This document shows, one piece after another, positions 1 through 64,000 of a stretch of DNA of 64,000 nucleotides. The stretch comes from Bacillota bacterium. Lineage in GTDB: Bacteria > Bacillota > Dethiobacteria > DTU022. A program made the translations under genes and the position numbers. The number at the start of each line of letters is the position of its first letter. Positions within the stretch are counted from its first letter, which is position 1. The notes under the pieces are model-generated. The model was not told the DNA's origin. It searched no databases and saw nothing but the letters and a program-made list of their open reading frames with translations. The stretch is from the NCBI GenBank assembly GCA_034189085.1, contig JAXHVH010000004.1, positions 21,821 through 85,820 on the forward strand, read 5' to 3'.

Positions 1-297
1 AACAAGTTAAAAGATTCTCCTGCTGGCGGCCGGATTGTAATTACTGTGATCGGTCCCGACAGGGTTGGTATTATTGCTGCGGTATCGGCCATCCTGGCTG
101 AAAAGGGAGTTAACATTCTTGATATCAGCCAGACAATCATGCAGGAATTTTTCGTCATGGTCCTGGTAGCCGATATGACAGAGGCAAAGATTGACCTGGT
201 CAATCTTAAAGACATTCTGGCCCGCAAGGGTGAAGAGCTGAAAGTACGGATTGATGCACAGCATGAAGATGTTTTCAACTTCATGCACCGCATTTAG
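1..297 (+). CDS. ACT domain protein (UPF0237 family), 5' partial at window edge
   Basis: The reading frame is open from nt 1 ([29 protein letters not shown]...). The [15 protein letters not shown] motif is the ACT fold. It sits immediately upstream of a UPF0210 gene, the usual pairing. Confidence 0.7.
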
Positions 298-308
298 GAG
301 GAAGAAAA

Positions 309-1670
309 GTGCTGACAATTGAAGAAATCTTAGAAACGATCAAAATGGTCCAGGAAGAAAACCTTGATATTCGCACTATAACCATGGGCATAAGCCTGCG
401 GGACTGCAGTGATTCAAATTATAAAGCGGCCTGCCAAAAAATTTATGATAAAATAACGCGCCTGGCCGGTCCGCTGGTTAAAACGGGTGAAGAAATTGCC
501 AGGGAATACGGTCTGCCCATTGTAAACAAACGTATTTCTGTCACTCCTATTGCCCTGGTGGCCGAAGCAAGTTCCGCTGATGATTATATCGAGTATGCGC
601 GCACCCTCGACCGGGCTGCTGAAGCGGTGGGGGTTAACTTTATTGGCGGTTTTTCTGCTTTAGTCCACAAGGGTTTTACCGGCGGGGATATTAAACTGAT
701 TGAATCAATTCCCGGTGCCCTTAACTTCACTGAAAGAGTTTGTTCCTCGGTTAATGTGGCCACATCACGTGTGGGCATTAATATGGATGCCATAAATATG
801 TGCAGCCGGATCATTAAAGAGACGGCAAAACTGACGGAGAAAAACGATAGTATTGGTTGTGCCAAGCTGGTTGTTTTTGCCAATGCACCTGAAGACAACC
901 CTTTCATGGCCGGGGCTTTCCACGGTATTGGTGAGCCCGACTGTGTAATTAATACTGGAGTGAGCGGCCCGGGAGTGGTGAGGAGTGCCGTCAAAAAATT
1001 GGGCGATGGTGCAGATCTCGGAGCACTTTCAGAAACAATCAAAAAGACTGCCTTCAAAATAACACGCATGGGTGAGCTGGTGGGCAGGACGGCGGCTAAA
1101 AGGCTGGGTGTCCCTTTTGGCATAGTTGATGTTTCACTGGCTCCGACTCCTGCTGTCGGTGACAGTGTGGCTGAGATTCTGGAAGAAATGGGTCTGGAAC
1201 GCTGCGGTGCCCCAGGCTCAACCGCTGCTCTCGCTTTGCTCAATGATGCTGTAAAAAAAGGGGGGGCCATGGCTTCTTCTTATGTAGGCGGGTTGTCAGG
1301 CGCTTTTATCCCGGTTAGCGAAGACGCAAAAATGATTGATGCAGTCGATGCCGGTGCCCTGAGCCTGGAAAAGCTGGAAGCGATGACTGCTGTTTGTTCG
1401 GTTGGCCTTGATATGATTGCCATTCCCGGTGATACACCGGAAGAAACGATAGCTGCCATCATCGCTGATGAAGCGGCGATTGGTGTTTTTAATCATAAGA
1501 CCACAGCCGTGCGGATTATTCCGGCGGTAAACAAGAAAGTGGGCGATCGGGTTGAATTCGGCGGTCTCCTGGGACATGCGCCGGTGATGGCGGTAAACAA
1601 TTTTTCTGCGGAGAAATTTTCCCGCCGTGGCGGCCGTATTCCTGCTCCTATTCACAGCCTCCGCAACTAA
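309..1670 (+). CDS. UPF0210 / DUF711 family protein
   Basis: 453 aa. The N-terminus [30 protein letters not shown] is characteristic of the UPF0210 family. An RBS GGAGGAAG lies upstream, and the gene is paired with the ACT protein. Confidence 0.7.
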
Positions 1671-1720
1671 AATATGCCAGGGGAACGGGGAATTGACACT
1701 TGTTCTCCTGGCGGATTGGA

Positions 1721-2749
1721 TTAGATTGAGTTTGGCTCCGGCACAACCGGCTCAAATTTATACTTTTCTGTACTTTCCACAAGCAGCATCTGCTTTCCTC
1801 CATACTCGATCCCAGCGCATAGGCTGGTATCTGAGTAGATAATCTTATTGCCGGTCCTCTCTTTTAGTTCAACGTGAACTGTGCCCTGCAGGTTTTCCTG
1901 GACCAGGGGAACCATCCTGTCATCGCGCGGCCCGTTGAGGAAAATAAAATGGCCCGGACTGGTTTCAGTGTCAATGGTAAGGCTGTGCCTGGCATTGTGT
2001 AGATTCAGGGTAATATCGGTTCCTTTTGGGATTATATCAACACTGCTCTTATTCATTGTCGTGAATTCAAAGAAGGTTTGGTTCACGAAGAGGCCGACCA
2101 GGAATCCCCTGAAGCTGGTAAAGAGAAAAGGTATATGACCAACTGAACAGCTCAGGGAAGCGCGCTCTTTACCGAAATGGTTGCACTGGATCCAGACCCA
2201 GGAAAAAGGGAATGAAGAACCCCATTTTTTCTCGATGTAGCCCCTGCCGCCGTCAAAATTAATCTTTTCACCATTGATAACAAGGATTCCTCTGAGATCG
2301 AAATCCATAGAGCAAACCTGGCTGTAACACTGCATCCTGGGAATATAGTTGTAAAAGCCCATGCTGCCGGGGTTGATAATGCTGTCCGGCCAGTTCAAAT
2401 GGTTGTCAAACCCGAGCTGACCGCTTAAAATAATGTTTGGCCTGTCCAGGGTCAGGCTGATCCCTGCCGTTCCGAACCTGCTGCTGCCAACTGTTATATC
2501 AAAGATATCTCTTTCTGCTGTGAAATTGGATGTGGGAAAGCGGACATAGTGATAGGTTCTTTTAACACCGTCAACGATCTGGATAAAGGCGTGCGAATCT
2601 CTATCATGGGATCCGAAAAATATTCCCGTAATAAAGGTAAACACCCGCTCCATTTTTTTATCGACCAGCTTAAAATACCAACCTTCGAAATAGCTTTTAC
2701 CCATCCGGCCATGATAGAGATCGGGGTAACGGAAACTTTTTAAGTTCAT
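1721..2749 (-). CDS. hypothetical protein, tocopherol-cyclase-like/CrtC-like fold (tentative)
   Basis: 342 aa uninterrupted ORF. The YFEGWYFK motif near the N-terminus recalls the tocopherol cyclase family. No other recognisable motif. Confidence 0.4.
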   Translation of the reverse strand: MNLKSFRYPDLYHGRMGKSYFEGWYFKLVDKKMERVFTFITGIFFGSHDRDSHAFIQIVDGVKRTYHYVRFPTSNFTAERDIFDITVGSSRFGTAGISLTLDRPNIILSGQLGFDNHLNWPDSIINPGSMGFYNYIPRMQCYSQVCSMDFDLRGILVINGEKINFDGGRGYIEKKWGSSFPFSWVWIQCNHFGKERASLSCSVGHIPFLFTSFRGFLVGLFVNQTFFEFTTMNKSSVDIIPKGTDITLNLHNARHSLTIDTETSPGHFIFLNGPRDDRMVPLVQENLQGTVHVELKERTGNKIIYSDTSLCAGIEYGGKQMLLVESTEKYKFEPVVPEPNSI

Positions 2750-2994
2750 TTTTCCCCTCGCTGTGTTTTGTGCCAGATCTTCTATCTATCTGTCACCTTT
2801 TCTTTATATTAATTGCCCGGGCAGAAAAAAGAAAGGGAATTATATCCCCTCAGACATTCCGTAAATAAATTTATTGGCAGCAGCAGCTGCAAACCGTGGC
2901 CTTCAGGGTATTTATTTTCGGGAGGTATTTTGTCCGTTTCATTAATGTATGGATTTCTACGTTCTCATGATACCATTGACATGTTTTGAGTGTA

Positions 2995-4437
2995 TTATTT
3001 TATCCCCGGATACTTTTCGCGCAGCTTTTTCTCCAAATCCTCGCTAAAACCGGGCGTCTGATGTTCAGCCAAAATACGCCGGGCCTCTTCGTGGGCTCTG
3101 GTGAAAGTGTTTTTACAGCCTGCTTCTTCCCATACGGTGCGCTGCTGCCTGTCGGCAAGCTTGGGGAAATAGAATTCGCTGCGCACGTGTTCCACGGTAT
3201 GCGGCTGATCCAGGAAATGGCCGCCGGGACCGATTTCGGCAATAATATCGGTAGCCAGGGTTTCTTTGTTTACCTCGACGCCTTTTACCGCTCTCAGGGC
3301 CATACCTACCGAATCATTGTCGACGACCATTTTTTCGTATGATAGGGTGGTGCAGAATTCTAACAGGCCGAATGCATCGTGAATGTAGTTGCAGCCCGAT
3401 AGGGCGACGACCATAGCCGTATTGGCGCTTTCATAACCGGCCTGGGCGTCCACCACTTTTGAGTCTGACATACCACCTGTTCCGTAAATCGGGATCTTGT
3501 AATACTGAGCCATCTGGGCGCAGCCGGCATTGATGAGAGCCGATTCTATACTGCCGGCCATGTATGTGCCTGTGCGCATATCCATGATGCTGGATGTGGA
3601 ACCGTAGAGGGTGGGGTTGCCCCGGTTAACCAGCTGGGCCAGAATTAAACCACCCAAAGATTCGGCATTGTTCAGGGCAATGGTCCCGGCCAGGGTGACC
3701 GGTGAGTTGGCACCGGCCAGCGGTTCGGAAGGAGTAGCGATGGGTAGGCTGCGTCTGGCTACTTCGATCAAGAAATCAGTGTAAGTTACTTCCATCAGCA
3801 GAGGGCTCATCATCAGGGTAATAAATGAAACAAAAGGCCGTTCCCTTAGTTTTTTGGCTCCTCCGGCGATATCTTCGGCCATTTTAATAACAGCTCGCAG
3901 CCCTTCCATGGTGTATATACCGCCCATTACATGTTTGGATGTATTGGCCAGGGCGTGGTAAAAGCGGTTTATGTCAACTTCTTCAGCAGGCACATCATTG
4001 GGATAGCAGTTGATGACAAAAAAAGCAATGTTATCAAGGGCATCGGTCATTTTGGCGAAGCCGGCTACATCCCTTACTTCGGTGCGCCGCTTTTTGCCTG
4101 TTTCCATGTCGAGCGTATTGAGAACCGTCCCTCCGGTTCCCAGGTGGACATTAGCCCCTTCCAGGAGGATGTCGTACTTTTCTTCCCGGCCGCATAGGAC
4201 TAAACTTGAGGGTGTAGAATCGACGGCATCCTCGATCATCGCCCGCGGAATCTTGACTATCCTGCTTTCATGATCGACGGCGGCGCCGCTGTCGGCAAAG
4301 ATCTGCCGGGCTTGCTCGTTATGCATCTTGATCCCTACTTCTTCCAGCAGGTAAACCGAAGCTTCGTGGACCGCTTTGACGTCAGCATCGCTGAAAACCT
4401 TGAAACTTCCTCCCTTGAAGTGCTTAAACATGATCAT
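2995..4437 (-). CDS. MttB-superfamily (trimethylamine methyltransferase family) non-pyrrolysine methyltransferase; putative quaternary amine (glycine betaine-type):corrinoid methyltransferase
   Basis: 480 aa continuous ORF with no in-frame TAG. Family motifs are present (GGxxT, PVTLAGT, AQ..NA, IHDAFGLLE, DQPHT). It is paralogous to the ORFs at 35969 and 43066. Confidence 0.8.
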   Translation of the reverse strand: MIMFKHFKGGSFKVFSDADVKAVHEASVYLLEEVGIKMHNEQARQIFADSGAAVDHESRIVKIPRAMIEDAVDSTPSSLVLCGREEKYDILLEGANVHLGTGGTVLNTLDMETGKKRRTEVRDVAGFAKMTDALDNIAFFVINCYPNDVPAEEVDINRFYHALANTSKHVMGGIYTMEGLRAVIKMAEDIAGGAKKLRERPFVSFITLMMSPLLMEVTYTDFLIEVARRSLPIATPSEPLAGANSPVTLAGTIALNNAESLGGLILAQLVNRGNPTLYGSTSSIMDMRTGTYMAGSIESALINAGCAQMAQYYKIPIYGTGGMSDSKVVDAQAGYESANTAMVVALSGCNYIHDAFGLLEFCTTLSYEKMVVDNDSVGMALRAVKGVEVNKETLATDIIAEIGPGGHFLDQPHTVEHVRSEFYFPKLADRQQRTVWEEAGCKNTFTRAHEEARRILAEHQTPGFSEDLEKKLREKYPGIK

Positions 4438-4707
4438 ACTCCTTTCAAGATAATGCTTTTTAACATCTTACCATTTATCCCATAGCATAACATAACGGTG
4501 AAAACATTAAAAGAAATTTCACAGAATCTTTGTTATATACAAGCATCTGATATTATATGTTAATTATCGAATTACAGATCATTTATCGTTTTCGTTCCGG
4601 GGGTTGTTCAGGGAGAATAATAAAATAAATCACCACAGGAAGGAACACTCTCTTAACCGGGGAATTTAAATAAAGCCGGTTATTTTATTTACTGGGAGGC
4701 TGCTTAG

Positions 4708-6042
4708 ATGTGTGACACCATGGTTGCCCTCGGCAATGCCACACTTGATGGGACAGTAATATTTGCTAAAAACAGTGACCGCCAGCCCAATGAACCACTG
4801 CTGTTGATCCGGGTACCTCGGAAAAAATATATTTCTGGATCAAAAGTAAAATGTACCTACATTGAAATTGATCAGGTTGCTGAAACTTTTGAGGTACTCC
4901 TGCTCAAACCTTCCTGGATGTGGGGGGCTGAGATGGGTGCAAACGAGTATGGACTTAACATTGGTAATGAGGCTGTGTTCACCCGTGAGAAACATGGATC
5001 TGAAGCCCTGCTGGGCATGGATATGCTGCGCCTGGCCCTGGAGAGATGCCGGAACAGCGAAGAAGCCCTGGCCCTGATTGTTGAGCTCCTGGAGAAATAC
5101 GGTCAGGGAGGTAACTGCGGTTATGAAAAAAAATTTTTCTATCACAATTCGTTTCTGATTGCCGATCCGTGTTCAGCATGGGTCCTCGAGACAGCCGGCG
5201 AATACTGGGCCGCCGAAAAAGTGAAGGATGTCCGTTCCATATCTAACCGCCTGAGCATCGGTTCCCGTTTCGACCGCAGTCATTCAGATCTGATCAAGCA
5301 TGCCATCGATAAAGGTTGGTGCAAAAGCGAGGCTGATTTTAATTTCGCCCGCTGCTACAGCGATCCCCTGATGACCCGCTTCAGTGGTTCACTGCAGAGG
5401 CAAAAAATGAGCGGTGACATGCTGAAAAGGGAAAAGGGACGGATCACCATGCAGACCATGCGCAGCATTCTCCGCTCCCATGAGGAAGGCCTGGAAGGGC
5501 AGCAGTTTACCAAACATTCTTTGAAAAGCGTCTGTATGCATGGCGGTTTTCTCTATGGTGATCATACCACCGGCAGCTATATCGTTTCCCTGCATGAAAA
5601 GCGGCCTACTTACCTGATCACCAGCGGTTCAACCCCCTGTCTGGCTCTCTACAAGCCTTTCTGGATGATCAATGACGAAAGCTTTTCTTTTAGAGAGGGA
5701 GAAGGTAAAACAGCAGTTAATTTCTGGCTGAGACGGGAGCGCCTCCATCGATTCGTTCTCGAAAACAAAATTTCTTCCCTGCAAACTTATTTGACAGAAC
5801 GGGATCTTGTTGAACGAGAAATCGACTGCCGCCTGGCAGAAATCGATAGTGATTTGGCGGATGAACCCCTGCTGAAAGGAATTATAACCGAAGCGCTGGC
5901 TGCAGAAGAAAAACTCCTTGATGAAACCTTTGCCCAAATCGAAAATCCCCGGCAGCCTGGTAAAATCAGGGGTAACCCTTATTTCCGCTGGTACTGGAAA
6001 AAGCAAAACGAAAAACTCTTTTCCCGCTACAGGAGAAGTTGA
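4708..6042 (+). CDS. Peptidase C69 family / Ntn-hydrolase (N-terminal Cys nucleophile)
   Basis: The N-terminus MCDTMVALGNATLDGTVIFAKNSDR parallels the C69 dipeptidase signature C-T-T-I-L-V-G-K-x-A-S-x-D-G-S-x-x-x-A-R-N-x-D. The gene is divergent from MttB. Confidence 0.55.
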   Translation: MCDTMVALGNATLDGTVIFAKNSDRQPNEPLLLIRVPRKKYISGSKVKCTYIEIDQVAETFEVLLLKPSWMWGAEMGANEYGLNIGNEAVFTREKHGSEALLGMDMLRLALERCRNSEEALALIVELLEKYGQGGNCGYEKKFFYHNSFLIADPCSAWVLETAGEYWAAEKVKDVRSISNRLSIGSRFDRSHSDLIKHAIDKGWCKSEADFNFARCYSDPLMTRFSGSLQRQKMSGDMLKREKGRITMQTMRSILRSHEEGLEGQQFTKHSLKSVCMHGGFLYGDHTTGSYIVSLHEKRPTYLITSGSTPCLALYKPFWMINDESFSFREGEGKTAVNFWLRRERLHRFVLENKISSLQTYLTERDLVEREIDCRLAEIDSDLADEPLLKGIITEALAAEEKLLDETFAQIENPRQPGKIRGNPYFRWYWKKQNEKLFSRYRRS

Positions 6043-6196
6043 TCGGCCGACGTAGAGGAAGGGCTGTCACACCTGTGCCGTTCTGTTTATGACAGGAAGA
6101 ACTTTTTCTACTTCTGTTTTGAATTGGGAATTTGAACCCGAATAAACTGTGATGGCCCCTCCAGCTGGAGTGCCGCATGCTGGAAATATTTAGTCG

Positions 6197-6225
6197 TGGA
6201 CAGGCAGGGCAACAAGTGTTATTAT
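6197..6225 (+). promoter_or_regulatory. sigma-70-like promoter for riboswitch transcript (TGGACA-17 nt-TATTAT)
   Basis: A -35-like TGGACA and a -10 TATTAT are separated by 17 nt. The promoter lies about 15 nt upstream of riboswitch stem P1. Confidence 0.35.
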
Positions 6226-6239
6226 AAATAAAATTGAAT

Positions 6240-6400
6240 ATTCTATTCGGGTGTCCCCTGTGGATGAAAAGGGAAACCGGTGCAAGTCCGGTGCGATCAC
6301 GTCACTGTAAGCACAAGCCAAATCCAGCAAGGCCACTGGTGAAAGCCGGGAAGGCGGAAGAGGCAATGAGTGTAAGCCAGGAAACCTGCCCGAATAACGC
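6240..6400 (+). ncRNA. Cobalamin (AdoCbl) riboswitch aptamer
   Basis: Conserved core AAAGGGAAACCGGTGCAAGTCCGGTGC...CACTGTAAGC...GTAAGCCAGGAAACCTGCCCGAAT. P1 pairs ATTCGGG with CCCGAAT. The B12 box and the GCCACTG-like elements are present. Confidence 0.8.
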
Positions 6401-6441
6401 GTAGCATTTTCCCCTTCGTGTGAAAGGGCTGGTTACTCATG

Positions 6442-6477
6442 GCGCCGTTTCAGGATCCTTTCGGTGCTTTTTTATTT
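6442..6477 (+). terminator. Intrinsic terminator (riboswitch expression platform)
   Basis: Stem GCGCCG/CGGTGC (one G-U pair), a 15-nt loop, then a U-tract TTTTTTATTT. Confidence 0.5.
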
Positions 6478-6487
6478 GAGATCAATT

Positions 6488-6520
6488 CCGGTCTTTGCTC
6501 TCTAAGGCCGGTTTTTTTTA
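6488..6520 (+). terminator. Second tandem intrinsic terminator
   Basis: Stem CCGGTCTT/AAGGCCGG (8 bp, one G-U), loop TGCTCTCT, followed by TTTTTTTT. Confidence 0.6.
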
Positions 6521-6768
6521 TTCAGCCGGCAAAGGTAAAATTGTTAATGTCCCGGAAGGCTGCCGTCTTTTTTTACTCCTTTTTTCGGCAGGCTGTTTAG
6601 CATAAACCTGTTCCGGGATTGCTGCCCCGTTAGCCTCTTCCCGAAAAGGGATGGCTGATTTGACTCAGGGAAGAGGCGGGGCTCATTTCTCGCGGAGTAT
6701 TTCAAGAATGGGAGACTGTTTTGAATTTTTATTGTAATTTTGTAATTAATAATTAATGGGAGGTTTTT

Positions 6769-7302
6769 TTGATGGAAAAAGGATATGTGCAAATTTATAC
6801 CGGCGACGGAAAAGGGAAAACCACTGCTGCCCTGGGACTGGGATTGAGAGCGGTTGGCAGTGGGCTCAGAGTGATCATGTTTCAATTTTTGAAAGGTTCG
6901 CCAAGCGGGGAATTAAAGAGTGTTACCATGCTGGGGGAAAATTTTGAGATTATTCGCCTTGCAGAAAGCAAAAAATTTTTTTGGACGATGAACGAGCAGG
7001 AAAAAAATGAATTGAAAAAGAACATGAAGGGTGAACTTGACCGGGTGCGGGAAGTACTTACCGGGGAAAAATATGATATTTTGATCCTGGACGAAATCAT
7101 GGCGGCAATCCATGGTGGATTACTATCAGTGGAAGATGTCTGCGTCCTGATTGATGCTCGGCCCCCCGGCATGGAAATGGTTTTAACCGGTCGAAGTACC
7201 CCGAATAAGCTTATCGAACGGGCTGATCTGGTAACCGAAATGCACTGTATCAAACACTACATTAACGAGAGTGTCTATGCCAGGGTTGGTATAGAGAAGT
7301 AA
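6769..7302 (+). CDS. cobO: Cob(I)yrinic acid a,c-diamide / corrinoid adenosyltransferase (CobO/BtuR type)
   Basis: 177 aa. The P-loop-like IYTGDGKGKTTAALGLGLRA is diagnostic of CobA/CobO. It lies downstream of the cobalamin riboswitch. Confidence 0.85.
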   Translation: MMEKGYVQIYTGDGKGKTTAALGLGLRAVGSGLRVIMFQFLKGSPSGELKSVTMLGENFEIIRLAESKKFFWTMNEQEKNELKKNMKGELDRVREVLTGEKYDILILDEIMAAIHGGLLSVEDVCVLIDARPPGMEMVLTGRSTPNKLIERADLVTEMHCIKHYINESVYARVGIEK

Positions 7303-7538
7303 GATTATGTTTCATCTATTTCTGCTGATAATGGAGGATGTTATATCCGGACCTCCAGATTGAACTATTTTTGTGGTGAAGGATTGATTTTATGAAACTG
7401 GAAGGTAACTGTCGCACAACGGCCATGGGCATAATGCGCGATCACTCACGTAAAATCTTACCCAAGGAGGCTATTGATTCCAAGAAGGGGTGAGATTATT
7501 TTTTACTGGTGCCCGCCAATATTTCATTACCGCTTTTG

Positions 7539-8300
7539 CTAAAGTTCCATGTGTGAAAAGCGGTTGCCGGCGAGCAGATATAGCAAAAAGATGAGCAGGA
7601 GCGTAATTGCCAGTGGGCCGGTCATTGTGGAAGGGCTTGCTGTGCCGTCGATTAAAGGCTTCATCAGGCTCAATAAAGTGTTGGGGTAAAAGTCGGCAGC
7701 GGCTGTTTCGGCGACTACCAGGTTAAGCAGTCCGCTCAAAAAGAAAATTACTACAGCCAGGCCTCCGGCCGCCAGCTGGCTTTTGAGAACGGCGGAGAAT
7801 GCGAAAGTAAGAGTGGCCAGCAGCAGGGTATAGGCGATCAAAGCAATGGTAGCCCAGATCGAACCGGCCATGGGGGGCGGGCCCATTAGTGTTATTGTGT
7901 AAAGATAGGCCAGGGTGCTGCTGATTATTAAGCCGATGATAACAACGGTGAAAAGGACAGCGATCTTGGCCGTAAGGTACTGCCAGCGGCCAATGGGTTT
8001 ACTGAGCATCCATCCGGCAACCCCTGTTTCCTTTTCCCGGGCCACAGTGCCCATGACCATGAAAATCAGGACCAGGACCCCCATCTGTGAAACGTCAGAA
8101 AGGTAGCTGAAAAAAGTCTCTTCGGGGGTGGGATGGGGCATCACTATTTCCACACCTTCGGCAAAGTGGGCCATAATTTCATTCATGTACTTCATCATCG
8201 GCGGGTCGAGCAGGGCGAAAAAGAGCAAAACCAGCAAAAATGCAGGATAACGAAAGCTGCGCCAGTTCCATTTGAATTCTTTTATCAGCAGAACGGTCAT
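7539..8300 (-). CDS. ABC-2 type transporter permease
   Basis: 253 aa with about 6 predicted hydrophobic helices. Its start overlaps (ATGA) the upstream ATPase gene. Confidence 0.6.
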   Translation of the reverse strand: MTVLLIKEFKWNWRSFRYPAFLLVLLFFALLDPPMMKYMNEIMAHFAEGVEIVMPHPTPEETFFSYLSDVSQMGVLVLIFMVMGTVAREKETGVAGWMLSKPIGRWQYLTAKIAVLFTVVIIGLIISSTLAYLYTITLMGPPPMAGSIWATIALIAYTLLLATLTFAFSAVLKSQLAAGGLAVVIFFLSGLLNLVVAETAAADFYPNTLLSLMKPLIDGTASPSTMTGPLAITLLLIFLLYLLAGNRFSHMEL

Positions 8301-9304
8301 GGATTGTCTACCCCCCGGCGGTGGTTATCATCAAGCACTCTGAAAAAAGCTTCTTCCAGATTTGTACGGTTCGGGGTGAATTCTGTTACGACGATTCCTT
8401 TTCTTACCAGGGCAGGGAGCAAATTCCCAGTCATGGCAATCGATTCTCCCGGTTTGGAGATTACCAGGAGTTTGCCCTGCTGTGGGCTTACTTCCCTTAC
8501 GGCGGGATTTTTCCTGATCATGGCGGCTGCTTCGGCCTGCTGGTCAGAACGAACGGCGATCAGGTACTGCTCCATGGTGTAACGGTTGAGCAGTTCACCG
8601 GTGCCGGCATCCAGCAGTTTCCGCCCCCGGTCAATGATGGTTACATGATCACAGACTTTTTCCACATCGGCCAGGATGTGACTGGAAAAGAAGACTGTGG
8701 CCCTGTTTCTGAGCCTGGAAATGATTTCAAGAACCCTGTGGCGGCCTTCGGGGTCGAGAGCGGAGACCGGTTCATCAAGGATCAACAGTTCCGGTTCGGG
8801 CAGAAGGACGGCGGCTATACCGAGGCGTTGCTGCATGCCCCGCGAGTAGGTGCTGACCCGGCGGTTGGCGGCATCGTCAAGCTGGAAATGTTTTAAGAGG
8901 CGATCAATTCGTGTTTGACTCAGGTTTTGGTCTACCCTGTAGATGCTGGCAACCAGCGTAAGCGCTTCTTTCCCGGTCAATCCTTCGGGGAAGACTGGAT
9001 CCTGTGGCAGGTAGGTGGTATAGCGCAGGTAATCCAATTTTTGGCCAAACTTGAGCGGCATGCCGAGAACACTGACTTCACCGGCATCGGCGGCAATCAA
9101 TCCAAGGATAATTTTTATGGTCGTGGTTTTTCCGGCGCCATTGGGCCCGAGGAAGCCGTGGATGCTGCCCCGCCTGACTTTAAAATCTATACCCCTGAGA
9201 GCGGGGTGTTGGCCAAACTGCTTCACCAGCCCGCTGACAAAGATGGCAGTTCCTTTAATCTTATTCCTCTCCCCTGCCGAATACCAGGTAGATAATCGGC
9301 CCAA
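8297..9304 (-). CDS. ABC transporter ATP-binding protein
   Basis: Walker A GPNGAGKTT, signature YSRGMQQR, and Walker B LLILDEP are all present. The called start is TTG and overlaps the upstream PLDc_N gene by 44 nt, so the true start is probably internal and non-ATG. Confidence 0.8.
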   Translation of the reverse strand: MGRLSTWYSAGERNKIKGTAIFVSGLVKQFGQHPALRGIDFKVRRGSIHGFLGPNGAGKTTTIKIILGLIAADAGEVSVLGMPLKFGQKLDYLRYTTYLPQDPVFPEGLTGKEALTLVASIYRVDQNLSQTRIDRLLKHFQLDDAANRRVSTYSRGMQQRLGIAAVLLPEPELLILDEPVSALDPEGRHRVLEIISRLRNRATVFFSSHILADVEKVCDHVTIIDRGRKLLDAGTGELLNRYTMEQYLIAVRSDQQAEAAAMIRKNPAVREVSPQQGKLLVISKPGESIAMTGNLLPALVRKGIVVTEFTPNRTNLEEAFFRVLDDNHRRGVDNP

Positions 9305-9461
9305 AAATATTGATGAAAACGATAATCAGGATCCAGGCCCACCGGGGGAGGCCTTTAACCTCCCTGCGCCTGATCAGGTCAATGATAGCCCAGACCATAA
9401 GCAGGATTTGCAAAACCAGAAAGGGCCAGAAAATCTTCAGTAGATCCAGGACTTCCTGCAA
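9261..9461 (-). CDS. PLDc_N-domain small membrane protein
   Basis: 66 aa. The LPRWAWILIIVFINIFGPIIYLVFGR motif is typical of the PLD-nuclease N-terminal domain, a family often found 5' of ABC transporters. Confidence 0.55.
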   Translation of the reverse strand: MQEVLDLLKIFWPFLVLQILLMVWAIIDLIRRREVKGLPRWAWILIIVFINIFGPIIYLVFGRGEE

Positions 9462-9485
9462 GGTGGATCACCTCCGTTTTGGATG

Positions 9486-10613
9486 TCAGGCGCCGGTTTT
9501 TACTTCATGGTAAGCCCATTCCAGCCACTGCATGGCCAGGGCCAGGTTTTCTTTATCCACTGTTGCACCGCACCAGAATCGGAGCCCGGAGGGGGCATCG
9601 CGATAGGAAGCGATATCGAAGGCTACCTCTTCTGTTCCCAGCAAACCGACCAGATCCTTGAGTTGTTGGGCATCCAGGTCCACGATCAGGCAGACGCTGG
9701 TGTTTGATCTGACAGCTGGATCAGCTGCCAGAAAATTAATCCAGTCATGCGCTTCAACGAAATCTTCAATTACCTGCAGATTTTCTTTGCTTCTCCTGAT
9801 CAGGGCCGGCAGGCCGCCAATTTTTTCAGCCCAGTCCAGGGCATCCAGATAGTCTTCAGTGCAAAGCATGGAAGGGGTATTGATCGTTGATCCTTCAAAT
9901 ATCCCCTTGATCAGCTTTCCTTTTTTGGCCAGACGGAAGATTTTTGGCAGCGGCCAGGTTGGGGTGTAGCTTTCGATTCGCTCAACAGCCCGTGGAGACA
10001 GGGCCAGCATACCGTGAGCTGCTTCACCTCCCAGCACTTTCTGCCAGGAAAATGTAACTACATCGAGTTTTTCCCAGGGTATTTCCATGGCAAAAACCGC
10101 TGAAGTGGCATCACAGAGAACAAGACCTTTCCTATCAGCGGGAATAAAATCGCCTCCGGGTATTTTTACTCCACTTGTAGTTCCGTTCCAGGTCAATACT
10201 ACATCGTGATCGAAGTTAATTTTTTTGAGGTCGGGCAGGAGACCGTAATCAGCGGCAATGACATTTACTTCGGGCAGTTTGAGCTGTTTTTCGATGTCAT
10301 CTGCCCAGGTCTTGCCGAAAGATTCAAAGTAGAGGGCATCGACCGGCTTCGGCCCCAGCAGGCTCCACATAGCCATTTCAAATGCTCCGGTGTCTGAAGC
10401 AGGAACGATACCGAGCAGATAGTCAGCAGGCATTCCCAGGATTGTTTTTGTTCTTTCTATTGCTTTCTTCAGGCGTGTTTTACCTTCCTTGCTGCGGTGG
10501 GAACGGCCTAGAAGATCTTTTTTCAGCGAGGATAGATCATAGCCTGGCCTTTTAGCGCAGGGCCCGGAAGAAAAATTTGGGCAGGTTGGTTTTTGTTGTG
10601 GTTTTAAGGGCAT
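9486..10613 (-). CDS. serC: Phosphoserine aminotransferase
   Basis: The [14 protein letters not shown]-terminal motif is classic SerC. A GGAGG sits 9 nt upstream of the second ATG (10613), so that start is preferred over the ORF-track start at 10637. Confidence 0.8.
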
Positions 10614-10930
10614 GGTTAAGAACCTCCAAAATATCATGATAGTTGCTTCATCAGCAATAATAATATATCAGTAAAGGTTGTTAGTAAAGGGATTGGTAAT
10701 CTCTATTTTTCAGGCTGCTTTATTTGATTCTCCAAAAATGATGATCATATGCTCACTTGAGTGTCCTATTCTCTCAGTTTGTTCTTTGAACCAGCCTGTA
10801 CTTGTTGTTCTGTGGTATAATTATTTTATCTAAATGATAAAGTTTCTCAAAATGAAGGAATCTTTGCTTGCGCTGGATTGACAAAGAGGAAAACACAATC
10901 ATCGTGGCTAAAAAAAGGATGGGATATTCA

Positions 10931-11917
10931 ATGCGCCGGATTGTTTTTCTTTTGCTGCTGTTCATAACTGTTCCATTTGCCATTGGCTGTGATTCGTCTG
11001 ACAATACTCTGGATGAAAAACCATCACTAACTGTGATCACAACAATCTATCCCCTGGCCGATATTACCCGGCAACTTGGCGGTGATCTGGTAAATGTGAT
11101 TTGTTTATTGCCCACAGGGGCAAGTCCCCACACTTACGAACCGACAGTTGATCAGGCCAGGTTGATCAGTGAAGCGCAGATGTTTGTTTTTATTGGTGCA
11201 GGACTGGATGATTGGGGGGCCGACCTGGCGAATGCTGCCGGACCCAAACTGCATCTAATTGATCTCTCCACTTCTGTTACTCTCCTCGAAGAAGGTGTTC
11301 ATTTAATGCCTGCACCGGTCGACGATAAAGAAGCTTCAACCATCAAACAAGGGCTTTCTGATCTACAGGATAAAGAGTCTGATCATGATCACAGGCAAGG
11401 GACAATGAATCCTCATTACTGGCTTGATCCTGTAATAGTTAGCGATCAGATCTGCCCCTTTATTTTTCAGGAACTGGTTTACCTGTTGCCTGATGAAGAA
11501 GCATATTTCAAGGAAAGAATGGACAATTACTGTAATGAACTGGCCCTTTTAGATGAAGAAATAAAAACGAATGTCGCTTCTTTCAGCAGCAGGAAGTTTA
11601 TAGCGTTCCACTCGGCCTGGCAGTATTTTGCCTCTCGCTACAATTTAGAGCAGGCAGCGGTTATTGCCGGTTCTCCGGGCCGGGAACCATCTGCAGGGTG
11701 GATAGCTGATTTGATCGATCTGGTTGAGCGGGAGCAGATTAAAGCTGTTTTTGCCGAACCGCAATTTTCACAGGATCTGGCGGACAGGATTGCTGAAGAG
11801 GGAGGCATAGAAGTACATATCCTCGATCCTCTGGGTGGGGAGAATATACCGGGAAAAGAAACTTACCTGTCGTTGATGAGATACAATCTGGCCGTATTCA
11901 GGGAAGTGCTTGACTGA
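10931..11917 (+). CDS. znuA: Zinc ABC transporter substrate-binding lipoprotein (ZnuA/TroA family)
   Basis: Signal peptide with lipobox (FAIGC). A His-rich loop DHDHRQG is present along with the TroA-like fold. AAAGGATGG lies upstream of the ATG at 10931. Confidence 0.75.
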   Translation: MRRIVFLLLLFITVPFAIGCDSSDNTLDEKPSLTVITTIYPLADITRQLGGDLVNVICLLPTGASPHTYEPTVDQARLISEAQMFVFIGAGLDDWGADLANAAGPKLHLIDLSTSVTLLEEGVHLMPAPVDDKEASTIKQGLSDLQDKESDHDHRQGTMNPHYWLDPVIVSDQICPFIFQELVYLLPDEEAYFKERMDNYCNELALLDEEIKTNVASFSSRKFIAFHSAWQYFASRYNLEQAAVIAGSPGREPSAGWIADLIDLVEREQIKAVFAEPQFSQDLADRIAEEGGIEVHILDPLGGENIPGKETYLSLMRYNLAVFREVLD

Positions 11918-11959
11918 ATCAAGATAAATTGCAGAAGTTAACGGTGGAGGCTCAATGAA

Positions 11960-12724
11960 ATGGGTGAAATTGTTAGAGCGGATAATTTATTCGTCAGACT
12001 GAGCGGTAAAAATGTTTTGAAAGAAATTAATTTTTCAGTTAGAGAAGGAGAATTGATGGGAGTGATCGGCCCGAATGGCGCCGGGAAAACAACCCTGCTG
12101 CGCGTTATTCTTGGTCTGATTCCCATTTCCCAGGGTCGTCTTGAGGTCCTGGGCAGGTTATACCCGCAACTAAAGAAAGTTCGACCGATGATTGGGTACA
12201 TGCCCCAGCGTAGTTCGTATGAAAAGGACATCCCCCTTTCGGTTACCGACGTGGTGTCTACCGGATTATTGACACCTGCTACCATGCTGCACCGCTTAAC
12301 AAAAGGAAATCTCAGGGTTAAAGAAGCTCTGCAGGCTGTGGATATGGAAAGATATGCCAAGCGCTATTTCCAGGAACTTTCCGGAGGTGAACAGCAGCGT
12401 ATCCTGCTGGCCCGATCACTGGTTCGGAAACCGAAGCTTCTTCTGCTTGACGAACCGAATGCCGGCCTTGATTTTCCAGCTCAGCAGAAATTTACTGCCC
12501 TTCTTCAGGAGCTGCGGGAGCGGGACAAACTAACGATCATCCTTATTTCCCACGATTTAATTTCTATTGCATCTGTTGCTGATCAACTCATTGGCATAAA
12601 CTGTGTGATGCACACGCACGGCCGGCCAGGTGATTTATTAAACTGCCCGGGACTGGATGAGGTCTATCGTTGCCAGTTTGATTTACTTAGTGGTATCGGA
12701 AGAGGAAGAAGGGATCAGAAATGA
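11960..12724 (+). CDS. znuC: Zinc ABC transporter ATP-binding protein
   Basis: Walker A GPNGAGKTT, signature LSGGEQQR, Walker B LLLLDEP. Confidence 0.8.
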   Translation: MGEIVRADNLFVRLSGKNVLKEINFSVREGELMGVIGPNGAGKTTLLRVILGLIPISQGRLEVLGRLYPQLKKVRPMIGYMPQRSSYEKDIPLSVTDVVSTGLLTPATMLHRLTKGNLRVKEALQAVDMERYAKRYFQELSGGEQQRILLARSLVRKPKLLLLDEPNAGLDFPAQQKFTALLQELRERDKLTIILISHDLISIASVADQLIGINCVMHTHGRPGDLLNCPGLDEVYRCQFDLLSGIGRGRRDQK

Positions 12725-13560
12725 GCGAAATGCTGAATTACGATTTCATGCAGCGGGCCTTGATTGCGGCTTTCCTGGTGGGGACCCTTTGCTCAGTACT
12801 TTCTTTTTTCGTTGTTCTGAAGCGGCTGTCCTTTCTGGGAGCGGGGATTTCTCACACTGCCCTCGGTGGGATTGCCATCGGGTTAGTTACAGGAATCGAT
12901 CCCGTTCTGACGGGAAGCATTTTCTCCGTGCTGACAGCAATGGGGGTTGGTTATGTCAGCAGGGCAGGTAAAATGAGTGTCGACACTGTGATTGGAATAT
13001 TTTATGCCGCCGGGATGGCCCTGGGCATAGCTTTAATCAGTGCTTTTGAAGGGTACTACCCTGAACTATTTTCCCTCCTTTTTGGTAATATCCTTTCGGT
13101 ATCCTTCCGCGATCTCTTGTTGATGGGGATTATCCTGTTATTGACTCTGGCTTTTATAGTTCTCTTTTTTAAAGAACTTTTGGCAATCTGTTTTGACGAA
13201 GAAATGGCTGAAGCAGGAGGGCTGCCGGTTGGCCCACTTTATATGGTTTTACTGGCGGTGATGGGTTTAACAGTCATAGTTTCAATTCAGCTGGTTGGCA
13301 TTGTTCTGGTGGCTGCTTTAATTGTTATCCCCGGTGCTGCAGCGCTCAGGATAAGCAAAAATTACCGCGGTATGCTGGCTCTTTCACTTTTTTTTGGACT
13401 GGTGGGCAGTATTGGTGGTCTTGTGCTATCGTATTTTTACCCTGTTCCGCCGGGGGCAGCGATTGTGCTTATTCTAACTCTGTTATTTATATTAACCCTG
13501 GTGTTGAATTTTTTCCTGGAGAAAAAACTCCAGAGAAGAGGTTCATTTGAGCAGAGATGA
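12721..13560 (+). CDS. znuB: Zinc/manganese ABC transporter permease
   Basis: 279 aa polytopic membrane protein of ABC-3 family type. Translationally coupled to znuC by an ATGA overlap. Confidence 0.8.
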   Translation: MSEMLNYDFMQRALIAAFLVGTLCSVLSFFVVLKRLSFLGAGISHTALGGIAIGLVTGIDPVLTGSIFSVLTAMGVGYVSRAGKMSVDTVIGIFYAAGMALGIALISAFEGYYPELFSLLFGNILSVSFRDLLLMGIILLLTLAFIVLFFKELLAICFDEEMAEAGGLPVGPLYMVLLAVMGLTVIVSIQLVGIVLVAALIVIPGAAALRISKNYRGMLALSLFFGLVGSIGGLVLSYFYPVPPGAAIVLILTLLFILTLVLNFFLEKKLQRRGSFEQR

Positions 13561-13611
13561 AGGCCTGGCCCGTCTGGACAGGCCAGGTAATAATTAAAGG
13601 AAGGATCGAAA

Positions 13612-14082
13612 ATGGCGGACACTGCCTTTGTGGATAAAGCGAAACAGACTCTGCGAAATGATGGCTACAAGCTAACCGGGCCGCGCCTGGCTATCCTTGA
13701 ATTTATGCTTGAAAGTGAAAGACCTTATAGCATGAAGGAAATCTGCTGTGGGCTGCAGAAGAAATTTTCCGGAATTGGCACTGCCACGGTATACCGCAAC
13801 GTGAATCTTTTTCTCAAGCTGGGGATCTTCCGCACTTCCCCGGTCAATAACAACCAATTTTATTATACAATCAACCGGCCCCGAGATGAGCATCATCATA
13901 TGATTTGTTTACAATGCGGTACCCGGGTTGAGTTCAACGGCTGCAATTTTGATCTCATTGCGAAAGAAATTGAAAAGAATACACATTTTGAGATATACGA
14001 TCATACCCTTGAAGTTTACGGGCTTTGCCCCGGTTGTTTGGCTAAACGAAAAGACTATGCCTGTGATAGAGAGGCAGACTAA
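13612..14082 (+). CDS. zur: Fur-family transcriptional regulator, likely zinc uptake regulator Zur
   Basis: 156 aa with a Fur fold and an HHHMICLQCG...CPGC metal site. It is the last gene of the znu operon. Confidence 0.7.
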   Translation: MADTAFVDKAKQTLRNDGYKLTGPRLAILEFMLESERPYSMKEICCGLQKKFSGIGTATVYRNVNLFLKLGIFRTSPVNNNQFYYTINRPRDEHHHMICLQCGTRVEFNGCNFDLIAKEIEKNTHFEIYDHTLEVYGLCPGCLAKRKDYACDREAD

Positions 14083-14098
14083 ACATGATTGCGCAGCA

Positions 14099-14767
14099 TC
14101 AACTCGGCAGGGTGCGGTTGCAGGTAAGTTTGCCGGCGGCAACCAGCTTTCCCATTCTGGCAAGATGTTTCATACTGTGGGCCATCAGTTGTAGCTTGTG
14201 GCGGGCATGAAAATCGATCAATTTTTTATAGTCAGGATTGGCATTCATAAAATCTTTCCAGCGACGGCAGCAGAAGACCTTTTCAATAAAATTTTCCCGC
14301 AGCCGGGCATCATTGAGCCGGCCTTCATCTTCAACCGGCAGGAGAGGAAAAGACTTCACAAATGATTCAGCGAAGAGGCCGCGGCCGCTTTTGAATCGGT
14401 TCATGGAATTTTGATAAACCTTAATCCTGTAGAGTCCACAGCTGGGCGATTTACTCTTGAAGATGAAGCCGCACAGATCATCTTTTTTAAGTTCATCAAT
14501 TCTTGCTTTGCAAAAACGGATCATGACATCAGTGTGATCGATATTGTTTTTTACAGTTATCATCCTGGGCGCAGCCGGGTCGCCTTTCAGGTCAAGCGCT
14601 TCCCGGGGCATCGGTAGTCCGCATTCCATCTCGGGACAGACATAAACGAAATCGAAAAACTGTCCCAGTATGCCGGTTATGTAAGGATTAAGTTTATGCC
14701 CTCCATCATAGCGAACGCTGTGGCCAAGCAAACACTTGCTGACACCAACCCGTATCTTATCGCTCAC
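14099..14767 (-). CDS. DUF523/DUF1722 family protein (YbgA/TudS-like, putative Fe-S desulfurase-type fold)
   Basis: 222 aa. The N-terminus IRVGVSKCLLGHSVRYDGGHK with conserved Cys is characteristic of DUF523. The C-terminal half resembles DUF1722. Confidence 0.55.
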   Translation of the reverse strand: MSDKIRVGVSKCLLGHSVRYDGGHKLNPYITGILGQFFDFVYVCPEMECGLPMPREALDLKGDPAAPRMITVKNNIDHTDVMIRFCKARIDELKKDDLCGFIFKSKSPSCGLYRIKVYQNSMNRFKSGRGLFAESFVKSFPLLPVEDEGRLNDARLRENFIEKVFCCRRWKDFMNANPDYKKLIDFHARHKLQLMAHSMKHLARMGKLVAAGKLTCNRTLPS

Positions 14768-15097
14768 GTTTTATTCTCCCGGTTTTCTTTTCTCGGATTC
14801 AATTCGCCCGTGGCCTTTCTTAATCCTTTAGCAATAAACGATACTGGAAAATTCTTTTTGAGGTATGGGCAAAGGATGTTACTTGAGGTATATTGAAAGT
14901 AAATATTTTTACTGCATGCAAGAACTGTATTTATTTATAATTCGGGTTGCTTCATCCCCGGAGTAAAAAAATAAATTTGTTTACCATTAAAACAGATGCT
15001 GGACAATAAAGCTAAATTGGCAGGACTGTTTATAGGGAACCGGAAGCGCAGCTTAAGTGTCTAAGTACCTGATTGATTGTAAGCATATGCTGGGGGA

Positions 15098-16033
15098 GTG
15101 GAAAATATGATAGGAAGAAAGGGAAGGTTAATTTTTGCAGTTGCAGTGATTCTGTTGTTTATTACGGCTGGAGGATGTGGTAGTGAAGAAACATCGTTGA
15201 TTGAACAGGAGATCCTATTTGAAGAAGGTATTTTTATCGGGCAGATAGACAGCCAATCCGTAGAGATAGAAATTGACGGGCAGCCCAGGGCTTTTGCTAT
15301 CGGAACAGGAGTCATGGTAACCGATATTGCCGATGGGGCGAAAGTTTCTTTTACCTATGTGGAAGAAGAGCGCCCTGTTATCCTTTCAATTGAAGTGAAG
15401 GGGGATGTTCGGGAGAATGAAGGTATTTATACGGGGCAGATTGACAGCCATTCTGTGGAAATAGAGGTAGATGGTCAATACATGGCTTTCGAATTGGCCG
15501 AAAATCTTAATATTGATGAAATTGCTGATGGATCCAGGGTTGCTTTCAGTTACCGTGAAAGCGACACCAGGCCGGTGTTGCTTTCGATAAAGGTTCTTGA
15601 AGAACCGGGGGATATTGAAAATGGTGAACCAGACAGCGAAGAAACGGGTGAACTGGTCGGCGAAGGAATATTAAGTGGCCAGATCGATGCAAATTCGGTT
15701 GAGATAGAAATTGTCAGGCCTTTTATTCTTGGTGAAGGAGTAGAAATGACTGGTATAGAAGATGGTTCGCTGGTGGCTTTCACTTTTTCTGAAAGTGGAC
15801 AGAGAGCGGTTCTCGATTCGATAGAAGCAGTTGAGGAGCCGGTTGAAGGTGAAGTGATGCATGGGACCCTGATCGGGCAGATCGATAGCCAGTCAGTTGA
15901 AATAAGGTATTTTCGAGCTTTTGCACTTGGTCAGGGAGTAAGTGTCGAAGAAATTGCTGATGGTTCGGAAATAGTTTTTACATATGTTGAAGGGCCCCAC
16001 CGGCCAATTCTCAGTTCAATAAGCCGGCGATAA
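15098..16033 (+). CDS. Lipoprotein composed of four tandem ~75-aa internal repeats (GQID-x-SVEIE motif), function unknown
   Basis: Signal peptide plus lipobox ITAGGC. Four repeats begin G(I/Q)IDSQSVEIEIDGQ...AF...G..V..IADGS.V.F.Y.E..RPV.LSI. Confidence 0.6.
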   Translation: MENMIGRKGRLIFAVAVILLFITAGGCGSEETSLIEQEILFEEGIFIGQIDSQSVEIEIDGQPRAFAIGTGVMVTDIADGAKVSFTYVEEERPVILSIEVKGDVRENEGIYTGQIDSHSVEIEVDGQYMAFELAENLNIDEIADGSRVAFSYRESDTRPVLLSIKVLEEPGDIENGEPDSEETGELVGEGILSGQIDANSVEIEIVRPFILGEGVEMTGIEDGSLVAFTFSESGQRAVLDSIEAVEEPVEGEVMHGTLIGQIDSQSVEIRYFRAFALGQGVSVEEIADGSEIVFTYVEGPHRPILSSISRR

Positions 16034-16220
16034 AATTCCGGTGCAAAGACCTGCAGCCATCTGTTCTCTACTGTGGGCAGATGGCTTTTTTATGGATGCC
16101 TTGTAATTGTTGCCTAGCCTCTTGTTTATTACAGGTAGAACATGTTAATATGTATGGGCGATATGAGAAAAAATGGCGGATGAATTATAGATAAGTACTG
16201 TATCCGAGAGGGGTATTTAG

Positions 16221-17561
16221 ATGATTAAGTGCCAGAACTGCGGCATGAGCTATGATGAAGAAGAATATGGTTTCTGTCCGTACTGCGGGAATGTTCCGAG
16301 AGAGGAACGGGATGGTGAAGAAGAAAGTCTTCCTGTCGAGAAGGAATCGACACCAGCAGAAGTTGCTCCTGGTGAGCCTAAAAAAACGGCAAAAGGAAAG
16401 CTCAAATTTGTTCTTCTCGGTTTGGCCCTGGTTATAGCAGCTGCCGTTCTTGTTTTAGTCTTCTTTCCCTTTGGGGAAGCAGGAGTAACTGTCCCCGGAC
16501 AGTATGCTACCATCCAGGAAGCAATCGATGCAGCACAGGACGGAGATGAAATTGTAGTTCAGGTAGGTATTTACCGGGAGAACATTGATTTCAGGGGAAA
16601 AAATATCATTCTGAAAAGTACCGATCCTGGCAATCCGGAAATTGTTTCTGAAACAATTATCGATGGTGGCGGAAGTGGAACAGTTGTTTCATTCAGAAGC
16701 GGCGAAACCGAAGAAGCAGTTCTCAGCGGATTTACTGTAACCGGGGGCAGCGGAATTTTGGTTTCCGGCGAAAGTTCTCCGCGTATCGAGAAGTGTACAA
16801 TCGAAGATAATAAAGCTGAATACGGGGCTGGAATTGCTGTTTTTGATTCTTCGCCCCATATTTTGAATAACGATATTTTAAACAACTCCGGTTTTTTAGG
16901 CGGAGGAATCTTTATTGAAGAATCGTCACCCCTGGTTGAAGGCAATACCATTACCCGTAATAACGCAGAAATGGGTAGCGGAGTTGTAATTATATCAAAT
17001 TCTTCGCCAACCCTGATTAATAATACAATCAGCAACAACAGGGCTACCCGCCTGGGCGGAGGCCTGGTTGTTGCCCTTGGCTCGACGCCGACGATCAACG
17101 ACAACACAATCAGCGGCAATGCTGCAGAAAGAAACGGCGGCGGTATGCTCATTGAGGAATCGGAACCGGTTATTGAAGACAACATGATCAGTCAGAACAG
17201 GGCTGCAAACGGAGGAGGGATCTTTGTGGTCAACGCCATGGATACAGCTCTCTTAATTACCGGTAATGATATCAACGGAAACCTTGCTTACATCGCCGGT
17301 GGAGGCCTTTACATGGAAGGATCATCGCCTACCCTGGATAGTAATACTTTCAGCGACAACATTTCGGAACATCTGGGAGGCGCAGCGGCCGTTTATAACT
17401 CGGCTCCGGTATTCCTGCGAAATATATTTGAAAACAATCAGGCCGGTGATCCTGACGGAGGCGGGGCAGTTTGGGTCTCGGCAGATTCTGTCCTTGAACT
17501 GAATGACCCTGATGATAATACCTACACAATGAACCTGCCGAATGATCTATCTTTTGAATAG
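16221..17561 (+). CDS. Membrane-anchored right-handed parallel beta-helix repeat protein with N-terminal cytoplasmic zinc ribbon
   Basis: CQNCG...CPYCG zinc ribbon, one TM helix, then about 12 repeats of the NNxISxNxAxxGGGI type (PbH1-like). Confidence 0.6.
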   Translation: MIKCQNCGMSYDEEEYGFCPYCGNVPREERDGEEESLPVEKESTPAEVAPGEPKKTAKGKLKFVLLGLALVIAAAVLVLVFFPFGEAGVTVPGQYATIQEAIDAAQDGDEIVVQVGIYRENIDFRGKNIILKSTDPGNPEIVSETIIDGGGSGTVVSFRSGETEEAVLSGFTVTGGSGILVSGESSPRIEKCTIEDNKAEYGAGIAVFDSSPHILNNDILNNSGFLGGGIFIEESSPLVEGNTITRNNAEMGSGVVIISNSSPTLINNTISNNRATRLGGGLVVALGSTPTINDNTISGNAAERNGGGMLIEESEPVIEDNMISQNRAANGGGIFVVNAMDTALLITGNDINGNLAYIAGGGLYMEGSSPTLDSNTFSDNISEHLGGAAAVYNSAPVFLRNIFENNQAGDPDGGGAVWVSADSVLELNDPDDNTYTMNLPNDLSFE

Positions 17562-17612
17562 GGTTGCTTCTTTTTATAGCTACAGCGATCTGGAAAGGAG
17601 CTTGAACGAACA

Positions 17613-19343
17613 ATGAGTGAAGAAAAAAGAAAAATTCCCCGCAAGGGTAAAATAATTGGCCTGATAATAGGGGTAATAGTAATTGCGGCAATTGCAGTGT
17701 CTGCTTATCTGTTTTTATCTGATTCCAATTTAGAAGTACCGGGAGATTACCGCACCATTCAGGATGCCATTGAAGCAGCTGAAGACGGGGACATTATTAT
17801 TGTCGAACCTGGTGTTTATTATGAGCAGATCGACTTTATGGGGAAAGATATTACTGTGCGCAGTATCGACCCGGAAGATCCGGCTGTGGTTGCGGAGACG
17901 GTTATCGATGGCCGCAAGAGGGGATCAGTGGTCACTTTTAAAAGTGGTGAAAGTGCGGAAGCTGTTTTACAGGGTTTTACCATTACCAATGGTGTAGGGA
18001 CGGAGCAGGTAGTTTCCCATCAATATGAGGGGAGCGATTTAACTAATGAAGGAACCTACGGCGGGGGTATTTTTATCAGCGAAAGCAGTTCGCCGACCAT
18101 TACTCAGAACGTGATCAAGGATAATGCTGTCGACATGGATGGCGGTGGAATAGCCATATTCTATGGTTCCAATCCAGCAATTAGCAATAATACCTTTGAA
18201 AACAATTCTGCTTCCAACGGAGGAGGTATTTCTGTCTGGGATGCCAGCCCGATCATTGAAAACAACCTGCTGCGGGAAAATAGAGCTTCCAATATGGGTG
18301 GTGGTGTAACAGTAGATTACCAGTCAGCGCCGCGGGTCAGTGGTAATGAGATCGAAGAAAACAGTGCTACCAGCGGCGGAGGCATTGCCGTATGGTATTC
18401 TGAACCTCTGTTGACGGGGAATACTATTTTAGAAAACCATGCCATCTGGTTCGGAGGCGGGATCGTGGTTATGGACGGAACGCCCACTATTGATGGTAAT
18501 GATATATCAAGGAATACAGCCGAAAACAACGGCGGTGGAATTGCTGTAGCTGAAAGCGCTGCACCGGAGATCCGCAATAACAGTATCGCCAAAAATTATA
18601 CCACTGAAAACGGTGGAGGCATTGCCGTAGTCGAGGACAGCACTCCAGTCATCACTGACAACTTTATTGCTGATAACGTGGTGCTATATGGTGGTGGTGG
18701 AATCTATATCAACGAATCTTCTCCGGTAATCGACGGCAACAACATCACCGGAAACCTTGTTGAACAAGACGGCGGTGGAATTGCTGTTTTAAATGGTTCT
18801 TCTCCAACTGTTCAAAACAATATTATCGACGAAAACGTAGCTGGAAGGGCTGGAGGAGGCCTTGCTATAGGCGGGGAATCGGAAGTTGAACTCCAGCAAA
18901 ATACCATTGCCGGTAATGTGGCAAACAGCGGAGGCGGCCTGTTCATTCAGAATGCGGTTGTCCTTGTGGTTGAGAATGATCTTGCCCGGAATATAGCCCA
19001 GGGTGAAGGCGGTTCTGGTGGCGGTATCATAATCGTTCAGCAATCGACTGTTGAAGTGAGGAAAAACACATTTACCGGCAATACCGCCCAGGAATTCGGG
19101 GGAGGCCTGGTGTCTTTTGATGAATCGGTGATAGTTTTATCCGGCAATGATTTTGTTGATAATGTTGCCGAGATGGGTGGCGCTTATATAGTATTTGGTG
19201 ACTCAGTCCTGGAGATTAGTGAACCGGATGACAATACCTACAGCGGTAATGTGCCGGAAGATACCGAAGGCGGAGCCAAAGAAAGAACGCCGGAAGAGCC
19301 TGAGGGCGAACCAGTAGAAGATCTAGAGGGAAGTGGAGAGTAG
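17613..19343 (+). CDS. Membrane-anchored parallel beta-helix repeat protein (paralog of upstream gene) with acidic C-terminal tail
   Basis: A basic N-terminus precedes one TM helix. The segment PGDYRTIQDAIEAAEDGD...GESAEAVLQGFTITNG parallels the upstream protein, followed by more than 15 beta-helix repeats. The tail is EEPEGEPVEDLEGSGE. Confidence 0.6.
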   Translation: MSEEKRKIPRKGKIIGLIIGVIVIAAIAVSAYLFLSDSNLEVPGDYRTIQDAIEAAEDGDIIIVEPGVYYEQIDFMGKDITVRSIDPEDPAVVAETVIDGRKRGSVVTFKSGESAEAVLQGFTITNGVGTEQVVSHQYEGSDLTNEGTYGGGIFISESSSPTITQNVIKDNAVDMDGGGIAIFYGSNPAISNNTFENNSASNGGGISVWDASPIIENNLLRENRASNMGGGVTVDYQSAPRVSGNEIEENSATSGGGIAVWYSEPLLTGNTILENHAIWFGGGIVVMDGTPTIDGNDISRNTAENNGGGIAVAESAAPEIRNNSIAKNYTTENGGGIAVVEDSTPVITDNFIADNVVLYGGGGIYINESSPVIDGNNITGNLVEQDGGGIAVLNGSSPTVQNNIIDENVAGRAGGGLAIGGESEVELQQNTIAGNVANSGGGLFIQNAVVLVVENDLARNIAQGEGGSGGGIIIVQQSTVEVRKNTFTGNTAQEFGGGLVSFDESVIVLSGNDFVDNVAEMGGAYIVFGDSVLEISEPDDNTYSGNVPEDTEGGAKERTPEEPEGEPVEDLEGSGE

Positions 19344-19375
19344 GCAGGCTGTGGCCCATCATTGAAAAGAAGAGG

Positions 19376-19404
19376 AACAACCCGCCGTGAGGCGGGTTGT
19401 TTTA
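19376..19404 (+). terminator. Intrinsic terminator after beta-helix gene pair
   Basis: Stem AACAACCCGCC/GGCGGGTTGTT (11 bp), loop GTGA, followed by TTTA. Confidence 0.6.
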
Positions 19405-19502
19405 CGGCTCGAGTTTGAGGGCAGGCATTATCGCATGATTCTCTTCAGAACCGGGTAAAAATGCAACCCGCAGATATTAGTTTAAATATTTCCCTGAAGC
19501 TG

Positions 19503-19531
19503 TTGACGGCACAGGGGAAAGATGTTATATT
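19503..19531 (+). promoter_or_regulatory. Promoter of dtxR-feoAB operon (TTGACG-17-TATATT)
   Basis: -35 TTGACG and -10 TATATT with 17-nt spacing. It lies directly upstream of the operator palindrome. Confidence 0.4.
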
Positions 19532-19535
19532 AAAA

Positions 19536-19555
19536 ATGTTAGGATAACCTAACAT
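19536..19555 (+). promoter_or_regulatory. DtxR/IdeR-type operator palindrome ATGTTAGGATAACCTAACAT
   Basis: Perfect 8-bp arms with a 4-nt spacer. It matches the DtxR box core TTAGG-N-CCTAA and overlaps the predicted transcription start of the dtxR operon. Confidence 0.55.
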
Positions 19556-19608
19556 GAATAATGGACTACGGATTGCTGAAAAGAAAGTTGCTTATTTTTT
19601 AAAAGGCG

Positions 19609-20076
19609 GTGTCGGTTTTGACTGAATTGAGGCCTGTTACTTCTTCACTTCAGGATTACCTGGAGGTTATCCTCAACCTCAGCGAAGAAAAAAAAGTTGT
19701 AAGGGTAACAGACATAGCTGATCGGCTGGATATTGCCAAACCCAGTGTTATTCAAGCTCTTGCCCTGCTGAAAGAAAAAGGTTTGATCCGGCAAAACAGA
19801 TATGGGCCTGTGGAATTGACTGAAGAAGGGTACCGCTGTGCCGAAAAGGTATGGCACCGGCATAATGTCCTTTTCGGTTTCTTGACCCAGATTCTTGGAG
19901 TATCACCGCAGGCAGCAGAAGAAGATGCCTGCCTGATAGAACATGATTTGAGCAGTGAAACTTTTGAAAAATTAATATCATTTTTAAAAGAGCAAAAAAT
20001 TGAGGCCCATTATCAAAAAAGAAAACGTTGTGACTTGAAGGCCCAGGGGCCGGGAAATGGAGGTAGAAAAAAATGA
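19609..20076 (+). CDS. DtxR-family metal (iron)-dependent transcriptional repressor
   Basis: N-terminal HTH LQDYLEVI...VRVTDIADRLDIAKPSV, then a dimerisation domain; there is no SH3 domain. GTG start. It is followed by feoA/feoB. Confidence 0.7.
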   Translation: MSVLTELRPVTSSLQDYLEVILNLSEEKKVVRVTDIADRLDIAKPSVIQALALLKEKGLIRQNRYGPVELTEEGYRCAEKVWHRHNVLFGFLTQILGVSPQAAEEDACLIEHDLSSETFEKLISFLKEQKIEAHYQKRKRCDLKAQGPGNGGRKK

Positions 20077-20330
20077 AGTTGTCACTGGTAGATATGAAAC
20101 CCGGGCAGAATGGGGTTATTGAAAAAATTATGGGTGGTCCAGGTTTCGCCGCTAAACTCGGGCAAATCGGGTTGTACAGGGGCAAAAAGATTAAAAAATT
20201 GAGTTCGATTTTCAGACGAGGGCCTGTAACGGTTAGCATTGATAATTTCCAGGTGGCTATTGGTTACGGCAAGGCTATGCGTATCATGGTGGAGGTGGAC
20301 GACGGTGAAGAAAATAGTGCTGGTTGGTAA
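20073..20330 (+). CDS. feoA: Ferrous iron transport protein A
   Basis: 85 aa FeoA/SH3-like (MKPGQNGVIEKI...). Overlaps the dtxR stop by 4 nt. Confidence 0.8.
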   Translation: MKLSLVDMKPGQNGVIEKIMGGPGFAAKLGQIGLYRGKKIKKLSSIFRRGPVTVSIDNFQVAIGYGKAMRIMVEVDDGEENSAGW

Positions 20331-22134
20331 TCCCAATGTGGGGAAAAGCGTTGTATTCTCTCAGCTCACCGGATCGAAGGTGATGATATCCAATTATTCT
20401 GGGACAACCGTCGAATTCACCGGGGGACAACTAACGATCGGTGAAGATTCTTATGCAGTGATGGATGCCCCTGGCACTTACAGCCTCACGCCTTCTTCAA
20501 AAGTAGAAGAAGTGGCAGCAGACATGGTAGATCAGGCTGATGTGGTAATCAATGTTGTTGATGCGACCAATCTTGAGCGTAATCTGCTCCTTACATCAGA
20601 AGTGCTGGAACGTGATGTCCCGGTTATCATTGCTTTAAATATGATCGATGAGGCGGGGCACAAGGGTGTTAAAATTGACGTGGAAAAACTTGAAGAGCTC
20701 CTTGGCGTTCCCGTTATACCTACAGTTGCGGTCAGCGGGGAGGGTTTGAAGAAACTGGTCGATGCTCTTCCGAAGGCAATTAATCGAAAAAAAAAACCTC
20801 TTGAAGTTGCTGACCGCTGGGCTTATGTAGGCAGTGTGGTGGGCGAAGTACAAACCATTATTCACAGGCACCATACCTGGCTTGAATCGCTGCAGGATGA
20901 CAGTCTGAGGCCATTGACCGGTATTCCCATAGTTGCGATTGTCCTCTATTTGGCTTTTCAGCTGGTGATCGGCGTGGGAGAAGTGATCGCCGCTTTTCTG
21001 GAAGAATACTTTTTCGGCGGTTTTTACGGCCTGCTGATGAACCGGCTGAGTGAATGGCTCGGAAGCGGTGGTTTTCTCCACGACATATTAATCGGCAGGC
21101 TTTTTGATGGTGCTATACAATTTGAAGAGTCTCTGGGGGTTCTTACTACCGGGGTATTTGTTGAATTTGGTATTGTTTTACCGTTTTTAACCGTTTTTTA
21201 CCTGGTGCTCGGTTTTTTGGAAGATTCCGGTTATCTTCCCCGCCTGGCGGTGATGGCCGACCGGGTCATGCACCGGGTTGGTCTGCATGGTTATTCCATT
21301 ATTCCCATGGTCCTGGGATTTGGTTGCAATGTCCCGGCTGTTCTGGCAGCACGCAACCTGGAAAGCCGGCGTGAAAGATTTATTGTTTGCACCCTTACGT
21401 CTGTAGCTGTACCCTGCATGGCCCAGCTGGCTATGATCGTAGGGTTGGTCGGAAGATTCGGTGGTGCCTACCTTGCTGTTGTTTTTGCCAGCCTGTTTTT
21501 TATCTGGATTGTGCTTGGCCTGATTATTGACCGTTTTATGCCCGGCTATACACCTTCCATGGTTGTTGAGATACCGCCGTACCGTATCCCAAGCCTGCGG
21601 GCCCAGTTCAAAAAACTGGGCATGAGAGTAAAGGGACTGATTGTTCATGCTACACCCTATATACTCGGGGGGATCCTGCTGGTCAATATTCTATACACAT
21701 CAGGTATCGTTGATTACCTGGGTATAATATTCAAACCGGTAATTCAGGGGGTCCTCGGGTTGCCCGGTGAAGCTGTTTCAACCCTGTTGATCGGTTTTCT
21801 ACGCAAGGATGTTGCTGTAGCCATGCTTGTCCCACTCGGGTTAAATGCCCGCCAGTTTGTGATCGGTGCGGTCGTTCTGGCTGCTTATTTCCCCTGTGCC
21901 GCTACTTTTGCTGTTCTGCTCAGGGAGCTGGGGCTGCGCGATATGTTCAAGTCGGCGATAATAATGGTACTTACCTCTTTTTCCGCTGGATTCATGCTCA
22001 ATATGCTTCTTGATACAGTTGTCCCTGCACCTTACATGGCTGCCGGCCTGGTTGTAGCAGCGATAATCCTGGCCTTCGTTGTTGGCAGCACTTCGGATCG
22101 CCGTGAACTCGAGGATCTGGATAAAGCAGTCTGA
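20305..22134 (+). CDS. feoB: Ferrous iron transport protein B
   Basis: G-domain IVLVGNPNVGKS plus polytopic Gate domains. GGAGGTGGA sits upstream of the GTG at 20305, so this start is preferred over the ORF-track start at 20239. Confidence 0.85.
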   Translation: MKKIVLVGNPNVGKSVVFSQLTGSKVMISNYSGTTVEFTGGQLTIGEDSYAVMDAPGTYSLTPSSKVEEVAADMVDQADVVINVVDATNLERNLLLTSEVLERDVPVIIALNMIDEAGHKGVKIDVEKLEELLGVPVIPTVAVSGEGLKKLVDALPKAINRKKKPLEVADRWAYVGSVVGEVQTIIHRHHTWLESLQDDSLRPLTGIPIVAIVLYLAFQLVIGVGEVIAAFLEEYFFGGFYGLLMNRLSEWLGSGGFLHDILIGRLFDGAIQFEESLGVLTTGVFVEFGIVLPFLTVFYLVLGFLEDSGYLPRLAVMADRVMHRVGLHGYSIIPMVLGFGCNVPAVLAARNLESRRERFIVCTLTSVAVPCMAQLAMIVGLVGRFGGAYLAVVFASLFFIWIVLGLIIDRFMPGYTPSMVVEIPPYRIPSLRAQFKKLGMRVKGLIVHATPYILGGILLVNILYTSGIVDYLGIIFKPVIQGVLGLPGEAVSTLLIGFLRKDVAVAMLVPLGLNARQFVIGAVVLAAYFPCAATFAVLLRELGLRDMFKSAIIMVLTSFSAGFMLNMLLDTVVPAPYMAAGLVVAAIILAFVVGSTSDRRELEDLDKAV

Positions 22135-22149
22135 TTGACGAATAGATGT

Positions 22150-23397
22150 TTAAGAAAACCGGGTGGCGCCGGCAAGGCGCCGGCGAAGCCTCCCTGAGCG
22201 GTGTTCCAGAGCGGGAATACTTAGTTCACTGGATCCCGGGGAGGCAGATGGGTATTTTTTCAAAAGGCCAATCGCTTCTTCGGTGAGTGAGAGAGCAGCA
22301 CTGTAATCTCGCTGCCGGTGTTCGAAATACTTGGCCAGCTCGACATGAAACGTCGGGTTGGCTGTTTTATTATCGATAGCCATCTGCCAGATAGAAACTG
22401 CTTTTTCCCATTGGCAGCGGCGTTTGTAGAAAAGAGCCAGTTCGATGGCTGCTTCTTCGGCGAGAGGCGGGGTCCCGTTTACCGACGCTCTACGCAGGTA
22501 AGAAAGGCCTTCTTTAATTCGGCCGGCATTAATACAGAGTCGCCCCAGGGCCAGCTCTTCCGCAGGATGCTCAACCATCTCTCCAGTGGCCAGCAGGGAA
22601 ACCCGTTTCAGAAGAGTGACCATTGACAGGATATCCAGGACATTATGATGAAAAACTTTACGCATTTTTTCGGTATTGCCGTGGCGGAGGTATTCGAAAT
22701 AAACGGCGGGGATTTCTGATCCGGGAATATCGTCGAAACGTTTGATACCCAGTAGGGCTTCTTCCAGTGCTTTCAGGGAGCGGGAGGGAAGGCGCTTTTT
22801 CCAGAGAGAGCGGGCGCACTGCAGGAGATCAAGGTGCCTGGGTGGCACGGTATGTCTGAGACCGGCCAGGATCTGGCGGGTCTGGATCAGCGGGAGGTCA
22901 AAGATTTTACCGTTAAAAGTGATCATTGCCGGGAAACGTTCAGCTTCCGTGCTGAAGTGACTGAGAATGGCTCTTTCTTCGGCTGGCCTGCGCAGAAAAT
23001 ACTGGCGCAGTTTAAAAGAATTCCCTTCCAGCCAGCCCAGGCCGATCAGGAAGGCCCATGTCCCTGTTCCCCCGGATAATCCGGTGGTTTCGATATCCAG
23101 GAATAGAGATTCCCGAGGGTTAAAATCAGCCAGGCTGTCGTCGTGAGCGGATAAGGCCAGGCCTGTTCCGCAGCAGGAATCAATGCCGGACAGCCTGTTC
23201 CACCCGTGCTGATAAGTGAGCGGATAAAGCAGTTCCCGCATGTAACAACGGCCGAAAGCGGTTTCTTCTTCATGGCCTTCTTCCGGAAAGAGTCGATCTT
23301 TAAAGCCAGACTTCGGTTTTTCAGCATACTGACGCCCTGTTTGGATTTCCCCTGTGCGCCGCAAATCACTCAGTTTTGCCTTTAAATCCTGTTTCAT
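22150..23397 (-). CDS. mrfB: RNase H-like 3'-5' exonuclease with C-terminal TPR region (MrfB/YprB family)
   Basis: 415 aa. LFLDIETTGL is the DEDD/RNase-H-like exonuclease motif I. The C-terminus is TPR-like. The gene is immediately downstream of, and overlapping, the YprA-like helicase gene. Confidence 0.6.
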   Translation of the reverse strand: MKQDLKAKLSDLRRTGEIQTGRQYAEKPKSGFKDRLFPEEGHEEETAFGRCYMRELLYPLTYQHGWNRLSGIDSCCGTGLALSAHDDSLADFNPRESLFLDIETTGLSGGTGTWAFLIGLGWLEGNSFKLRQYFLRRPAEERAILSHFSTEAERFPAMITFNGKIFDLPLIQTRQILAGLRHTVPPRHLDLLQCARSLWKKRLPSRSLKALEEALLGIKRFDDIPGSEIPAVYFEYLRHGNTEKMRKVFHHNVLDILSMVTLLKRVSLLATGEMVEHPAEELALGRLCINAGRIKEGLSYLRRASVNGTPPLAEEAAIELALFYKRRCQWEKAVSIWQMAIDNKTANPTFHVELAKYFEHRQRDYSAALSLTEEAIGLLKKYPSASPGSSELSIPALEHRSGRLRRRLAGATRFS

Positions 23398-25655
23398 TTC
23401 AGGATCACCTCGATCAGCTGCATAACAGTTTGTTTCCCGCCCTCGGAGCCCTGGTTAAGAGGCCCGATGCAGGACGGACAGCCGTCGGAGCACGGGCAGT
23501 CAACTATTACTCTGCGAGCTGCCTCGAAGATGTCGCGATAAATGCGGAAGATCTCCTGGCTGTAACCTACGCCGCCGGGGAAATTGTCGTAAAGATAGAG
23601 GGTCGGCAGTTCCGTGTGGGGTGCTTTTACCTGGCTTACCGCCCGCAGATCGCGAGGATCGCCCATCAGGAAGAGGGAAGCTACCTGTGGGACAAGATTG
23701 GCCAACCCGATCAGTCCGGACTGAATAGCGGCTGGAGACATTCCACCAAGAGCGGCCTGTTTGAAAGAGAGCCAGAAAGCTGTAGTGTGCATCTCTGTTT
23801 CCGGTAGATTCACAGGCCCGGCTCCCAGGTTCTCGTGGGTATTGAAACGTATTTTTTTAAACATCGAGACGAGAGCATTGATACGTACTTCACCCCAGGC
23901 CCTGTTCACTTCTGCCCCTGCACTGGCACAGGCATCAAGGACCTTCAAATCGACAGCCAGATTGGCGTCGGTGAAGTAATTAACTTCTACTTTTTTTACA
24001 TACGCCTTTTTTTCGGCAAAATCGAGTTTTTCCACCTGGTACTGCCGGCCGCCGTGCATGTAAATTGCTTCTTCGTGTACGAGCATAGGTGCACTGAAAC
24101 GATCCACTTCGCCGATTACCTGCGGCTGCGGTCCGGTGATATCGATTATAACCACATTTTCCCTGGTGGCGCTGCGCAGGCTGATTTCTTCGGCGGGGTA
24201 AGTGTCTTCCATCCAGTGGTAGCGGCCGTCACTGTGGTAAAGAACGTCTTCCTCTTCCAGGAACTGCAGCACTCCTTCAATTTCAGCCCTCCCGAAATGT
24301 TCGCCCTCCCTGAAGGGCAGTTCAAAGGCAGCGCACCGGACGTGGTTGGTAAGGATAATCAGGTTGTCGGGATCAGCCAGCGCTCTTTCCGGGCTTCGAT
24401 CAAAGAAATAATCGGGATTGGAGACGATGTACTGGTTTAGCGGTTCACTGTTAGCTACCAGCATAGCCAGAGAAATGCCGCTGCGCCGTCCGGAACGGCC
24501 TGCCTGCTGCCAGGTGCTGGCGATACTGCCTGGATAACCGGTCATAATGCAGGCATCGAGGGCGCCGATGTCAATGCCCAGTTCAAGGGCATTGGTGCTA
24601 ACAACTCCTTTAATCCTGCCACGGCGCAAACCTTCTTCAATGGCCCTTCTTTCTCGCGGCAGGTAACCACCGCGGTAACCGCGAATTGTGCTGTCCTCAC
24701 CGGGTCTGATCTTGCGGTTTTGACGCAGGTATGTGAGCAGGACTTCTACTCCCAGACGGCTGCGGGTAAAAACAATTGTTTGGACACCTGCACTGATCAA
24801 ATCGGCTGCCAGCTGGCGGACTTCCAGCAAGGCGCTACGTCTCAATCCCAGCTCTGGATTGATCAAGGGAGGGTTATAAAAAATGAAATGTTTTTCTGCC
24901 TGTGGGGCGCCGTTTTCGGCAATTACAGCAGGTTGTTCCTCGATTAGCAGTTCTGCCAGTTCGCCGGGATTGGCGATTGTCGCCGAGCAAAGGATGAAAA
25001 CGGGGCTGGAACCGTAAAAAGCGCAGATTCTTTTGAGGCGGCGTATCACGTTGGCTACATGGCTGCCGAAGACTCCCCTGTACTGGTGCATTTCATCAAT
25101 GACTATATACTTGAGGTTCTGAAAGAGCTGAATCCATTTGGTGTGATGGGGCAGGATGGCCGAATGGAGCATATCCGGATTGGTGACAACAATGTGCCCG
25201 CTGCGGCGGATGCTCCGCCGCAATCCGGGTTCAGTGTCGCCGTCATAAGTATGGCAGTTCAGATCTGGCTCCAATTTTCCGGTAAGCTCCCTCAGTTCGG
25301 CAACCTGGTCCTGGGAGAGCGCTTTGGTTGGAAAAAGATAAAGAGCTCTGCTGGAAGGATCTTTAGTCAGGGCACTGACTACGGGTAGGTTATAGCAGAG
25401 TGTTTTACCCGAGGCTGTGGGGGTAACTACTACTGTATGTTTGCCTCTTTCAATTGTTTCAATAGCTGCTGCCTGGTGGCTGTAAAGCTTTTCGATTCCC
25501 CGCTTTCTTAGCGCTTCGGCAAGCTGTGGTTCCAGCCGGGGCGGAAAATCGCGGTAAGTCCCTTCAGATGCACGAACTGTTTCCCAGCGGGTGACATTGC
25601 TTAAAAATGAAGGATCTTCTCTCCATTTTTGGAGTATTTCATTTATATCAGTCAT
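23394..25655 (-). CDS. mrfA: DEAD/DEAH-box helicase with C-terminal DUF1998/MZB 4-Cys domain (MrfA/YprA family)
   Basis: 753 aa. Motif I TPTASGKT, DEMH box, and C-terminal CPCSDGCPSC are all present. Confidence 0.7.
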   Translation of the reverse strand: MTDINEILQKWREDPSFLSNVTRWETVRASEGTYRDFPPRLEPQLAEALRKRGIEKLYSHQAAAIETIERGKHTVVVTPTASGKTLCYNLPVVSALTKDPSSRALYLFPTKALSQDQVAELRELTGKLEPDLNCHTYDGDTEPGLRRSIRRSGHIVVTNPDMLHSAILPHHTKWIQLFQNLKYIVIDEMHQYRGVFGSHVANVIRRLKRICAFYGSSPVFILCSATIANPGELAELLIEEQPAVIAENGAPQAEKHFIFYNPPLINPELGLRRSALLEVRQLAADLISAGVQTIVFTRSRLGVEVLLTYLRQNRKIRPGEDSTIRGYRGGYLPRERRAIEEGLRRGRIKGVVSTNALELGIDIGALDACIMTGYPGSIASTWQQAGRSGRRSGISLAMLVANSEPLNQYIVSNPDYFFDRSPERALADPDNLIILTNHVRCAAFELPFREGEHFGRAEIEGVLQFLEEEDVLYHSDGRYHWMEDTYPAEEISLRSATRENVVIIDITGPQPQVIGEVDRFSAPMLVHEEAIYMHGGRQYQVEKLDFAEKKAYVKKVEVNYFTDANLAVDLKVLDACASAGAEVNRAWGEVRINALVSMFKKIRFNTHENLGAGPVNLPETEMHTTAFWLSFKQAALGGMSPAAIQSGLIGLANLVPQVASLFLMGDPRDLRAVSQVKAPHTELPTLYLYDNFPGGVGYSQEIFRIYRDIFEAARRVIVDCPCSDGCPSCIGPLNQGSEGGKQTVMQLIEVILK

Positions 25656-25951
25656 CAGGATTCTCCCAACTTAAACATAAGTTTGTCTTAATCCGATTAT
25701 TCGCCGTCCGGCCGGGATTTCCTGTTGTCAATTCTATGCCTGTTTCTGGTAAAAAGGAGGTCTCTGTATTTTTGAAAAGCCTGTCCCGGTAAAGGAAATA
25801 ATCGGTCTTATGGCGAATATGGACACTGTCCGGTGAGGCTTTGACTGCTTTAGAGAAAAAGAAGAAAAGATGGTTGTTTGCAGGCGAATATTTCGGAATA
25901 ACAGACAAGCTTTATTGGCGGAGTTGTCCAAAAACAGAGGAGGTAGTGGTT

Positions 25952-26989
25952 ATGCGAAAGGGATGTCCCTACGGCACTCATCGGGTTATTGAACCCGCAG
26001 GCTTGCTGCCCCAGCCAGCCTGGAAAATCGACAATGACATGGAGATTTATGACAACGAAGTATTAATTGATGTGGAAGTGTTGAATATTGACTCAGCCAG
26101 CTTTACCCAGATTGAAAAGGAGGCAGGCGGTGAGGAAGAGAAAGTTAAAGAGATAATAACTGGCATAGTAAAGGAACGTGGGAAACATCATAACCCGGTA
26201 ACCGGTTCGGGGGGGATGCTCATCGGGCGAGTGGAAAAGATTGGCCCAGCCTGGAAAGGGAAGGTTCCCCTGCAGGAGGGAGACAGGCTGGCTACCCTGG
26301 TTTCCCTTTCGCTTACTCCTCTGCGTATTGATGGAATTAAAAAGATTCACAAGGATATTGACCAGGTGGAAATTGACGGCAAAGCAATTCTCTTTGAAAG
26401 CGGCATTTTTGCCGTCCTGCCTGAAGATCTGCCGGAAACCCTTTCCCTGGCGGTTCTGGACGTGGCCGGTGCAGCTGCCCAGACAGCTAAACTGGTTCGG
26501 CCAGGTGACAGGGTAGTGGTGATCGGAGCCGGTGGAAAGTCTGGATTGCTCTGTTTGCATGAGGCCAGGAAAAGAGCGGGTATTACAGGGAAGGTAATCG
26601 GGATTGCACCGAGAGAAAAAAGTAAAAAACGGGCTGAATCAACCGGCTACTGTGATGTGGTGCTCATGGCTGATGCTTCTAATGCACTGGATGTGATGAA
26701 CCAGGTCAAAGAAGTGACCGGTGGGGACATGGCCGACGTAACTATAAACTGTGTAAATATACCGAATACGGAACTTTCTTCTATCCTGGCCACACGCGAC
26801 TGTGGAACGGTTTATTTCTTCAGCATGGCTACCAGTTTCACCGCCGCTGCCCTGGGAGCCGAAGGGGTGGGCAAAGATGTAACTATGATTATTGGCAACG
26901 GTTATACGCGAGATCATGCGGCGATTTCTCTCAATATCATGAGAGAAAGCCCCGTCCTGCGGAATATATTCGAAGAACTATATACCTGA
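25952..26989 (+). CDS. kdd: L-erythro-3,5-diaminohexanoate dehydrogenase-like
   Basis: 345 aa from the ATG at 25952 (GAGGAGG upstream). The N-terminus MRKGCPYGTHRVIEPAGLLPQPAWKI and the Rossmann motif VVVIGAGGKSG are Kdd-like. Genomic context is kal/kce. Confidence 0.55.
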   Translation: MRKGCPYGTHRVIEPAGLLPQPAWKIDNDMEIYDNEVLIDVEVLNIDSASFTQIEKEAGGEEEKVKEIITGIVKERGKHHNPVTGSGGMLIGRVEKIGPAWKGKVPLQEGDRLATLVSLSLTPLRIDGIKKIHKDIDQVEIDGKAILFESGIFAVLPEDLPETLSLAVLDVAGAAAQTAKLVRPGDRVVVIGAGGKSGLLCLHEARKRAGITGKVIGIAPREKSKKRAESTGYCDVVLMADASNALDVMNQVKEVTGGDMADVTINCVNIPNTELSSILATRDCGTVYFFSMATSFTAAALGAEGVGKDVTMIIGNGYTRDHAAISLNIMRESPVLRNIFEELYT

Positions 26990-27014
26990 GCAACAGGGAA
27001 AGGATGATTTTAAG

Positions 27015-28265
27015 TTGGATCGTAAACCGAAATTAAACCTGGAAAAATCACTGGCTATGTTTGAAGAAGCACAGCGTATCTCACCCGGTGGGGTAATGGG
27101 TATCAGACGTCCCTATAATTTTGTGGAAGGAGAATACCCCATCTTTCTGACTCACGGCTATGGCGGTCACATTGTCGATGTGGACGGCAATGACTACATT
27201 GATATGCTTTGTGCCTACGGTCCGATTATCCTCGGCTATAACGAACCGGAGATAAACCGGGCGGTTAAGGAACAGATGGATAAGGGGTTCTGTTTTTCGC
27301 TGGTTCAACCGGTGCAGAATGAATTGATCAAGCGACTGATCAGAATCGTTCCTTCAGCAGAAATGGCCCTGCTGGTGAAAACCGGCTCGGATGCTACGGG
27401 GGTGGCAGTTCGTGTTGCCCGCGGTTATACCGGGAAAGATAAAATTTTACGCTGTGGTTATCATGGCTGGCATGACTGGTGTGTCGAGGTGGCTGGAGGA
27501 GTGCCGAAAGAAATCCAGGATTTGACCCTGGAATTTCCCTACGGTGATCTCGATGCTCTCGAAAAAATGTTGCAGGAAAACAAAGGTGAGGTAGCCGGAA
27601 TCATCATCACTCCCGTGGGACACCCCCTGGCCAAGCCAATTATTGCTCCTCCAGAGGGCTATCTGGCCGGTGTCAGAAAGCTGGCCGATCAATATGACTG
27701 TGTCCTGATCTTCGATGAAATTCGTACCGGTTTCCGAGTAGCCATGGGCGGAGCCCAGGAACGCTACGGCGTAATTCCCGATCTAACAGCTATCGGTAAG
27801 GCAATGGCCAACGGTTACTCAATCAGCGCCTGTGTGGGCAAGGTGGAAATTATGAAAACAGCCGAAAAGAAAGTTTTCATTAGTTCAACCTTTTTCCCCA
27901 ACAGCCTGGAGATGGTCGCAGCGATGAAGTGCCTGGATATATTGGAGCGGGAAAAGGTAATCGATGCCATATGGGAACGCGGCGAAGCATTTCTCGCTAA
28001 CCTGAAGAAGATTGTTGACCAAAGTGGGGTCCCGGCCACGGTATCCGGCATTCCGCCAATGCCTTTTCTCACCTTCGATAAAGTCGATAATATTTACCAG
28101 GAAAGAAGGACCCGTTTTTATACTGAAACTATCAGGCGAGGCCTCTTTATCCAACCTTACCATCACTGGTATATTGCCTACCGTCACACTGCGGAAGATT
28201 TACAGTACGCCCTTGACACAATTGAGGAAGCGTTAGCAATAGTATCCGGGGAATATCCGGCCTGA
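27015..28265 (+). CDS. Class-III (GSA-aminomutase-like) PLP aminotransferase; candidate 3-aminobutyryl-CoA aminotransferase (Kat-like)
   Basis: 416 aa. The family is GSA-aminomutase-like, with the Lys-containing region IGKAMANGYS. Its position is between kdd and kal. Confidence 0.55.
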   Translation: MDRKPKLNLEKSLAMFEEAQRISPGGVMGIRRPYNFVEGEYPIFLTHGYGGHIVDVDGNDYIDMLCAYGPIILGYNEPEINRAVKEQMDKGFCFSLVQPVQNELIKRLIRIVPSAEMALLVKTGSDATGVAVRVARGYTGKDKILRCGYHGWHDWCVEVAGGVPKEIQDLTLEFPYGDLDALEKMLQENKGEVAGIIITPVGHPLAKPIIAPPEGYLAGVRKLADQYDCVLIFDEIRTGFRVAMGGAQERYGVIPDLTAIGKAMANGYSISACVGKVEIMKTAEKKVFISSTFFPNSLEMVAAMKCLDILEREKVIDAIWERGEAFLANLKKIVDQSGVPATVSGIPPMPFLTFDKVDNIYQERRTRFYTETIRRGLFIQPYHHWYIAYRHTAEDLQYALDTIEEALAIVSGEYPA

Positions 28266-28327
28266 TGGGCGATTAATAATCGTCTAAAAAGGCTGTAAGA
28301 AAAATCTTCCGCTAAGGAGATGGGAAA

Positions 28328-28744
28328 ATGACCGAACCGAAAAAGCTGATGCTGCGCGTCCGCATAAGTGCCCATGATGTACACTATGGCGGCGGCCTCG
28401 TTGATGGAGCCCTGGTTATAAAGCTATTCGGCGATGTGGCGACAGAGCTGCTTATTCGTCATGACGGTGATGAAGGGCTGTTTGCCGCTTATGACATGAT
28501 TGAATTCAAAGCCCAGCTCTGTGCCGGTGATTTCCTTGAAATCTGGGGATGGATCGATCGTGTAGGCAGAACTTCGCGGCACATGCAGTTTGAAGCTTAT
28601 AAAGTTATTACCAATGCTGAAATGGATGACTGCCCGTCTGCCTGTAATATGCTTCCCGATCCTCTCCTGGTTGCCCGGGCCAGCGGGACCTGTGTGGTTC
28701 CCAGGCCCCTGCAGAGGGGACCGCAGGATCCTGATTTTGCGTGA
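28328..28744 (+). CDS. kal: Hot-dog fold protein, 3-aminobutyryl-CoA ammonia-lyase-like
   Basis: About 100-aa hot-dog core, roughly 130-aa protein size, and a position directly 5' of kce. The last ~40 aa (MDDCPSACNMLPDP...PQDPDFA) are low-complexity and atypical. Confidence 0.5.
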   Translation: MTEPKKLMLRVRISAHDVHYGGGLVDGALVIKLFGDVATELLIRHDGDEGLFAAYDMIEFKAQLCAGDFLEIWGWIDRVGRTSRHMQFEAYKVITNAEMDDCPSACNMLPDPLLVARASGTCVVPRPLQRGPQDPDFA

Positions 28745-28762
28745 GAAAGGGGATGAGAGATC

Positions 28763-29572
28763 ATGGACAAGTTGATTATTACAGCTGCTTTAACCGGAGC
28801 CGAGGTTACACGTGAGCATAATCAAAATCTGCCCATCACCCCGGAAGAAATAGCTGCAGAAGCATATCGTTGCTGTCAGGCCGGTGCTTCACTAATTCAC
28901 CTGCACGTGCGTAATGAAGACGAAACACCGACCCAGTCAAGAGAAGTTTATCAGGAAACAATCTCTTTAATAAAAGAAAAGTGTGGCCTAATTGTTCAGG
29001 TTTCCACCGGCGGAGCGGTGGGAATGAGCGCTGAAGAGCGCCTGCAGCCGATCTATCTTAAACCGGAAATGGCCACCCTTTCCACCGGGTCTGTCAACTT
29101 TGGTGACGATGTTTTTATCAATCCTCCCGCTTACCTGGAAAAGTTTGCCCGGGTGATGCAGGAGCACAATGTTAAACCGGAGATTGAAGTGTTTGAGGTT
29201 GGGATGATCAGCAATGCCTTGCAGCTGGCTAAAAAAGGGCTGCTTTCCGAGCCACTCCATTTTGATTTCGTGATGGGCGTGCCTGGTGGTATTCCCGCTT
29301 CGCTCAAAAATTTGCTTCACCTTGTGGAAAGTATTCCATCAGGGAGCACCTGGACTGTAGCCGGTATGGGGCGGCATGAACTGCCGCTGGGTACTGCGGC
29401 TATCATCCTTGGCGGTCATGTTAGGGTCGGTTTTGAGGACAATGTTTTTTATGAAAAAGGAGTTCTAGCTGAAAGCAATGCCCAGCTGGTTGAGCGGATT
29501 GCCCGGGTAGCCGCTATTCACAGCCGCCCTGTTGCTGAGCCTGATGAAGCGAGGCTAATTTTAGGTTTGTAG
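28763..29572 (+). CDS. kce: 3-keto-5-aminohexanoate cleavage enzyme (BKACE/DUF849 family)
   Basis: 269 aa. The N-terminus MDKLIITAALTGAE...HLHVR is typical of the DUF849 TIM-barrel. Confidence 0.7.
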   Translation: MDKLIITAALTGAEVTREHNQNLPITPEEIAAEAYRCCQAGASLIHLHVRNEDETPTQSREVYQETISLIKEKCGLIVQVSTGGAVGMSAEERLQPIYLKPEMATLSTGSVNFGDDVFINPPAYLEKFARVMQEHNVKPEIEVFEVGMISNALQLAKKGLLSEPLHFDFVMGVPGGIPASLKNLLHLVESIPSGSTWTVAGMGRHELPLGTAAIILGGHVRVGFEDNVFYEKGVLAESNAQLVERIARVAAIHSRPVAEPDEARLILGL

Positions 29573-29712
29573 TGTGCCAGGGAGACGGAGCATTTGGCAC
29601 GTTCATTCTGAGAAGATATAACACTTCGTCAGGAAGGCGAAAATCTGACACAGTGATTTTGCGAAAGCGTGCCCTGAGGATTGATTTCCGGCACGCTTAT
29701 TTCCTGAAAGAA

Positions 29713-30663
29713 TTATTTACCGGCCCGGGTTCCCGACAGGTGTCCCTGGCAGGTGCTGCGTTTTCTCAGTTCTTCCAGGGTCATGGCTGCGATTTGCCCC
29801 GGGCTTTCCGGCCATCCGGGGGCGATGAGCATTTCTTTTTCAGCAACCTGCCCGGCCAGGCGCTGGACTACAATATCCGGCGAAAGTCTCTCCAGGCAGT
29901 TGCAGAGCAGCGGAACATAAGCCTTTGCGTTTTCGAAGACTGCCACTTTTCCTTTTTCATATTCATTGGCCAGCGGTGTGTGCCTGATCACCTGCAGATG
30001 GTGAAATTTAACTCCATTTACTCGGCAGCGATTTAAGAAGGCAATCGTATCATACATCATCTCTTCAGTTTCACCGGGCAAGCCAAGGATAATGTGAGCA
30101 CAGGTATAAATGCCTCTGCCCATGGTCCTTAAAACAGCATCGGCAAATGCGGAGGCGTCATGACCGCGGTTGATCCTCTTAAGGGTGCTGTCATGGGCTG
30201 ACTGGAGCCCGTATTCGATCCAGAGGAGGTGAAGGCGGTGGGCATAGTCTTCCAGCAGGTCCAGGATCTCATCGGGGACACAGTCTGGCCGGGTGGCAAT
30301 ACTCAAGCCGATCACGTCTTTGTCCATCAGGGCCTGGTCGTAAATTTTTTTCAATTCTGCTGCCGGGGCATAAGTATTGGTGTAAGATTGGAAATAAGCA
30401 ATGTAGAAGGCTTTTTTTGATTTTTTTTTGCCGGCAGCCAGCTGTTCAGCAATAGACATTTTCTGTTTCTTTCCGCTGAAGGGGGCAAAAGAGGGATTGT
30501 AGCAGTAAGTGCATCCTCCGTTGCCAATGGTGCCGTCACGGTTGGGACAGGAAAAACCGGCATCAAGGGGAATCTTGTAGACGGGATGCCCGAACTTTTC
30601 CCTGAAAAAGCTGCTCAGGCGGTAATACCAGCCCGGCTCATCCCGGCGGGGAAGATTATTCAT
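29713..30663 (-). CDS. Radical SAM protein, TIGR01212 (YhcC-like) family
   Basis: [16 protein letters not shown] is the family-specific Cys motif. About 316 aa. Confidence 0.7.
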
Positions 30664-32596
30664 TGTTTTTACCTTCTTCCGCCCTTCCTTTTATAGCATT
30701 CAGGGCATCCGGCCGGTCAAGGTAAAGCAGGAGGACCGAGAGGTCAGCCGGCGATACCCCCTCCATGCGGCTGACCTGGCCGACAGTGGTGGGGCGCACT
30801 TCTTCCAATTTTTGGCGAGCTTCGCGGGAGAGATTGATTGCTTTTTTATAATCAAAATCGGGCGGGATTGGTTTGTCGTGCAGACGTTCCGTTTTGGCAA
30901 TCATCTGTTCCTGCTTGGCGATGTACCCGGCGTATTTGATCTGGTTTTCCAGCTCGTTTAACGTTCCAGGTGGCAGATCACTGGGAATTGTTTTCCCAAG
31001 CCACCGGCGGTATTCAAGGTAACTGATTTCCGGTCTCCTGATCAGTTCCAGGGCACTGAGCGGATGTTTTGGTGCTGCCGAACTATGGGCAGTCAAAAAT
31101 TCTTCCACGGGGCCACCCGGGTTATACCTGGTTTTCTCCAGGGCAGCCAGTTCAGTTTCGATGAAATCTTTTTTAACCTGATAAAGCCGGTAGTGTTCAT
31201 CGTCAACCAGGCCGATCTCCCTGCCTTTTTCAGTTAAGCGCAGATCGGCATTATCCTGACGCAGCAGGAGGCGGTGTTCCGCCCTTGAGGTGAACAGGCG
31301 GTAAGGTTCATTTACTCCTTTGGTGACGAGGTCGTCAATCAATACGCCAATATAGGCTTCACTTCTTTTTAGGACTAATGGTTCCTCATCCCTCAGGAGA
31401 TGAACGGCATTGATGCCGGCTATCAGGCCCTGGGCGGCTGCTTCTTCATAGCCGGTTGTTCCGTTAATTTGACCGGCAAGGAAAAGTCCGCTTACAGCCT
31501 TGGTCTCGAGGGAAATTTTCAGCTGAATCGGAGGAGCATAATCGTATTCGATAGCATATGCCGGGCGCATTATTTCAACCTTTTCGAGGCCTTTGATTGT
31601 TTGCAGAAAGGCCAGCTGAACATGCGGGGGCAGCCCTGTGGATATGCCCTGCAGGTAGAGCTCGTCTGTGTCGGCTCCTTCCGGTTCGATAAAGACAGGG
31701 TGTCGGTCATGGTCGGCAAAGCGGACGATTTTATCTTCGATTGACGGACAGTATCGGGGGCCGTGTCCCTTGATCAGTCCGCTGTAAATGGGCGCTACTG
31801 AAAAGTTGCTGCGGATTACTTCGTGAGTCTTGCTGTTGGTATAGGTCATCCAGCAGGGAATTTGTTCGGTCGGGACATTGCTGCCGAGCATTGAAAAACC
31901 GGGAGCTTCCGGTTCTCCAGGCACCAGGATCAGCTCTGAAAAGTCAATGCTGCGCCGGTAAACCCGCGGAGGGGTCCCTGTTTTAAAACGGTTCAGGGTG
32001 ATACCCAGACTTTGCAGGTTTTTGCCCAGGTTGAAAGATGGTGTAATGCTGCCGGGGGCAGCTGTGTAATGCAGGTCACCCAGAAAAATCTCTGCGGCCA
32101 TGTAAACCCCGGAGCAAACGATAGCTGTTCTGCAGGGATAACGGGCGCCGCTGCGGCCTATAACTTCTTCGATACAGCCGTTTTTCACGCTGATTTCTTC
32201 GGCCATGTCCTCGCGGATAGTCAGCAGCGGTTCTTTTTCCAGGGCCAGTCGCATGGTGCGCTGGTAATCCCATTTATCAATTTGAGCCCTCAGGGCCTGC
32301 ACTGCCGGTCCCTTACCGGTATTGAGCAGGCGGATCTGGAGCAGGTTCTGATCGGCAGCCCTGGCCATTTCCCCGCCCAGGGCATCAATTTCCCTTATCA
32401 GGTGGCCTTTGCCGGGTCCGCCCAGAGAGGGGTTGCAGGCCATGAAGGAAATCATGTCGAGGCTTAGATTTAAAAGTAAAGTTCGACAGCCCAGCCGGGC
32501 AGCAGCCAGTGCCGCTTCACAGCCTGCATGGCCGGCACCGATTACCACGACATCATAAATATCTTCAGAAACATTGTTTCCGCGGAGAATGTACAT
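30656..32596 (-). CDS. mnmG: tRNA uridine-5-carboxymethylaminomethyl modification enzyme MnmG (GidA)
   Basis: 646 aa. The N-terminus [23 protein letters not shown]...CNPSLGG...[13 protein letters not shown] is diagnostic. Confidence 0.85.
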
Positions 32597-32611
32597 TTTC
32601 CCATCTCCTGC

Positions 32612-34273
32612 CTAATATTCATAGCTGCGGGCAATGGGCATGCGCCTGCCGATGCCGAAAGCACGGGTGGTGATCCGCAGCCCCGGCGCTGCCTGACGCC
32701 TTTTAAATTCAGCCCGGTCAACCATGCGAATTACCCGTTCTACCGTTGACGGTTCGAACCCTTTACGGGTAATTGCAGTGGGGGAAAGATTGTCCTCAAT
32801 GTAATAGTGGAGGATTGGATCAAGAATATTGTAAGGAGGAAGTGAATCCTCGTCTTTTTGATGGGGGCGCAGCTCGGCCGAAGGGGGTTTGTTGATAATA
32901 TTCCGGGGAATGATCTCCTGCCCTTTCATTTGATTAAAATAATCGGCCAGTTCATAGACCATTATCTTGGGCAGGTCGGCAATGACCGCCAGCCCACCGG
33001 ACATATCACCGTAGAGAGTGCAGTAGCCGACAGCCAGTTCCGACTTGTTACCGGTAGCCAGGACCATGTAATGCTCCCGGTTGGAGATATGCATCAAAAT
33101 ATTGCCGCGGATCCGGGCCTGAAGGTTTTCTTCAGCCAGATCCATGTGAGCTTCTTCTTCCTGATTCAAAAGGCTCAGATATGCTTTAAAAGGTCCTTCA
33201 ATGGGCACTTTGCGGTAAGGAATACCCAGGTTCTCGGCCAGATCAACAGCATCTCTGACACTGTGATCGGAAGAGTACGGCGAGGGCATGAGGATACCAA
33301 GAACATTTTCCGGGCCCAGTGCTTCCCTGGCCAGAGCGGCAACCACTGCTGAATCAATACCGCCGCTTAGACCGAGAACAACCCTGGAAAAGCCGGTTTT
33401 TGTGACATAATCTTTAACGCCAAGACATAAAGTTTTAAAAACCTCCGCAATGTCGTCCTGCCCTGGAAGCTGCTTGATGTCGGCAGGTCGGAAAAGATCG
33501 TCGGTTTCCACGTAAAAAAGGTCTTCTTCATAAGATGCAGCTCTGTAAATTAATTCACCCCTGCTATTGTAAACAAGGCTGGAGCCATCGAAAACAAGTT
33601 CATCATTTCCCCCTACCTGGTTTAGGTAGATTATGCCAGCCCGGTATTTTCGGGCCAAAAAAGTCAGCAATTTTTCACGCAGGGCATGTTTTCCCAGGTG
33701 ATAGGGAGATGCGGACAGGTTGATAAGCATCCGGGCTCCCTGGGCAAATAATTTTTCCAGGGGGTCTGTATCGTATATTGGCTCGGAGAAAAAATCCCGA
33801 TCATTCCAGATATCTTCACAAATAGCAACAGCTGTAGGCTTTCCGGCCAGGGAGGCGATGTCCAGTTTGTCCGCGCGGGTAAAATATCTTTCCTCGTCGA
33901 AAACATCGTAATTGGGGAGAAGAGTTTTCTTATGGACCGATTTTATCATCCCCCTCTCCAGAACGAGCGCCGCATTGTAGAGCCGGCCATTTTCCCTGTG
34001 TGAAGTTCCTATCAGGATAGGTGGCCTGCCCTCTGCTGTCAGGGGAAGAAGTTCAGTGGTGATCAATTCTCGTTCTCTGTTGATGAAGCCGTTATAAAGC
34101 AAAAGGTCCTTGGGAGGATACCCGCTTAATGCCAGCTCAGTGAAGACAACCAGATCTGCCCCTTCTCCTTCGCCACGCCGGTAGCAAGTTTTTACTTTTT
34201 CCAGGTTTTTAGAAAGAGCTCCAATGGTCGGGTTAATTTGAGCCAGTGCGATTCGCAAATTTGTTCTCTCCAA
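32612..34273 (-). CDS. nadE: Glutamine-dependent NAD+ synthetase
   Basis: N-terminal CN-hydrolase domain (LRIALAQIN...) plus a C-terminal NAD synthetase PP-loop VVLGLSGGIDSAVVAALA. The called start is TTG. An alternative TTG at 34255 carries a GGAGAG RBS. Confidence 0.85.
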   Translation of the reverse strand: MERTNLRIALAQINPTIGALSKNLEKVKTCYRRGEGEGADLVVFTELALSGYPPKDLLLYNGFINRERELITTELLPLTAEGRPPILIGTSHRENGRLYNAALVLERGMIKSVHKKTLLPNYDVFDEERYFTRADKLDIASLAGKPTAVAICEDIWNDRDFFSEPIYDTDPLEKLFAQGARMLINLSASPYHLGKHALREKLLTFLARKYRAGIIYLNQVGGNDELVFDGSSLVYNSRGELIYRAASYEEDLFYVETDDLFRPADIKQLPGQDDIAEVFKTLCLGVKDYVTKTGFSRVVLGLSGGIDSAVVAALAREALGPENVLGILMPSPYSSDHSVRDAVDLAENLGIPYRKVPIEGPFKAYLSLLNQEEEAHMDLAEENLQARIRGNILMHISNREHYMVLATGNKSELAVGYCTLYGDMSGGLAVIADLPKIMVYELADYFNQMKGQEIIPRNIINKPPSAELRPHQKDEDSLPPYNILDPILHYYIEDNLSPTAITRKGFEPSTVERVIRMVDRAEFKRRQAAPGLRITTRAFGIGRRMPIARSYEY

Positions 34274-34275
34274 AC

Positions 34276-34314
34276 AAACCGCTCACGGGAAAGCGACTTT
34301 CCCGTGAGCGGTTT
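34276..34314. repeat. Perfect 17-bp inverted repeat (hairpin, 5-nt loop) abutting nadE start
   Basis: AAACCGCTCACGGGAAA gcgac TTTCCCGTGAGCGGTTT. No convincing U-tract on either strand. Confidence 0.8.
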
Positions 34315-34609
34315 CCCTTTATAAAATCTCAACTTTCCGTCTGCATTATAATAAAGGGAGGAAACAAAGTCAAGGTAGACATGGCCATCGATCATTTCCC
34401 CGGTAAGATTCCGCTACGAATGATCCGCCGCCCCATCGTTAATATTTTAAACAGGTTAATTAGATCAAGTTCATAATAAACATGAGCCTTGCAGAGTGCC
34501 GATGGCCGATGGTTATTGAAAATGAAGTTATCAAGGGAAGCGGTTATGATGGATTCGGTGGAGGTCTTTAAAAAGCGATAAGTATTGTTTTTTTGCAGGT
34601 TATTACCGT

Positions 34610-35527
34610 TCAGCGCGGGTCGATATGGACCACAGTTTCACCATGAAAACGCTGGTTAATGTTATCTTCGACCAGGTGGGCAATAATATGTGCTTCATTC
34701 AAGGGCATATTTTGATTCACTTCAATGTGCAGGGTAATTATTTTTTTTGCACCGTAATCATGGATTTCAAGGTCGTGAATGTTGATCACACCGGAGATAT
34801 TCCGGGCACATTCTACTACTTCTTCCTGCAGTTCTTCAGGAGGAGCGCTGCCCAGCAGCAGGCTGGTTGAATTGCGGGCAATTCTGAAGCCGGTGTAAAT
34901 GATAAAACAGGCGATTACAAAACCAAAATAGGGGTCAAGAGAGGGTATCCCCAGGATGTTGCCTGCCAGAGCTATTAAAACCAGCAGGGACGAGAGGGAA
35001 TCGCTGCGGTGATGCCAGGCATCGCCAACCAGGGCTTCCGATTTTATAAGATGGCCCAGTTTGATGGAAAAATGGTAGAGAAATTCCTTGATGAGAATGG
35101 TTCCAACTACGGCGACAACAGCGGCTATGCTGGGGCTGGCATAAATGCCGCCGGTCAAACGTGTATAAGAGCTGTAGGCAAAAATGACTCCGGCCCCCAT
35201 CAGCATAATGGCTACAATCAGGCCGGCCATATATTCACTGCGTCCGTGCCCGTGAGGATGTTCATGGTCAGGTTTGCGGCTGGCAATAGCAAAACCGATT
35301 ATTATGACCGCTGAGGACAAAACATCAGATAAACTGTGCACAGCATCGGCAATCAGAGCAATACTGTTGGTGAGCAGGCCGAAAATTGCCTTGATTAAAG
35401 CAATAAAAATGTTGGCGGCAATGCTGGTCCAGCTTTCGATCTGAGCAATTCTTCTTCTCTCTCCCGGTAGGTTAAGATCTCTATCAGCAACCAGATTTTG
35501 GGTTAATCGATTAATCAGGTATTTCAC
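34610..35527 (-). CDS. Cation diffusion facilitator family transporter (CzcD-like)
   Basis: Six TM helices, HSLSDVLSS...DHEHPHGHGR, and a C-terminal cytoplasmic domain. Confidence 0.8.
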   Translation of the reverse strand: MKYLINRLTQNLVADRDLNLPGERRRIAQIESWTSIAANIFIALIKAIFGLLTNSIALIADAVHSLSDVLSSAVIIIGFAIASRKPDHEHPHGHGRSEYMAGLIVAIMLMGAGVIFAYSSYTRLTGGIYASPSIAAVVAVVGTILIKEFLYHFSIKLGHLIKSEALVGDAWHHRSDSLSSLLVLIALAGNILGIPSLDPYFGFVIACFIIYTGFRIARNSTSLLLGSAPPEELQEEVVECARNISGVINIHDLEIHDYGAKKIITLHIEVNQNMPLNEAHIIAHLVEDNINQRFHGETVVHIDPR

Positions 35528-35968
35528 TGTATAATCCTCCGGTTTGATTTTTATCTTTCACTCCACATTATAGCACAAGCAGTCTATCCCCTTTGCTTCT
35601 TTCCTCTGTGAATTATACCGGCTTCCAGTTATCCCGGCGTTGACAGCTCATCTGCCGAGGGGGCATGGTTGAATAGAAGACAGATACTCATTATGATAAT
35701 GGAATCCTTGGCTTTGCTAAGCAGCCCGTTTGTTGCGAATATAAGTTTATTATGGCATAATAATTAAGAAAGATATTACAGGCGGTCCAGCACCGATGGA
35801 ATTTATTTCCGCTAAAGGGCCGGATTTACATCACTGCCTGAAGACAAACAGGGTCCCGTAAAAAATCCAATCAGGTCCAACCTGAGTGATCAATATGGGA
35901 TTTTTAGATTTTTATTTTATTGCACCGGGAGGAGGTGAACGGCCTGGCTAAGGAGGCAGGCTGGCTGA

Positions 35969-37492
35969 TTGAGCGAAAGAGGAGTAATTGTTCAGAAACC
36001 CTATGCTCGTTTAAGTCCTGAAGAGATTGAAACGATCGACAGGGCTTCCATGGCCATTTTAAAAAATCCCGGGATCCTCTGCTATCACGAGGAAAGTGTG
36101 TCACTTCTGGAAAAAGCCGGGGCTCAGGCCAGGGCTACCCGGGAAGGCGAGCATAATGCCTGGTGGGTAAGTATACCGGAGAATGTGATCAGGGAAGCGC
36201 TTGAATCGGTTCCATCCAGGGTTGTTCTCGGTGCTCGTGATCCGGAAAACAGGGTGGTCCTTGACGCTGAAGGATACAGGGTGCATTTTGGAACCGGATC
36301 GGAAACCAATTACTGGCTGGAAGTAAAACCGGAAACATTTCAGTCAAAAGTGGACAGCCATGAAAGGGTGTTCCCCTTAATGGAGAAAAAGAGGGGCAAT
36401 GTTGAATATCTGTGCCGCTCGGCCAATCTTGCCGAACAGCTTGAGAATCTTGATTTTTTTATCCGTAATGTTAATGTCCAGGACGATGATATAACTATCG
36501 ACAACAAAGACGTCAATGTGTTTTTTGCTTCCCTCGACCATATTACAAAGCCGGTAATTGGCGGAATAGCCGAGTTCGAAAGGCTGAATGATGTAGTCAG
36601 GATGGCGGAAATAATCGTTGGAGGAAAAGAGGAACTGGTCGAAAACCCGGTTGTTTCCTTCATTACCAGTGTTATTAAGAGCCCTCTCCAGGTGGTGGCT
36701 GAAACTGCCGAAAAGTTGATCGCCATAGCCAGGTTGAAACTACCAGTGGTAATTTCCACTTCACCCCAGGGGGGCTCTACAGCTCCCATCGACGACATGG
36801 GCATGGTTGCCCAGGTAAATGCGGAGGCCTTGGTCGGCATAACCATTAACCAGCTGGCCAACCCCGGTGCGCCCGTTATTTACGGCGCTGTACCGGTCAG
36901 GGCAAGGATGGATGATCTGAATGATATGTATGGAGTACCTGAATTTTGTCATTATAATATAGCCTGTGCCCAGATGGCCCGCCATTACAGGGTACCCTGT
37001 TATTCCACGGCTGGAGTTGGCGATGCCAGGGTCCCCGGTATTCAAGCGTCTGTAGAAAAAACCTTTACTCATACCGTGGTTCCCATGGCTGCACCGGGAC
37101 TGGTCCATTATTCCTTTGGCCTGCTGGATAAAACCCAGATTTTCTGTCCGGAACAGGCTTTGCTGGACAACCAGCAGATCGGGATGGCTAAATTTCTCTA
37201 CCGTGAAAGCGGGATCAATGATGAGAGAATTGAAAAAACCAGGGTAATGGTGGAAGAAGTAATGCATAGCCCCTACCGGATGTATGCCCGCTATGCTCGG
37301 AAAATGTTGAGGCGGGGTGAAATTTTCCCCGGGTTTCCCTTTGAAGGAGAAAGTGAAGACCAGGATCAAACTCTTCTGCTGGCCCATGAAAAATTTCAGG
37401 AGCTTGAAAAAAACGAACCCAGGCATTTGCCTCCTGAGGTAAGGGATAAAATATTTAAAGAAATACCGGGATTGCTGCCACGCCTGAAGTAA
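35969..37492 (+). CDS. MttB-superfamily non-pyrrolysine methyltransferase (quaternary amine:corrinoid methyltransferase candidate)
   Basis: 507 aa, no in-frame stop. Family motifs are present (GTGSE, PVVISTSPQGGSTAP, NAEALVGIT). TTG start with AAGGAGG upstream. A corrinoid protein gene lies 62 nt downstream. Confidence 0.8.
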   Translation: MSERGVIVQKPYARLSPEEIETIDRASMAILKNPGILCYHEESVSLLEKAGAQARATREGEHNAWWVSIPENVIREALESVPSRVVLGARDPENRVVLDAEGYRVHFGTGSETNYWLEVKPETFQSKVDSHERVFPLMEKKRGNVEYLCRSANLAEQLENLDFFIRNVNVQDDDITIDNKDVNVFFASLDHITKPVIGGIAEFERLNDVVRMAEIIVGGKEELVENPVVSFITSVIKSPLQVVAETAEKLIAIARLKLPVVISTSPQGGSTAPIDDMGMVAQVNAEALVGITINQLANPGAPVIYGAVPVRARMDDLNDMYGVPEFCHYNIACAQMARHYRVPCYSTAGVGDARVPGIQASVEKTFTHTVVPMAAPGLVHYSFGLLDKTQIFCPEQALLDNQQIGMAKFLYRESGINDERIEKTRVMVEEVMHSPYRMYARYARKMLRRGEIFPGFPFEGESEDQDQTLLLAHEKFQELEKNEPRHLPPEVRDKIFKEIPGLLPRLK

Positions 37493-37554
37493 TGAAAACG
37501 CGACCCTGCGTACTAACTTAATAACTTATTGCTTTTCTGCCACGGGAGGGGAAT

Positions 37555-38244
37555 TTGATGGAGGAAAATTTAATCGGGAGAATAGCCGAGAATGTTTTAC
37601 AGGGACGCCGCAACAGGGATGATGAAGGAATAGAGGAAGATTATACTGGAGAGCCGGGGGTTGCTGAACTGGTTAAAGAAGCGCTAAAGAGCGGTGTTCC
37701 CACTGATAAAATTTTGCTTGAAGGTCTGAGCGCCGGGATGGAGAAAGTTGGTCAAAAATATGAAACCGGCGAGTATTTCATTCCCGATATGCTGACGGCT
37801 GCTGAAGCGGTAGAAGCGGGCATGGCCATTATGGAGCCTCACCTGATCAAAGATGGAGTGAAAGAAGTAAAAGGTAAGGTGGTCATGGCTACGGTGGAGA
37901 AGGATCTTCATGATATAGGGAAGAATCTGGTTTCTATAATGCTGAAAGGGGCCGGATTTACGGTCGTTGATCTCGGAGTTGATGTCCCGGCCGATAGAAT
38001 TGTCGAAGTGGCAGAAGAAGAAGGAGCCGGCTTGATTGGTCTCTCAGCTCTTTTGAATACGACTATGACAGGTATGGGAAAAGTGATTGCCAGACTGGAG
38101 CAGAAGGAATTGCGTAAAAAAATTAAAGTTATGATCGGCGGGGCTCCTACTTCGGAAGATTATGCCCGTGAAATCGGGGCCGATGCTTATGGGAAAGATG
38201 CTTTTGCCGCCATCCGCGAGGCTGAAGCATTGCTTAAAAAGTAG
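37555..38244 (+). CDS. Corrinoid (cobalamin-binding) protein, MtgC/MttC-like
   Basis: N-terminal helical cap plus a B12-binding Rossmann domain with the DxHxxG motif (DLHDIGK). Confidence 0.8.
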   Translation: MMEENLIGRIAENVLQGRRNRDDEGIEEDYTGEPGVAELVKEALKSGVPTDKILLEGLSAGMEKVGQKYETGEYFIPDMLTAAEAVEAGMAIMEPHLIKDGVKEVKGKVVMATVEKDLHDIGKNLVSIMLKGAGFTVVDLGVDVPADRIVEVAEEEGAGLIGLSALLNTTMTGMGKVIARLEQKELRKKIKVMIGGAPTSEDYAREIGADAYGKDAFAAIREAEALLKK

Positions 38245-38736
38245 ATTCTTGAAATGACGGGAGAAGGCGTTTTTCAGCCTGAAGAGGATTTATTGGCCGT
38301 ATTTATGTCCTAAATGCTGATTACATGTAAATAACGTTCAATTTACGGTATTTTGCGAATTTACTGTTATAATTAATATTTGTGTCTCTACTCTGGTTAT
38401 GAAATAATAACTATAGTTTGCAGTTACAATTAAAAGAACATTTAAACTGAATATATGTAAAGCTGGTTGTACTGCCTGCACATTTCATTTTCATCAACGA
38501 ACACTTCAAAAAAAACTGTCGCCTGAAGTTTATCACATTTTGATCAGGATTAGTTTATCTTAATTTAATATTAACCAATTATTGACAAGGAGGGTGAGTG
38601 CTTATCAATGATCCAACCAGTGAGTAATGTTATTGATTTTGCCAGATCGCTTGGTGCAGAATTTTTATTCTCAAATGAAATTCAGATCCTCTCTATCTTC
38701 AGCAGGGTCGTTGTTTACCTGCAGAGGAGAGGCGAG

Positions 38737-39348
38737 ATGGTCTGGGAGTTGTTGCTGGAGCATCTGTGGCTGGTCATAATATCGGTTGTCATTGCTGTGG
38801 TCGTGTCCGTGGTTGTGGGTGTTCTAATAAGTTATTATTCCAACGCGGCCTTAACCGTATTGACTGTCTGTCAGATTTTGATGACCATTCCCAGCATGGC
38901 CATGCTGGGTTTTATGGTTCCCCTGTTTGGCATCGGTTTTACCACAGGAGTTGTTGCCTTGATTCTTTACAGCCTGTTGCCCATTGTGCGTAATACTTAT
39001 ACGGGAATTAAAGAAATCAGCCCGGCGGTGGTTGAATCGGCTATCGGCATGGGAATGACTGAATGGAGGATACTGACAAAGATTAAACTGCCCCTGGCCA
39101 GGCCGGTTATCATGGCCGGAATTCGAACCGCTACAGTTATGATCACCGGTATTGCCGCTATTGCCGCCTACGTTGGGGCAGGAGGTCTCGGTGAGCTGAT
39201 TTTCCAGGGGATTTCCCGTTCCAGTGAACCGATGATTATTGTCGGGGCTCTCGGGGTTTCCATTATTGCCCTGGCTTTTGATTTTATCCTGTCCTGGGGT
39301 GAACAGCGGCTGGCTGCAATTGGTAAAACCAGGGAGGTAGAAGGATGA
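38737..39348 (+). CDS. Glycine betaine/choline-type ABC transporter permease (OpuCB-like)
   Basis: ELLLEHLWLV...QTIPSMAMLGF parallels the OpuCB N-terminus. GAGGAGAGG lies upstream of the ATG at 38737. The ORF-track start at 38608 is an alternative. Confidence 0.75.
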   Translation: MVWELLLEHLWLVIISVVIAVVVSVVVGVLISYYSNAALTVLTVCQILMTIPSMAMLGFMVPLFGIGFTTGVVALILYSLLPIVRNTYTGIKEISPAVVESAIGMGMTEWRILTKIKLPLARPVIMAGIRTATVMITGIAAIAAYVGAGGLGELIFQGISRSSEPMIIVGALGVSIIALAFDFILSWGEQRLAAIGKTREVEG

Positions 39349-40457
39349 TAAAATTAGAAAACGTGACCAAAAAATTTCCCGGCATGTCGATCCCTGCCGT
39401 TAAAGACCTGAACCTTGAAGTTAAAGAGGGGGATGTCTGTATTCTGGTTGGGCCTTCAGGCTGCGGGAAAACGACGACCATGAAGATGATCAATCGTATT
39501 TATGAACCTACCAGCGGGGAGATCTATATCAACGGGCAGAACACCCTGGAGATGGATCCCATCAAGCTGCGTCTTGATATTGGCTATGTTATTCAGGAGA
39601 TTGGTCTCTTCCCTCACATGACAATTGCCGAAAATGTGGCCACGGTGCCAATGGAAAAGAAATGGCCGAAAGATAAAATCAATAAAAAGGTCGATGAAAT
39701 GATGACCCTTGTCGGGCTGAATCCGGAGGAACACAAAAATCGCTATCCTTCTGCTTTGAGCGGCGGTCAGCGTCAGAGGGTCGGTGTGGCCCGAGCAATG
39801 GCTTCCGATCCGCCAATCATGTTGATGGATGAGCCTTTCGGAGCTGTTGACCCTATTACCAGGGCCCGCCTGCAGAATGAGTTTTTGCGGATCCAGGAAA
39901 GAGTAGGTAAAACAATTGTTTTTGTCACCCACGATATTGATGAGGCGATCAAAATGGGTGATGCCATCGCTGTGATGAGGGAAGGGCAGCTGATTCAGCA
40001 TGCCACACCCAGTGATCTGTTGAGTGCTCCGGCCAATGAATTTGTCGAGAACCTGGTTGGTAGGAACAGGTCGATTAAGCGGCTGCACCTGATCCGCATT
40101 CGTGAAATACTGGATTCAGTTAACAGGATTGATCCGGCCACTGTTGATATGTCAGTTGACGATATCAAGAAACGGATAGATGAAAGCGATATCCGTTCGG
40201 TGATGGTCGTTGACCGCGACAACAAGCTTAAGGGCATTATCGGGGTCAACGATTTAAAGAAAAAAGCGGGAGAAGTGGCCTCTGACTACGTGCAGGATGT
40301 ATCTGATTCCATCACTGACGATGCTACCTTGAACGATGCACTCTCGGTGATGCTGGAGTGCGGTGAAGGTTATGTGGCCGTGGTAAACGAAGACGACCAG
40401 TACCAGGGAACAATCACCCTGGGTGACCTGCTCCATGTTGTAAAGGAGGATGATTAA
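39345..40457 (+). CDS. Glycine betaine/osmoprotectant ABC transporter ATP-binding protein with tandem C-terminal CBS domains (OpuCA/OpuAA-like)
   Basis: Walker A GPSGCGKTT, signature LSGGQRQR, Walker B IMLMDEP, and a C-terminal CBS pair. Confidence 0.85.
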   Translation: MIKLENVTKKFPGMSIPAVKDLNLEVKEGDVCILVGPSGCGKTTTMKMINRIYEPTSGEIYINGQNTLEMDPIKLRLDIGYVIQEIGLFPHMTIAENVATVPMEKKWPKDKINKKVDEMMTLVGLNPEEHKNRYPSALSGGQRQRVGVARAMASDPPIMLMDEPFGAVDPITRARLQNEFLRIQERVGKTIVFVTHDIDEAIKMGDAIAVMREGQLIQHATPSDLLSAPANEFVENLVGRNRSIKRLHLIRIREILDSVNRIDPATVDMSVDDIKKRIDESDIRSVMVVDRDNKLKGIIGVNDLKKKAGEVASDYVQDVSDSITDDATLNDALSVMLECGEGYVAVVNEDDQYQGTITLGDLLHVVKEDD

Positions 40458-41178
40458 CATGCTTCGCAAACTGTGGAAGTGGGTTATCATTCCTCTCCTG
40501 CTGATTGTCATCGGTGTGGTTATCGTTGTCTATGCAGTCAATAATCCAACCGATTCTCTGGTAGCCAGGGCCCTTACTTACAGCAATATATTCAAGGCGC
40601 TACGTGAGCATCTGGGATTAATGCTGGTGTCCATGTTCGGGGCAATAATTGTTGGTGTGCTGGCAGGTATTTTGCTTTCCCGCCCCAAGCTCTATTATAT
40701 CGGGCGCGGTGTGGAAAATGTGGTTAACGTGGGGCAGACCATTCCCAGCCTGGCTATCCTGGCTCTTTTCTTTACCATTCTGGGGTTGGGTTTCAGGGTT
40801 GCTGTTTTTGCCCTGTTTCTCTATTCTATTTTACCCATCCTGCGAAATACATTTGCCGGTCTTACCAGTGTTGACGCAAGTATTATTGAATCGGCCAGGG
40901 GTATGGGGTTGAGCCCACGGCGGGTTTTAACCCGCATCGAGCTACCCATTGCTTACCCCATTATCATAGCAGGCATTCGCACCGCAGTGGTCATCAATGT
41001 TGGTGCGGCCACCCTGGCTACTTTCATTGGGGGCGGCGGTTTCGGCGATTTAATTGTTACAGGCCTTGCCGTGCGTCGAGATATGGTTATATTTACAGGT
41101 GCCGGATTGGCTGCCTTGACGGCAATTATTCTCGACTATGTGGTTGGACAGGTAGAAGAACATCTTGTTAGGTGGTGA
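40450..41178 (+). CDS. Glycine betaine-type ABC transporter permease (OpuCD-like)
   Basis: Paralog of the 38737 permease (GQTIPSLAILALF...). Overlaps the ATPase stop. Confidence 0.8.
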   Translation: MINMLRKLWKWVIIPLLLIVIGVVIVVYAVNNPTDSLVARALTYSNIFKALREHLGLMLVSMFGAIIVGVLAGILLSRPKLYYIGRGVENVVNVGQTIPSLAILALFFTILGLGFRVAVFALFLYSILPILRNTFAGLTSVDASIIESARGMGLSPRRVLTRIELPIAYPIIIAGIRTAVVINVGAATLATFIGGGGFGDLIVTGLAVRRDMVIFTGAGLAALTAIILDYVVGQVEEHLVRW

Positions 41179-41254
41179 TAAGAAAAAAGAGTTTTACAAA
41201 TCTGGTTATGTTGGGGCTGTCAAAGAATTACAAAAAAAGGGGGATATTTTTTCT

Positions 41255-42274
41255 ATGAGTAAAAATGTTATGTGGAAAGTAATGGCTTTAATTTTGATCC
41301 TGGCGGTGCCGTTTTTTATGCTGGGATGTGACGGTGGAGCCGAAGAAGGTGCCGAAAACGGCGAAGAAGTAGTCGAAAATGGAGAGGAAAATGGTGAAGA
41401 AACAGCTTCCGGAGGCGGATGGATTTTTGCCACCGACCATGAATATTCTATCCGTGACGACGGCTACATTGGCCTGACCGAGCTGTACGGTTTTGAATTC
41501 GACGATGTAGCGGTTATGGACCTTGGTATTACCTACACCGCTCTTCGCGATGGTGAAGTGCCTGTAGCTATGGGCTTTGCCACTGATGGGCGCATTGCCG
41601 CTTTTGACCTTGTCAACCTGGTGGACGACAAGCATTTCCACCCGGTTTACAACTGTGCCCCGGTTGTCCGCCAGGAAACATTGGAGATGTACCCGGAGAT
41701 TGCCGACATCCTGAACCCTATTGCGGCAGCGCTTGATGCTGAAACGATGTCGACCATGAACATGACGGTAGATATTGAAGAATTTTTAGCTTCCGAAGTA
41801 GCAGAAGAATGGCTTCTTGAACAGGGTTTTATCGGGGATGAACCGGCAGAAATGGGCTCGGGTGATCCAGTAGTAGTGGGTTCGAAAGAATTCACCGAAC
41901 AGCTGATCCTTGGTCAGATTACTATCCTGGCCCTTGAATATAACGGTATACCAACAGTTGATCAGACCGGTCTTGGTGGCACCGTCGTTGTTAGGGAAGC
42001 TCAAGAGGGCGGAGAAGTCGACGTTTACTGGGAGTATACAGGAACTGCTTTAATTTCGCACCTTGGATTTGACGAAGCAATAACCGATCCGGAAGAATGC
42101 TACGCTGTAGTCAGTGAAACAGACCTGGAACAGAATGGCCTGGTCTGGTTGGACTACACTCCTTTTGACAATACCTATACCTTGATGATGCGCAAGGCAG
42201 ATGCTGATGAGCTCGGTATTGTTTCAATCAGTGATCTGGCTGAGACCATTAATTCGGGAGTACCTGCTCCTTAA
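41255..42274 (+). CDS. Glycine betaine/quaternary amine substrate-binding lipoprotein (OpuAC/OpuCC family)
   Basis: Signal peptide plus lipobox FFMLGC, then a Gly/Glu-rich linker, then an OpuAC-like fold. The ATG at 41255 with a AAAGGGGGAT RBS is preferred over the ORF-track start at 41165. Confidence 0.8.
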   Translation: MSKNVMWKVMALILILAVPFFMLGCDGGAEEGAENGEEVVENGEENGEETASGGGWIFATDHEYSIRDDGYIGLTELYGFEFDDVAVMDLGITYTALRDGEVPVAMGFATDGRIAAFDLVNLVDDKHFHPVYNCAPVVRQETLEMYPEIADILNPIAAALDAETMSTMNMTVDIEEFLASEVAEEWLLEQGFIGDEPAEMGSGDPVVVGSKEFTEQLILGQITILALEYNGIPTVDQTGLGGTVVVREAQEGGEVDVYWEYTGTALISHLGFDEAITDPEECYAVVSETDLEQNGLVWLDYTPFDNTYTLMMRKADADELGIVSISDLAETINSGVPAP

Positions 42275-42388
42275 TTAGCAAATTGATAGTTTAAAACGAT
42301 AAGGCTGTTCAAATAATCAGACTAGGAAGGGCAGCTCCTTATAATAAAAGACCGGATCTGAAAGGACCGGAATGTTGAATAAACATTA

Positions 42389-42430
42389 GGGCAAGCAGGA
42401 ATAATATAAATCTTGCTTGCCCTTTTTTGT
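42389..42430 (+). terminator. Intrinsic terminator after substrate-binding protein gene
   Basis: Stem GGGCAAGCA/TGCTTGCCC (9 bp), a 16-nt loop, then TTTTTTGTTTT. Confidence 0.7.
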
Positions 42431-42517
42431 TTTACTGTTCACGACGGCGGAGAAATTCTTATTCATAGGCGCAATTTACTAAAACGGATATTGACATTCG
42501 GAAACGGAGGAATTAGT

Positions 42518-43015
42518 ATGGCTTTAATGGCAAAGGAGATTATGACCTGCCCGGTGATTACAGTCAAAGCCGATACACCGCTGAAAAAGACGGCAGAAAT
42601 CCTTGATGAAAATTCTTTTAGCGGTATGCCGGTTGTTGACGATGATGATCGGCTAATAGGAATCGTTTCGGAGACTGATATACTGCGTTATACTCAACAG
42701 ATCATTGGACAGCCTCTACGTGACCCGCATCAGGTTTTCACAAAGGGCAAGGAAGTGCTTCATGTAGATATAACCCACAGGGGTATTGAAGTAATAGAAC
42801 TGGTAGCTTCTACAACAGTGGAAACCCTGATGACCCGTGATGTCATTTCTGTGGACGGGGAAACCGCAATTAATGAAGTAACCAGACTGATGCACGAAAA
42901 CAGCATCAATCGTATCCCGGTGGTGGATAAAAGCAAAAGACTGCAGGGAATCATCACAAGGGCTGATATAATCAAGGCTATGGTCACAGATTGGCAGAAA
43001 ATCAGGGAGAATTAG
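42518..43015 (+). CDS. Stand-alone CBS-domain pair protein
   Basis: Two CBS motifs (ITVKADTPL...GMPVVDDDDRLIGIVSETDIL; ...INRIPVVDKSKRLQGIITRADII). GGAGG lies upstream of the ATG at 42518. Confidence 0.7.
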   Translation: MALMAKEIMTCPVITVKADTPLKKTAEILDENSFSGMPVVDDDDRLIGIVSETDILRYTQQIIGQPLRDPHQVFTKGKEVLHVDITHRGIEVIELVASTTVETLMTRDVISVDGETAINEVTRLMHENSINRIPVVDKSKRLQGIITRADIIKAMVTDWQKIREN

Positions 43016-43065
43016 CCTGGATTTGCATTGCCAGTAATTTAAGTTTGTTCTGGAGGTATTCAATA

Positions 43066-44547
43066 ATGCGCAGGCCGATTTATGAAGGTGGGGGTTACAG
43101 GGTATTATCGGAAAAGGAAATAAGCCGCATTCATGAAACATCAATCAGAGTCTTGAGAGAAGTAGGATTTGAGATAAACTATCCACCGGCCCTTGAGCTG
43201 TTCGAGAAAAGCGGAGCAAGGGTCGATTATGATCTAAACAGGGTTTATGTTCCCCGGGAACTGGTTTCCCGGGCGATCAAGCAGGCTCCGTCTGAATTTG
43301 TCTTTTGCGGAAGGCAGGAAGGGAAAAGCATCACTGTTGGCGGGAAACAGGTCCATTTCGGTAGCGGAGGCCTGGCCCTTTATGTCCTGGACCTTGAGCG
43401 CAATAAAAGGCCAGGGACGATCCGCGACGTGGCCGACCTGGCCAGGCTGGCCGATAAACTTGAAAATCTCGATTTTTTTATCATTCCTGTTTATCCACAT
43501 GATATCAATATCGATACCGTTGATGTCAATACAAAATATCAGGCCTTGCTCAACACCAGTAAGCCGGTGATGGGTGGTATTTTCAACAAGCAGGGTGTTG
43601 AAGATATTATTGCGATTGCTTCTATCATAGCGGGTGGGCTTGATAAACTGCAAAAACGTCCTTTTATTGGTTTTATTTCTTCCATCACCAGTCCGCTTAA
43701 AATCAGTCCGGAACACGCGGAATATATAATGATGATAGCCCGTTACGGTCTTCCGCTGGCAACTTCAACTGCTCCGACTGCGGGAGCGACGGCTCCTGTC
43801 ACCCTGGCCGGCACCCTGGTGCAGCAGAATGCGGAGGCGCTGATGGGTGTGATCTTAACCCAGTTAGTCAATCCGGGAACACCGGTTCTTTACAGTGCTG
43901 TCCCGGTAACCATGGATATGCGGACCATGTCATTTCTCATGGGCAGCATCGAATCGGGGTTGATGAATGCTGCCATTACCCAGATGGCCCAGTATTACCG
44001 GTTGCCCTGTTACCTGACAGTAGGAGCAACTGATTCCAAGCTGCCCGATGCCCAGGCTGCTCATGAAGGCGCTACAACGGCCATGCTGGCGGCGCTGGCC
44101 GGCGGGAATTACATTCATGAAGCATTCGGTATGCTTGATGGGGCAATGACTGTATCTTACGCCCAGTATGTGATCGATAATGACATCGTTGGCAGCTGTC
44201 TGCGCACCCTGCGGGGTATCGACATAAATCGGGATACTCTGGCCTTTGATATCATTGCCAAAGTTGGTCCGGGAGGCAACTACCTTGGTGAAGAACATAC
44301 TGTAAAATATATGCGTACTGAAAGTTACATGCCCCGGGCCAGTGATCGTCAGCAGTACCAACTGTGGTTTGATGCGGGAAGCAAAGACAGCTGGAAGCGG
44401 GCTGAAGAAGTGGCTGCCCAGTTGCTCCAGGAGCCGGTGGAGCCGATTATCCCGCCGGAGGTTGACGCCAGGATACGGGAAAAATATTCTGACCTGGTCA
44501 GGGTTGAAAGGAATGAAGATCTGAACACCGGGACCGGTTTAAGTTAG
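43066..44547 (+). CDS. MttB-superfamily non-pyrrolysine methyltransferase (glycine betaine-type candidate), linked to betaine importer operon
   Basis: 493 aa from the ATG at 43066 (GGAGG 9 nt upstream). It is closely paralogous to the 2995-4437 protein (GSGG, PVTLAGT, NAEALMGV, IHEAFGMLD). Confidence 0.8.
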   Translation: MRRPIYEGGGYRVLSEKEISRIHETSIRVLREVGFEINYPPALELFEKSGARVDYDLNRVYVPRELVSRAIKQAPSEFVFCGRQEGKSITVGGKQVHFGSGGLALYVLDLERNKRPGTIRDVADLARLADKLENLDFFIIPVYPHDINIDTVDVNTKYQALLNTSKPVMGGIFNKQGVEDIIAIASIIAGGLDKLQKRPFIGFISSITSPLKISPEHAEYIMMIARYGLPLATSTAPTAGATAPVTLAGTLVQQNAEALMGVILTQLVNPGTPVLYSAVPVTMDMRTMSFLMGSIESGLMNAAITQMAQYYRLPCYLTVGATDSKLPDAQAAHEGATTAMLAALAGGNYIHEAFGMLDGAMTVSYAQYVIDNDIVGSCLRTLRGIDINRDTLAFDIIAKVGPGGNYLGEEHTVKYMRTESYMPRASDRQQYQLWFDAGSKDSWKRAEEVAAQLLQEPVEPIIPPEVDARIREKYSDLVRVERNEDLNTGTGLS

Positions 44548-45590
44548 GGAAAGGTGACTACAATTCTAACTGGATTATCCTTTTTATTCCTGAGTATATC
44601 CAGTCCCCGGTTTATCTCCGCGAGGGGCAGCTCAAGACTTACGGAGTGGCTTAAATCAAGACGTCCCTGGGCTACCAGTTCGATAATGATTGGGAAGTCA
44701 GCCCTGCTCTGATCGGCGCTGCCCAGAATAGTTCGTTCTTTTAAGAGCAGATCATGATAAGGATTAAGACCCATTTCTTCCGGGCAGATACCGACTATAA
44801 CCGTACGGCCGCCCCGGCCGGTGCTGTCGACTGCCTGGCGGATTGTTCTGGTCAGACCAATTAATTCGATCGCAACATCTACTCCGCGGCCTTCCGTAAT
44901 TTCTTCGATTTTTTTCTCCACGTTGTCTTCCAGTGGATTAATGACCGCTGTTGCGCCTGCTTTTTCAGCCAGATCCAACTTCTCCGGGGAGAGATCCATG
45001 GCAATAACTTTCCCTGCACCCATGATCCGGGCAATTTGAACAGCATGAATGCCCAGACCGCCGATCCCGATTACTAAAACACCCTCACCGGTTTGTATGT
45101 GAGCCCGCTTCAGGGCATGAAAAGGAGTAGCTACTGCATCGGTCATCAGAGCCGCCCTGGAAAAGGGAATGGAAACAGGAAAGGCAAAAGCATTGCGTTC
45201 GGGGACAACCAGATATTCAGCAAAGCCGCCGTCGATGTTTTTTCCCAACATTTTTGCATCTTTGCAGTAATTATCCCGGTCTGTACAGCACATCATACAT
45301 TTTCCGCATGTAACCAGGTAAAAGAGGCATACCCTGTCACCAGGTTTAAATAAGGTTGCTCCTTTTCCGCACGCAGCTACCTCCCCGGCTATTTCGTGGC
45401 CCAGGGTAATGGGTAACCTGGCCACCTTGCTGCGTCCGTCCTGATAATGAATGTCAGAGCTGCAGATGCCGACCGCCCTGATTCGGACCAGTATTTCACC
45501 TGTTGCCGGCTGCGGGATTCCAAGCTCGGCAATTTCCAGCGGTTTTCCTATCTCAACCAGGCGCGCTGCCTGCATGGTTTTCATGATCAT
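44544..45590 (-). CDS. Zinc-dependent alcohol dehydrogenase family (MDR) oxidoreductase
   Basis: GHEIAGEV zinc site, structural zinc Cys cluster CGKCMMCC..C, and Rossmann VIGIGGLGIHAVQ. Confidence 0.75.
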   Translation of the reverse strand: MIMKTMQAARLVEIGKPLEIAELGIPQPATGEILVRIRAVGICSSDIHYQDGRSKVARLPITLGHEIAGEVAACGKGATLFKPGDRVCLFYLVTCGKCMMCCTDRDNYCKDAKMLGKNIDGGFAEYLVVPERNAFAFPVSIPFSRAALMTDAVATPFHALKRAHIQTGEGVLVIGIGGLGIHAVQIARIMGAGKVIAMDLSPEKLDLAEKAGATAVINPLEDNVEKKIEEITEGRGVDVAIELIGLTRTIRQAVDSTGRGGRTVIVGICPEEMGLNPYHDLLLKERTILGSADQSRADFPIIIELVAQGRLDLSHSVSLELPLAEINRGLDILRNKKDNPVRIVVTFP

Positions 45591-45856
45591 TCCCCCTTGA
45601 TCTTTTTAACAGAGTTCTTTCTTTAATGCACTGATCCTTCTTCCTGAAATAAAGAAACTCATTCGTTGGCCAATACCTTGAATTCAGGTCTTTAATAACA
45701 TTGAACGTATTAATGTTTCAGGTAAGGTCATAATTTTCTTTGCCCTGCCGGGGGAGGAATAATGGAAAAATTGCAGAAATAGTGGCTAACAAGGTAATCC
45801 GTAATCTTTCAGCACAAAATCAGTATAAATAAATTACTGAAAGAAGGTGACCGATC

Positions 45857-46726
45857 ATCTCACTGATAAAAAAAGCGGTAATTCCCGCAGCCGGGATGGG
45901 CACCCGGTTTCTTCCGGCTACCAAAGCACAGCCCAAGGAGATGCTGCCCATCGTTGATAAGCCGACCATTCAGTTTGTAGTGGAAGAAGCTGCTGCAGCG
46001 GGTATTGAAGAAATTTTGATTATAACGGGGCGTAATAAACAGGCTATAGAAGATCACTTTGACAGAAACCCGGAGCTGGAAGATTTGCTCCGGGCAAAGG
46101 GAAAAGAAGAAGAGCTAAAAGAAATTCTCCACATCAGCAATCTGGCCAACATCTGCTATATGCGCCAGAAAGAACCCCTCGGGCTGGGCCATGCTGTCCT
46201 CTGTGCCCGCAGTTTTATCGGCAATGAGCCTTTTGCAGTGCTTCTGGGTGATGATGTAGTCCATGCTCCTGTCCCCTGCATCAAACAGTTGATTGATGTA
46301 TATGCTGCAAAAGGGCAGACAGTTCTCGGTACGCAAAGGGTAGGCTGGGAAAATGTCCATAAGTACGGGATAATTGATACGGATGATCCTGATGCCACTG
46401 TAGTCAGGGTCAAACAACTTACTGAAAAACCGTCCCGCACGGAAGCCGCTTCTGATCTTGCTGTGCTGGGCCGTTACATTATTGAGCCTGACATATTCCC
46501 CATTCTTGAACAAACCGCTCCCGGCAGAGGAGGCGAAATACAGCTGACTGATGGACTGAACACCCTTGCTGCCCGGCAACCGGTCTGGGCTCACAATTTT
46601 GATGGCAGAAGATATGATGTAGGCGACAGGCTTGGGTTTTTGGAGGCGACCCTTGAATATGCCCTGCGACGAGAAGATCTGGCTCCTGCTTTGAAGAGAT
46701 TTTTATCAAGCCTGCAGCGGAGATAA
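45857..46726 (+). CDS. galU: UTP--glucose-1-phosphate uridylyltransferase
   Basis: KKAVIPAAGMGTRFLPATKA...LPIVDKP is the GalU signature. The conserved N-terminal part is encoded upstream of the first ATG (45896), so a non-canonical start (ATC/ATA/CTG, 45857-45866) after the GAAGGTGA RBS is inferred. Confidence 0.7.
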   Translation: MSLIKKAVIPAAGMGTRFLPATKAQPKEMLPIVDKPTIQFVVEEAAAAGIEEILIITGRNKQAIEDHFDRNPELEDLLRAKGKEEELKEILHISNLANICYMRQKEPLGLGHAVLCARSFIGNEPFAVLLGDDVVHAPVPCIKQLIDVYAAKGQTVLGTQRVGWENVHKYGIIDTDDPDATVVRVKQLTEKPSRTEAASDLAVLGRYIIEPDIFPILEQTAPGRGGEIQLTDGLNTLAARQPVWAHNFDGRRYDVGDRLGFLEATLEYALRREDLAPALKRFLSSLQRR

Positions 46727-46956
46727 GGAGGATTTCTCCATTAGCCCACTGAGGCAGCATCAAAGCTTAAAACTCTATCTCCGCTTTTATCCAAAAAAGA
46801 ACGATGGAGTGTAAAGGCATTGACCCGGTGAGACATGAGAGGGTAAGTTTCTGGATATCATCAGTCATATAAATTAGGTTGTATCACTCCGTAATTCGAT
46901 GAATGATGGAGATATCAAATAATGTTTTTCAAACTAAGAGATAGGAGGAATTTCCT

Positions 46957-48270
46957 TTGTATCTTCATTCTTTACCTCTGGCTCCCCTGGCCCGGGAACT
47001 GACCGGGGGGAAGCGCAATGTCCGTGAGTACATTGATGAAACCTGTGATCTTATTGATCAGCTTGATCCAAAAATACAGTCCTTTTTGCCTGAAGAAAAG
47101 CGCCGAGAGAGATTGATCAGGGAAGCGGAATCTCTAATGAAAGTATACCCTGAGCCGGCAAAAAGGCCTCCTCTCTTTGGCGTGTTAATAGGAGTAAAAG
47201 ATATTTATCGGGTGGACGGTTTCCCCACCCGGGCTAATTCAAAGCTTGACCCGGAAATTTTAGCCGGTCCGGAAGCGGAATGCGTGCGGATCTTGCGTCA
47301 GGCCGGGGCACTGGTCCTTGGGAAAACAGTGACTACAGAGTTTGCCTATTTTGAACCGGGACCAACCCGCAATCCGCATAATTTAAACCATACACCCGGT
47401 GGGTCAAGCAGCGGGTCTGCTGCTGCAGTGGCAGCTGGCTTCAGTCCGCTGACTCTGGGAACACAGACCATCGGATCGGTTAACCGACCGGCTGCTTTCT
47501 GCGGGGTGGTCGGTTTTAAACCGAGTTACAACCGTATACCATCTTCCGGTTTGCTTTATTTTTCCCGTTCGGCCGATCATGTCGGCTGTTTTACCCAGGA
47601 TGTTGAGGGGATGATCCTGGTGGCGGAGATTCTTTGTAACAGGTGGAAAGATATTAGCGTTTCCTACAAGCCTACCCTTGGCATCCCCAGGGGGGCTTAC
47701 CTGGAACAAGCTTCACCCGAAGCTCTTGAGGTATTTACCAATCAGCTGGAAAAATTGCGAGCGGAGGATTATTTAATAAAAGAAATTAATGTGCTGAATA
47801 ACATAGAGGAAATTGCCGACTGGCACCATGTCCTGATTTCTGCGGAAATGGCCCTCGAACATGCCGATCTTTACGGACGTTTTGCCCATCTCTACAGGCC
47901 CAGGACAGCCCAATTAATTGAAGAAGGGCGAAATGTTTCATCACAGGATCTGGCTGAAGCAAGAAAAAGACAAAAAGAACTGCGCGAGGAACTGGAAACA
48001 GTGATGAGGGAAGAAAAAATTGATCTCTGGATTACACCCGCTGCTCCCGGCCCGGCCCCGGAAGGTCTTTCGACGACCGGCAACCCGGCTATGAACATGC
48101 CCTGGACCAACAGTGGTCTTCCATCGATATCGATACCAGCCGGAAAAGCAGCCAATGGACTGCCACTGGGTCTGCAGCTGGTAGCTCCCTTTATGGGAGA
48201 TGAACTGCTTCTCAACTGGTCGATTGAGGTGGAAGCGATCTTTGAAGAATTTCAGGCTTACAACGTTTAA
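46957..48270 (+). CDS. Amidase signature (AS) family amidase
   Basis: 437 aa. GGSSSGSAAAVAAG is the AS-family Ser-cisSer-Lys core. TTG start. Confidence 0.75.
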   Translation: MYLHSLPLAPLARELTGGKRNVREYIDETCDLIDQLDPKIQSFLPEEKRRERLIREAESLMKVYPEPAKRPPLFGVLIGVKDIYRVDGFPTRANSKLDPEILAGPEAECVRILRQAGALVLGKTVTTEFAYFEPGPTRNPHNLNHTPGGSSSGSAAAVAAGFSPLTLGTQTIGSVNRPAAFCGVVGFKPSYNRIPSSGLLYFSRSADHVGCFTQDVEGMILVAEILCNRWKDISVSYKPTLGIPRGAYLEQASPEALEVFTNQLEKLRAEDYLIKEINVLNNIEEIADWHHVLISAEMALEHADLYGRFAHLYRPRTAQLIEEGRNVSSQDLAEARKRQKELREELETVMREEKIDLWITPAAPGPAPEGLSTTGNPAMNMPWTNSGLPSISIPAGKAANGLPLGLQLVAPFMGDELLLNWSIEVEAIFEEFQAYNV

Positions 48271-48740
48271 ACTTTTCTTGTTGCCAGGTGGTCCAGGAGA
48301 AATGCCGCTCCCCTGGTAATGAGAATGGCCAGGATTGTGCGCACTCCCAGCAGCACCACCGGGTTGGCGCCGAAAACGGCAAAGATAAAGGTATCTTCTA
48401 TGACCGAGTGAGAAATGCTGAGAAAAATACCGATGAGCATCAAGTCGCGTTTTTTCAGGTAGCCTTCCCGGGCATAGTCAATGATCAGGGCGGAGCCGAG
48501 AATAATCCCGAAAAACATGCCGCCCAGCAGGGGAAAAGCTGCTTCCTGGGGTAAAGTTAAAAAATTAAGCGCTCCTTTTATCCTGCTGGTTATTTTCTCG
48601 ATGACTTGGAAATAGCGAGCCAGTTCAATGAGAATTAAAATCGGAATTAGATAAAGGGCAATTCGTCCTATACTCAACAGGCTCTCGGCAGCAGTTTGGA
48701 TGATCAAAGTGATTATTTCCATCTGCTTAACCTCCTCCAA
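48267..48740 (-). CDS. Nucleoside-recognition (Gate) domain small membrane protein
   Basis: 157 aa, 4-5 TM helices with a Gly-rich Gate-like segment. Paired and overlapping with a similar upstream gene (YjiG/SpmB-like pair). Confidence 0.45.
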   Translation of the reverse strand: MEEVKQMEIITLIIQTAAESLLSIGRIALYLIPILILIELARYFQVIEKITSRIKGALNFLTLPQEAAFPLLGGMFFGIILGSALIIDYAREGYLKKRDLMLIGIFLSISHSVIEDTFIFAVFGANPVVLLGVRTILAILITRGAAFLLDHLATRKV

Positions 48741-49167
48741 CCAGAATATAAATCATATTCAGGAGGAATCCGGCTCCAAGGGCTGTTAAAAGGCGCAGAG
48801 TGGCGGACACGGGTATGGGTAGGCCTGTATAGCTACAAACTACAGTTTCCATCGGCAGTTCGTGACAGATACCGATCATTACCGCCAGAACGGTAACCTG
48901 TTGTGAAGTAAGAGCCAGGGTCGTTAATACGCCCAGAGCGGCATAAAAATTAACAAAAAAACTGAGCAACAGGATAATGGTTGCCTCTCCGGGCAGTCCG
49001 AAAAGAGCCATCGCCGGGGTAAAAAAACCGGCAACTGTTCCGATGATGCCATAATAATCGAGGACTGCCACGAGACAGGATATGGGGACAATAATTTTTA
49101 TCAACAGCCAAAGCAGCCGGAAGCTTTTCATAATTCCTGTTTTAACCGGTTCAATGATAGGAGACAC
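48727..49167 (-). CDS. Nucleoside-recognition (Gate) domain small membrane protein
   Basis: 146 aa polytopic protein. It forms a co-oriented, overlapping pair with the 48267 gene. Confidence 0.45.
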   Translation of the reverse strand: MSPIIEPVKTGIMKSFRLLWLLIKIIVPISCLVAVLDYYGIIGTVAGFFTPAMALFGLPGEATIILLLSFFVNFYAALGVLTTLALTSQQVTVLAVMIGICHELPMETVVCSYTGLPIPVSATLRLLTALGAGFLLNMIYILVGGG

Positions 49168-49208
49168 AGCTGTTTCACCTTCTTCTACAGTTTTTTGGAG
49201 GATAATTT

Positions 49209-49886
49209 ATGGAAGATGTCTATCGCCTTCGCGAGGTTAGTTTTAACGGGGTTTTAACCATACCGGCTTTAAATATACCGGGAGGTTCCCTTTTCCTGGT
49301 TTCCGGACCCAGCGGAAGCGGCAAAACCACCTTTCTCAAACTTTTAAACAACCTGATTGCCTGTGACCGGGGAGAAATACTTTATCGGGGACGGGATATC
49401 CTTTCCATTGATCCGGTCGAATTGAGAAGGAAAGCGGTAATGGTTTCCCAGTCGCCTTACATCTTTCCCGGGACAGTTTATGACAATATCCTGCTGGCAT
49501 TTAATTTTAACCGTAAAGAAATTGTTTCGCAAGAAAAGATAGAAAAGTTGCTTTCCCGTTTTGGCCTGGCCGGGTTCCTTCACCGGCAGACCGATAAACT
49601 TTCCGGGGGAGAAAAACAGCGATTAGGTCTGGTCCGGGCTCTGCTGCTGGAATCGGAAACTATTTTGCTTGATGAGCCGACAGCTGCTCTCGATGAAAAA
49701 AACAGCCGTAATGTTTATAACTACCTTAATAGCTGGGTGCAGGAAGACGGACGGAGTGTAATCATGGTTTCTCATGATGTCTCTGTGGCCGGCAATTATA
49801 CCGACGGGACAATGATCCTGGACAAGGGGCAGATAGTGGAACTAAGACAGGGGAGGGTTGCCCGTGAACGAACTGCAGTCGATTGA
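49209..49886 (+). CDS. ABC transporter ATP-binding protein (FetA/YbbL-like)
   Basis: Walker A GPSGSGKTT, signature LSGGEKQR, Walker B ILLDEP. Followed by a UPF0014 permease. Confidence 0.7.
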   Translation: MEDVYRLREVSFNGVLTIPALNIPGGSLFLVSGPSGSGKTTFLKLLNNLIACDRGEILYRGRDILSIDPVELRRKAVMVSQSPYIFPGTVYDNILLAFNFNRKEIVSQEKIEKLLSRFGLAGFLHRQTDKLSGGEKQRLGLVRALLLESETILLDEPTAALDEKNSRNVYNYLNSWVQEDGRSVIMVSHDVSVAGNYTDGTMILDKGQIVELRQGRVARERTAVD

Positions 49887-50652
49887 GATATGGCGCCTGG
49901 TTGCTTCTTATCTTTTCCTCGTTCTTGTCCTTCTAATGTCTCATTTTCTTAAATTGGGGCGGAGCAAGGAATTTTGGGTTGCTACCCTTAGGATGACTGT
50001 TCAGCTCGTTCTGGCCGGCTACCTTCTCGATCTGGTTTTCAGGCAACAGCATGTACTTGTTTCCCTCCTTGTTTTGTTTGCCATGCAGGGGTTTGCCCTG
50101 GTGACGATTTACGGCCGCCTGAAGGGGAAGATTGGTCCCCGCTTAAAAAAAATGCTTGCTCCGGCCCTTTTCGCTGGGACAACTCTGCCGCTGGCTTATT
50201 TTATGATTGTTGTTATTGCAGCAGACCCGTGGTATGCCCCGCGCTATTTTATTCCTATCGCCGGTATGACGGTCGGTAATTCAATGACCGGGATCACCCT
50301 GGGGACGGAACGCCTGGCCCAGGCTTTTCACAGTGGACGGGCGCGGATTGAAGAATCGCTTATGCTTGGTGCATCGCCGCGGGATGCAGCCGGGGATTAT
50401 TTAAGCGAGGCGTTTAATGCCGCCGTAATCCCCACCGTCAATTCCATGCTCGGTATGGGCATAATATTCCTGCCCGGAATGATGACCGGGCAGATCCTGG
50501 CCGGTGCATCGCCCCTGGATTCGATTAAATACCAGATCGTAATCATGATGGGAATTCTTGGCAGTGTAGGCTTAACTGTCTACCTGATCATCCAGCTCGG
50601 ATTTCGTTCTTTCTTCAATGATAGAGCCCAGCTGCTTGAAGAAGCGGATTGA
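49858..50652 (+). CDS. UPF0014/FetB-like ABC transporter permease (putative iron export)
   Basis: 264 aa polytopic protein whose overall pattern matches the YbbM/FetB family. Overlaps the ATPase gene. Confidence 0.6.
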   Translation: MPVNELQSIEIWRLVASYLFLVLVLLMSHFLKLGRSKEFWVATLRMTVQLVLAGYLLDLVFRQQHVLVSLLVLFAMQGFALVTIYGRLKGKIGPRLKKMLAPALFAGTTLPLAYFMIVVIAADPWYAPRYFIPIAGMTVGNSMTGITLGTERLAQAFHSGRARIEESLMLGASPRDAAGDYLSEAFNAAVIPTVNSMLGMGIIFLPGMMTGQILAGASPLDSIKYQIVIMMGILGSVGLTVYLIIQLGFRSFFNDRAQLLEEAD

Positions 50653-50683
50653 CAGAGGTCTATTTGTTTAAGGTTAATTTGTT

Positions 50684-51802
50684 TCAATCCGAACCGAGGA
50701 CCATGTGCATCTGCATAAAGCGCATCATATCAGTGCGGCTGAGCAGGCCGACGAGTTCCCCATCATCCATGACCAGGGCCCGGCCGGCATTGAGTGAAGC
50801 CATTTTCATCATCGCATCGGCGGCATCGGTGTCGGGGTGAAAAACCAGAGCTTCTTTCAACGGGGTCAGGATACGGGAAACTCTTGTTTCCGCCCACTTC
50901 TCGCGGGGGACTTCTTTCATGTTCTGCAGGGAGACGAGCCCATGGGTGGATGAACCGTAAACAACCGGAAAGGCGCCGTATTTATAAGTTAAAAAACACT
51001 CGGCAAGCTGTTCCAGGGAATCATCCGGCGATACAGTCTGCAGTTCTGTGCTCATCAGCTGAGATACTTTCATCCCGGCAAAAGTTTCTTTGAAAATAAG
51101 CTGGGAGTAACTGGACTGCCCGGCCTGGTAAATCATCCAGCCGATGAAGATAAGCCATAGACCCCAGAGGTCACCCTGGAAAAAGATAAGCATGAAACCG
51201 AAAGCCATGGCCACAAAGGAGATCACACTGCCAAGGCCGACAGCGATTCGCGTTGCCGAGAGGATATTCTTCCCGAAATACCAGACGATGGAGCGGAAAA
51301 GCCTTCCCCCATCCAGGGGGAAAGCGGGTATAAGATTAAATACGGCCATAATCAAATTGAGGCGGGCAATAAAATAAACTGTTTCTCCGATGATTTTTCC
51401 GGAAGGAAGGAGTAAATAATACAACGCTCCGGCGATGAGGGCGATCACCAGGCTTGTCAGGGGTCCGGCAGCAGTGACTTTAAATTCAGCGGCCGGGCTT
51501 TTCGGTTCCGATTCCATCTGGGCTACCCCGCCAAAGACAAAAAGGACTATTTTCTTGATGGGGATCCCTTCCCTGAGGGCAACCAGTGAATGGCCAACTT
51601 CATGGGTGAGGACAGAAACAAAGACAACCAGTGTGGTCAGGACGGCTGCCAGCCAGTAGACCGGTGATTCCAACCCTTCGACGACAGAGGGAAAATAACT
51701 CAGGGCCAGGGTGATACTGAATAGGAAAAAAATCAACAGCCAGCTGATATGGATCTCCACAGGGATTCCTTTGAGGTATATCAGTCGAAATGAATTATTC
51801 AT
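50684..51802 (-). CDS. Site-2 protease (M50) family zinc metalloprotease with CBS domain pair
   Basis: HEVGHSLVA (HExxH) lies in a TM helix, with LDG in a later TM. A C-terminal CBS pair is present. Confidence 0.8.
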   Translation of the reverse strand: MNNSFRLIYLKGIPVEIHISWLLIFFLFSITLALSYFPSVVEGLESPVYWLAAVLTTLVVFVSVLTHEVGHSLVALREGIPIKKIVLFVFGGVAQMESEPKSPAAEFKVTAAGPLTSLVIALIAGALYYLLLPSGKIIGETVYFIARLNLIMAVFNLIPAFPLDGGRLFRSIVWYFGKNILSATRIAVGLGSVISFVAMAFGFMLIFFQGDLWGLWLIFIGWMIYQAGQSSYSQLIFKETFAGMKVSQLMSTELQTVSPDDSLEQLAECFLTYKYGAFPVVYGSSTHGLVSLQNMKEVPREKWAETRVSRILTPLKEALVFHPDTDAADAMMKMASLNAGRALVMDDGELVGLLSRTDMMRFMQMHMVLGSD

Positions 51803-51912
51803 GTTTTTTGCCGCCTCCCGGGTATTGCTTATGGCATATGGTATTGGCTTAATTTTCCCCGATTCCTGCTCTGATTAACCAGAACCAGTGGAAAGTGGTG
51901 ATTTGAGTACAG

Positions 51913-52332
51913 ATGAAACCTCGCCAAACAGCATTATTCATCATCCTGGACTTAACTGTCCTTCTTGTGCTACTGCTTGTGCTGGCTTACTATGGCATGA
52001 GCCATCTGGCCATTACATTTTTAGGGTTTTTACTGCTGGTAATATGCCTCATCGATATGCACAACGGTATTTTCTCGGAAATGTTTTCTGCTTTTATCGG
52101 TTTTACGGAATCTGAAGAAAAAAGCAAATTAAGATGGTTGCCTGTTGCTCTTGCTTCACTGCTCCTGATTTTTAGCCTCCCGATTTTATTTGAACACGGC
52201 TGGATTAATCATGATCAACGGTGGGCCATGCAGCACGGGCAATTTTTGCGCCTGGCAGTCCCCGCCATTCTTGGCGGCCTGGCTGTTATGGGGGTGGCTG
52301 TTATGACAATCTTCAGGGGAATGAAAAAATAG
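51913..52332 (+). CDS. Hypothetical small membrane protein
   Basis: 139 aa with four hydrophobic segments. No recognisable motif. Confidence 0.4.
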   Translation: MKPRQTALFIILDLTVLLVLLLVLAYYGMSHLAITFLGFLLLVICLIDMHNGIFSEMFSAFIGFTESEEKSKLRWLPVALASLLLIFSLPILFEHGWINHDQRWAMQHGQFLRLAVPAILGGLAVMGVAVMTIFRGMKK

Positions 52333-52383
52333 AGGATGCCTTTCAATGCAGGGCCAGAGCAAAACGCCATCTTGCGAACCGGG

Positions 52384-53505
52384 TCATTGCTCGTCAAGTG
52401 TAATTTTAACTTCTTTTCTGACGGCTGGATCATTTTCGTGATGCAGTGCTTTTTCCAGATAAAAACGTGCTCTGGAGCCGCCAATCCGTCCCAGGGCCCA
52501 GGCGCTGTGGAGCCGGATCAGCGGACGGGAATCGTTCTCCAGCAGGCGGGCAAGTGGCTTTACCACCCGGGGATCGCCGCTGTTGCCCAGGGCGATCACA
52601 ACATTGCGCTGAAGAGTAGTTTTACCCCGCCACCCGGCCGATGTGAGCCCTATAGTAAGAGCATACTCTTTACCGGTCATCTCCAGCATCGGCAGGAGAA
52701 GCGGTTCAGCAGGGAAATAATTGAAAGCGAAGGCGGCGAAAGGTGATGCGGTTATCCCTTTGTTCAACGGGCAGGCATCCTGGCATTCATCGCAACCGTA
52801 GATACGGTTTCCCAGAAGCGGGCGCATCTCCCGGGGGAACACACCGGGTGCCTGGGTCATATAAGAAAGGCAGAGGCAGGGATTAATAATGAAAGGGGCT
52901 TGCAGGGCGCCGGTGGGACATGCTTCCCGGCATTTCTGACAATTTATACAGGTTTTTTTAGATGGTTTCCCCGTTTCAATTTCTTTATTCACCAGGATAG
53001 TTCCCAGGACGGTAAATGAGCCGTAAAGATCGGTAATCAGGGTGCAGTTGTCTCCGATGTGCCCGATGCCGGCCCTGAAAGCCAGTTCACGTTCTACGAG
53101 CGGGTTGCTGTCACAGAGGATGCGGTAATGGAAAGGATCCTCTGTTTTATCACTAATTATTCTGATGACTGCTTCAGCACGGTCTTTAACGATATAATGA
53201 TAGTCAATGCTCCGGGCACAGCGGGCAACCAGGCCTCGCGGTTGGTCGGAGTTTGCGGCTACAGGTTGCTCCGGTGCTGCATAAGGGATGGCGATTACAA
53301 TGATACTGCGGCAGTCGGGCAGCAGCTTTTCCGGAGAAATTCTGGCCCGGAGATTCTGCTCTTCAAAAGGGGTCACGCGTCCTTCTGCAGCCCTCTGCTG
53401 CAGTTTTTTTCGAAGGGAGTCAGGCTGGCGGGTATCGGCTGCCCCGATTCTTAATACCCCTGCTTTTGCACCTGCTTCTTTTAATTGTTTCTGGCTGATT
53501 GACAA
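52384..53505 (-). CDS. queG: Epoxyqueuosine reductase
   Basis: Two 4Fe-4S ferredoxin motifs (CINCQKCREACP; CDECQDACP) and a C-terminal HEAT-like repeat (ALGNSGDPR...). Confidence 0.8.
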   Translation of the reverse strand: MSISQKQLKEAGAKAGVLRIGAADTRQPDSLRKKLQQRAAEGRVTPFEEQNLRARISPEKLLPDCRSIIVIAIPYAAPEQPVAANSDQPRGLVARCARSIDYHYIVKDRAEAVIRIISDKTEDPFHYRILCDSNPLVERELAFRAGIGHIGDNCTLITDLYGSFTVLGTILVNKEIETGKPSKKTCINCQKCREACPTGALQAPFIINPCLCLSYMTQAPGVFPREMRPLLGNRIYGCDECQDACPLNKGITASPFAAFAFNYFPAEPLLLPMLEMTGKEYALTIGLTSAGWRGKTTLQRNVVIALGNSGDPRVVKPLARLLENDSRPLIRLHSAWALGRIGGSRARFYLEKALHHENDPAVRKEVKITLDEQ

Positions 53506-53750
53506 ATTTTTTCCGCCTTCCCGGTTTTTCGATACGGCTGGACACTGAACAAAATTCTTTAAGGTAATTGTATTCTCCTTTTTCTGTTCAGGTAGGTTTG
53601 TTTTGCCTGCATTTCTTTTTGAAATTAACTTTAGATTGTCTTGCTGCTCTATGATGGGTAGCTATTTCAGGAGTTGAAGGATTAAGAAGAAAGGGAAAGA
53701 ATATCTTTAAGGTACCCAAGTTATAGAAAAATAAACCGGGGGTAGCACTG

Positions 53751-53990
53751 ATGGCTGAAAAGTGGACGGTATTAATGGAAGCGACCAACGATATTGAGGC
53801 TGACATAATATGCGGTTTTTTAGAGGATAAAGGCATCCCAGCCCGTAAAGCGGACAGCAGCCCATACAGCGGAGCAATGAGGGTCATCGGGGGGTCGGCT
53901 TTAGAAGTGCAGGTTTTAGTGCCCCACAATTTTTTAGAACAGGCTGAAAGAGTCATTCGCGATTTTAATGAACCCGGAACAGATTCTTGA
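53751..53990 (+). CDS. DUF2007 domain protein
   Basis: 79 aa. IICGFLEDKGIPA...VLVP matches the DUF2007 pattern. Confidence 0.5.
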   Translation: MAEKWTVLMEATNDIEADIICGFLEDKGIPARKADSSPYSGAMRVIGGSALEVQVLVPHNFLEQAERVIRDFNEPGTDS

Positions 53991-54146
53991 AAATGAAAAG
54001 CCCTGCCGGGATGACCTGGCAGGGCTCGCCGGGCTGATGCATTTTACCCCTGGGAATAAATTGGACCTCAAAGGGTTACTGCTTCTTGTAAAAACGTATT
54101 TGCCGGTAACTGTAAAGGCAGCTGGCTGTACGAGGAGGTAAACTCA

Positions 54147-55133
54147 ATGCACATTCCGCCGGTAAAGAGGCCATATTTTTCTACAAACCCGCAGTGGGAG
54201 CTATTCTGGAAAATATTTTTATTTCTTCTGGTAGCAATTTGTGCCCTGATTCTCATTATCGCCTGGCCTCAGACTCGCAGCATTGAGTTGATCCGTTATC
54301 TTCAGGAATGGCGGAGGGGACCGCTTGAAGCTATATTCAGGATTTTTACCTTTCTTGGAGATGACCAGTTTTTTATGGGGTTTTTCAGTATTCTAATGTG
54401 GAATGTAAATAAAGAACTTGGTTTCTGGGGAGCTTTTGTATTGCTCAGTTCCGCTGCTTTCAGCAATCTGATCAAAGATTTAACGATGCTGGCTCGACCT
54501 TCCATAGAGGGCGTAATCCACCCGGCTGGTAGTTATGCTTTCCCCAGCGGCCATACTCTGACAGCGGTTACAGTGTGGGGTTACCTGGCCGTTCGTTTAA
54601 AAAGTAACTTTTGCCGAATCTGGGCTGTTGTGGCTGTGGTGATGATTGCCCTTTCCCGGATGGTTCTCGGTTATCATTTCCTGGGCGATATACTTGGCGG
54701 GCTTGCTTTGGGTGTTGTATTTTTGCTATTTTTTATCTGGATGAGCGGTTATCTTTATGAGAAAGGGTGGCTGGATAAATTTTCAGGCCCGCTATTGATA
54801 TCAATGGCGCTTGTACTGCCTGCTTTGCTGACTGCTGTTTTACCTGGAGTTGATCCGCCAAAAGTACTAGGTCTGCTGGCCGGTGCTTCCAGCGGTTATG
54901 TTATTGAAAAGGAAAAAGTACGCTCATCGGTTGAAGGTTTTTTCACTGCCCGGGTCTTGAAGGCCGTGATCGGCCTGGGGGTACTTTTTGGTTTGATCAT
55001 GGGCCTGAGTGGCTACCTGCCTTCATCGGTGCCCGCCCTTGGGTTTATCAGGTACGGTCTGGGAGGGCTCTGGGTCACTCTGGGGGCGCCGACCCTGTTT
55101 GTCGCTTTAAAACTGGCCCGGAGGAATATTTAA
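54147..55133 (+). CDS. PAP2-family phosphatase with extra C-terminal TM region
   Basis: PAP2 motifs KxxxxxxRP (KDLTMLARP), PSGH (FPSGHT) and SRxxxxxHxxxD (SRMVLGYHFLGD). Confidence 0.7.
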   Translation: MHIPPVKRPYFSTNPQWELFWKIFLFLLVAICALILIIAWPQTRSIELIRYLQEWRRGPLEAIFRIFTFLGDDQFFMGFFSILMWNVNKELGFWGAFVLLSSAAFSNLIKDLTMLARPSIEGVIHPAGSYAFPSGHTLTAVTVWGYLAVRLKSNFCRIWAVVAVVMIALSRMVLGYHFLGDILGGLALGVVFLLFFIWMSGYLYEKGWLDKFSGPLLISMALVLPALLTAVLPGVDPPKVLGLLAGASSGYVIEKEKVRSSVEGFFTARVLKAVIGLGVLFGLIMGLSGYLPSSVPALGFIRYGLGGLWVTLGAPTLFVALKLARRNI

Positions 55134-55240
55134 AAGATAGGCCGGATCCTCGCAATTGGCCATGAGATGAGCTATAATATAATTCGGTCTGCATTTATTA
55201 AAACCGTGAACGGGTTTGTTCTATTACGGAGGTGAAGGGA

Positions 55241-55429
55241 TTGTTTGGGAAAATCGGCGTATGGGAAATATTGTTAATCCTGATTGTGGCATTAATTATT
55301 TTTGGACCGGCTAAACTGCCCGAACTGGGAAAATCGATCGGCAATGGTTTAAGAGAATTTAAGAAAGCCACCCGGGAGCTCAAGGACACAATCAGCCTGG
55401 ATGACAATGATATTGATAAATCAAGCTGA
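55241..55429 (+). CDS. tatA: Twin-arginine translocase subunit TatA/E
   Basis: FGKIGVWEILLILIVALIIFGPAKLPELGKSIG. The TTG at 55241 lies 8 nt after GGAGG and is preferred over the GTG at 55232. Confidence 0.8.
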   Translation: MFGKIGVWEILLILIVALIIFGPAKLPELGKSIGNGLREFKKATRELKDTISLDDNDIDKSS

Positions 55430-55616
55430 TTATGCCTTGCTCTTAAGATATGTTTACGGGAGCTGCAGGATAAGATTTCGTCGTGAGTGAGCCGATCCTC
55501 CTTGGGTAAGATTTTAGTGAGTGATCTCGCTGCATTTACCGTGAATGTTATACTGTGTTACAATAATAATATGTGGTTTAAATAAATATCGTGATTTTAA
55601 GCTGGGAGGTTGGGAG

Positions 55617-55805
55617 ATGTTTGGTAAAATCGGACCATGGGAAATAGTCGCTATCCTGTTGATAGTTTTATTAATTTTCGGATCAAAGAAACTACCTGAA
55701 CTGGCAAAGGCAATTGGGAAAAGTGTGGTTGAACTAAAACAAGGTTTAAAGGGCACTTCCGGAACTGATGAAGCAGCCGGGTCTGATTCTGATCCCAAGG
55801 AATGA
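55617..55805 (+). CDS. tatA: Twin-arginine translocase subunit TatA/E (second paralog)
   Basis: MFGKIGPWEIVAILLIVLLIFGSKKLPELAKAIG. The ATG at 55617 follows a GGGAGGTTGGGAG RBS. The ORF-track start at 55545 is too long. Confidence 0.8.
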   Translation: MFGKIGPWEIVAILLIVLLIFGSKKLPELAKAIGKSVVELKQGLKGTSGTDEAAGSDSDPKE

Positions 55806-55915
55806 TATGTTAAGTGATTCTAAGCAAGTGCAGGAAGATGAAAGGGGGATCACGGGGCGGCGTCGGGTATGCCGGGAGGTATGCATAAAAATTGACCAGA
55901 AATAAGGACGGCACC

Positions 55916-56623
55916 ATGCCCGTAATCGAGCATCTTGCAGAGTTGCGCCTGCGCCTGATCATTTCGGCAGGCGTTTTGCTTGTCGCTGCTTTGTTCTGTT
56001 TTACCCGGATCGAATTGATCAGAAGTCTGCTGACATTACCCCTCGATGGCATCAAATTGATTTATCTTTCCCCGCCGGAAGCCTTCATGGCCAACCTGCG
56101 GCTTGCCCTGATCAGCGGAATTATTCTTTCCCTGCCGGTGTTAATTTATGAACTGGCAGCCTTTGTTTTCCCCGGGCTCTACCGGCATGAAAAAATATTT
56201 TTTGTTTTTGTTTTACTGGGGATTGTTGTCCTTTTTATCGGCGGAATTTTGTTTGCCTATTATGTGGTGTTCCCTTTTACCATTGATTTTTTTCTGCAGT
56301 TCGCTGCAGAGAGGTTGGCGCCCCGCTTTACGATCAGTGAATATATATCTTTCATCCTTTCGTTTCATTTTGCTTTCGGGGTGGTTTTTCAGCTGCCTTT
56401 GTTAACCTGGGCTCTGGGTAAATTTGGCCTGTTGACCAGCGCTTTTTTAAGGAGCTACCGCAAAATTGCCATCCTGATTATGCTGGCTCTGGCAGCGGCA
56501 ATTACTCCGCCTGATGTGATCTCGCAGCTGGCGATGGTTATACCGTTGTTATTGCTTTATGAAATGGGCATTGTGATGGTCATGATCAGTGAAAGGAAGA
56601 GGTTGAAACAGTCCGGGTCATAA
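55916..56623 (+). CDS. tatC: Twin-arginine translocase subunit TatC
   Basis: IEHLAELRLRLI begins a six-TM TatC. The first ATG at 55916 is preferred over the TTG at 55892. Confidence 0.85.
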   Translation: MPVIEHLAELRLRLIISAGVLLVAALFCFTRIELIRSLLTLPLDGIKLIYLSPPEAFMANLRLALISGIILSLPVLIYELAAFVFPGLYRHEKIFFVFVLLGIVVLFIGGILFAYYVVFPFTIDFFLQFAAERLAPRFTISEYISFILSFHFAFGVVFQLPLLTWALGKFGLLTSAFLRSYRKIAILIMLALAAAITPPDVISQLAMVIPLLLLYEMGIVMVMISERKRLKQSGS

Positions 56624-56650
56624 ACTGTGATCCCCCATCGATGAAGAGGT

Positions 56651-57313
56651 GTGAGCTTGAGCGAAATCAACATCCAGAGCAACATATGTTCCGGAACAGT
56701 TATCCTCGCCGGTGGAGACAGCAAGCGCCTTGGCCGGCCTAAAGCCCTCCTGGATTTTGACGGTACTTCGATGATCGAGCTTATTATTAAGATTCTTGAT
56801 CCCTTATTTGCCGAAATAATAGTCGTTACCGACCATCCTGAGTTATACAGTGACTTGCCGGTCCGGCTGGTGGGAGACCTGTTTACCGGTTGTGAAAAAA
56901 GTCCCCTGCGGGGAATCCATGCCGGCCTCAGAGCATCAAAATTGCCGTATCAATTTGTAGTTGCCTGCGATATGCCTTTCCTTAATCGCAGTCTGATCAG
57001 GTACATGGCGGGTTTTACTGCAGACTATGATGCGATTGTCCCGAAAATAGATTCGTATTTTCAACCATTGCATTCTTTTTACAAACGGTCATGTGCTGGT
57101 GCTATTGAGAAGCAGATCAAGCTGGGTAAATGCAAGGTCACCGATTTTTATGCTGATCTGCATATAAAATTTATCGGTCGCGAAGATATTGAGCGTTTTG
57201 ACCCTCACCAGGAATCTTTTATTAATATCAATACCTTTACCGACTATCAGAAAGCGTTGTTAAATTACCGCCGTAATAATGAAGAGCGGAAAATAATTAA
57301 TGGAGGCGAATGA
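56651..57313 (+). CDS. mobA: MobA-like NTP transferase (molybdenum cofactor guanylyltransferase-like)
   Basis: VILAGGDSKRLGRPKALL is the MobA N-terminal motif. About 220 aa. Confidence 0.65.
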   Translation: MSLSEINIQSNICSGTVILAGGDSKRLGRPKALLDFDGTSMIELIIKILDPLFAEIIVVTDHPELYSDLPVRLVGDLFTGCEKSPLRGIHAGLRASKLPYQFVVACDMPFLNRSLIRYMAGFTADYDAIVPKIDSYFQPLHSFYKRSCAGAIEKQIKLGKCKVTDFYADLHIKFIGREDIERFDPHQESFININTFTDYQKALLNYRRNNEERKIINGGE

Positions 57314-58485
57314 TGATGAACATGCCTGATTATATAGGACCGATGGCCTTCGGTTTGAAGATGGGGGTAATTCTGCCGGGAATGGATATTGTGGATAAGG
57401 TATACGAACGGCTGGCCGATTGTTACCGGGCCGGGCTCCTCAATAATGGGGATGTTGTTTGTATTACTGAATCAGTGGTGGCCCGTGCCCAAAATAATTA
57501 TATTACCATAGATGACATTGCCCGGGAAGTGAAGAACAAGCTGAAACTGCCTGACGCCGGGAAAATAGCTGTAATATTTCCCATTGCCAGCAGAAACCGC
57601 TTTTCCATGATTCTCAGGGGGATTGCCCGGGCTGTCCCGAGGGGAGAAGTCATTGTTCAGCTGTCGTTCCCAGATGATGAAGTAGGGAACCAGGTTGTGT
57701 CACCGGACTTTGTCCTCCAGATGAACAGGGATCCAATTACTCTTGAAGATATCGGAGACCGCAGTTTTAAGCATCCCGTTACCGGGGTTGATTACATCAA
57801 TCTGTACCGGTCAATCATTGAGGACGAAGGTGCAAAAGCTGTTATCCTGCTGTCCAACGATCCGCTGCAGGCTTTGCGGCATGGGCCCGATGGGGTCATT
57901 GCTGCCGATATTCATAAACGGGATAAAACATTGAAAACAATAACTGACTGGTTTGAAAATGCCTTGACCCTGGCTCAGCTCTGCAATGAAGGAGAATCGT
58001 ATTCGGAATGGGGTCTTCTGGGCAGCAATATGTCTGCGGGGGAGAGAATTAAACTGGCTCCACGTGAAGGGCAGACTGTTGTCGATGCACTGCAGGAAAA
58101 ATTATTGGCTGCCCTTGACCTCAAGGTTGAAGTGATGATCTACGGCGACGGAGCCTATCTTGATCCTTCCAGTGGAATTTATGAATTAGCCGATCCCCGG
58201 GCTGCTTTTGCGGCTACGGCAGGGTTGAATTGCGTAAGGGAAGGGCTGAAATATAAATATTTGGCTGACCAGTGTTACCATGAAGAAAATAAAACAGCCG
58301 AGGAAATCGAAGAAATCCTTCGCAGCAGTGTGGAGCGCAGATTAACAGAAGATTGCCTGGAAAAAGAAGGCACAACACCCAGGCGGATGGAAGACGTGCT
58401 GGCCAGCCTTGCTGATCTCGTCAGCGGATCAGCCGATGCCGGGACACCGGTAGTAGTTGTCAGGGGGTTTCTTAGACCGTCTTGA
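57310..58485 (+). CDS. CofE-like (F420-0:gamma-glutamyl ligase family) protein
   Basis: ITESVVARAQNN and the C-terminal GTTPRRMEDVLASLADLVSGSADAGTPVVVVRG resemble CofE/FbiB N-domain motifs. The ATGA overlap with the mobA-like gene suggests translational coupling. Confidence 0.45.
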   Translation: MMMNMPDYIGPMAFGLKMGVILPGMDIVDKVYERLADCYRAGLLNNGDVVCITESVVARAQNNYITIDDIAREVKNKLKLPDAGKIAVIFPIASRNRFSMILRGIARAVPRGEVIVQLSFPDDEVGNQVVSPDFVLQMNRDPITLEDIGDRSFKHPVTGVDYINLYRSIIEDEGAKAVILLSNDPLQALRHGPDGVIAADIHKRDKTLKTITDWFENALTLAQLCNEGESYSEWGLLGSNMSAGERIKLAPREGQTVVDALQEKLLAALDLKVEVMIYGDGAYLDPSSGIYELADPRAAFAATAGLNCVREGLKYKYLADQCYHEENKTAEEIEEILRSSVERRLTEDCLEKEGTTPRRMEDVLASLADLVSGSADAGTPVVVVRGFLRPS

Positions 58486-58512
58486 TGATCCTGGCTTTTT
58501 AGATCGTTTTAA

Positions 58513-60108
58513 TTATTGCTTCGTTATTTTATGGCCGCTTTCCTCGGGAGAGCGGCTATCTGTTTTAAGCCGATTCTCCTTGTTCCTTGTTAATATTACT
58601 GCTGTCAGGGCTGCTGCGAGGAAAAGAGCCCACAATGCGGGGAAATAATCACCGTACCGGGTATAAAGGGTATCTCGTCTGGTTGTATCCAGATGAGTAA
58701 TAATGGTAGCTTCTTCCTGCTTCTTGGAGCGAAACAACTCTTTACCGCAGTAATCAAAGGAGATGGTGATTCCACTGTTGGCTACCTGGGTTACCCCGAT
58801 TCCCATTTCGGCAGCTCTTACTGCTGCTGCCTGAGCATGCAATTCAAGTGCTATTGATTTACCGAACCAGGCATCATTGGTTAAAACAAAGAGGTGCCTG
58901 CTGCCTGCAGCGGGAAAAAGGCGGGTATGATCTCCAAAATATGACTCGAAGCAGATTACCCCGCCAACCGGTGTTCCGTTGATATCAAAGAGGGTGATCT
59001 CTTCTCCTGCCGTATAACGGCCTAATAAAAGTTCAAGGTCCAGGATGCGGTTAAGAGTATTTTCAAAGGGAAAATATTCAACAAAGGGGACCAAACGATG
59101 TTTGTAATAAATGGGAGTTTCACCTGATCCCGGGTGAATAAGTGAAACAGCATTGTACAGGTCTTCCCCCTCTGTAACTCTTGCTCCATAAAGGAGCATC
59201 ACTCCCAGGTCTTCAGCCATCTGAAGCAGAGGCTCCGGGTGTTTGCGACTGCCGGTCATGTTTACCTCCACGACGGTTTCAGGCCAAACAGCCAGTTCTA
59301 TGTCGGGATCCGCTTCGAGAGCAGCTTCAGTTAAGGAAATATAACGTTGCACAATCATTTCTCGACCATGCTCAATTATTTCATCAGGTGAGCTGTTCCC
59401 CTGGATCAGAGCAACTGCAAGCGGGTCTCCTTTATCATCAATGGTCAAAGAAGAGGGCAAGATAAGGCCGCAGGCCATTACAATAAAGAAAATTATGACT
59501 ACAAGATAAAAACTGGCCTGTGTTTTTTTCTTTTGTGGGTAAAGAATAAGCAGGCTCTGGAACAGGACGATGACAAAGGGCAAGCCCCAGTAACCGTATA
59601 CTGCTGTCATTTTAAGGAGAGCCTGGTAATTCCACTGGCTGTACCCGAGATAACCAACATTGTAGGCAAGAAAACCGGCAGAGCGCAGGTACTCAACCAG
59701 GATCCACAGTGTGGGAAGAGCAAGGGCGGTCAGCCATACTTTGCCGTAGCGGTTGATCATGTTGGCTGCCAGACTGAAGAGCCCGTTGAAAAAGCTGATG
59801 TAAAGAACCAGCGCAATCATTAACACCAAAGCCAGGGAAAAGGGAAGGTAAGGGAACAGGACGTAGCTGAGATAATAATTCAGGTACAGATTAAGAGGCA
59901 GTCCAAATACCAGCCCGACCCAGAATGAACGCAGCGGAGTTTCACGCAGGGAAGCATTCAGCATTGGCAGAAGGGCAAACCAGGCTAAATAGCCCTGTTC
60001 GAATGGAGGGTATGCGCCGATCATCAGCAGGCCTGAAAGAAATGAGGAAATCAGATAGCTTTTGGTATCGCGCCTATCATTGTAAATCTGCCTCTCATAA
60101 AAGTGCAT
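58513..60108 (-). CDS. lnt: Apolipoprotein N-acyltransferase
   Basis: N-terminal polytopic region plus a C-terminal CN-hydrolase domain (AVWPETVV; catalytic Cys region VICFESYF). Confidence 0.75.
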   Translation of the reverse strand: MHFYERQIYNDRRDTKSYLISSFLSGLLMIGAYPPFEQGYLAWFALLPMLNASLRETPLRSFWVGLVFGLPLNLYLNYYLSYVLFPYLPFSLALVLMIALVLYISFFNGLFSLAANMINRYGKVWLTALALPTLWILVEYLRSAGFLAYNVGYLGYSQWNYQALLKMTAVYGYWGLPFVIVLFQSLLILYPQKKKTQASFYLVVIIFFIVMACGLILPSSLTIDDKGDPLAVALIQGNSSPDEIIEHGREMIVQRYISLTEAALEADPDIELAVWPETVVEVNMTGSRKHPEPLLQMAEDLGVMLLYGARVTEGEDLYNAVSLIHPGSGETPIYYKHRLVPFVEYFPFENTLNRILDLELLLGRYTAGEEITLFDINGTPVGGVICFESYFGDHTRLFPAAGSRHLFVLTNDAWFGKSIALELHAQAAAVRAAEMGIGVTQVANSGITISFDYCGKELFRSKKQEEATIITHLDTTRRDTLYTRYGDYFPALWALFLAAALTAVILTRNKENRLKTDSRSPEESGHKITKQ

Positions 60109-60304
60109 ATAAACCCTCCGCCGCCGTTTGCCCTTTCATGTTTAATGATCCCTGTTTACCACTTTATCACAGAGCAGCCCGGCTGGGAACAGCCAATCGG
60201 TGCGGCCATAGTCTTGACCGGCATTTTAAACAGTGATATAAGTATTTATGTAAATAATTAAGCAGTTTAATTATTGATTAGATGAAGTATCCAGGGAGAG
60301 AACA

Positions 60305-60775
60305 TTGAACGATCATGATGGCCTGATAGATTATATAAAAGAGCTCGATTTAACTTTCAGCCGGCTCGTGTACCGTGTCCGCGTATTGCATAGCCGTTAC
60401 ACGGTTGACGAAATTACCGACACTCAGTTCGTAGTATTGAGGACTCTTCGCAAGGGTCCCTGTAACACTTCATTCCTTGCCCGGATGCTGGGTGTAACAC
60501 TGAGTGCGGTTACAGCGTTAGTTAATCGCCTGCACAGGATGGGTCTTGTGGAACGCAGGAGGCGGGAGAAAGACCGCCGTCAGGTCAAAATTTCCATAAC
60601 GCCTGAAGGGTTGCAGGTGCTAAAAACCGTGGAAGAAAAACGTTATCTCCTGCTGGCTCTTTATCTTTCGCAAATATCTGAAGAAGAAAGACAGCAGCTG
60701 ATGGCCCTCCTGAAAAAAACAATCAATCTCTTCGAAAGAGAGAATATTTCAGTTGAAGATGCCAGTCGACAATAA
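60305..60775 (+). CDS. MarR-family transcriptional regulator
   Basis: Winged HTH FVVLRTLRKGPCNTSFLARMLGVTLSAVTALVNRLHRMGLVERRR. TTG start. Confidence 0.75.
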   Translation: MNDHDGLIDYIKELDLTFSRLVYRVRVLHSRYTVDEITDTQFVVLRTLRKGPCNTSFLARMLGVTLSAVTALVNRLHRMGLVERRRREKDRRQVKISITPEGLQVLKTVEEKRYLLLALYLSQISEEERQQLMALLKKTINLFERENISVEDASRQ

Positions 60776-60874
60776 GCCCCGGTTTGTTGAAATGACATTA
60801 GATCAATCAAAGAGGAAGGAATGACTGGAAGCATTCCTTCCTCTTCTGCTGGATACAGGTGATTTTGTTATCTT

Positions 60875-61822
60875 TTAATCTTTTTTAGTTTCTTCTATTC
60901 CCTGTTTCCGATGTGACAGCCTGCGGATAAGAAACCAGATCAACAGGGCAATTATGCCAATGACTACCAGGACGGGCAGCATGGCGGACAGGGCAATAAT
61001 AATATAAGAAAATGCATTGAGAATAAAATTGATGCTGGTGATGAAAGCTTCTCCTGTTTTTTCACCAAGGTTGTGAAAAACTCCGGGTGATATATTATCT
61101 GTTGAGACTGCTTCTTCACGCAGGCTCAGGTATATGGTGCCGTAAGTTACCTGGTCTTTCAGGTAGGTGAGCTGGGATGTCATTGATTCAATTTCGCCCC
61201 TGATCCGGGCCAGCTCTTTTTCAACTTCAAGCACTTCTTCAACATTTTCGGCCATTTCCAGGATTTCAACCAATCGTTCTTCCTGGGCTTTCTGGTTATT
61301 CAGGCGTGATTCGAGATCGATATATTGCATGGTTACATCATCCATGCCGGTCTGTGTATTGTTGACCTTTCCAAGTTCTTCGAGCTGTCTCATTACAACA
61401 TCAAAGCGATCTTCGGGGACACGCAGGGTCAGGTTTGCTGCGTATTGTCCTTCCCTGATTTCATAGATGTTTGAGTTGCTTATAATGCCCTCGACATCAG
61501 TGACAAGTTCACGCACTTTTTGAATGGTTTCCCTGGTGTCTTTTACAGAAAGCTCTATTGAACCATTCCGGATGATATGGCGGACAACACTTCCTGCACC
61601 GTCATCCTGGACTTTACGGGTATCAGGCACCCCGGCTTCTTCTGCATAATCCATGTCATATTCCGGTGCCATTTGCTCTTGTTCGCCGTAATCACCGGGG
61701 TATTCAGGCGAGGCGCTATCCGAACCTAACATACTCCCCGTCGTGCATGAAGTAAGTGTTGTCCCTGTTAGAAGAGCAAATATAACCAGTGCAATGATGA
61801 GCATAATCCGCTTGTTGTTCAT
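60875..61822 (-). CDS. DUF4349-like lipoprotein with coiled-coil and C-terminal TM anchor
   Basis: From the internal ATG (MNNKRIMLIIALVIF...LTSC lipobox). The central coiled coil and C-terminal TM match DUF4349 architecture. Confidence 0.5.
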   Translation of the reverse strand: MNNKRIMLIIALVIFALLTGTTLTSCTTGSMLGSDSASPEYPGDYGEQEQMAPEYDMDYAEEAGVPDTRKVQDDGAGSVVRHIIRNGSIELSVKDTRETIQKVRELVTDVEGIISNSNIYEIREGQYAANLTLRVPEDRFDVVMRQLEELGKVNNTQTGMDDVTMQYIDLESRLNNQKAQEERLVEILEMAENVEEVLEVEKELARIRGEIESMTSQLTYLKDQVTYGTIYLSLREEAVSTDNISPGVFHNLGEKTGEAFITSINFILNAFSYIIIALSAMLPVLVVIGIIALLIWFLIRRLSHRKQGIEETKKD

Positions 61823-61952
61823 ATTCCTTACCCCCTTTAATTGGATGACAAACCCGGGTGGTAATTGGTTCCTTCCTGAAAAATAAGTTAACACATGTGG
61901 ACAGGCTTGATAAAATTAACTTATTTGATAGTAGAAATGCAAAGAGGTTATT

Positions 61953-62372
61953 TCAAATAACCCGGTGGCCGAGCCCTATGGCTACGTCATTTCTGTGCAA
62001 TAAGCCAATGCCGAAAAAGATGGCTACTGCAATATGTGTGCCTCCTCTGGCAATCCCGACTTTCCCGCCGACATTGAGGCCGAGAGCTTTAGGCATGATT
62101 TGAACCAGTGCTTCGCGGGTTGCTCCAGCTACAGCTCCATCGGAATGACTTGATTCATCAATGATTTTTTCTCTTTTTGAGGCGACCACCGCTCTTTCCA
62201 CTACTTTTTGCAGGGAGCTTAAAAATTCACCACCGTAATCCACTGCCAGGGATTGGATACCCATTCCCATATATTTGATCTTTAATTCGTTTTCCACTTC
62301 CCTGGTTTTCGACATTGCCAGATTAATGGCAGCCTGAGCAACATCTCTGCTTTCCATCTTTTTTTCCCCCAT
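61953..62372 (-). CDS. Hypothetical protein, YbjQ/UPF0145-like (putative heavy-metal-binding domain) - tentative
   Basis: 139 aa. It shows weak pattern similarity to YbjQ (YGGEF...; Gly-rich GGKVGIARGG). Confidence 0.3.
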   Translation of the reverse strand: MGEKKMESRDVAQAAINLAMSKTREVENELKIKYMGMGIQSLAVDYGGEFLSSLQKVVERAVVASKREKIIDESSHSDGAVAGATREALVQIMPKALGLNVGGKVGIARGGTHIAVAIFFGIGLLHRNDVAIGLGHRVI

Positions 62373-62486
62373 TCTGCGGTGTTTCTTTCATTATCCTCTT
62401 AAACGGACATGGTCGCAAGCATAAAATGACCTGTTGAAAGTCATAATTTTGTTTTGTGTTATAATTATTATGGAGGAGAGTTTTTC

Positions 62487-63044
62487 ATGAAAGAAAAGTT
62501 TTGCAATGCCTGCGGGCGGGAGTTCAAATTGGGAGAAGCAACCATTAGCTGCAGCTTATGCATGCACAATTATCATGTTTCATGCTGGGAGAAAACAGGC
62601 GGTTGCCCTACCTGGGGTTGCCCTGGCAGACCTGTGCTGACAGGTGAAGAACAGTCCGCTCTTTATATGCGGTGTCCTCACTGCGACGAAAGTATTGTCA
62701 AATTTGCTGTAAGATGCCCTTATTGCAGAGGACAGTTGATACCCGATCAATCAGCAAAGGTGAAAAGATCCAAAGAAGTTCGCCCCCCTCAAAGGAGGAA
62801 CAGGAAAGATCCTATTCTTGCTGCCCTCCTGAACCTGATCTTCCCGGGAGCGGGTTACATGTACCTTGGTCTTTTTAGCAAGGGGCTTTTATGGTTCCTG
62901 GCGGCGGTTGCCGCCTGGTTTTTTACCCGCGGGCTGGGGTTGCTGGCAGTTTATGCCTGGGTTATCTATGATTCAAGCCGTCTTGCTGTTGCCATGAACC
63001 GCGGAGAAAATTCTTCCCACAGCAAAATCATGTTCCGTCCATAA
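62487..63044 (+). CDS. Zinc-ribbon + TM2-domain membrane protein
   Basis: Two CxxC pairs (CNACG...CSLC; CPHCD...CPYC), then the TM2 motif ILAALLNLIFPGAGYMYLG. GGAGGAG lies upstream of the ATG at 62487. Confidence 0.55.
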   Translation: MKEKFCNACGREFKLGEATISCSLCMHNYHVSCWEKTGGCPTWGCPGRPVLTGEEQSALYMRCPHCDESIVKFAVRCPYCRGQLIPDQSAKVKRSKEVRPPQRRNRKDPILAALLNLIFPGAGYMYLGLFSKGLLWFLAAVAAWFFTRGLGLLAVYAWVIYDSSRLAVAMNRGENSSHSKIMFRP

Positions 63045-63195
63045 ACAAGCTATCCCCAAAAATGAAAGACTATTATGGCAAATTCGATTTTTTGAAAAAT
63101 ATTTTGCCATTTGGACAGAATTTCGCATATTTGTGTTGAATGAAAAAATTGAGTAAGGCCTTAAATTGTTAACCTAACTTCCTACTATTTACTTC

Positions 63196-63220
63196 GCAGG
63201 GTTTGCGCCCTGTTTTTTTA
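63196..63220 (+). terminator. Intrinsic terminator (bidirectional position between TM2 gene and ecfT)
   Basis: Stem CAGGGT/GCCCTG, loop TTGC, then TTTTTTT. Confidence 0.5.
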
Positions 63221-63973
63221 TCTTAAATTAAGAGGGATCTGTCCTTTGCTGTAAAGAATGGTGCCATATATAAAAACCATGGTTGCCGCCGAAGTTAGGG
63301 CGATGACAAAATAGTCCCTTTTCTTCATGGTGATAGTTTTATAAGAGGTCCTTTCCGGATAAAGTCTGAAACCGCGCAGTTCGAGCAAAATTGAAAGCTG
63401 CTCTGCTTTCTGCAGAATACCGAAAACAAGCGGCGTAAATATTTCCATGTAAACTTTGAATACCTTTCTTTTGTATACTTTGCGAAGGTCTGCGCCGCGC
63501 ATCTGGATGGTATTGAAGGTGGCGCTCAATTCGCCAATCAGGATAGGGATAAATCTTATCCCCAACTGAATCATGAACACAATTTCATAGGGGATTTTCA
63601 TTTTGGACATGGCGAGCAGCAATTTGGCAGTATCGCAGGCAACCAGGATTAACCCGGCTCCAACCAGGATGATAAAACGCATAACAACCGCCAGTCCGTA
63701 AATCAGCCCATCAGTTGTAAGGAGATGAATCGTCCCAATTATTAGAAGGGGTGTTCCACTCCTCACAAACAGGCTCTGGATGATGATTAAGATCAGATAG
63801 AGGTAAAATAACTTTCTGAAGTCGTAAAATTTGCCCAGCGGTGTTTTTAAAAAGGCTAGAACCGGGAACAGAATGACCAGCAGGGTTCCCAGGATAACAG
63901 GATCCTGATAGACAATGGCCAGGACGGAAAAGATGGCTGCAATAAAAAGTTTGGTTCTAACATCGAGATCCAT
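63218..63973 (-). CDS. ecfT: ECF transporter T component (EcfT/CbiQ family)
   Basis: 251 aa polytopic protein with the CbiQ-family pattern. An upstream ORF on the same strand stops 4 nt before its ATG; it is presumably ecfA and is partial at the window edge. Confidence 0.75.
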   Translation of the reverse strand: MDLDVRTKLFIAAIFSVLAIVYQDPVILGTLLVILFPVLAFLKTPLGKFYDFRKLFYLYLILIIIQSLFVRSGTPLLIIGTIHLLTTDGLIYGLAVVMRFIILVGAGLILVACDTAKLLLAMSKMKIPYEIVFMIQLGIRFIPILIGELSATFNTIQMRGADLRKVYKRKVFKVYMEIFTPLVFGILQKAEQLSILLELRGFRLYPERTSYKTITMKKRDYFVIALTSAATMVFIYGTILYSKGQIPLNLR

Positions 63974-64000
63974 CGGCTACCACCTTTCCGTCGACCATTT

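Follow-up and report, generated by a model that had tools for sequence, protein, structure and literature searches.

The region upstream of cobO in the window (i.e., the whole 64,000 nt stretch of Bacillota DNA analysed here) contains a cobalamin riboswitch aptamer preceded by a promoter match and followed by two terminator-like hairpins and a further, conserved structured domain. We consider it probable, though well short of assured, that these elements together form a ~540 nt cis-regulatory leader of cobO with its own promoter: a B12 OFF switch that attenuates serially and carries an extra conserved domain. The elements are, in window coordinates:

6197–6225, + strand: riboswitch promoter match P_rs, TGGACA-17-TATTAT with a TG before the -10 (scanner match 10/12)
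6232–6407, + strand: cobalamin riboswitch aptamer, RF00174 (cmscan; 110.2 bits, E = 1e-26)
6297–6301, + strand: aptamer loop L5 (UCACG)
6412–6428, + strand: P13-like hairpin, CCCUU/AAGGG with loop CGUGUGA (local folds; five invariant pairs)
6420–6432, + strand: purine-rich switch strand GUGAAAGGGCUGG, invariant in all lineages
6441–6477, + strand: terminator T1, weak and of regulatory type (6–7 bp stem, 14-nt loop, U6AUUU tail)
6488–6519, + strand: terminator T2, strong (8-bp stem at 6488–6511, 8-nt loop, U8 at 6512–6519)
6549–6619, + strand: H3, a predicted three-way junction (folds), the most conserved part of the leader
6624–6690, + strand: H4, a long hairpin (6624–6682) plus tail (folds at -30 to -33 kcal/mol)
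6703–6771, + strand: cobO-proximal region, also present (alignment) in lineage L146, which is without the riboswitch module
6772–7302, + strand: cobO, ATP:co(I)rrinoid adenosyltransferase of the CobA/CobO/BtuR family, 176 aa (PF02572, E = 1.3e-58)

The aptamer spans the full RF00174 model (positions 1–189), and its score far exceeds the gathering score of 31.5. The B12 box, AAGCCAGGAAACCUGCC at 6374–6390, lies in the 3' part of the aptamer and aligns with the consensus AGCCAGGAGACCuGCC (cmscan). By score, by B12 box and by position—in the leader of a cobalamin gene, on the same strand—the element is, on sequence grounds, a member of RF00174. An earlier note had placed a cobalamin aptamer at 6240–6400 and suggested a comparison with this Rfam family; that range lies inside the match. 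The aptamer is probably AdoCbl-selective. From the position of P_rs, transcription is predicted to start at ~6232, and a promoter scan finds the same promoter in lineages L001 and L066.

At the other end of the leader, the start codon common to cobO homologues is the ATG at 6772, 364 nt past the aptamer end and preceded by a Shine-Dalgarno sequence (GGGAGG) at 6758–6763; the TTG at 6769, previously taken as the start, is unconserved. CobO also matches TIGR00708 and NF004637, both below the curated cut-offs. The gap reported before cobO (put at ~240 nt) is real, with 252 nt separating T2 from the ATG, but it is not featureless: it holds the conserved domains H3 and H4.

The leader was compared across four distinct sequences, obtained from genome and metagenome scans and protein look-ups: that of the window and those of three related lineages (L001, L002 and L066) in which the whole promoter-to-cobO module recurs. 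In all four, the promoter, aptamer, T1, T2, H3 and H4 stand directly upstream of cobO (the next + strand gene after the aptamer) and share its strand; what lies upstream of the module is not constant (e.g., a C69-like peptidase in the window vs CbiZ in L002). Sequence similarity between lineages starts exactly at the -35 hexamer of P_rs. The orthologous RF00174 matches score 114–122 bits, and the CobO orthologues are 82–89% identical. The module behaves as a unit, present in full or not at all: L146, a sister lineage of L066, is without all of it and retains cobO and the proximal 70 nt, with the breakpoint just past H4. Hence, expression of cobO is possible in the module's absence, perhaps from a promoter belonging to the gene itself. 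Within the leader, 6 of 110 paired columns are variable vs 69 of 174 unpaired columns (Fisher p = 1.8e-11). Covariation is nearly absent across the leader, with 1 of 55 pairs compensatory, no better than in controls.

T1 and T2 are each a G+C-rich hairpin followed by a U-tract. They correspond to the two terminators that the earlier note had read at 6442–6477 and 6488–6520, of which the former proves weak by its d-score (calculated with a formula that is reportedly that of d'Aubenton-Carafa et al., 1990). The T1 stem consists of GCGCCG (6442–6447) and CGGUGC (6462–6467), with a seventh pair between G6441 and U6468, and its tail is UUUUUUAUUU at 6468–6477. With a dG of ~ -8 kcal/mol and a d of +2.9 in the window, rising to as much as +4.5 over the lineages, T1 is a marginal terminator; its long loop accounts for its being missed by the pattern scanner, which does flag T1, in a tighter register, in L066. 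T2 has a d of +30 in the window (+15 to +30 over the lineages), and is detected by the scanner in the window, L001 and L066. The scanner count by itself is not above chance (three terminators found vs 2.0 expected from shuffles). Both hairpins and their U-tracts are, however, retained in the four lineages despite divergence of the loops. The stem and tail of T1 are invariant and the 5' half of its loop diverges in L066, with UCCUUUCG kept; the loop of T2 diverges around a stem that shows a single U-A to U-G change.

The P13-like hairpin lies between the aptamer and T1, and an equivalent hairpin is found immediately 3' of the aptamer in comparator loci. In the model, the CGUG of its loop can kiss the CACG of L5 (6298–6301); at the predicted kissing positions, the window has A6299/U6419 where the other lineages have C/A. 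Overlapping the hairpin is the switch strand, for which three partners are predicted: (i) the 5' strand of P13, (ii) UCCUUUCG in T1 (6456–6463), and (iii) the 5' arm of T2, CCGGUCUUU (6488–6496). Predicted energies place P13 plus T1 vs antiterminator 1, and T2 vs antiterminator 2, only 1–4 kcal/mol apart in the four lineages. Both antiterminator alternatives draw on the one invariant strand, and the RNAalifold consensus chooses its pairing with the T2 arm. The shared strand and the near-equal predicted energies suggest that one aptamer gates both terminators. The terminator/antiterminator alternatives for T1 and T2 are thermodynamic predictions alone, free of covariation. The predicted T2 antiterminator includes three G-U pairs, and its extension is unconserved (columns 15–97 and 17–95 break in the window and L066).

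In the cis-leader model that we prefer, the aptamer, probably responding to AdoCbl, would switch transcription OFF: with the cofactor bound, P13 would be locked, probably via the L5-L13 kissing loop, making its 3' strand (6420–6432) unavailable; the weak T1 would then form, and any polymerase escaping T1 would meet the strong T2, giving short RNAs of ~245 and ~287 nt. When the cofactor is scarce, the purine-rich strand would pair first with UCCUUUCG inside T1 and, once T1 has been passed, with the 5' arm of T2, allowing polymerase to continue through T1, T2, H3 and H4 into cobO. This requires the switch strand to pass from T1 to T2 while only ~40 nt are transcribed, a speculative step that counts against the model. 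H3 and H4 would lie on the same transcript as a conserved, lineage-specific leader domain, for which binding of a factor or ligand and a function in stability or processing are candidate roles. Also weighing against this model are the strength of T2, to which only a predicted antiterminator is opposed; the near-absence of covariation, with which conservation of the stems could have another cause and H3 could conceivably even be a DNA element; the retention of cobO by L146, which is without the module; and a 6400–6790 fold that is no more stable than shuffled sequence.

The 180-nt domain downstream of the terminators is conserved as strongly as the aptamer, and is confined to one soda-lake Bacillota lineage. 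The outer stem of H3 is formed by GUCCCGGAAGG and CCUGUUCCGGGAU; within it are an arm (CUGCCG/CGGCAG), capped by a G-free pyrimidine loop of 17–20 nt with a UACUCCUUU core, and a small arm (GCU/AGC). Comparison of the window with L066, the most distant pair, gives identities of 86% in H3, 81% in the aptamer, 66% in H4 and 47% at four-fold sites. Since 39 of the 40 paired columns of H3 are invariant, covariation neither supports nor opposes its fold. H4 is built of the stems GCCCC/GGGGC and GCCUCUUCCC/GGGAAGAGGC, with a variable loop of 25–27 nt. In its stems, C-G replaces U-A at one pair (a compensatory change) and U-G replaces C-G at another, the loop being free to vary. A long G+C-rich stem followed by the tail UCAUUUCU made H4 a candidate third terminator; this was rejected on its d-scores of -28 to -52 (-34 in the window) and on the tail starting with CCA in L001 and L002.

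Searches for other features between the aptamer and cobO gave the following results. A cmscan of 6380–6800 at E <= 10 returned just chance matches to sRNA families, well below gathering scores, and no second described aptamer class; that is, the leader is not a tandem of two described riboswitch classes. No second copy of H3-H4 was found in the window, on plasmids, or in ~70 other cobO loci (the last searched with a covariance model). There being no further copy, and the viral 16-mer matches being attributable to chance, the spacer was rejected as a mobile or repeated element. The fold of 6400–6790 is no more stable than that of shuffled sequence (z = -0.65). In none of the lineages did the stretch from T2 to H3 show a consensus + strand promoter, and TAAAAT at 6536–6541 was dismissed as one: it lacks a -35, and L066 does not keep it. 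With H3 and H4 lying 3' of T2 and no consensus promoter in between, they must, if acting as RNA, be reached by read-through of T1 and T2.

Four reading frames were considered and set aside: (i) a 53-aa ORF at 6439–6600, as a leader peptide, loses its ATG in L001 and L002, (ii) the conserved AUG at 6547 (MSRKAA...) is followed in every lineage by frame-shifting indels in a T-run that alter the remainder, and has, by eye, no good Shine-Dalgarno sequence, (iii) a minus-strand ORF at 6544–6885 overlaps the start of cobO and is not credible as an antisense gene, and (iv) a TTG uORF at 6721–6756 is not conserved. In the proximal region, a weak candidate for a second promoter can be picked out by eye (TTGAAT at 6721–6726, TG at 6741–6742, TAATTA at 6743–6748), and is better, again by eye, in L001, L002, L066 and L146 (TGT-TAxTTT and/or TATAAT) than in the window. 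Scanning yields no second cobO promoter in the window or in the other lineages scanned, and a sigma-54 promoter near 6709 is, by eye, absent.

B12 riboswitches precede cobO in other Clostridia; in the scan of cobO loci from other taxa, L023, L024, L028 and L030 have RF00174 directly 5' of cobO, followed by one terminator. The Caldanaerobacter and Tepidanaerobacter loci (L023, L024 and L030) resemble that of the window in combining RF00174 with PF02572 on the same strand, a P13-like hairpin and an intrinsic terminator. They differ from it in having a single terminator and a cobO Shine-Dalgarno sequence within ~20 nt, whereas the window has two terminators and then 252 nt. H3 and H4 are absent from all other cobO loci examined. 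A second point of comparison is the tandem-terminator attenuator in the rimP leader of some Gammaproteobacteria, whose upstream terminator has a clear antiterminator (PMC2965389). Like it, the cobO leader has two terminators in series, the upstream of which has a predicted antiterminator alternative; unlike rimP-type attenuators and tandem riboswitches, it has both terminators after a single aptamer and may have them share one switch strand. It differs from tandem riboswitches also in that H3/H4, as second structured block, fits none of the known aptamer classes.

The EutX RNA of Enterococcus faecalis and Rli55 of Listeria monocytogenes invite a different reading of the region. Both, like the element described here, have an AdoCbl-type aptamer with its own promoter, a terminator at the aptamer end, B12-dependent short and long RNA forms (here predicted) and conserved structured sequence past the terminator (PMC5821096). 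A promoter of its own and a terminator at the aptamer end are also features of ordinary cis-acting riboswitches. By EutX/Rli55 logic, 6197 to ~6700 would be a separate gene for a riboswitch-gated, trans-acting non-coding RNA, and cobO would be transcribed from a promoter in 6703–6757; the RNA would stop at T1 or T2 in the presence of B12 and, in its absence, extend through H3 as effector, ending at, or being processed after, H4. The G-free UACUCCUUU loop would, for example, pair with Shine-Dalgarno regions or bind a protein. We think this unlikely, though not lightly dismissed. It would accommodate the conservation of H3 beyond that of the aptamer, the all-or-none block with its breakpoint just past H4 in L146, the resemblance of T2 to a regular strong terminator and the -10-like motifs (TATAAT or TGT-TAxTTT) seen by eye in the proximal region of L001, L002, L066 and L146, and riboswitch-gated sRNAs have a precedent in two reports (PMC5821096; bioRxiv 10.1101/803072). 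Against this, the linkage and orientation to cobO are kept in four lineages despite rearranged upstream flanks; the element, unlike EutX and Rli55, has conserved synteny and orientation with a B12 gene that it could plausibly control in cis. Further, the scanner finds no second promoter and the by-eye candidate is weakest in the window itself; H4, as its d-scores and CCA tail start indicate, is not terminator-like; and H3-H4 has no copy elsewhere among the sequences searched. The pyrimidine loop was also rejected as an anti-Shine-Dalgarno element acting in cis on cobO, its duplex energies with the cobO ribosome-binding region being no better than those of shuffled loops in every lineage. An ANTAR (EutV) site consists of two hairpins whose hexaloops carry A at position 1 and G at position 4. 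This dual motif is absent from 6400–6775, where only one 3-bp hairpin with an A1/G4 hexaloop occurs, and the eight genes within ~6 kb (DUF711, tocopherol-cyclase-like, MttB, C69-like peptidase, CobO, two ABC transporter genes and SerC) include neither a eut locus nor an ANTAR two-component regulator. The coding site of a trans-acting RNA could, for its part, be at any distance. The EutX/Rli55-type decoy sRNA raised in the earlier note is accordingly unsupported; moreover, read-through from T1 to T2 would add just the T2 hairpin, ~45 nt. The other possibility raised there, in which cobO has a long structured leader that is attenuated twice, fits best, given the module conserved 5' of cobO, the B12 riboswitches before cobO in other Clostridia, the alternative pairings and H3/H4 beyond T2.

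Tandem arrangements of different riboswitch classes are known, and H3 and H4 together might constitute a second, independent sensor (an undescribed aptamer or a protein-binding attenuator), placing cobO under two inputs, cobalamin and a second signal. A predicted three-way junction with invariant junction nucleotides, followed by a long hairpin of conserved stem and variable loop, would suit such a sensor, as would the position of H3 between a complete riboswitch and the regulated gene, and purifying selection on H3 stronger than on the aptamer. This reading is nevertheless improbable: 6380–6800 matches no Rfam family even at E = 10, the H3-H4 covariance model matches nothing in the other cobO loci, and the case comes from four lineages with an H3 free of covariation. 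Additionally, H4 has no usable U-tract and ends ~80 nt before the Shine-Dalgarno sequence, so that neither a terminator nor a sequestering platform is evident, and alternative pairing between H3 and H4 is, by eye, at most 5–6 bp and not convincing. Taking the two proposals as one—H3 as the effector domain of a B12-gated RNA with a non-ANTAR partner, or as an undescribed aptamer with two-input control—we find it rather doubtful; as read from sequence, it would draw on the stronger selection on H3, its place in the same present/absent block and its lack of an Rfam match. In the effector version, the 16S-tail-like UACUCCUUUCU loop of H3 could, for example, act on ribosome-binding sites. Highly improbable, in our view, is that H3 is conserved as DNA, with two transcription-factor sites, TGT(T)CCSGGAWKGCTGCC at 6547–6564 and 6609–6626, acting on a downstream cobO promoter and the riboswitch with T1 and T2 forming a largely insulated upstream unit. 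The arms of H3 do also make, by eye, a 14/18 direct repeat ~60 bp apart, and every stem position of H3 is invariant, so that constraint on RNA and on DNA look alike there. Yet hairpin-forming palindromic cores (CCCGG/CCGGG) account for the repeats, conserved stems with variable loops, a pattern typical of RNA, are seen in the inner arms and in H4 (the latter with its compensatory change), a downstream promoter goes undetected, and a sigma-54 -24/-12 element is, by eye, absent.

Feedback on an adenosyltransferase by a B12 riboswitch is expected biology, and the aptamer with a terminator platform is, by itself, nothing new. Less usual are (i) the serial terminators, which may be gated by one switch strand and would offer a simple way to tighten an OFF switch, and (ii) the conserved 180-nt domain downstream of them. 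Should H3/H4 serve for stability only, the locus would be an ordinary riboswitch whose leader happens to be long; should it turn out to be a second sensor or a gated effector, the small set of regulatory RNAs under riboswitch control would gain a member outside the eut system.

The only cobalamin riboswitch aptamer in the window lies upstream of cobO and is followed by two terminators, T1 and T2, and a gap of 252 nt between T2 and the start codon. The earlier note had described the riboswitch, the paired terminators and the gap correctly, coordinates included: the aptamer is matched by RF00174, and both terminator hairpins are found. Since the promoter ends at 6225, the RNA is expected to start at the beginning of the aptamer match. 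The next gene on the + strand encodes a CobA/CobO/BtuR adenosyltransferase (PF02572, E = 1e-58); its homologues all begin MEKGY and none includes the TTG, so the start codon is the ATG at 6772.

Elements of the cobO leader (window positions, 5' to 3')
to 6225, + strand: promoter of the riboswitch RNA, near-consensus TGGACA-17-TATTAT with a TG extension
6232–6407, + strand: cobalamin riboswitch aptamer (110.2 bits, gathering score 31.5, E = 1e-26, whole model covered)
6412–6428, + strand: P13-like hairpin, directly after the aptamer as in comparator loci
6442–6477, + strand: T1, stem GCGCCG (6442–6447) / CGGUGC (6462–6467), 14-nt loop, tail UUUUUUAUUU; from minimum-free-energy folds
6456–6463, + strand: UCCUUUCG, loop and 3' arm of T1, candidate partner of the switch strand
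6488–6519, + strand: T2, hairpin 6488–6511 plus U8; from the pattern scanner
6488–6496, + strand: CCGGUCUUU, 5' arm of T2, candidate partner of the switch strand
6549–6619, + strand: H3, hairpin domain
6620–6690, + strand: H4, hairpin domain
6758–6763, + strand: cobO Shine-Dalgarno site GGGAGG; from sequence and comparison of homologues

The cobO ribosome-binding region is directly repeated over 20 nt (6707–6726, AATGGGAGACTGTTTTGAAT; 6755–6774, AATGGGAGGTTTTTTTGATG; 15/20 identical); the repeat places a pseudo-Shine-Dalgarno site 48 nt 5' of the genuine one and is weak or absent in the other lineages. Directly 3' of cobO, a 33-codon ORF (7392–7493, +; MKLEGNCRTTAMGIM...) preserves only the N-terminal part of a 338-aa gene, which is intact immediately 3' of cobO in a related locus, L146 (1096–2112), and has the same beginning in the related loci L001 and L002. 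The full 338-aa protein has no match in Pfam or NCBIfam; the gene and cobO probably formed an ancestral unit.

T1 was missed by the pattern scanner because the scanner permits loops of at most 8 nt. The scanner count is by itself no higher than chance (3 found vs 2.0 expected), and the case for T1 and T2 thus rests on conservation. The d'Aubenton-Carafa score ranks T1 as marginal (+2.9 to +4.5) and T2 as good (+15 to +30), and puts H4 well below zero (-28 to -52). The leader therefore carries a weak terminator followed by a strong one, and the score rules out H4 as a third; the H4 tail reads UCAUUUCU, and CCAUUUCU in L001 and L002. This order agrees with the published picture, in which terminators with a regulatory role are weaker than ordinary ones and tandem terminators are possible in attenuators (PMC2965389).

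CobO scans of genomes and metagenomes yielded 145 loci, among which the leader occurs, besides the window, in only three lineages: L001 (CobO 89% identical), the L002 group (86%; six independent assemblies) and L066 (82%; three independent assemblies of identical sequence). The organism's group is soda-lake or Mono Lake Bacillota, which MAG records list as Syntrophomonadaceae or Dethiobacteria. In all leader-bearing lineages the -35 hexamer is the precise point where similarity sets in, and from there it extends unbroken through aptamer, T1, T2, "gap" and cobO. Sequences 5' of the promoter are not related from one lineage to the next; the window carries a C69-like peptidase there and L002 carries CbiZ. 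The L066 contig ends (about 1325–1347) in CTGTCTCTTATACACATCT, a Nextera transposase adapter left untrimmed in the public record, hence an assembly artefact.

RF00174 lies directly upstream of cobO in 7 of the 51 loci scanned with Rfam. Three are long-leader loci; the other four (L023, L024, L028 and L030, from Caldanaerobacter, Tepidanaerobacter and relatives) have the aptamer with a P13-like hairpin and only one terminator after it, in contrast to the two of the window, and in L023 and L030 the cobO Shine-Dalgarno site follows within ~20 nt of the terminator. Control of cobO by B12 thus has precedent, and the long leader has none among the loci scanned. In L023, L024 and L028 (Caldanaerobacter and a related Clostridia MAG), cobO sits between two separate cobalamin riboswitches (about 2553–2899 and 3579–3818), the second immediately 3' of cobO and serving the next gene; in L028, ~165 nt with a promoter-like TTGACA/TTGTCA separate riboswitch terminator and cobO.

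The window and L066 are the most distant pair of lineages, and at four-fold degenerate sites their cobO genes are only 47% identical. Identity is 81% in the aptamer, 80% in the P13-T1-T2 block, 86% in H3, 66% in H4 and 61–63% in the linker and cobO-proximal parts. H3 is predicted to fold into a three-way junction with an 11-bp outer stem, one arm capped by a G-free pyrimidine loop of 17–20 nt (core UACUCCUUU) and another of 3 bp; H4 is a predicted hairpin (-30 to -33 kcal/mol), and L066 retains its 15 stem pairs while the 25–27 nt loop is rewritten. In P13, T1, T2, H3 and H4 pooled, 6/110 paired and 69/174 unpaired columns are variable (Fisher p = 1.8e-11), in a structure derived from the very sequences used to score it. 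For that reason, and because the stems show hardly any covariation (a single compensatory pair, in H4, where U-A becomes C-G; three changes that wobble pairing tolerates; one broken pair; no better than a shuffle control) and H3 is invariant, hence without covariation, the H3/H4 fold is plausible but unproven. The stability of the 6400–6790 fold is not unusual (z = -0.65). An Rfam search of the gap at E <= 10 matched no family, a covariance model of H3-H4 had no hits in ~70 further cobO loci or elsewhere in the window, and plasmid and viral searches for the domain found nothing.

CGUG in the P13 loop is predicted to pair with CACG of aptamer loop L5 (6298–6301). Facing positions of this candidate L5-L13 kissing loop are A6299/U6419 in the window, giving four Watson-Crick pairs, and C/A, a mismatch, in L001, L002 and L066; the difference may be a paired change, which hints at a genuine kissing loop. 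The stretch GUGAAAGGGCUGG (6420–6432), which comprises the 3' strand of P13 and the bases that follow it, is invariant, and this purine-rich switch strand has three candidate partners: (i) the 5' strand of P13, (ii) the T1 segment, and (iii) the 5' arm of T2. In L066 the T1 loop is conserved in the half containing this segment and altered in the other. Competing folds lie only 1–4 kcal/mol apart in all four lineages, and the minimum-energy folds of L001 and L002 are antiterminator folds. The RNAalifold consensus of the whole leader pairs the switch strand with the T2 arm, enclosing T1. These shared partners and near-equal folds suggest that one aptamer gates both terminators. With ligand bound, P13 would be locked and T1 and T2 would both form; without ligand, the switch strand would block T1 and then migrate to block T2. 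Alternatively, T2 could be a constitutive damper rather than switch-gated; its antiterminator extension is not conserved. GGCUGG (6427–6432) can also pair with UCAGCC (6522–6527) just after T2, placing both terminators inside one multiloop; with ACCAGCC as the downstream partner in L066, the helix has 7 bp and no mismatch. Such a long-range helix may form in the read-through transcript.

We hold the module to be a cis-acting, serial-attenuation leader for cobO with somewhat better than even confidence. Its position and orientation beside cobO are kept while the upstream flank is reshuffled, and H4 does not score as a terminator. The riboswitch promoter is the sole consensus + strand promoter within the module (window, L001, L066); since H3 and H4 lie beyond T2, an RNA function for them would imply read-through. 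The long structured leader under double attenuation is accordingly the better of the two readings in the earlier note. The other, an EutX/Rli55-type decoy, is not supported: the defining feature of that family is an ANTAR dual-hairpin site beyond the riboswitch terminator (PMC5821096), none is present in the leader, and the neighbouring genes scanned include no eut or ANTAR gene. A riboswitch-gated extension in general, with H3 as the gated part, is possible.

That the module is a separate or dual-function RNA seems unlikely, though L146, a sister of L066 (CDS 89% identical), has cobO without the whole block, and cobO therefore functions without it. Homology there opens directly past H4, ~70 nt 5' of the ATG, and the shared cobO-proximal piece has a -10-like TATAAT, or TGT-TAxTTT 17 nt after TTGAAT; the window's -10-like sequences are degraded (AATAAT, TAATTA), and the promoter scanner finds none of them. 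L146, a Logan contig, encodes the CobO most closely related to that of L066; its 256–467, compared with L066 560–707, lacks promoter, aptamer, T1, T2, H3 and H4, and a divergently oriented gene lies 212 nt upstream in their place. With every part missing and homology resuming so close to the ATG, the module must have been lost or replaced as one block. A second sensor in H3/H4 is more doubtful still. A sequence-specific constraint on H3, even at the DNA level, is conceivable, but that H3 is a DNA operator we regard as highly improbable.

The organism appears rich in corrinoid-dependent methyltransferases. Two PYLIS_3 (RF02510) matches, at 44026–44125 (+) and 3372–3471 (-), lie within MttB-family methyltransferase genes (that at 2995–4437 is PF06253); at the UAG pyrrolysine codon of the model the window reads GCA and AUG, and both genes look like non-pyrrolysine MttB homologues retaining PYLIS-like sequence.

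The aptamer, its association with cobO and the terminator platform are known biology. The leader varies on them in (i) a weak and a strong terminator that possibly share one switch strand, and (ii) a lineage-restricted, strongly conserved domain of 140–180 nt between switch and gene. The finding is real, and would matter more if H3 proves to be a gated effector or sensor.

Follow-up and report, generated by a model that had tools for sequence, protein, structure and literature searches.

A kdd-kat-kal-kce operon between mrfA-like and mnmL/ytqA genes

The stretch of DNA analysed here (the window) is 64 kb long and contains four co-directional open reading frames, kdd-kat-kal-kce, which are separated by spacers of 25, 62 and 18 nt and form a tight plus-strand operon. 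Each of the four genes is preceded by a Shine-Dalgarno-like motif. The features of the locus are as follows.

23394..25655, minus strand: mrfA-like DEAD/DEAH helicase gene (Pfam DEAD, Helicase_C, MZB), outside the system, left edge of the slot
25656..25951, no strand: intergenic region of 296 nt separating kdd from the divergent mrfA-like helicase gene, with a GGAGG ribosome-binding site at 25939-25943
25952..26989, plus strand: kdd, predicted L-erythro-3,5-diaminohexanoate dehydrogenase, 345 aa (NCBIfam NF052381 equivalog, Pfam ADH_zinc_N)
27015..28265, plus strand: kat, 3-aminobutyryl-CoA aminotransferase family, 416 aa, TTG start (Pfam Aminotran_3)
28328..28744, plus strand: kal, family of the 3-aminobutyryl-CoA ammonia-lyases (NCBIfam NF052388 equivalog, Pfam 4HBT)
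28763..29572, plus strand: kce (NCBIfam NF052387, Pfam BKACE)
29713..30663, minus strand: mnmL/ytqA radical-SAM tRNA-modification gene (TIGR01212), convergent, outside the system, right edge of the slot

The right-edge gene scores 345 bits against a TIGR01212 cut-off of 180 and is followed by mnmG and nadE. The open reading frames and family models confirmed, at these coordinates, the order of kdd, aminotransferase, kal and kce that had been proposed from the sequence in the original prediction. Window positions 22380-34516 match a public assembly of independent origin (Logan SRR24907504, L102) at 99.99% identity, which shows that the gene order is no assembly artefact.

We looked for elements that could allow separate control of the Kal and Kat exits, and none was found by Rfam and promoter/terminator scans. 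No sigma-70-like site was present in 25656..25951, and neither this region nor the kat-kal spacer matched an Rfam family at gathering score or held a consensus promoter or terminator. The sole structure of the kat-kal spacer was a short imperfect hairpin without a T-tract. Rfam also returned PYLIS_3 matches, which were rejected as a sign of pyrrolysine genes, as the MTTB open reading frames containing them run their full length uninterrupted by an in-frame stop.

No gene for the upper part of the pathway was found in the window. Using references from a validated Kat-type cluster, phmmer (E<=1e-5) gave no match to KamA, KamD, KamE, AtoA, AtoD or thiolase in the 64 kb, and Pfam detected no LAM_C or lysine-aminomutase domain among the 51 largest non-overlapping open reading frames. 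The absence of KamA and KamDE, already noticed in the original prediction, thus holds across the entire window, which is also devoid of CoA-transferase, thiolase, Bcd/Etf and glutamate dehydrogenase genes. The sole B12-binding protein of the window (37555-38244) does not match KamE and looks like a methyltransferase corrinoid protein, since it has a B12-binding_2 plus B12-binding architecture and adjoins an MTTB gene.

Family assignment of Kdd, Kal, Kce and Kat

Kdd scored 277.5 bits with the Lys_ferment_KDD equivalog model (NF052381), above the cut-off of 200. Its N-terminus, MRKGCPYGTHRVIEP, agrees with that of Kdd from complete clusters, and the protein is 67% identical to Kdd of a Bacteroidetes Kat-type cluster (L041). 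Kal, a member of the hot-dog fold family, passed the Lys_ferment_KAL cut-off (NF052388) by a narrow margin, with 171.3 bits against 160. Its nearest solved structure is beta-alanyl-CoA ammonia-lyase (4MTU, 99.6 bits), and homologues with 61-95% identity are named 3-aminobutyryl-CoA ammonia-lyase by their sources; the predicted activity of the window Kal is to make crotonyl-CoA from 3-aminobutyryl-CoA.

Kce scored 437.7 bits with Lys_ferment_KCE (NF052387, cut-off 382) and 365 bits with Pfam BKACE, and is 57-65% identical to Kce of complete clusters. Comparison with the solved Cloacimonas Kce, 2Y7D (308 bits), aligned Glu14, the HLH motif and the R-x3-ED motif, the latter two of which we take to be Zn ligands and catalytic residues. 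Glu14 binds the 5-amino group of the substrate, and BKACE enzymes that act on non-amino substrates have another residue in its place (PMC10470551). BKACE active-site typing, a check named in the original prediction, thus yielded a Kce that retains the amino-binding residue.

The window aminotransferase is 59% identical over 408 aa (512 bits) to a CLOAM0809-type Kat that was recovered via both published primers, and 59% identical to the DIG1_60031-like Kat of L041, whose N-terminus, MSKKLKLD, agrees with the second published primer. Between the two validated Kats, identity is about 65%, and Kat was originally called "HemL-like" (Perret et al. 2011, PMC3149608). In a neighbor-joining tree of 85 Kat-family and 2 HemL sequences, built without bootstrap, the Kat family was monophyletic with the window protein nested in the Kat clade, and HemL formed a distant long-branch outgroup. 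The top NCBIfam matches of the protein were GntE and HemL models, all well under their cut-offs; the HemL equivalog TIGR00713 gave 284.3 bits against a cut-off of 527.3, and all other HemL models also fell short. Like HemL, the protein belongs to the fold-type I class-III PLP family and conserves the PLP lysine (GKAMANG) and the Asp of IFDEIRTGFR, but it scores only about 224 bits with solved HemLs and lacks 12 residues after the YHGH motif that are present in both aligned HemLs (3BS8, 6W80). These residues are part of what is presumably the HemL gating (active-site) loop. The 12-residue deletion is common to the window protein and Kat, their pairwise alignment being ungapped there. An exact-protein look-up of the window Kat returned no record.

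An ordinary HemL (glutamate-1-semialdehyde aminomutase) serving tetrapyrrole synthesis and placed in the operon by chance is therefore almost certainly the wrong reading, as the HemL structures among the best PDB matches and the names given to homologues are outweighed by the bit scores, the loop deletion and the tree, in a window without haem-synthesis genes. The original prediction had allowed for a bona fide HemL; tree, cut-offs, loop and identity instead place the protein in the Kat family. Many public sources name Kat homologues glutamate-1-semialdehyde aminomutase or aminotransferase, and we flag this as a common annotation error.

For the CLOAM0809 Kat, transamination between 3-aminobutyryl-CoA and 2-oxoglutarate is known, and free beta-amino acids are not accepted (PMC3149608). 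At 59% identity to a characterised Kat, the window enzyme likely has this substrate specificity. Strain NaphS2 has a 60%-identical Kat homologue, yet no lysine-fermentation genes (Perret 2011, PMC3149608), and a large Deltaproteobacterial Kat-like clade likewise has no lysine genes nearby.

In order to see how often Kat homologues accompany the pathway, we counted genes within 10 kb of the homologue in 80 species-representative genomes that have one. A lysine-fermentation gene was found at 37 of the 80 species loci, kdd together with kce at 26, and kdd, kce, kamD and kamE at 17. Only two of the genomes had kal accompanying kat, which agrees with Perret et al. and with the premise of the original prediction that described pathways use Kal or Kat, not both. 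Kat homologues 67-77% identical to that of the window sit inside complete kamA-kdd-kamD-kamE-kat-kce clusters (L015, L022-L024).

A predicted fork at 3-aminobutyryl-CoA and the recurrence of Kal with Kat

We propose that the operon probably encodes the later steps of anaerobic lysine fermentation and that this lower pathway forks at 3-aminobutyryl-CoA. The substrates of all four enzymes are predicted by orthology. Kdd would oxidatively deaminate 3,5-diaminohexanoate to 3-keto-5-aminohexanoate, with formation of NAD(P)H and ammonia, and Kce would condense this product with acetyl-CoA and cleave it into acetoacetate plus 3-aminobutyryl-CoA. At the Kal exit 3-aminobutyryl-CoA would be converted to crotonyl-CoA and ammonia, an electron-accepting route to butyrate. 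At the Kat exit it would react with 2-oxoglutarate to give acetoacetyl-CoA and glutamate, an all-acetate route that would yield more substrate-level ATP, keep nitrogen as glutamate and need an external sink for reducing equivalents. The chemistry and stoichiometry of both routes follow Perret 2011 (PMC3149608). The 3,5-diaminohexanoate would presumably be supplied by KamA and KamDE, with their genes at other sites of the genome. Since the operon encodes both a lyase and a transaminase, the bacterium is probably able to use either route, and the cell might partition flux between the two exits for redox and nitrogen balance. Of the two explanations offered in the original prediction, coexistence of both routes is thus favoured over action on a different substrate, as Kdd, Kal and Kce pass their equivalog cut-offs, Kce keeps Glu14 and homologues of Kat occur in complete clusters.

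It is unlikely that the module, in a genome without aminomutases, serves a purpose other than lysine fermentation, whether by acting on another beta-amino/beta-keto substrate or by scavenging 3,5-diaminohexanoate or 3-aminobutyrate derivatives from the community. Such a role would fit the scarcity of aminomutase genes, given that within 10 kb of the clusters of this lineage only kamA, in L092, was found among kamA, kamD and kamE. It would also fit the L092 KamA itself, which has no homologue above 72% identity in a database of 5.8 billion proteins, in contrast to the dozens of homologues at >=80% for Kat and Kal of the lineage, and the acceptance by a characterised Kat of several beta-aminoacyl thioesters (PMC3149608). 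However, the function-specific cut-offs passed by three of the enzymes, the amino-binding Glu14 of Kce and the identity of Kdd and Kce to their complete-cluster counterparts all argue for lysine, and the kamA of L092 sits in the operon of that lineage member. Lysine-pathway genes are moreover dispersed in other fermenters, e.g. Cloacimonas (PMC3149608). The aminomutase genes are missing beside Kal-only relatives too; their absence next to the module is the normal arrangement in the lineage and is by itself no sign of novelty. We rejected the L092 kamA as a pointer to the upper pathway of the lineage, as the gene for its closest homologue (72%) has unrelated neighbours, amino-acid permease and glutamine-synthetase-like genes.

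We give no more credence to a lineage lacking any lysine aminomutases, with kdd-kat-kal-kce free-standing and either using 3,5-diaminohexanoate or beta-amino compounds of neighbours or operating Kal and Kat in series as a shunt between crotonyl-CoA and acetoacetyl-CoA. If true, the shunt would directly couple the redox metabolism of C4-acyl-CoAs with the nitrogen pool of glutamate and 2-oxoglutarate.

The pairing of kal with kat is not confined to the window. The Kal+Kat state recurs in L011, L013, L014, L093, L102 and L105-L107, which belong to one Dethiobacter-related Bacillota lineage, and is always found in one and the same chromosomal slot. The mrfA-like helicase is kept as left neighbour in L011, L012, L014, L092, L093, L096 and L098, and the right edge, mnmL/ytqA with mnmG and nadE behind it, is likewise conserved by synteny. 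Besides the Kal+Kat version, the slot occurs with Kal alone (L096, L098) and with Kat alone (L012, L092), and these versions could be read as a snapshot of one enzyme replacing the other, with one of the two genes redundant and being lost. We regard this as improbable. Both kal and kat are intact, and the dual state, which comes in two gene orders (kdd-kat-kal-kce; kdd-sdh-kal-kce-kat), was seen in many samples and on numerous contigs. Among the Kal+Kat genomes, identity to the window proteins is 76-84% for Kat and 72-85% for Kal, compared to 73-78% for MnmG, 68-70% for NadE and 61-69% for MnmL. Kal and Kat are both conserved at least as well as the flanking housekeeping genes, and we conclude that both are under purifying selection. 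When the kat-kal spacer of the window was set against kdd-kal spacers from Kal-only relatives to look for a trace of the kat insertion, the sequences proved too diverged to align. Kal-only genomes were basal in a midpoint-rooted MrfA+MnmG+NadE tree and Kat-only genomes in an outgroup-rooted Kdd+Kce tree; as the two trees disagree on the order of arrival of Kal and Kat, we claim no direction.

More improbable still, on the evidence of relatives, is that Kal and Kat work in series, interconverting crotonyl-CoA plus NH3 and 3-aminobutyryl-CoA, and the latter plus 2-oxoglutarate and acetoacetyl-CoA plus glutamate. The two reactions do have one intermediate in common, their genes are adjacent and co-conserved, and the link from acetoacetyl-CoA to crotonyl-CoA was called 'enigmatic' in a Kat-type organism without Hbd and Crt (Perret 2011, PMC3149608). 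Through such an amine-mediated shunt, the butyrate branch would be connected with the acetate branch, and neither crotonase nor 3-hydroxybutyryl-CoA dehydrogenase would be needed. Nevertheless, Kat-only and Kal-only relatives manage with one enzyme, and in L095, a related locus from Bacillota, genes for thiolase, Hbd and crotonase lie upstream of the Kat homologue.

Comparison with described lysine-fermentation systems

In guts, digesters and sediments, lysine fermentation is one of the main ways in which protein ends up as butyrate and acetate, and readings of metagenomes for butyrate production have taken the Kal and Kat routes for markers that exclude each other. The present operon, with both genes under selection, indicates that one organism can carry both exits from 3-aminobutyryl-CoA. 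In principle, two modes would be open to it, a self-balanced fermentation to acetate plus butyrate and an all-acetate oxidation that depends on hydrogen or an acceptor; switching between them would alter predicted product ratios and syntrophic dependencies. The single slot with its three versions offers a natural comparative system for the benefit of each route.

In the literature, we found Kal and Kat mentioned together only in Perret 2011 and in a paper on thaumarchaeal MAGs, with the kdd-kat-kal-kce operon in neither, and no paper linking Dethiobacter to aminomutases. The window resembles the Kat-type clusters of Candidatus Cloacimonas acidaminovorans (CLOAM0809) and Bacteroidetes (DIG1_60031; PMC3149608) in its Kat family, in the loop deletion relative to HemL and in the Kdd and Kce partners. 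In the published clusters (PMC3149608) kat replaces kal, which is missing from the genome, whereas in the window kal is kept beside kat. The window cluster also differs in having no aminomutase, CoA-transferase or thiolase genes; the Bacteroidetes-type cluster L041, for instance, has the order atoD-kat-kce-kdd-kamA-HP-mutS-kamD-kamE-atoA-thl.

With the Kal-type clusters of Fusobacterium nucleatum and Acetoanaerobium sticklandii (Kreimeyer et al. 2007, as cited in PMC3149608) the window shares the kdd, kce and kal families, and the kdd-kal-kce trio occurs alone, in the same chromosomal slot, in the relatives L096 and L098. As far as the account in PMC3149608 goes, the canonical Kal-type cluster, unlike the window, includes no aminotransferase, and in F. 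nucleatum the aminomutase genes are in the same cluster. Thaumarchaeotal MAGs (bioRxiv 10.1101/2020.06.24.168906 / PMC8397731) have a putative kal and kat in one genome but are without kdd, kce and the rest of the pathway, whereas in the window both genes are in one operon with kdd and kce. Taken together, these comparisons indicate that the Kal+Kat operon is most likely a real, modest departure from the known lysine pathway, in which published work has Kal and Kat as alternatives only.

The kdd-kat-kal-kce operon

Four plus-strand open reading frames lie between a helicase gene and a convergent mnmL-mnmG-nadE block. The spacers between the frames measure 25, 62 and 18 nt, and a purine-rich ribosome-binding motif stands ahead of every one of the four.

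23394-25655, minus: mrfA-like helicase gene, left border
25952-26989, plus: Kdd, 3,5-diaminohexanoate dehydrogenase (NCBIfam equivalog Lys_ferment_KDD, 277.5 bits, cut-off 200)
27015-28265, plus: class-III aminotransferase (Pfam family; top NCBIfam matches are to GntE and HemL models, in every case well below the cut-off)
28328-28744, plus: Kal, ammonia-lyase for 3-aminobutyryl-CoA (equivalog Lys_ferment_KAL, 171.3 bits, cut-off 160)
28763-29572, plus: Kce, BKACE family (equivalog Lys_ferment_KCE, 437.7 bits, cut-off 382)
29713-34273, minus: mnmL-mnmG-nadE block, right border

The original prediction placed genes for both Kal and an aminotransferase at 25952-29572, and this gene set and its coordinates were borne out by the three equivalog passes, by the Pfam assignment and by an independent Logan assembly, in which the cluster region was found at 99.99% identity over 12.1 kb. 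The four-gene feature is real and was read correctly at the first stage.

Other features of the window were as follows.

2995-4437, minus; 35969-37492, plus; 42991-44547, plus: three full-length MTTB-superfamily methyltransferase genes without in-frame stop
3372-3471, minus; 44026-44125, plus: Rfam PYLIS_3 (pyrrolysine insertion sequence) matches inside uninterrupted MTTB frames
6232-6407, plus: cobalamin riboswitch (110 bits), upstream of the next gene
6769-7302: CobA/BtuR-type corrinoid adenosyltransferase gene
37555-38244, plus: corrinoid protein
38608-42274, plus: OpuA-type glycine-betaine ABC transporter
56651-58485, plus: genes, in this order, for a MobA-like nucleotidyltransferase and a member of the F420-0:gamma-glutamyl ligase family, the genome being from Bacillota

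This organism is probably a demethylator of quaternary amines. Three related loci (L013, L092 and L093) share the synteny of the MTTB-corrinoid pair, which follows a CDF transporter on its downstream side. Pyrrolysine decoding is disfavoured since the MTTB frames are uninterrupted, and the PYLIS_3 matches probably reflect coding-sequence homology instead.

Identity of the aminotransferase, Kce and Kal

Perret et al. 2011 (PMC3149608) provisionally called the 3-aminobutyryl-CoA aminotransferase, Kat, "HemL-like" when they characterised it, and the cloning primers published there for CLOAM0809 were used to fetch matching metagenome loci. Three such loci held a complete 414-aa protein that starts with MAEKLKLA and ends with EVKKML, fitting both primers. 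The window aminotransferase is 59% identical to this CLOAM0809-type Kat over 408 residues (512 bits). Its identity to the Kat encoded in L041, a complete Bacteroidetes cluster, is likewise 59%; the N-terminus of that Kat (MSKKLKLD) fits the primer for a second validated enzyme, DIG1_60031. The two validated enzymes are themselves ~65% identical (PMC3149608).

Solved HemL structures matched the window protein at only ~224 bits, and the HemL equivalog scored 284 bits against a cut-off of 527. Alignment with two HemLs showed that the PLP lysine and aspartate are kept and that 12 residues just past the YHG motif of both HemLs are missing, a deletion common to Kat and the window protein. When 85 Kat-family sequences and two HemLs were placed in a neighbour-joining tree, the window protein fell within the Kat family, with HemL as a long-branch outgroup. 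The rival identification of 27015-28265 as HemL, which the original prediction, calling the protein GSA-aminomutase-like, had named as refuting its own reading, is rejected on score, structure matches, loop deletion and tree position: this is not a bona fide HemL and, judged by its sequence, the aminotransferase is a Kat.

Public sources often name homologues of this protein glutamate-1-semialdehyde aminomutase/aminotransferase or generic aminotransferase, and no Kat-specific NCBIfam model was among the matches listed for it. The Kat family is thus commonly mis-annotated or unnamed.

The module could instead act on a non-lysine substrate. Over its full length the window Kce could be aligned with 2Y7D, the solved Kce of Cloacimonas (308 bits), and Glu14 is kept. 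This residue binds the 5-amino group of 3-keto-5-aminohexanoate, and Trp takes its place in a BKACE enzyme acting on 3,5-dioxohexanoate (PMC10470551); its retention speaks against a non-amino beta-keto substrate. Among solved structures, the window Kal comes closest to that of a related enzyme, beta-alanyl-CoA ammonia-lyase (99.6 bits), and relatives at 61-95% identity carry the source name 3-aminobutyryl-CoA ammonia-lyase. Both Kce and Kal look canonical.

Distribution and chromosomal slot

To determine how often Kal and Kat occur together, a Kat alignment was run against one genome per species (GTDB), the best 80 loci were retained, and their flanks were annotated by phmmer, for which proteins of the window and of L041 (atoD-kat-kce-kdd-kamA-HP-mutS-kamD-kamE-atoA-thl) served as references. 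In 37 of the 80, at least one lysine-fermentation gene was no more than 10 kb away from the Kat homologue. There were kdd and kce together in 26, and kdd, kce, kamD and kamE in 17; these last two sets came from Bacillota, Spirochaetota, Bacteroidota, Elusimicrobiota and others. Only two carried kal (L013 and L014, a Dethiobacter MAG). Further Kal+Kat loci emerged from the context of close homologues: L011, L093, L105-L107 and also L102, which is from the window's organism.

Every Kal+Kat locus found belongs to a single Bacillota lineage, whose members are named Dethiobacter sp. or Dethiobacteria by sources. Wherever a Kal+Kat locus has sufficient flank, its cluster sits in one slot, bordered by the helicase and by mnmL/mnmG-nadE. 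Across the lineage this slot shows four arrangements, which amount to three states.

kdd-kal-kce: Kal only (L096, L098)
kdd-kat-kal-kce: Kal+Kat (window, L011, L013, L014)
kdd-sdh-kal-kce-kat: Kal+Kat (L093, L105-L107)
kdd-sdh-kat-kce: Kat only (L012, L092; kamA in front in L092)

In two relatives (L011:7808-8905 and L012:6306-7406), the helicase and kdd have between them a gene for a protein of ~365 aa whose C-terminal domain is a 2x[4Fe-4S] ferredoxin; the window does not have it.

The dual state might be transitional redundancy. Identity to the window in dual-state genomes is 76-84% for Kat and 72-85% for Kal, at least matching the flanking MnmG (73-78%), NadE (68-70%) and MnmL (61-69%); kat and kal are therefore both maintained by selection and not decaying. 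Kal-only genomes are basal in a midpoint-rooted housekeeping tree, in conflict with an outgroup-rooted Kdd+Kce tree, in which Kat-only genomes are basal, on the order of events.

Neither KamA, KamD, KamE, CoA-transferase nor thiolase was found in the 64-kb window, and Pfam annotation of its remaining large open reading frames gave no Bcd/Etf, glutamate dehydrogenase, aminomutase, CoA-transferase or thiolase. Looking 10 kb to either side of the cluster gave the same result in all relatives from the lineage apart from L092, which has kamA, so that a separate lower-pathway module is the lineage norm. The best protein-database homologue of the L092 KamA reached only 72%, in an unrelated gene context.

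The sdh gene (L012:8758-9918, L092:8790-9941 and L093:7197-8348 in Dethiobacteria lysine clusters) encodes an uncharacterised saccharopine-dehydrogenase-like protein of ~383 aa (PF03435+PF16653; no NCBIfam cut-off passed). It lies directly upstream of a Kat-like gene in 25 more loci (e.g. L054:8838-9980, L059:8769-9911, L080:8838-9980). The pairing is tight across a large, mostly Deltaproteobacteria-labelled clade without lysine-fermentation genes nearby, and hints that Kat-like acyl-CoA transaminases have a second function, not yet described. Homologues of Kat with 77-79% identity to that of the window occur with kamA and MTTB-family methyltransferase genes in L008:3339-11254 (Zhaonella formicivorans; additionally atoDA and genes for a corrinoid protein and for a dimethylamine methyltransferase) and L095:6366-11212 (Desulfitibacter MAG); in neither locus is there a kdd or kce within 10 kb. 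Tandem kdd duplicates occur in otherwise complete Kat-type clusters of Elusimicrobia (L075:1550-3709, L085:932-3847, L090:1735-3921).

Two proposed exits from 3-aminobutyryl-CoA

In the proposed mechanism, Kdd would deaminate 3,5-diaminohexanoate and Kce would react the product with acetyl-CoA, giving acetoacetate and 3-aminobutyryl-CoA. The Kal exit would convert this intermediate to crotonyl-CoA and ammonia, the electron-accepting butyrate branch, and the Kat exit to acetoacetyl-CoA and glutamate, an oxidative all-acetate branch that would require an external electron sink and conserve nitrogen. The cell may use this fork to tune its redox and nitrogen balance. What is established of this mechanism is which genes are present, their arrangement as an operon, its recurrence and their conservation; no separate regulatory element for kat or kal was detected. 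Alternatively, Kal and Kat could act in series as a shunt between crotonyl-CoA and acetoacetyl-CoA.

The interest of the cluster is moderate, chiefly for reading butyrate/acetate potential from genomes and because nature provides in it a series in which the Kal route and the Kat route can be compared. Published work treats the two enzymes as alternatives (PMC3149608). In the literature searched, they were mentioned jointly only for thaumarchaeal MAGs without the remaining pathway (PMC8397731), and no description of a kdd-kat-kal-kce operon was found. We conclude that the cluster is a new variant of known lysine-fermentation clusters and not a new kind of system.

Follow-up and report, generated by a model that had tools for sequence, protein, structure and literature searches.

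Among the closest known systems is the Desulfitobacterium hafniense MtgB/MtgC/MtgA glycine betaine:tetrahydrofolate (THF) methyltransferase (PDB 2qne and 9yce), which, like the locus analyzed here, combines a non-pyrrolysine (non-Pyl) MT1 with a neighboring DxHxxG corrinoid protein gene. Clusters of a transporter, MttB and a corrinoid protein that are induced by glycine betaine have been described (PMC6855144, PMC9768040 and PMC12478193). These include opuD-mtgB-mtgC of Methanolobus vulcani B1d (PMC6855144) and the nine-gene cluster of 'Ca. Formimonas warabiya' DCMF, with three MttB, one MTII, two corrinoid proteins and two transporters (PMC9768040), both of which share the overall logic of our locus. 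In Eubacterium limosum, MtcB, MtpB, MtyB and MthB (carnitine, proline betaine, gamma-butyrobetaine and phosphocholine) are likewise non-Pyl paralogs that use corrinoid proteins and have diversified by quaternary amine. Ruegeria pomeroyi MtgBCD(E) is a split methionine synthase/glycine betaine demethylase with RamA and DUF1638, and the kit it shares with the Desulfobacterota relatives of our first paralog comprises MttB, a corrinoid protein, a pterin-binding methyltransferase, a MetH-activation-like protein and RamA/DUF1638. On the transport side, the OpuB/OpuC (Bacillus subtilis), OsmF/YehZYXW (Escherichia coli) and AfProX importers have the same two permeases, CBS-bearing ATPase and separate OpuAC-family binding protein as the importer found here.

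The locus (35969..44547) lies in a 64-kb window, the whole stretch of DNA that was analyzed, from an uncultured haloalkaliphilic Bacillota bacterium, as judged by the source of its nearest relatives (Mono Lake and Kulunda soda-lake metagenome-assembled genomes (MAGs) labeled Syntrophomonadaceae or Bacillota). We read this island, with a probability of roughly 0.6, as a methyl-harvesting locus that pairs an osmolyte-type importer with B12-dependent demethylases, import of a quaternary amine being followed by its corrinoid-dependent demethylation. Systems of this kind are known, and by sequence the three MttB paralogs of the window appear to sit in uncharacterized branches. Compared to the D. 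hafniense system, the island has no adjacent MT2, carries an ABC-type transporter and has all four MtgB site residues Y97/R312/H348/F356 replaced. The adjoining transporter of M. vulcani is annotated opuD, whereas the island encodes a four-gene importer with a CBS-ATPase; the MTII of DCMF is missing from the island, and the CBS-pair partner protein of the island is missing from both of those clusters. Of the R. pomeroyi kit, the window has MT1 and the corrinoid protein only. The same gene order recurs in ~30 independent assemblies of soda-lake and Mono Lake Bacillota MAGs, which indicates that the island is real and under selection rather than a chance arrangement; synteny is retained in 34 loci at protein identities of 57-95%.

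Profile searches (Pfam and NCBIfam) recovered every feature that an initial annotation had listed, each in its place. The genes of the island are on the plus strand and form three transcription units. The first begins with MttB-1 (35969..37492), a non-Pyl MttB-superfamily methyltransferase of clade I and the presumed MT1, whose reading frame has no in-frame stop. Its PF06253 match (198 bits) spans only profile positions 29-409 of 500, which marks it as divergent, and it scores only 116 bits each against D. hafniense MtgB (DhMtgB) and Pyl-MttB. Clade I MttB occurs in 494 stretches from species-representative genomes, and its signature, S-Y-V-Y-T, is invariant in 81 sequences. The cognate corrinoid protein (37555..38244, likely starting at ATG 37558), with a cap helix (PF02607) and Rossmann B12 domain (PF02310), begins 62 nt 3′ of MttB-1 and carries its DxHxxG motif as DLHDIG; its TIGR02370 score of 194 bits is slightly below the cut-off of 215. 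Of 85 loci with clade I MttB, 80 have a corrinoid protein nearby, mostly directly downstream.

An AT-rich spacer (38245..38607), read as noncoding from the sequence, divides this unit from the transporter unit, which matches the initial annotation of an OpuC-type importer with a CBS-ATPase. It consists of permease 1 (38608..39348, PF00528; OpuCB/ProW-like, with ProW and choline-permease models as its best NCBIfam matches), an OpuCA/ProV-type ATPase with a C-terminal tandem CBS pair (39345..40457, PF00005 and PF00571; TIGR01186 proV 359 bits, above the cut-off of 327), permease 2 (40450..41178, PF00528) and a lipoprotein substrate-binding protein with an OpuAC domain (41255..42274). The most likely start of the latter, within an open reading frame (ORF) of 41165-42274, is ATG 41255, which yields a lipoprotein signal with LGC at its end. 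Two permeases, a CBS-ATPase and a separate binding protein make up an OpuB/OpuC/OsmF-type architecture.

By sequence, the binding protein belongs to the OpuBC/OpuCC/AfProX/OsmF subfamily and not to that of B. subtilis OpuAC (2b4l), the textbook case of a circularly permuted ProX-type betaine binder, to which it is only 14% identical. It is itself circularly permuted, with the C-lobe segment first and the N-lobe segment second, the chain order of OpuAC. Its own orthologs and every close PDB relative, including those of the OpuB/OpuC, OsmF and AfProX group, have the reverse order; the permuted topology is of recent origin, having arisen among orthologs ~80% identical. Per lobe, the protein is 28-38% identical to EgtU, OpuBC-derived sensors, AfProX and OsmF. 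The AfProX pocket residues Y63, Y111, R149, Y190 and Y214 (PMC10087775) have their counterparts in Y261, Y308, R67, F108 and Y132, all invariant, as are the Lys of GSK and the Thr of YTGT. As this aromatic box (with Phe for Y190) and the Arg149 equivalent, both common to the OpuB/OpuC/OsmF/AfProX group, are retained, a carboxylate-bearing betaine is a possible ligand of the transporter.

The transporter unit is closed by an intrinsic terminator (42388..42429, plus strand) with a 13-bp stem and U-run (ΔG -24.3 kcal/mol, z = -6.1, none of 200 shuffles equally stable), which a simple pattern scan missed because of its long loop. The third unit follows with a stand-alone CBS-pair protein (42518..43015; PF00571 twice, 116 bits), for which ATG 42518 is the most likely start, giving 165 aa as in relatives; GGAGG and a promoter-like TTGACA-17-TAGTAT precede this ATG. 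Terminator and promoter-like site together define the unit boundaries. The unit ends with MttB-2 (43066..44547), a non-Pyl MttB of clade III (signature G-Y-A-E-A; PF06253 398 bits; TIGR02369 453 bits, under the cut-off of 525). Among the loci fetched, clade III occurs only in soda-lake Bacillota. The CBS-pair protein was found in 18 syntenic loci, each time directly upstream of clade III MttB, and these include L026, L030 and L035, where the ABC genes are displaced or missing. It is therefore better viewed as a partner of MttB-2 than as an accessory of the transporter.

The third MttB paralog that the initial annotation alluded to was located outside the island, on the minus strand (2995..4437). 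MttB-3 is a non-Pyl MttB of clade II (signature G-Y-M-D-C; PF06253 387 bits; TIGR02369 500 bits, again under 525) and clusters with the ~487-aa MttB of Desulfobacterota and Nitrospirota loci, where clade II is immediately beside clade I: the ~487-aa gene lies just upstream of a Pterin_bind gene, which is followed directly by clade I MttB. As expected from the initial annotation, no Pterin_bind/MtrH or RACo domain was detected by Pfam in the scanned window ORFs of at least 150 aa, a set that comprised all but a few ORFs that were <170 aa or overlapped scanned genes. MT2 and the activase are likewise absent within 10 kb in every close syntenic relative. In other phyla, these functions adjoin the same MttB clades. 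The 52 clade I loci from other lineages contain a corrinoid protein (46), a second MttB (37), a Pterin_bind MT2 (36), a MetH-activation-domain-like protein (25), an OpuAC binding protein (9), RamA (3) and DUF1638 (2). Their MT2 matches the methyl-THF:corrinoid methyltransferase model NF005719 (297 bits, cut-off 259), and relatives of MttB-1 in Desulfobacterota and Nitrospirota adjoin this enzyme, RamA/DUF1638 and OpuAC-type transporters. This linkage supports the uptake-plus-demethylation unit first proposed from the gene layout.

In the scheme that we favor, transporter and enzymes would be coupled. The aromatic box of the lipoprotein would capture a quaternary-ammonium (onium) osmolyte, which the ABC system would bring into the cell. 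An MttB paralog would hold the solute in its TIM-barrel pocket and pass a single N-methyl group on to the corrinoid protein's Co(I), and a methyl-THF:corrinoid methyltransferase with its gene elsewhere in the genome would transfer the methyl group from methyl-Co(III) to THF, with a RamA-type activase, its gene also elsewhere, rescuing oxidized Co(II). The three paralogs probably differ in their substrates or else handle consecutive products of demethylation.

Among osmolytes, glycine betaine dominates in such habitats, which favors a specific system of the MtgB/MtpB/MtcB/MtyB type for glycine betaine, proline betaine, carnitine or gamma-butyrobetaine, the substrates that had been proposed at first. 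Multi-MttB clusters induced by glycine betaine are also known (PMC9768040), and the AfProX-type Arg and aromatic box of the binding protein would suit such a ligand. The enzymes point elsewhere. D. hafniense MtgB is the top PDB sequence match for all three paralogs (116 bits for MttB-1 to 308 bits for MttB-2), with Pyl-MttB and Sinorhizobium meliloti 4yyc as further relatives; MttB-2 was aligned to 9yce and 7xcl. The MtgB site Y97/R312/H348/F356, required according to mutagenesis and a ligand-bound structure (PMC13080624), is replaced in ungapped alignment blocks by S/Y/Y/T in MttB-1, G/Y/E/A in MttB-2 and G/Y/D/C in MttB-3. Arg312 is reported to be conserved in all characterized non-Pyl members, all of which act on acidic substrates (Picking et al. 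2026, PMC13080624), including by that paper's statement MtcB, MtpB, MtyB and MthB; alphaproteobacterial 4yyc also retains Arg and His, unlike the window paralogs, which all have Tyr at the Arg312 position. H348E abolished MtgB activity, and the equivalent residue is Glu in MttB-2 and Asp in MttB-3. The carboxylate would then have to be held by residues other than the canonical Arg. Clade I offers two invariant extra arginines, R311 and R313, in the loop after strand 7, which are missing in MtgB and Pyl-MttB, whereas the alignment revealed no compensating arginines in clades II and III. A specific betaine system is hence rather unlikely, and the enzyme-side substrate does not appear recognizable as glycine betaine or another characterized acidic quaternary amine. 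Loss of the conserved Arg in all three paralogs also makes a function other than quaternary-amine demethylation possible.

OpuC-type importers with a CBS-ATPase are classic osmoprotectant uptake systems of halophiles, so the proximity of transporter and MttB genes could mirror shared osmotic regulation instead of a catabolic route. A plain salt-stress importer with functionally unrelated MttB neighbors would fit the haloalkaliphilic host, the transporter's own terminator and its distance of 364 nt from the upstream unit, as well as the position of the ABC genes upstream of MttB-1 in L026 and L030 and outside the locus in L035. We nevertheless regard it as unlikely, as the ABC genes remain inside the MttB cluster in ~20 related loci despite 15-40% protein divergence, OpuAC-family transporters independently occur beside these MttB clades in Desulfobacterota and Nitrospirota (9/52 loci) and experiments in other organisms have shown co-induction of transporter-MttB clusters. 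That the paralogs are true pyrrolysine-requiring trimethylamine methyltransferases has a negligible chance. Rfam PYLIS_3 has matches in both MttB-2 (54 bits) and MttB-3 (38.5 bits), the TIGR02369 scores of both are not far under the cut-off, and Pyl-MttB shares the Tyr at the Arg312 position. However, the PYLIS matches lie within homologous coding sequence, beginning exactly at the Pyl-equivalent codon, and so reflect gene homology rather than a recoding signal. No TIGR02369 score reached the cut-off, the window showed no pyl genes and, in agreement with the initial annotation, the requirement is refuted by three uninterrupted ORFs with sense codons and no UAG where Pyl334 aligns (Val in MttB-1, Ala in MttB-2 (GCA at 44026) and Met in MttB-3).

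Very improbable, too, is a system for biosynthesis or regulation of the osmolyte pool, in which a compatible solute would be made or interconverted through methylation of an amine by the corrinoid protein and MttB, with SAM-methyltransferase-like and AsnB-like genes taking part in relatives. To our knowledge, methylation of a tertiary amine from methyl-cobalamin is without precedent in the MttB family, and all characterized superfamily enzymes are reported to demethylate their substrates (PMC13080624 and PMC8604678). The window has neither accessory gene (tblastn with the L002 methyltransferase gave no match), yet its MttB and corrinoid genes are intact and conserved with those of relatives. 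In favor of this alternative, most relatives carry a ~416-aa class-I SAM-methyltransferase-like gene at the position of the spacer; of 85 related loci, 59 have it behind the corrinoid gene, and in 21 an AsnB-like amidotransferase gene comes next. MetK and AhcY, assigned by eye from the sequences, are close by in L041, L044 and L049, and the ~416-aa methyltransferase stands alone in the haloalkaliphile Natranaerobius thermophilus.

Every gene that the initial annotation had listed between 35969 and 44547 was recovered with Pfam and NCBIfam profiles. MttB-1, an MttB-family methyltransferase by Pfam/NCBIfam match (35969-37492, +), is followed after 62 nt by a corrinoid protein with B12-binding_2 and B12-binding domains (37555-38244, +), in which the DxHxxG motif reads DLHDIG. 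The importer genes then encode a BPD_transp_1 permease (38608-39348, +), an ABC ATPase with two CBS domains (39345-40457, +), a second BPD_transp_1 permease (40450-41178, +) and an OpuAC binding protein (41165-42274, +), which probably starts at ATG 41255 and carries the lipobox LGC. The terminator placed after the importer was confirmed as a 13-bp stem with a U-run at 42388-42429 (dG −24.3 kcal/mol, z = −6.1). It was located by sequence reading and folding; a simple terminator scan missed it and was uninformative (11 terminator-like sites vs 9.5 ± 3.8 expected), as was a simple promoter scan (19 promoter-like sites vs 14.5 ± 4.1 expected). The stand-alone CBS-pair gene probably starts at ATG 42518, downstream of GGAGG and a TTGACA-17-TAGTAT site, and precedes the second MttB of the island, MttB-2 (43066-44547, +). 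A third paralog, MttB-3 (2995-4437, −), lies 31 kb away from the island. In agreement with the absence noted initially, no Pterin_bind, MtrH or RACo domain was found in the window ORFs of at least 150 aa that were scanned, the few unscanned ones being too short for either enzyme. The set of MttB-type methyltransferase (MT1), corrinoid protein, methyl-THF:corrinoid methyltransferase (MT2) and reductive activase (RamA/RACo) is therefore incomplete in the window, with the last two missing.

The three paralogs belong to the MttB superfamily (PF06253/COG5598), with PF06253 scores of 198, 398 and 387 bits for MttB-1, MttB-2 and MttB-3 against a cut-off of 25. MttB-1 covers only profile positions 29-409 of 500, yet aligns over residues 12-495 to DhMtgB of Desulfitobacterium hafniense (9yce). 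The assignment of the paralogs as non-Pyl proteins held, as their ORFs are continuous without in-frame UAG, and Val, Ala and Met align with X334 of Pyl-MttB (7xcl). A pyrrolysine-dependent trimethylamine methyltransferase was accordingly rejected, none of the three passing the TIGR02369 cut-off of 525 bits (229, 453 and 500 bits). Rfam PYLIS_3, the family of mttB pyrrolysine insertion sequences, gave matches above its gathering score inside two of these genes, at 44026-44125 (+) in MttB-2 and 3372-3471 (−) in MttB-3. Both start with the Pyl-equivalent codon, GCA (Ala) in MttB-2, and lie in homologous coding sequence that contains no UAG. We thus rejected them as a sign of Pyl recoding; the PYLIS_3 model appears to score homologous coding sequence. 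Judged by sequence, the window paralogs are non-Pyl members of which none is recognizably MtgB, MtcB, MtpB, MtyB or MthB.

A pattern-based scan of species-representative genomes returned 494 stretches with an MttB-1 relative, of which the best 80 were kept as loci, and neighboring ORFs were clustered for all 85 loci compared. An alignment of 147 sequences, comprising 144 MttB ORFs from the window and the 85 related loci, the window MttB-3, DhMtgB and Pyl-MttB, was read at the Pyl position and at the MtgB substrate site, Y97, R312, H348 and F356, which was established by mutagenesis and a ligand-bound structure (PMC13080624). Three clades came out. Clade I, with MttB-1, reads S-Y-V-Y-T at the Y97, R312, Pyl, H348 and F356 positions and holds 81 sequences from Bacillota, Desulfobacterota, Nitrospirota and Dehalococcoidia; clade II, with MttB-3, reads G-Y-M-D-C (38 sequences); and clade III, with MttB-2, reads G-Y-T/A-E-A and was found in soda-lake Bacillota only (19 sequences). 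The MtgB site is thus replaced in all three paralogs, by S/Y/Y/T in MttB-1, G/Y/E/A in MttB-2 and G/Y/D/C in MttB-3, where the R312, H348 and F356 columns fall in gap-free blocks among the window paralogs and MtgB and agree with HMMER pairwise alignments, and the Y97 column is less sure for MttB-1 (T109 by HMMER vs S111 by MAFFT).

According to Picking et al., R312 is conserved in all characterized non-Pyl members and forms a salt bridge to acidic substrates, and MtgB activity is abolished by R312L and H348E (PMC13080624). Tyr occupies the R312 position in the three window paralogs and in all 138 clade I-III sequences, a residue that the window paralogs have in common with Pyl-MttB. The S. meliloti homolog 4yyc, in contrast, keeps Arg and His at the R312 and H348 positions, and MtcB, MtpB, MtyB and MthB are likewise set apart from the window paralogs by the conserved R312-equivalent Arg ascribed to them (PMC13080624). 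The substrates named initially (glycine betaine, proline betaine, carnitine and gamma-butyrobetaine) therefore find no support in the methyltransferase active sites. Two extra invariant arginines near the pocket (R311 and R313) are seen in clade I alone, so that clade may still act on an acidic substrate. Nothing specific on these MttB clades in soda-lake or sulfate-reducing bacteria was found in the literature searched; the speculation of one paper that MttB feeds HgcA was judged not relevant to this island.

Soda-lake MAGs from Mono Lake and Kulunda, labeled Bacillota or Syntrophomonadaceae, yielded the closest homologs, with identities of 94-95% for MttB-1 and 89% for the binding protein, whose closest homolog is annotated Firmicutes bacterium ML8_F2. 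Synteny extends over the whole neighborhood in about 30 independent assemblies, whose proteins are 57-95% identical, with the common order BKACE (beta-keto acid cleavage enzyme) cluster, radical SAM, MnmG, NadE, CDF transporter, MttB-1, corrinoid protein, ABC genes, CBS protein and MttB-2, and the island is therefore a conserved unit as opposed to genes that are neighbors by chance. Within 10 kb in this syntenic soda-lake group no MT2 or RACo/RamA was found; in other phyla, the same MttB clades have both as neighbors. Loci from outside the soda-lake group typically run MarR, a MetH-activation-domain-like protein, clade II MttB, a methyl-THF:corrinoid methyltransferase (NF005719, 297 bits vs cut-off 259), clade I MttB, corrinoid protein, a ~416-aa protein (hereafter the 416-aa protein) and an AsnB-like protein. 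RamA and DUF1638 adjoin these MttB clades in a few loci, and OpuAC-family ABC genes occur in 9 of the 52 loci outside the soda-lake group. Through association, this cross-phylum context provides the MT2 and activase that the window does not encode, and it ties these MttB clades to OpuAC-type transport in unrelated phyla; it is the main support for the uptake-plus-demethylation reading proposed initially.

Clades I and II are probably functionally linked. In Desulfobacterota and Nitrospirota, MttB-3 orthologs lie immediately 5' of the methyl-THF:corrinoid methyltransferase gene, which the clade I gene directly follows. We found no description of the MarR-to-AsnB-like operon in the literature searched. 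It is carried by L055, L056, L079 and further loci of Desulfobacterota/Nitrospirota, some of which instead have ProA and a GCS2-like ligase next.

A corrinoid protein is encoded near the clade I MttB in 80 of 85 loci, mostly directly downstream. That of the island combines the cap and Rossmann B12-binding domains of MtgC/MttC/MtbC-type corrinoid proteins (PF02607, 58 bits; PF02310, 101 bits), with DLHDIG, the S-x-L motif in GLSALL, and GG. Its scores fall below the cut-offs of TIGR02370 (194 vs 215) and of the MtgC models (188 vs 370 and 179 vs 310), and it is predicted to be a family member by domain content, not an MtgC equivalog. The CBS-pair protein had been suggested as a possible ligand-sensing accessory. 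Its gene lies directly 5' of a clade III MttB in L026, L030 and L035, related loci where the ABC genes lie elsewhere or outside the locus, and this adjacency makes the protein a partner of MttB-2, not of the importer.

The 416-aa protein, a class-I SAM-methyltransferase-like protein of the relatives, is encoded next after the corrinoid protein in 59 of 85 loci, across phyla. It has a GCGTGDG motif and a novel helical C-terminal half (L002:12243-13493; L001:12182-13489), and searches of NCBIfam and PDB sequences returned no match and no named family. Its AF2 model, although confident (pLDDT 91), retrieved only generic class-I small-molecule methyltransferases with Foldseek (TM 0.3-0.38). A Natranaerobius thermophilus homolog stands without an MttB or corrinoid neighbor. 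The gene is missing from the window and from the related loci L005, L006, L007 and L024; the spacer at 38245-38607 is AT-rich and non-coding, and tblastn detected no remnant in the window.

The importer has the OpuB/OpuC/OsmF architecture of two permeases, a tandem-CBS ATPase (TIGR01186 proV above cut-off) and a separate OpuAC-family binding protein (PF04069, 181 bits), bearing out the OpuC-type assignment. By sequence the binding protein groups with EgtU, Thermoanaerobacter OpuBC (the iAChSnFR and iNicSnFR scaffold), OpuCC, OsmF and AfProX. The AfProX pocket residues Y63, Y111, R149, Y190 and Y214 (PMC10087775) correspond to Y261, Y308, R67, F108 and Y132, which are invariant in 21 permuted homologs, in a mapping made on sequences and not on superposed coordinates. 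Y261, Y308, F108 and Y132 would form an aromatic box for a trimethylammonium head group. Also invariant in the homologs are the GSK Lys and the YTGT Thr, which would correspond to further carboxylate-binding residues of AfProX. A betaine-type ligand is thus plausible for the transporter, in tension with the MttB enzyme signatures.

The chain order of the binding protein differs from that of OpuBC, OpuCC, OsmF and AfProX. A signal peptide and lipobox are followed by an acidic linker, the segment GWIFATDHEY...EQGFI, the linker GDEPAEMGSGD and the segment PVVVGSKEF...INSGVPAP; the syntenic orthologs of L001 and L002, like all 27 PDB relatives, have the segments in reverse order. The window protein is therefore circularly permuted. 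Of the best 120 database homologs, the normal order is seen in 95, the permuted order in 20 and a full tandem fusion in 2, and L023 encodes two tandem binding-protein genes. Permuted forms fall in at least three places of an order-normalized NJ tree, with at least two junction types, and at least five independent assemblies show the junctions. Permuted clades a and b resemble each other in linker length and both end in GVPAP at the C-terminus, so this scattered occurrence may stem from gene conversion between paralogs as an alternative to independent permutation events. The homologs P0128, P0208 and P0213, with orders CNC and NCN, at first resembled permutation intermediates but were rejected as such, because each is probably a full NCNC fusion whose gene call is truncated; P0128 begins inside the N-half. 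Deeply diverged betaine binders are known to differ by circular permutation (PMC2395249); a permutation between ~80%-identical orthologs seems to be undescribed in the literature searched.

The general uptake-plus-demethylation interpretation is supported. In the best model, an onium osmolyte would be imported by the ABC system, after which the MttB paralogs would transfer its methyl group to the corrinoid protein, with the MT2 and activase encoded elsewhere in the genome. The M. vulcani opuD-mtgB-mtgC cluster (PMC6855144), the 'Ca. Formimonas warabiya' cluster (PMC9768040) and the R. pomeroyi cluster (PMC12478193) follow the same logic. We tentatively propose, at a probability of roughly 0.3, a joint reading in which clades I-III act on one or more onium substrates used by no characterized MttB member, clades I and II belong to a cross-phylum operon with the structurally novel 416-aa protein, lost in the window lineage, and an AsnB-like amidotransferase, and the importer binding protein was recently and naturally permuted (at least two junction types, with tandem fusions in related lineages). 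Clades I-III might use a quaternary amine that is non-acidic or amidated, or else the products of successive demethylations.

Quaternary-amine demethylation under anaerobic conditions keeps osmolyte carbon from trimethylamine and methane. To our knowledge, substrates are known for only a handful among thousands of MttB-superfamily proteins. The island points to three well-conserved clades whose pockets are unlike those of every characterized member at residues proven to bind substrate, one clade reaching about 500 species-representative genomes in four phyla, and the co-encoded binding protein is a ready-made ligand probe that makes substrate discovery directly testable. The permuted protein offers a clean natural circular permutation among near-identical orthologs, useful for protein evolution and, because its closest solved relatives are the iAChSnFR and iNicSnFR scaffolds, for biosensor engineering. 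We consider the island of moderate value on these two counts.

Elsewhere in the window, a cobalamin riboswitch (110 bits; 6232-6407, +) lies 5' of a CobA/CobO/BtuR corrinoid adenosyltransferase gene (6769-7302, +), a few kb from MttB-3, which is consistent with a corrinoid-dependent lifestyle. Besides BKACE itself (365 bits), the BKACE cluster (25841-29572, +) comprises genes for a zinc-type dehydrogenase-like protein and a class-III aminotransferase, and a small ORF. Its synteny with the island holds in all soda-lake relatives, whose dehydrogenase carries a KDD_N domain, and the cluster may represent a lysine/beta-lysine-type or carnitine-type pathway. At 22150-25655 (−), a DEAD/Helicase_C protein with an MrfA zinc-binding domain adjoins an RNase_H_2/exonuclease-like protein, the pair resembling the MrfA/MrfB DNA-repair proteins. 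Genes for a ZnuABC-type metal importer and a Fur-family regulator precede a group (15098-19343, +) in which a protein with a CusF-like copper-binding domain is followed by two large NosD/right-handed beta-helix proteins.
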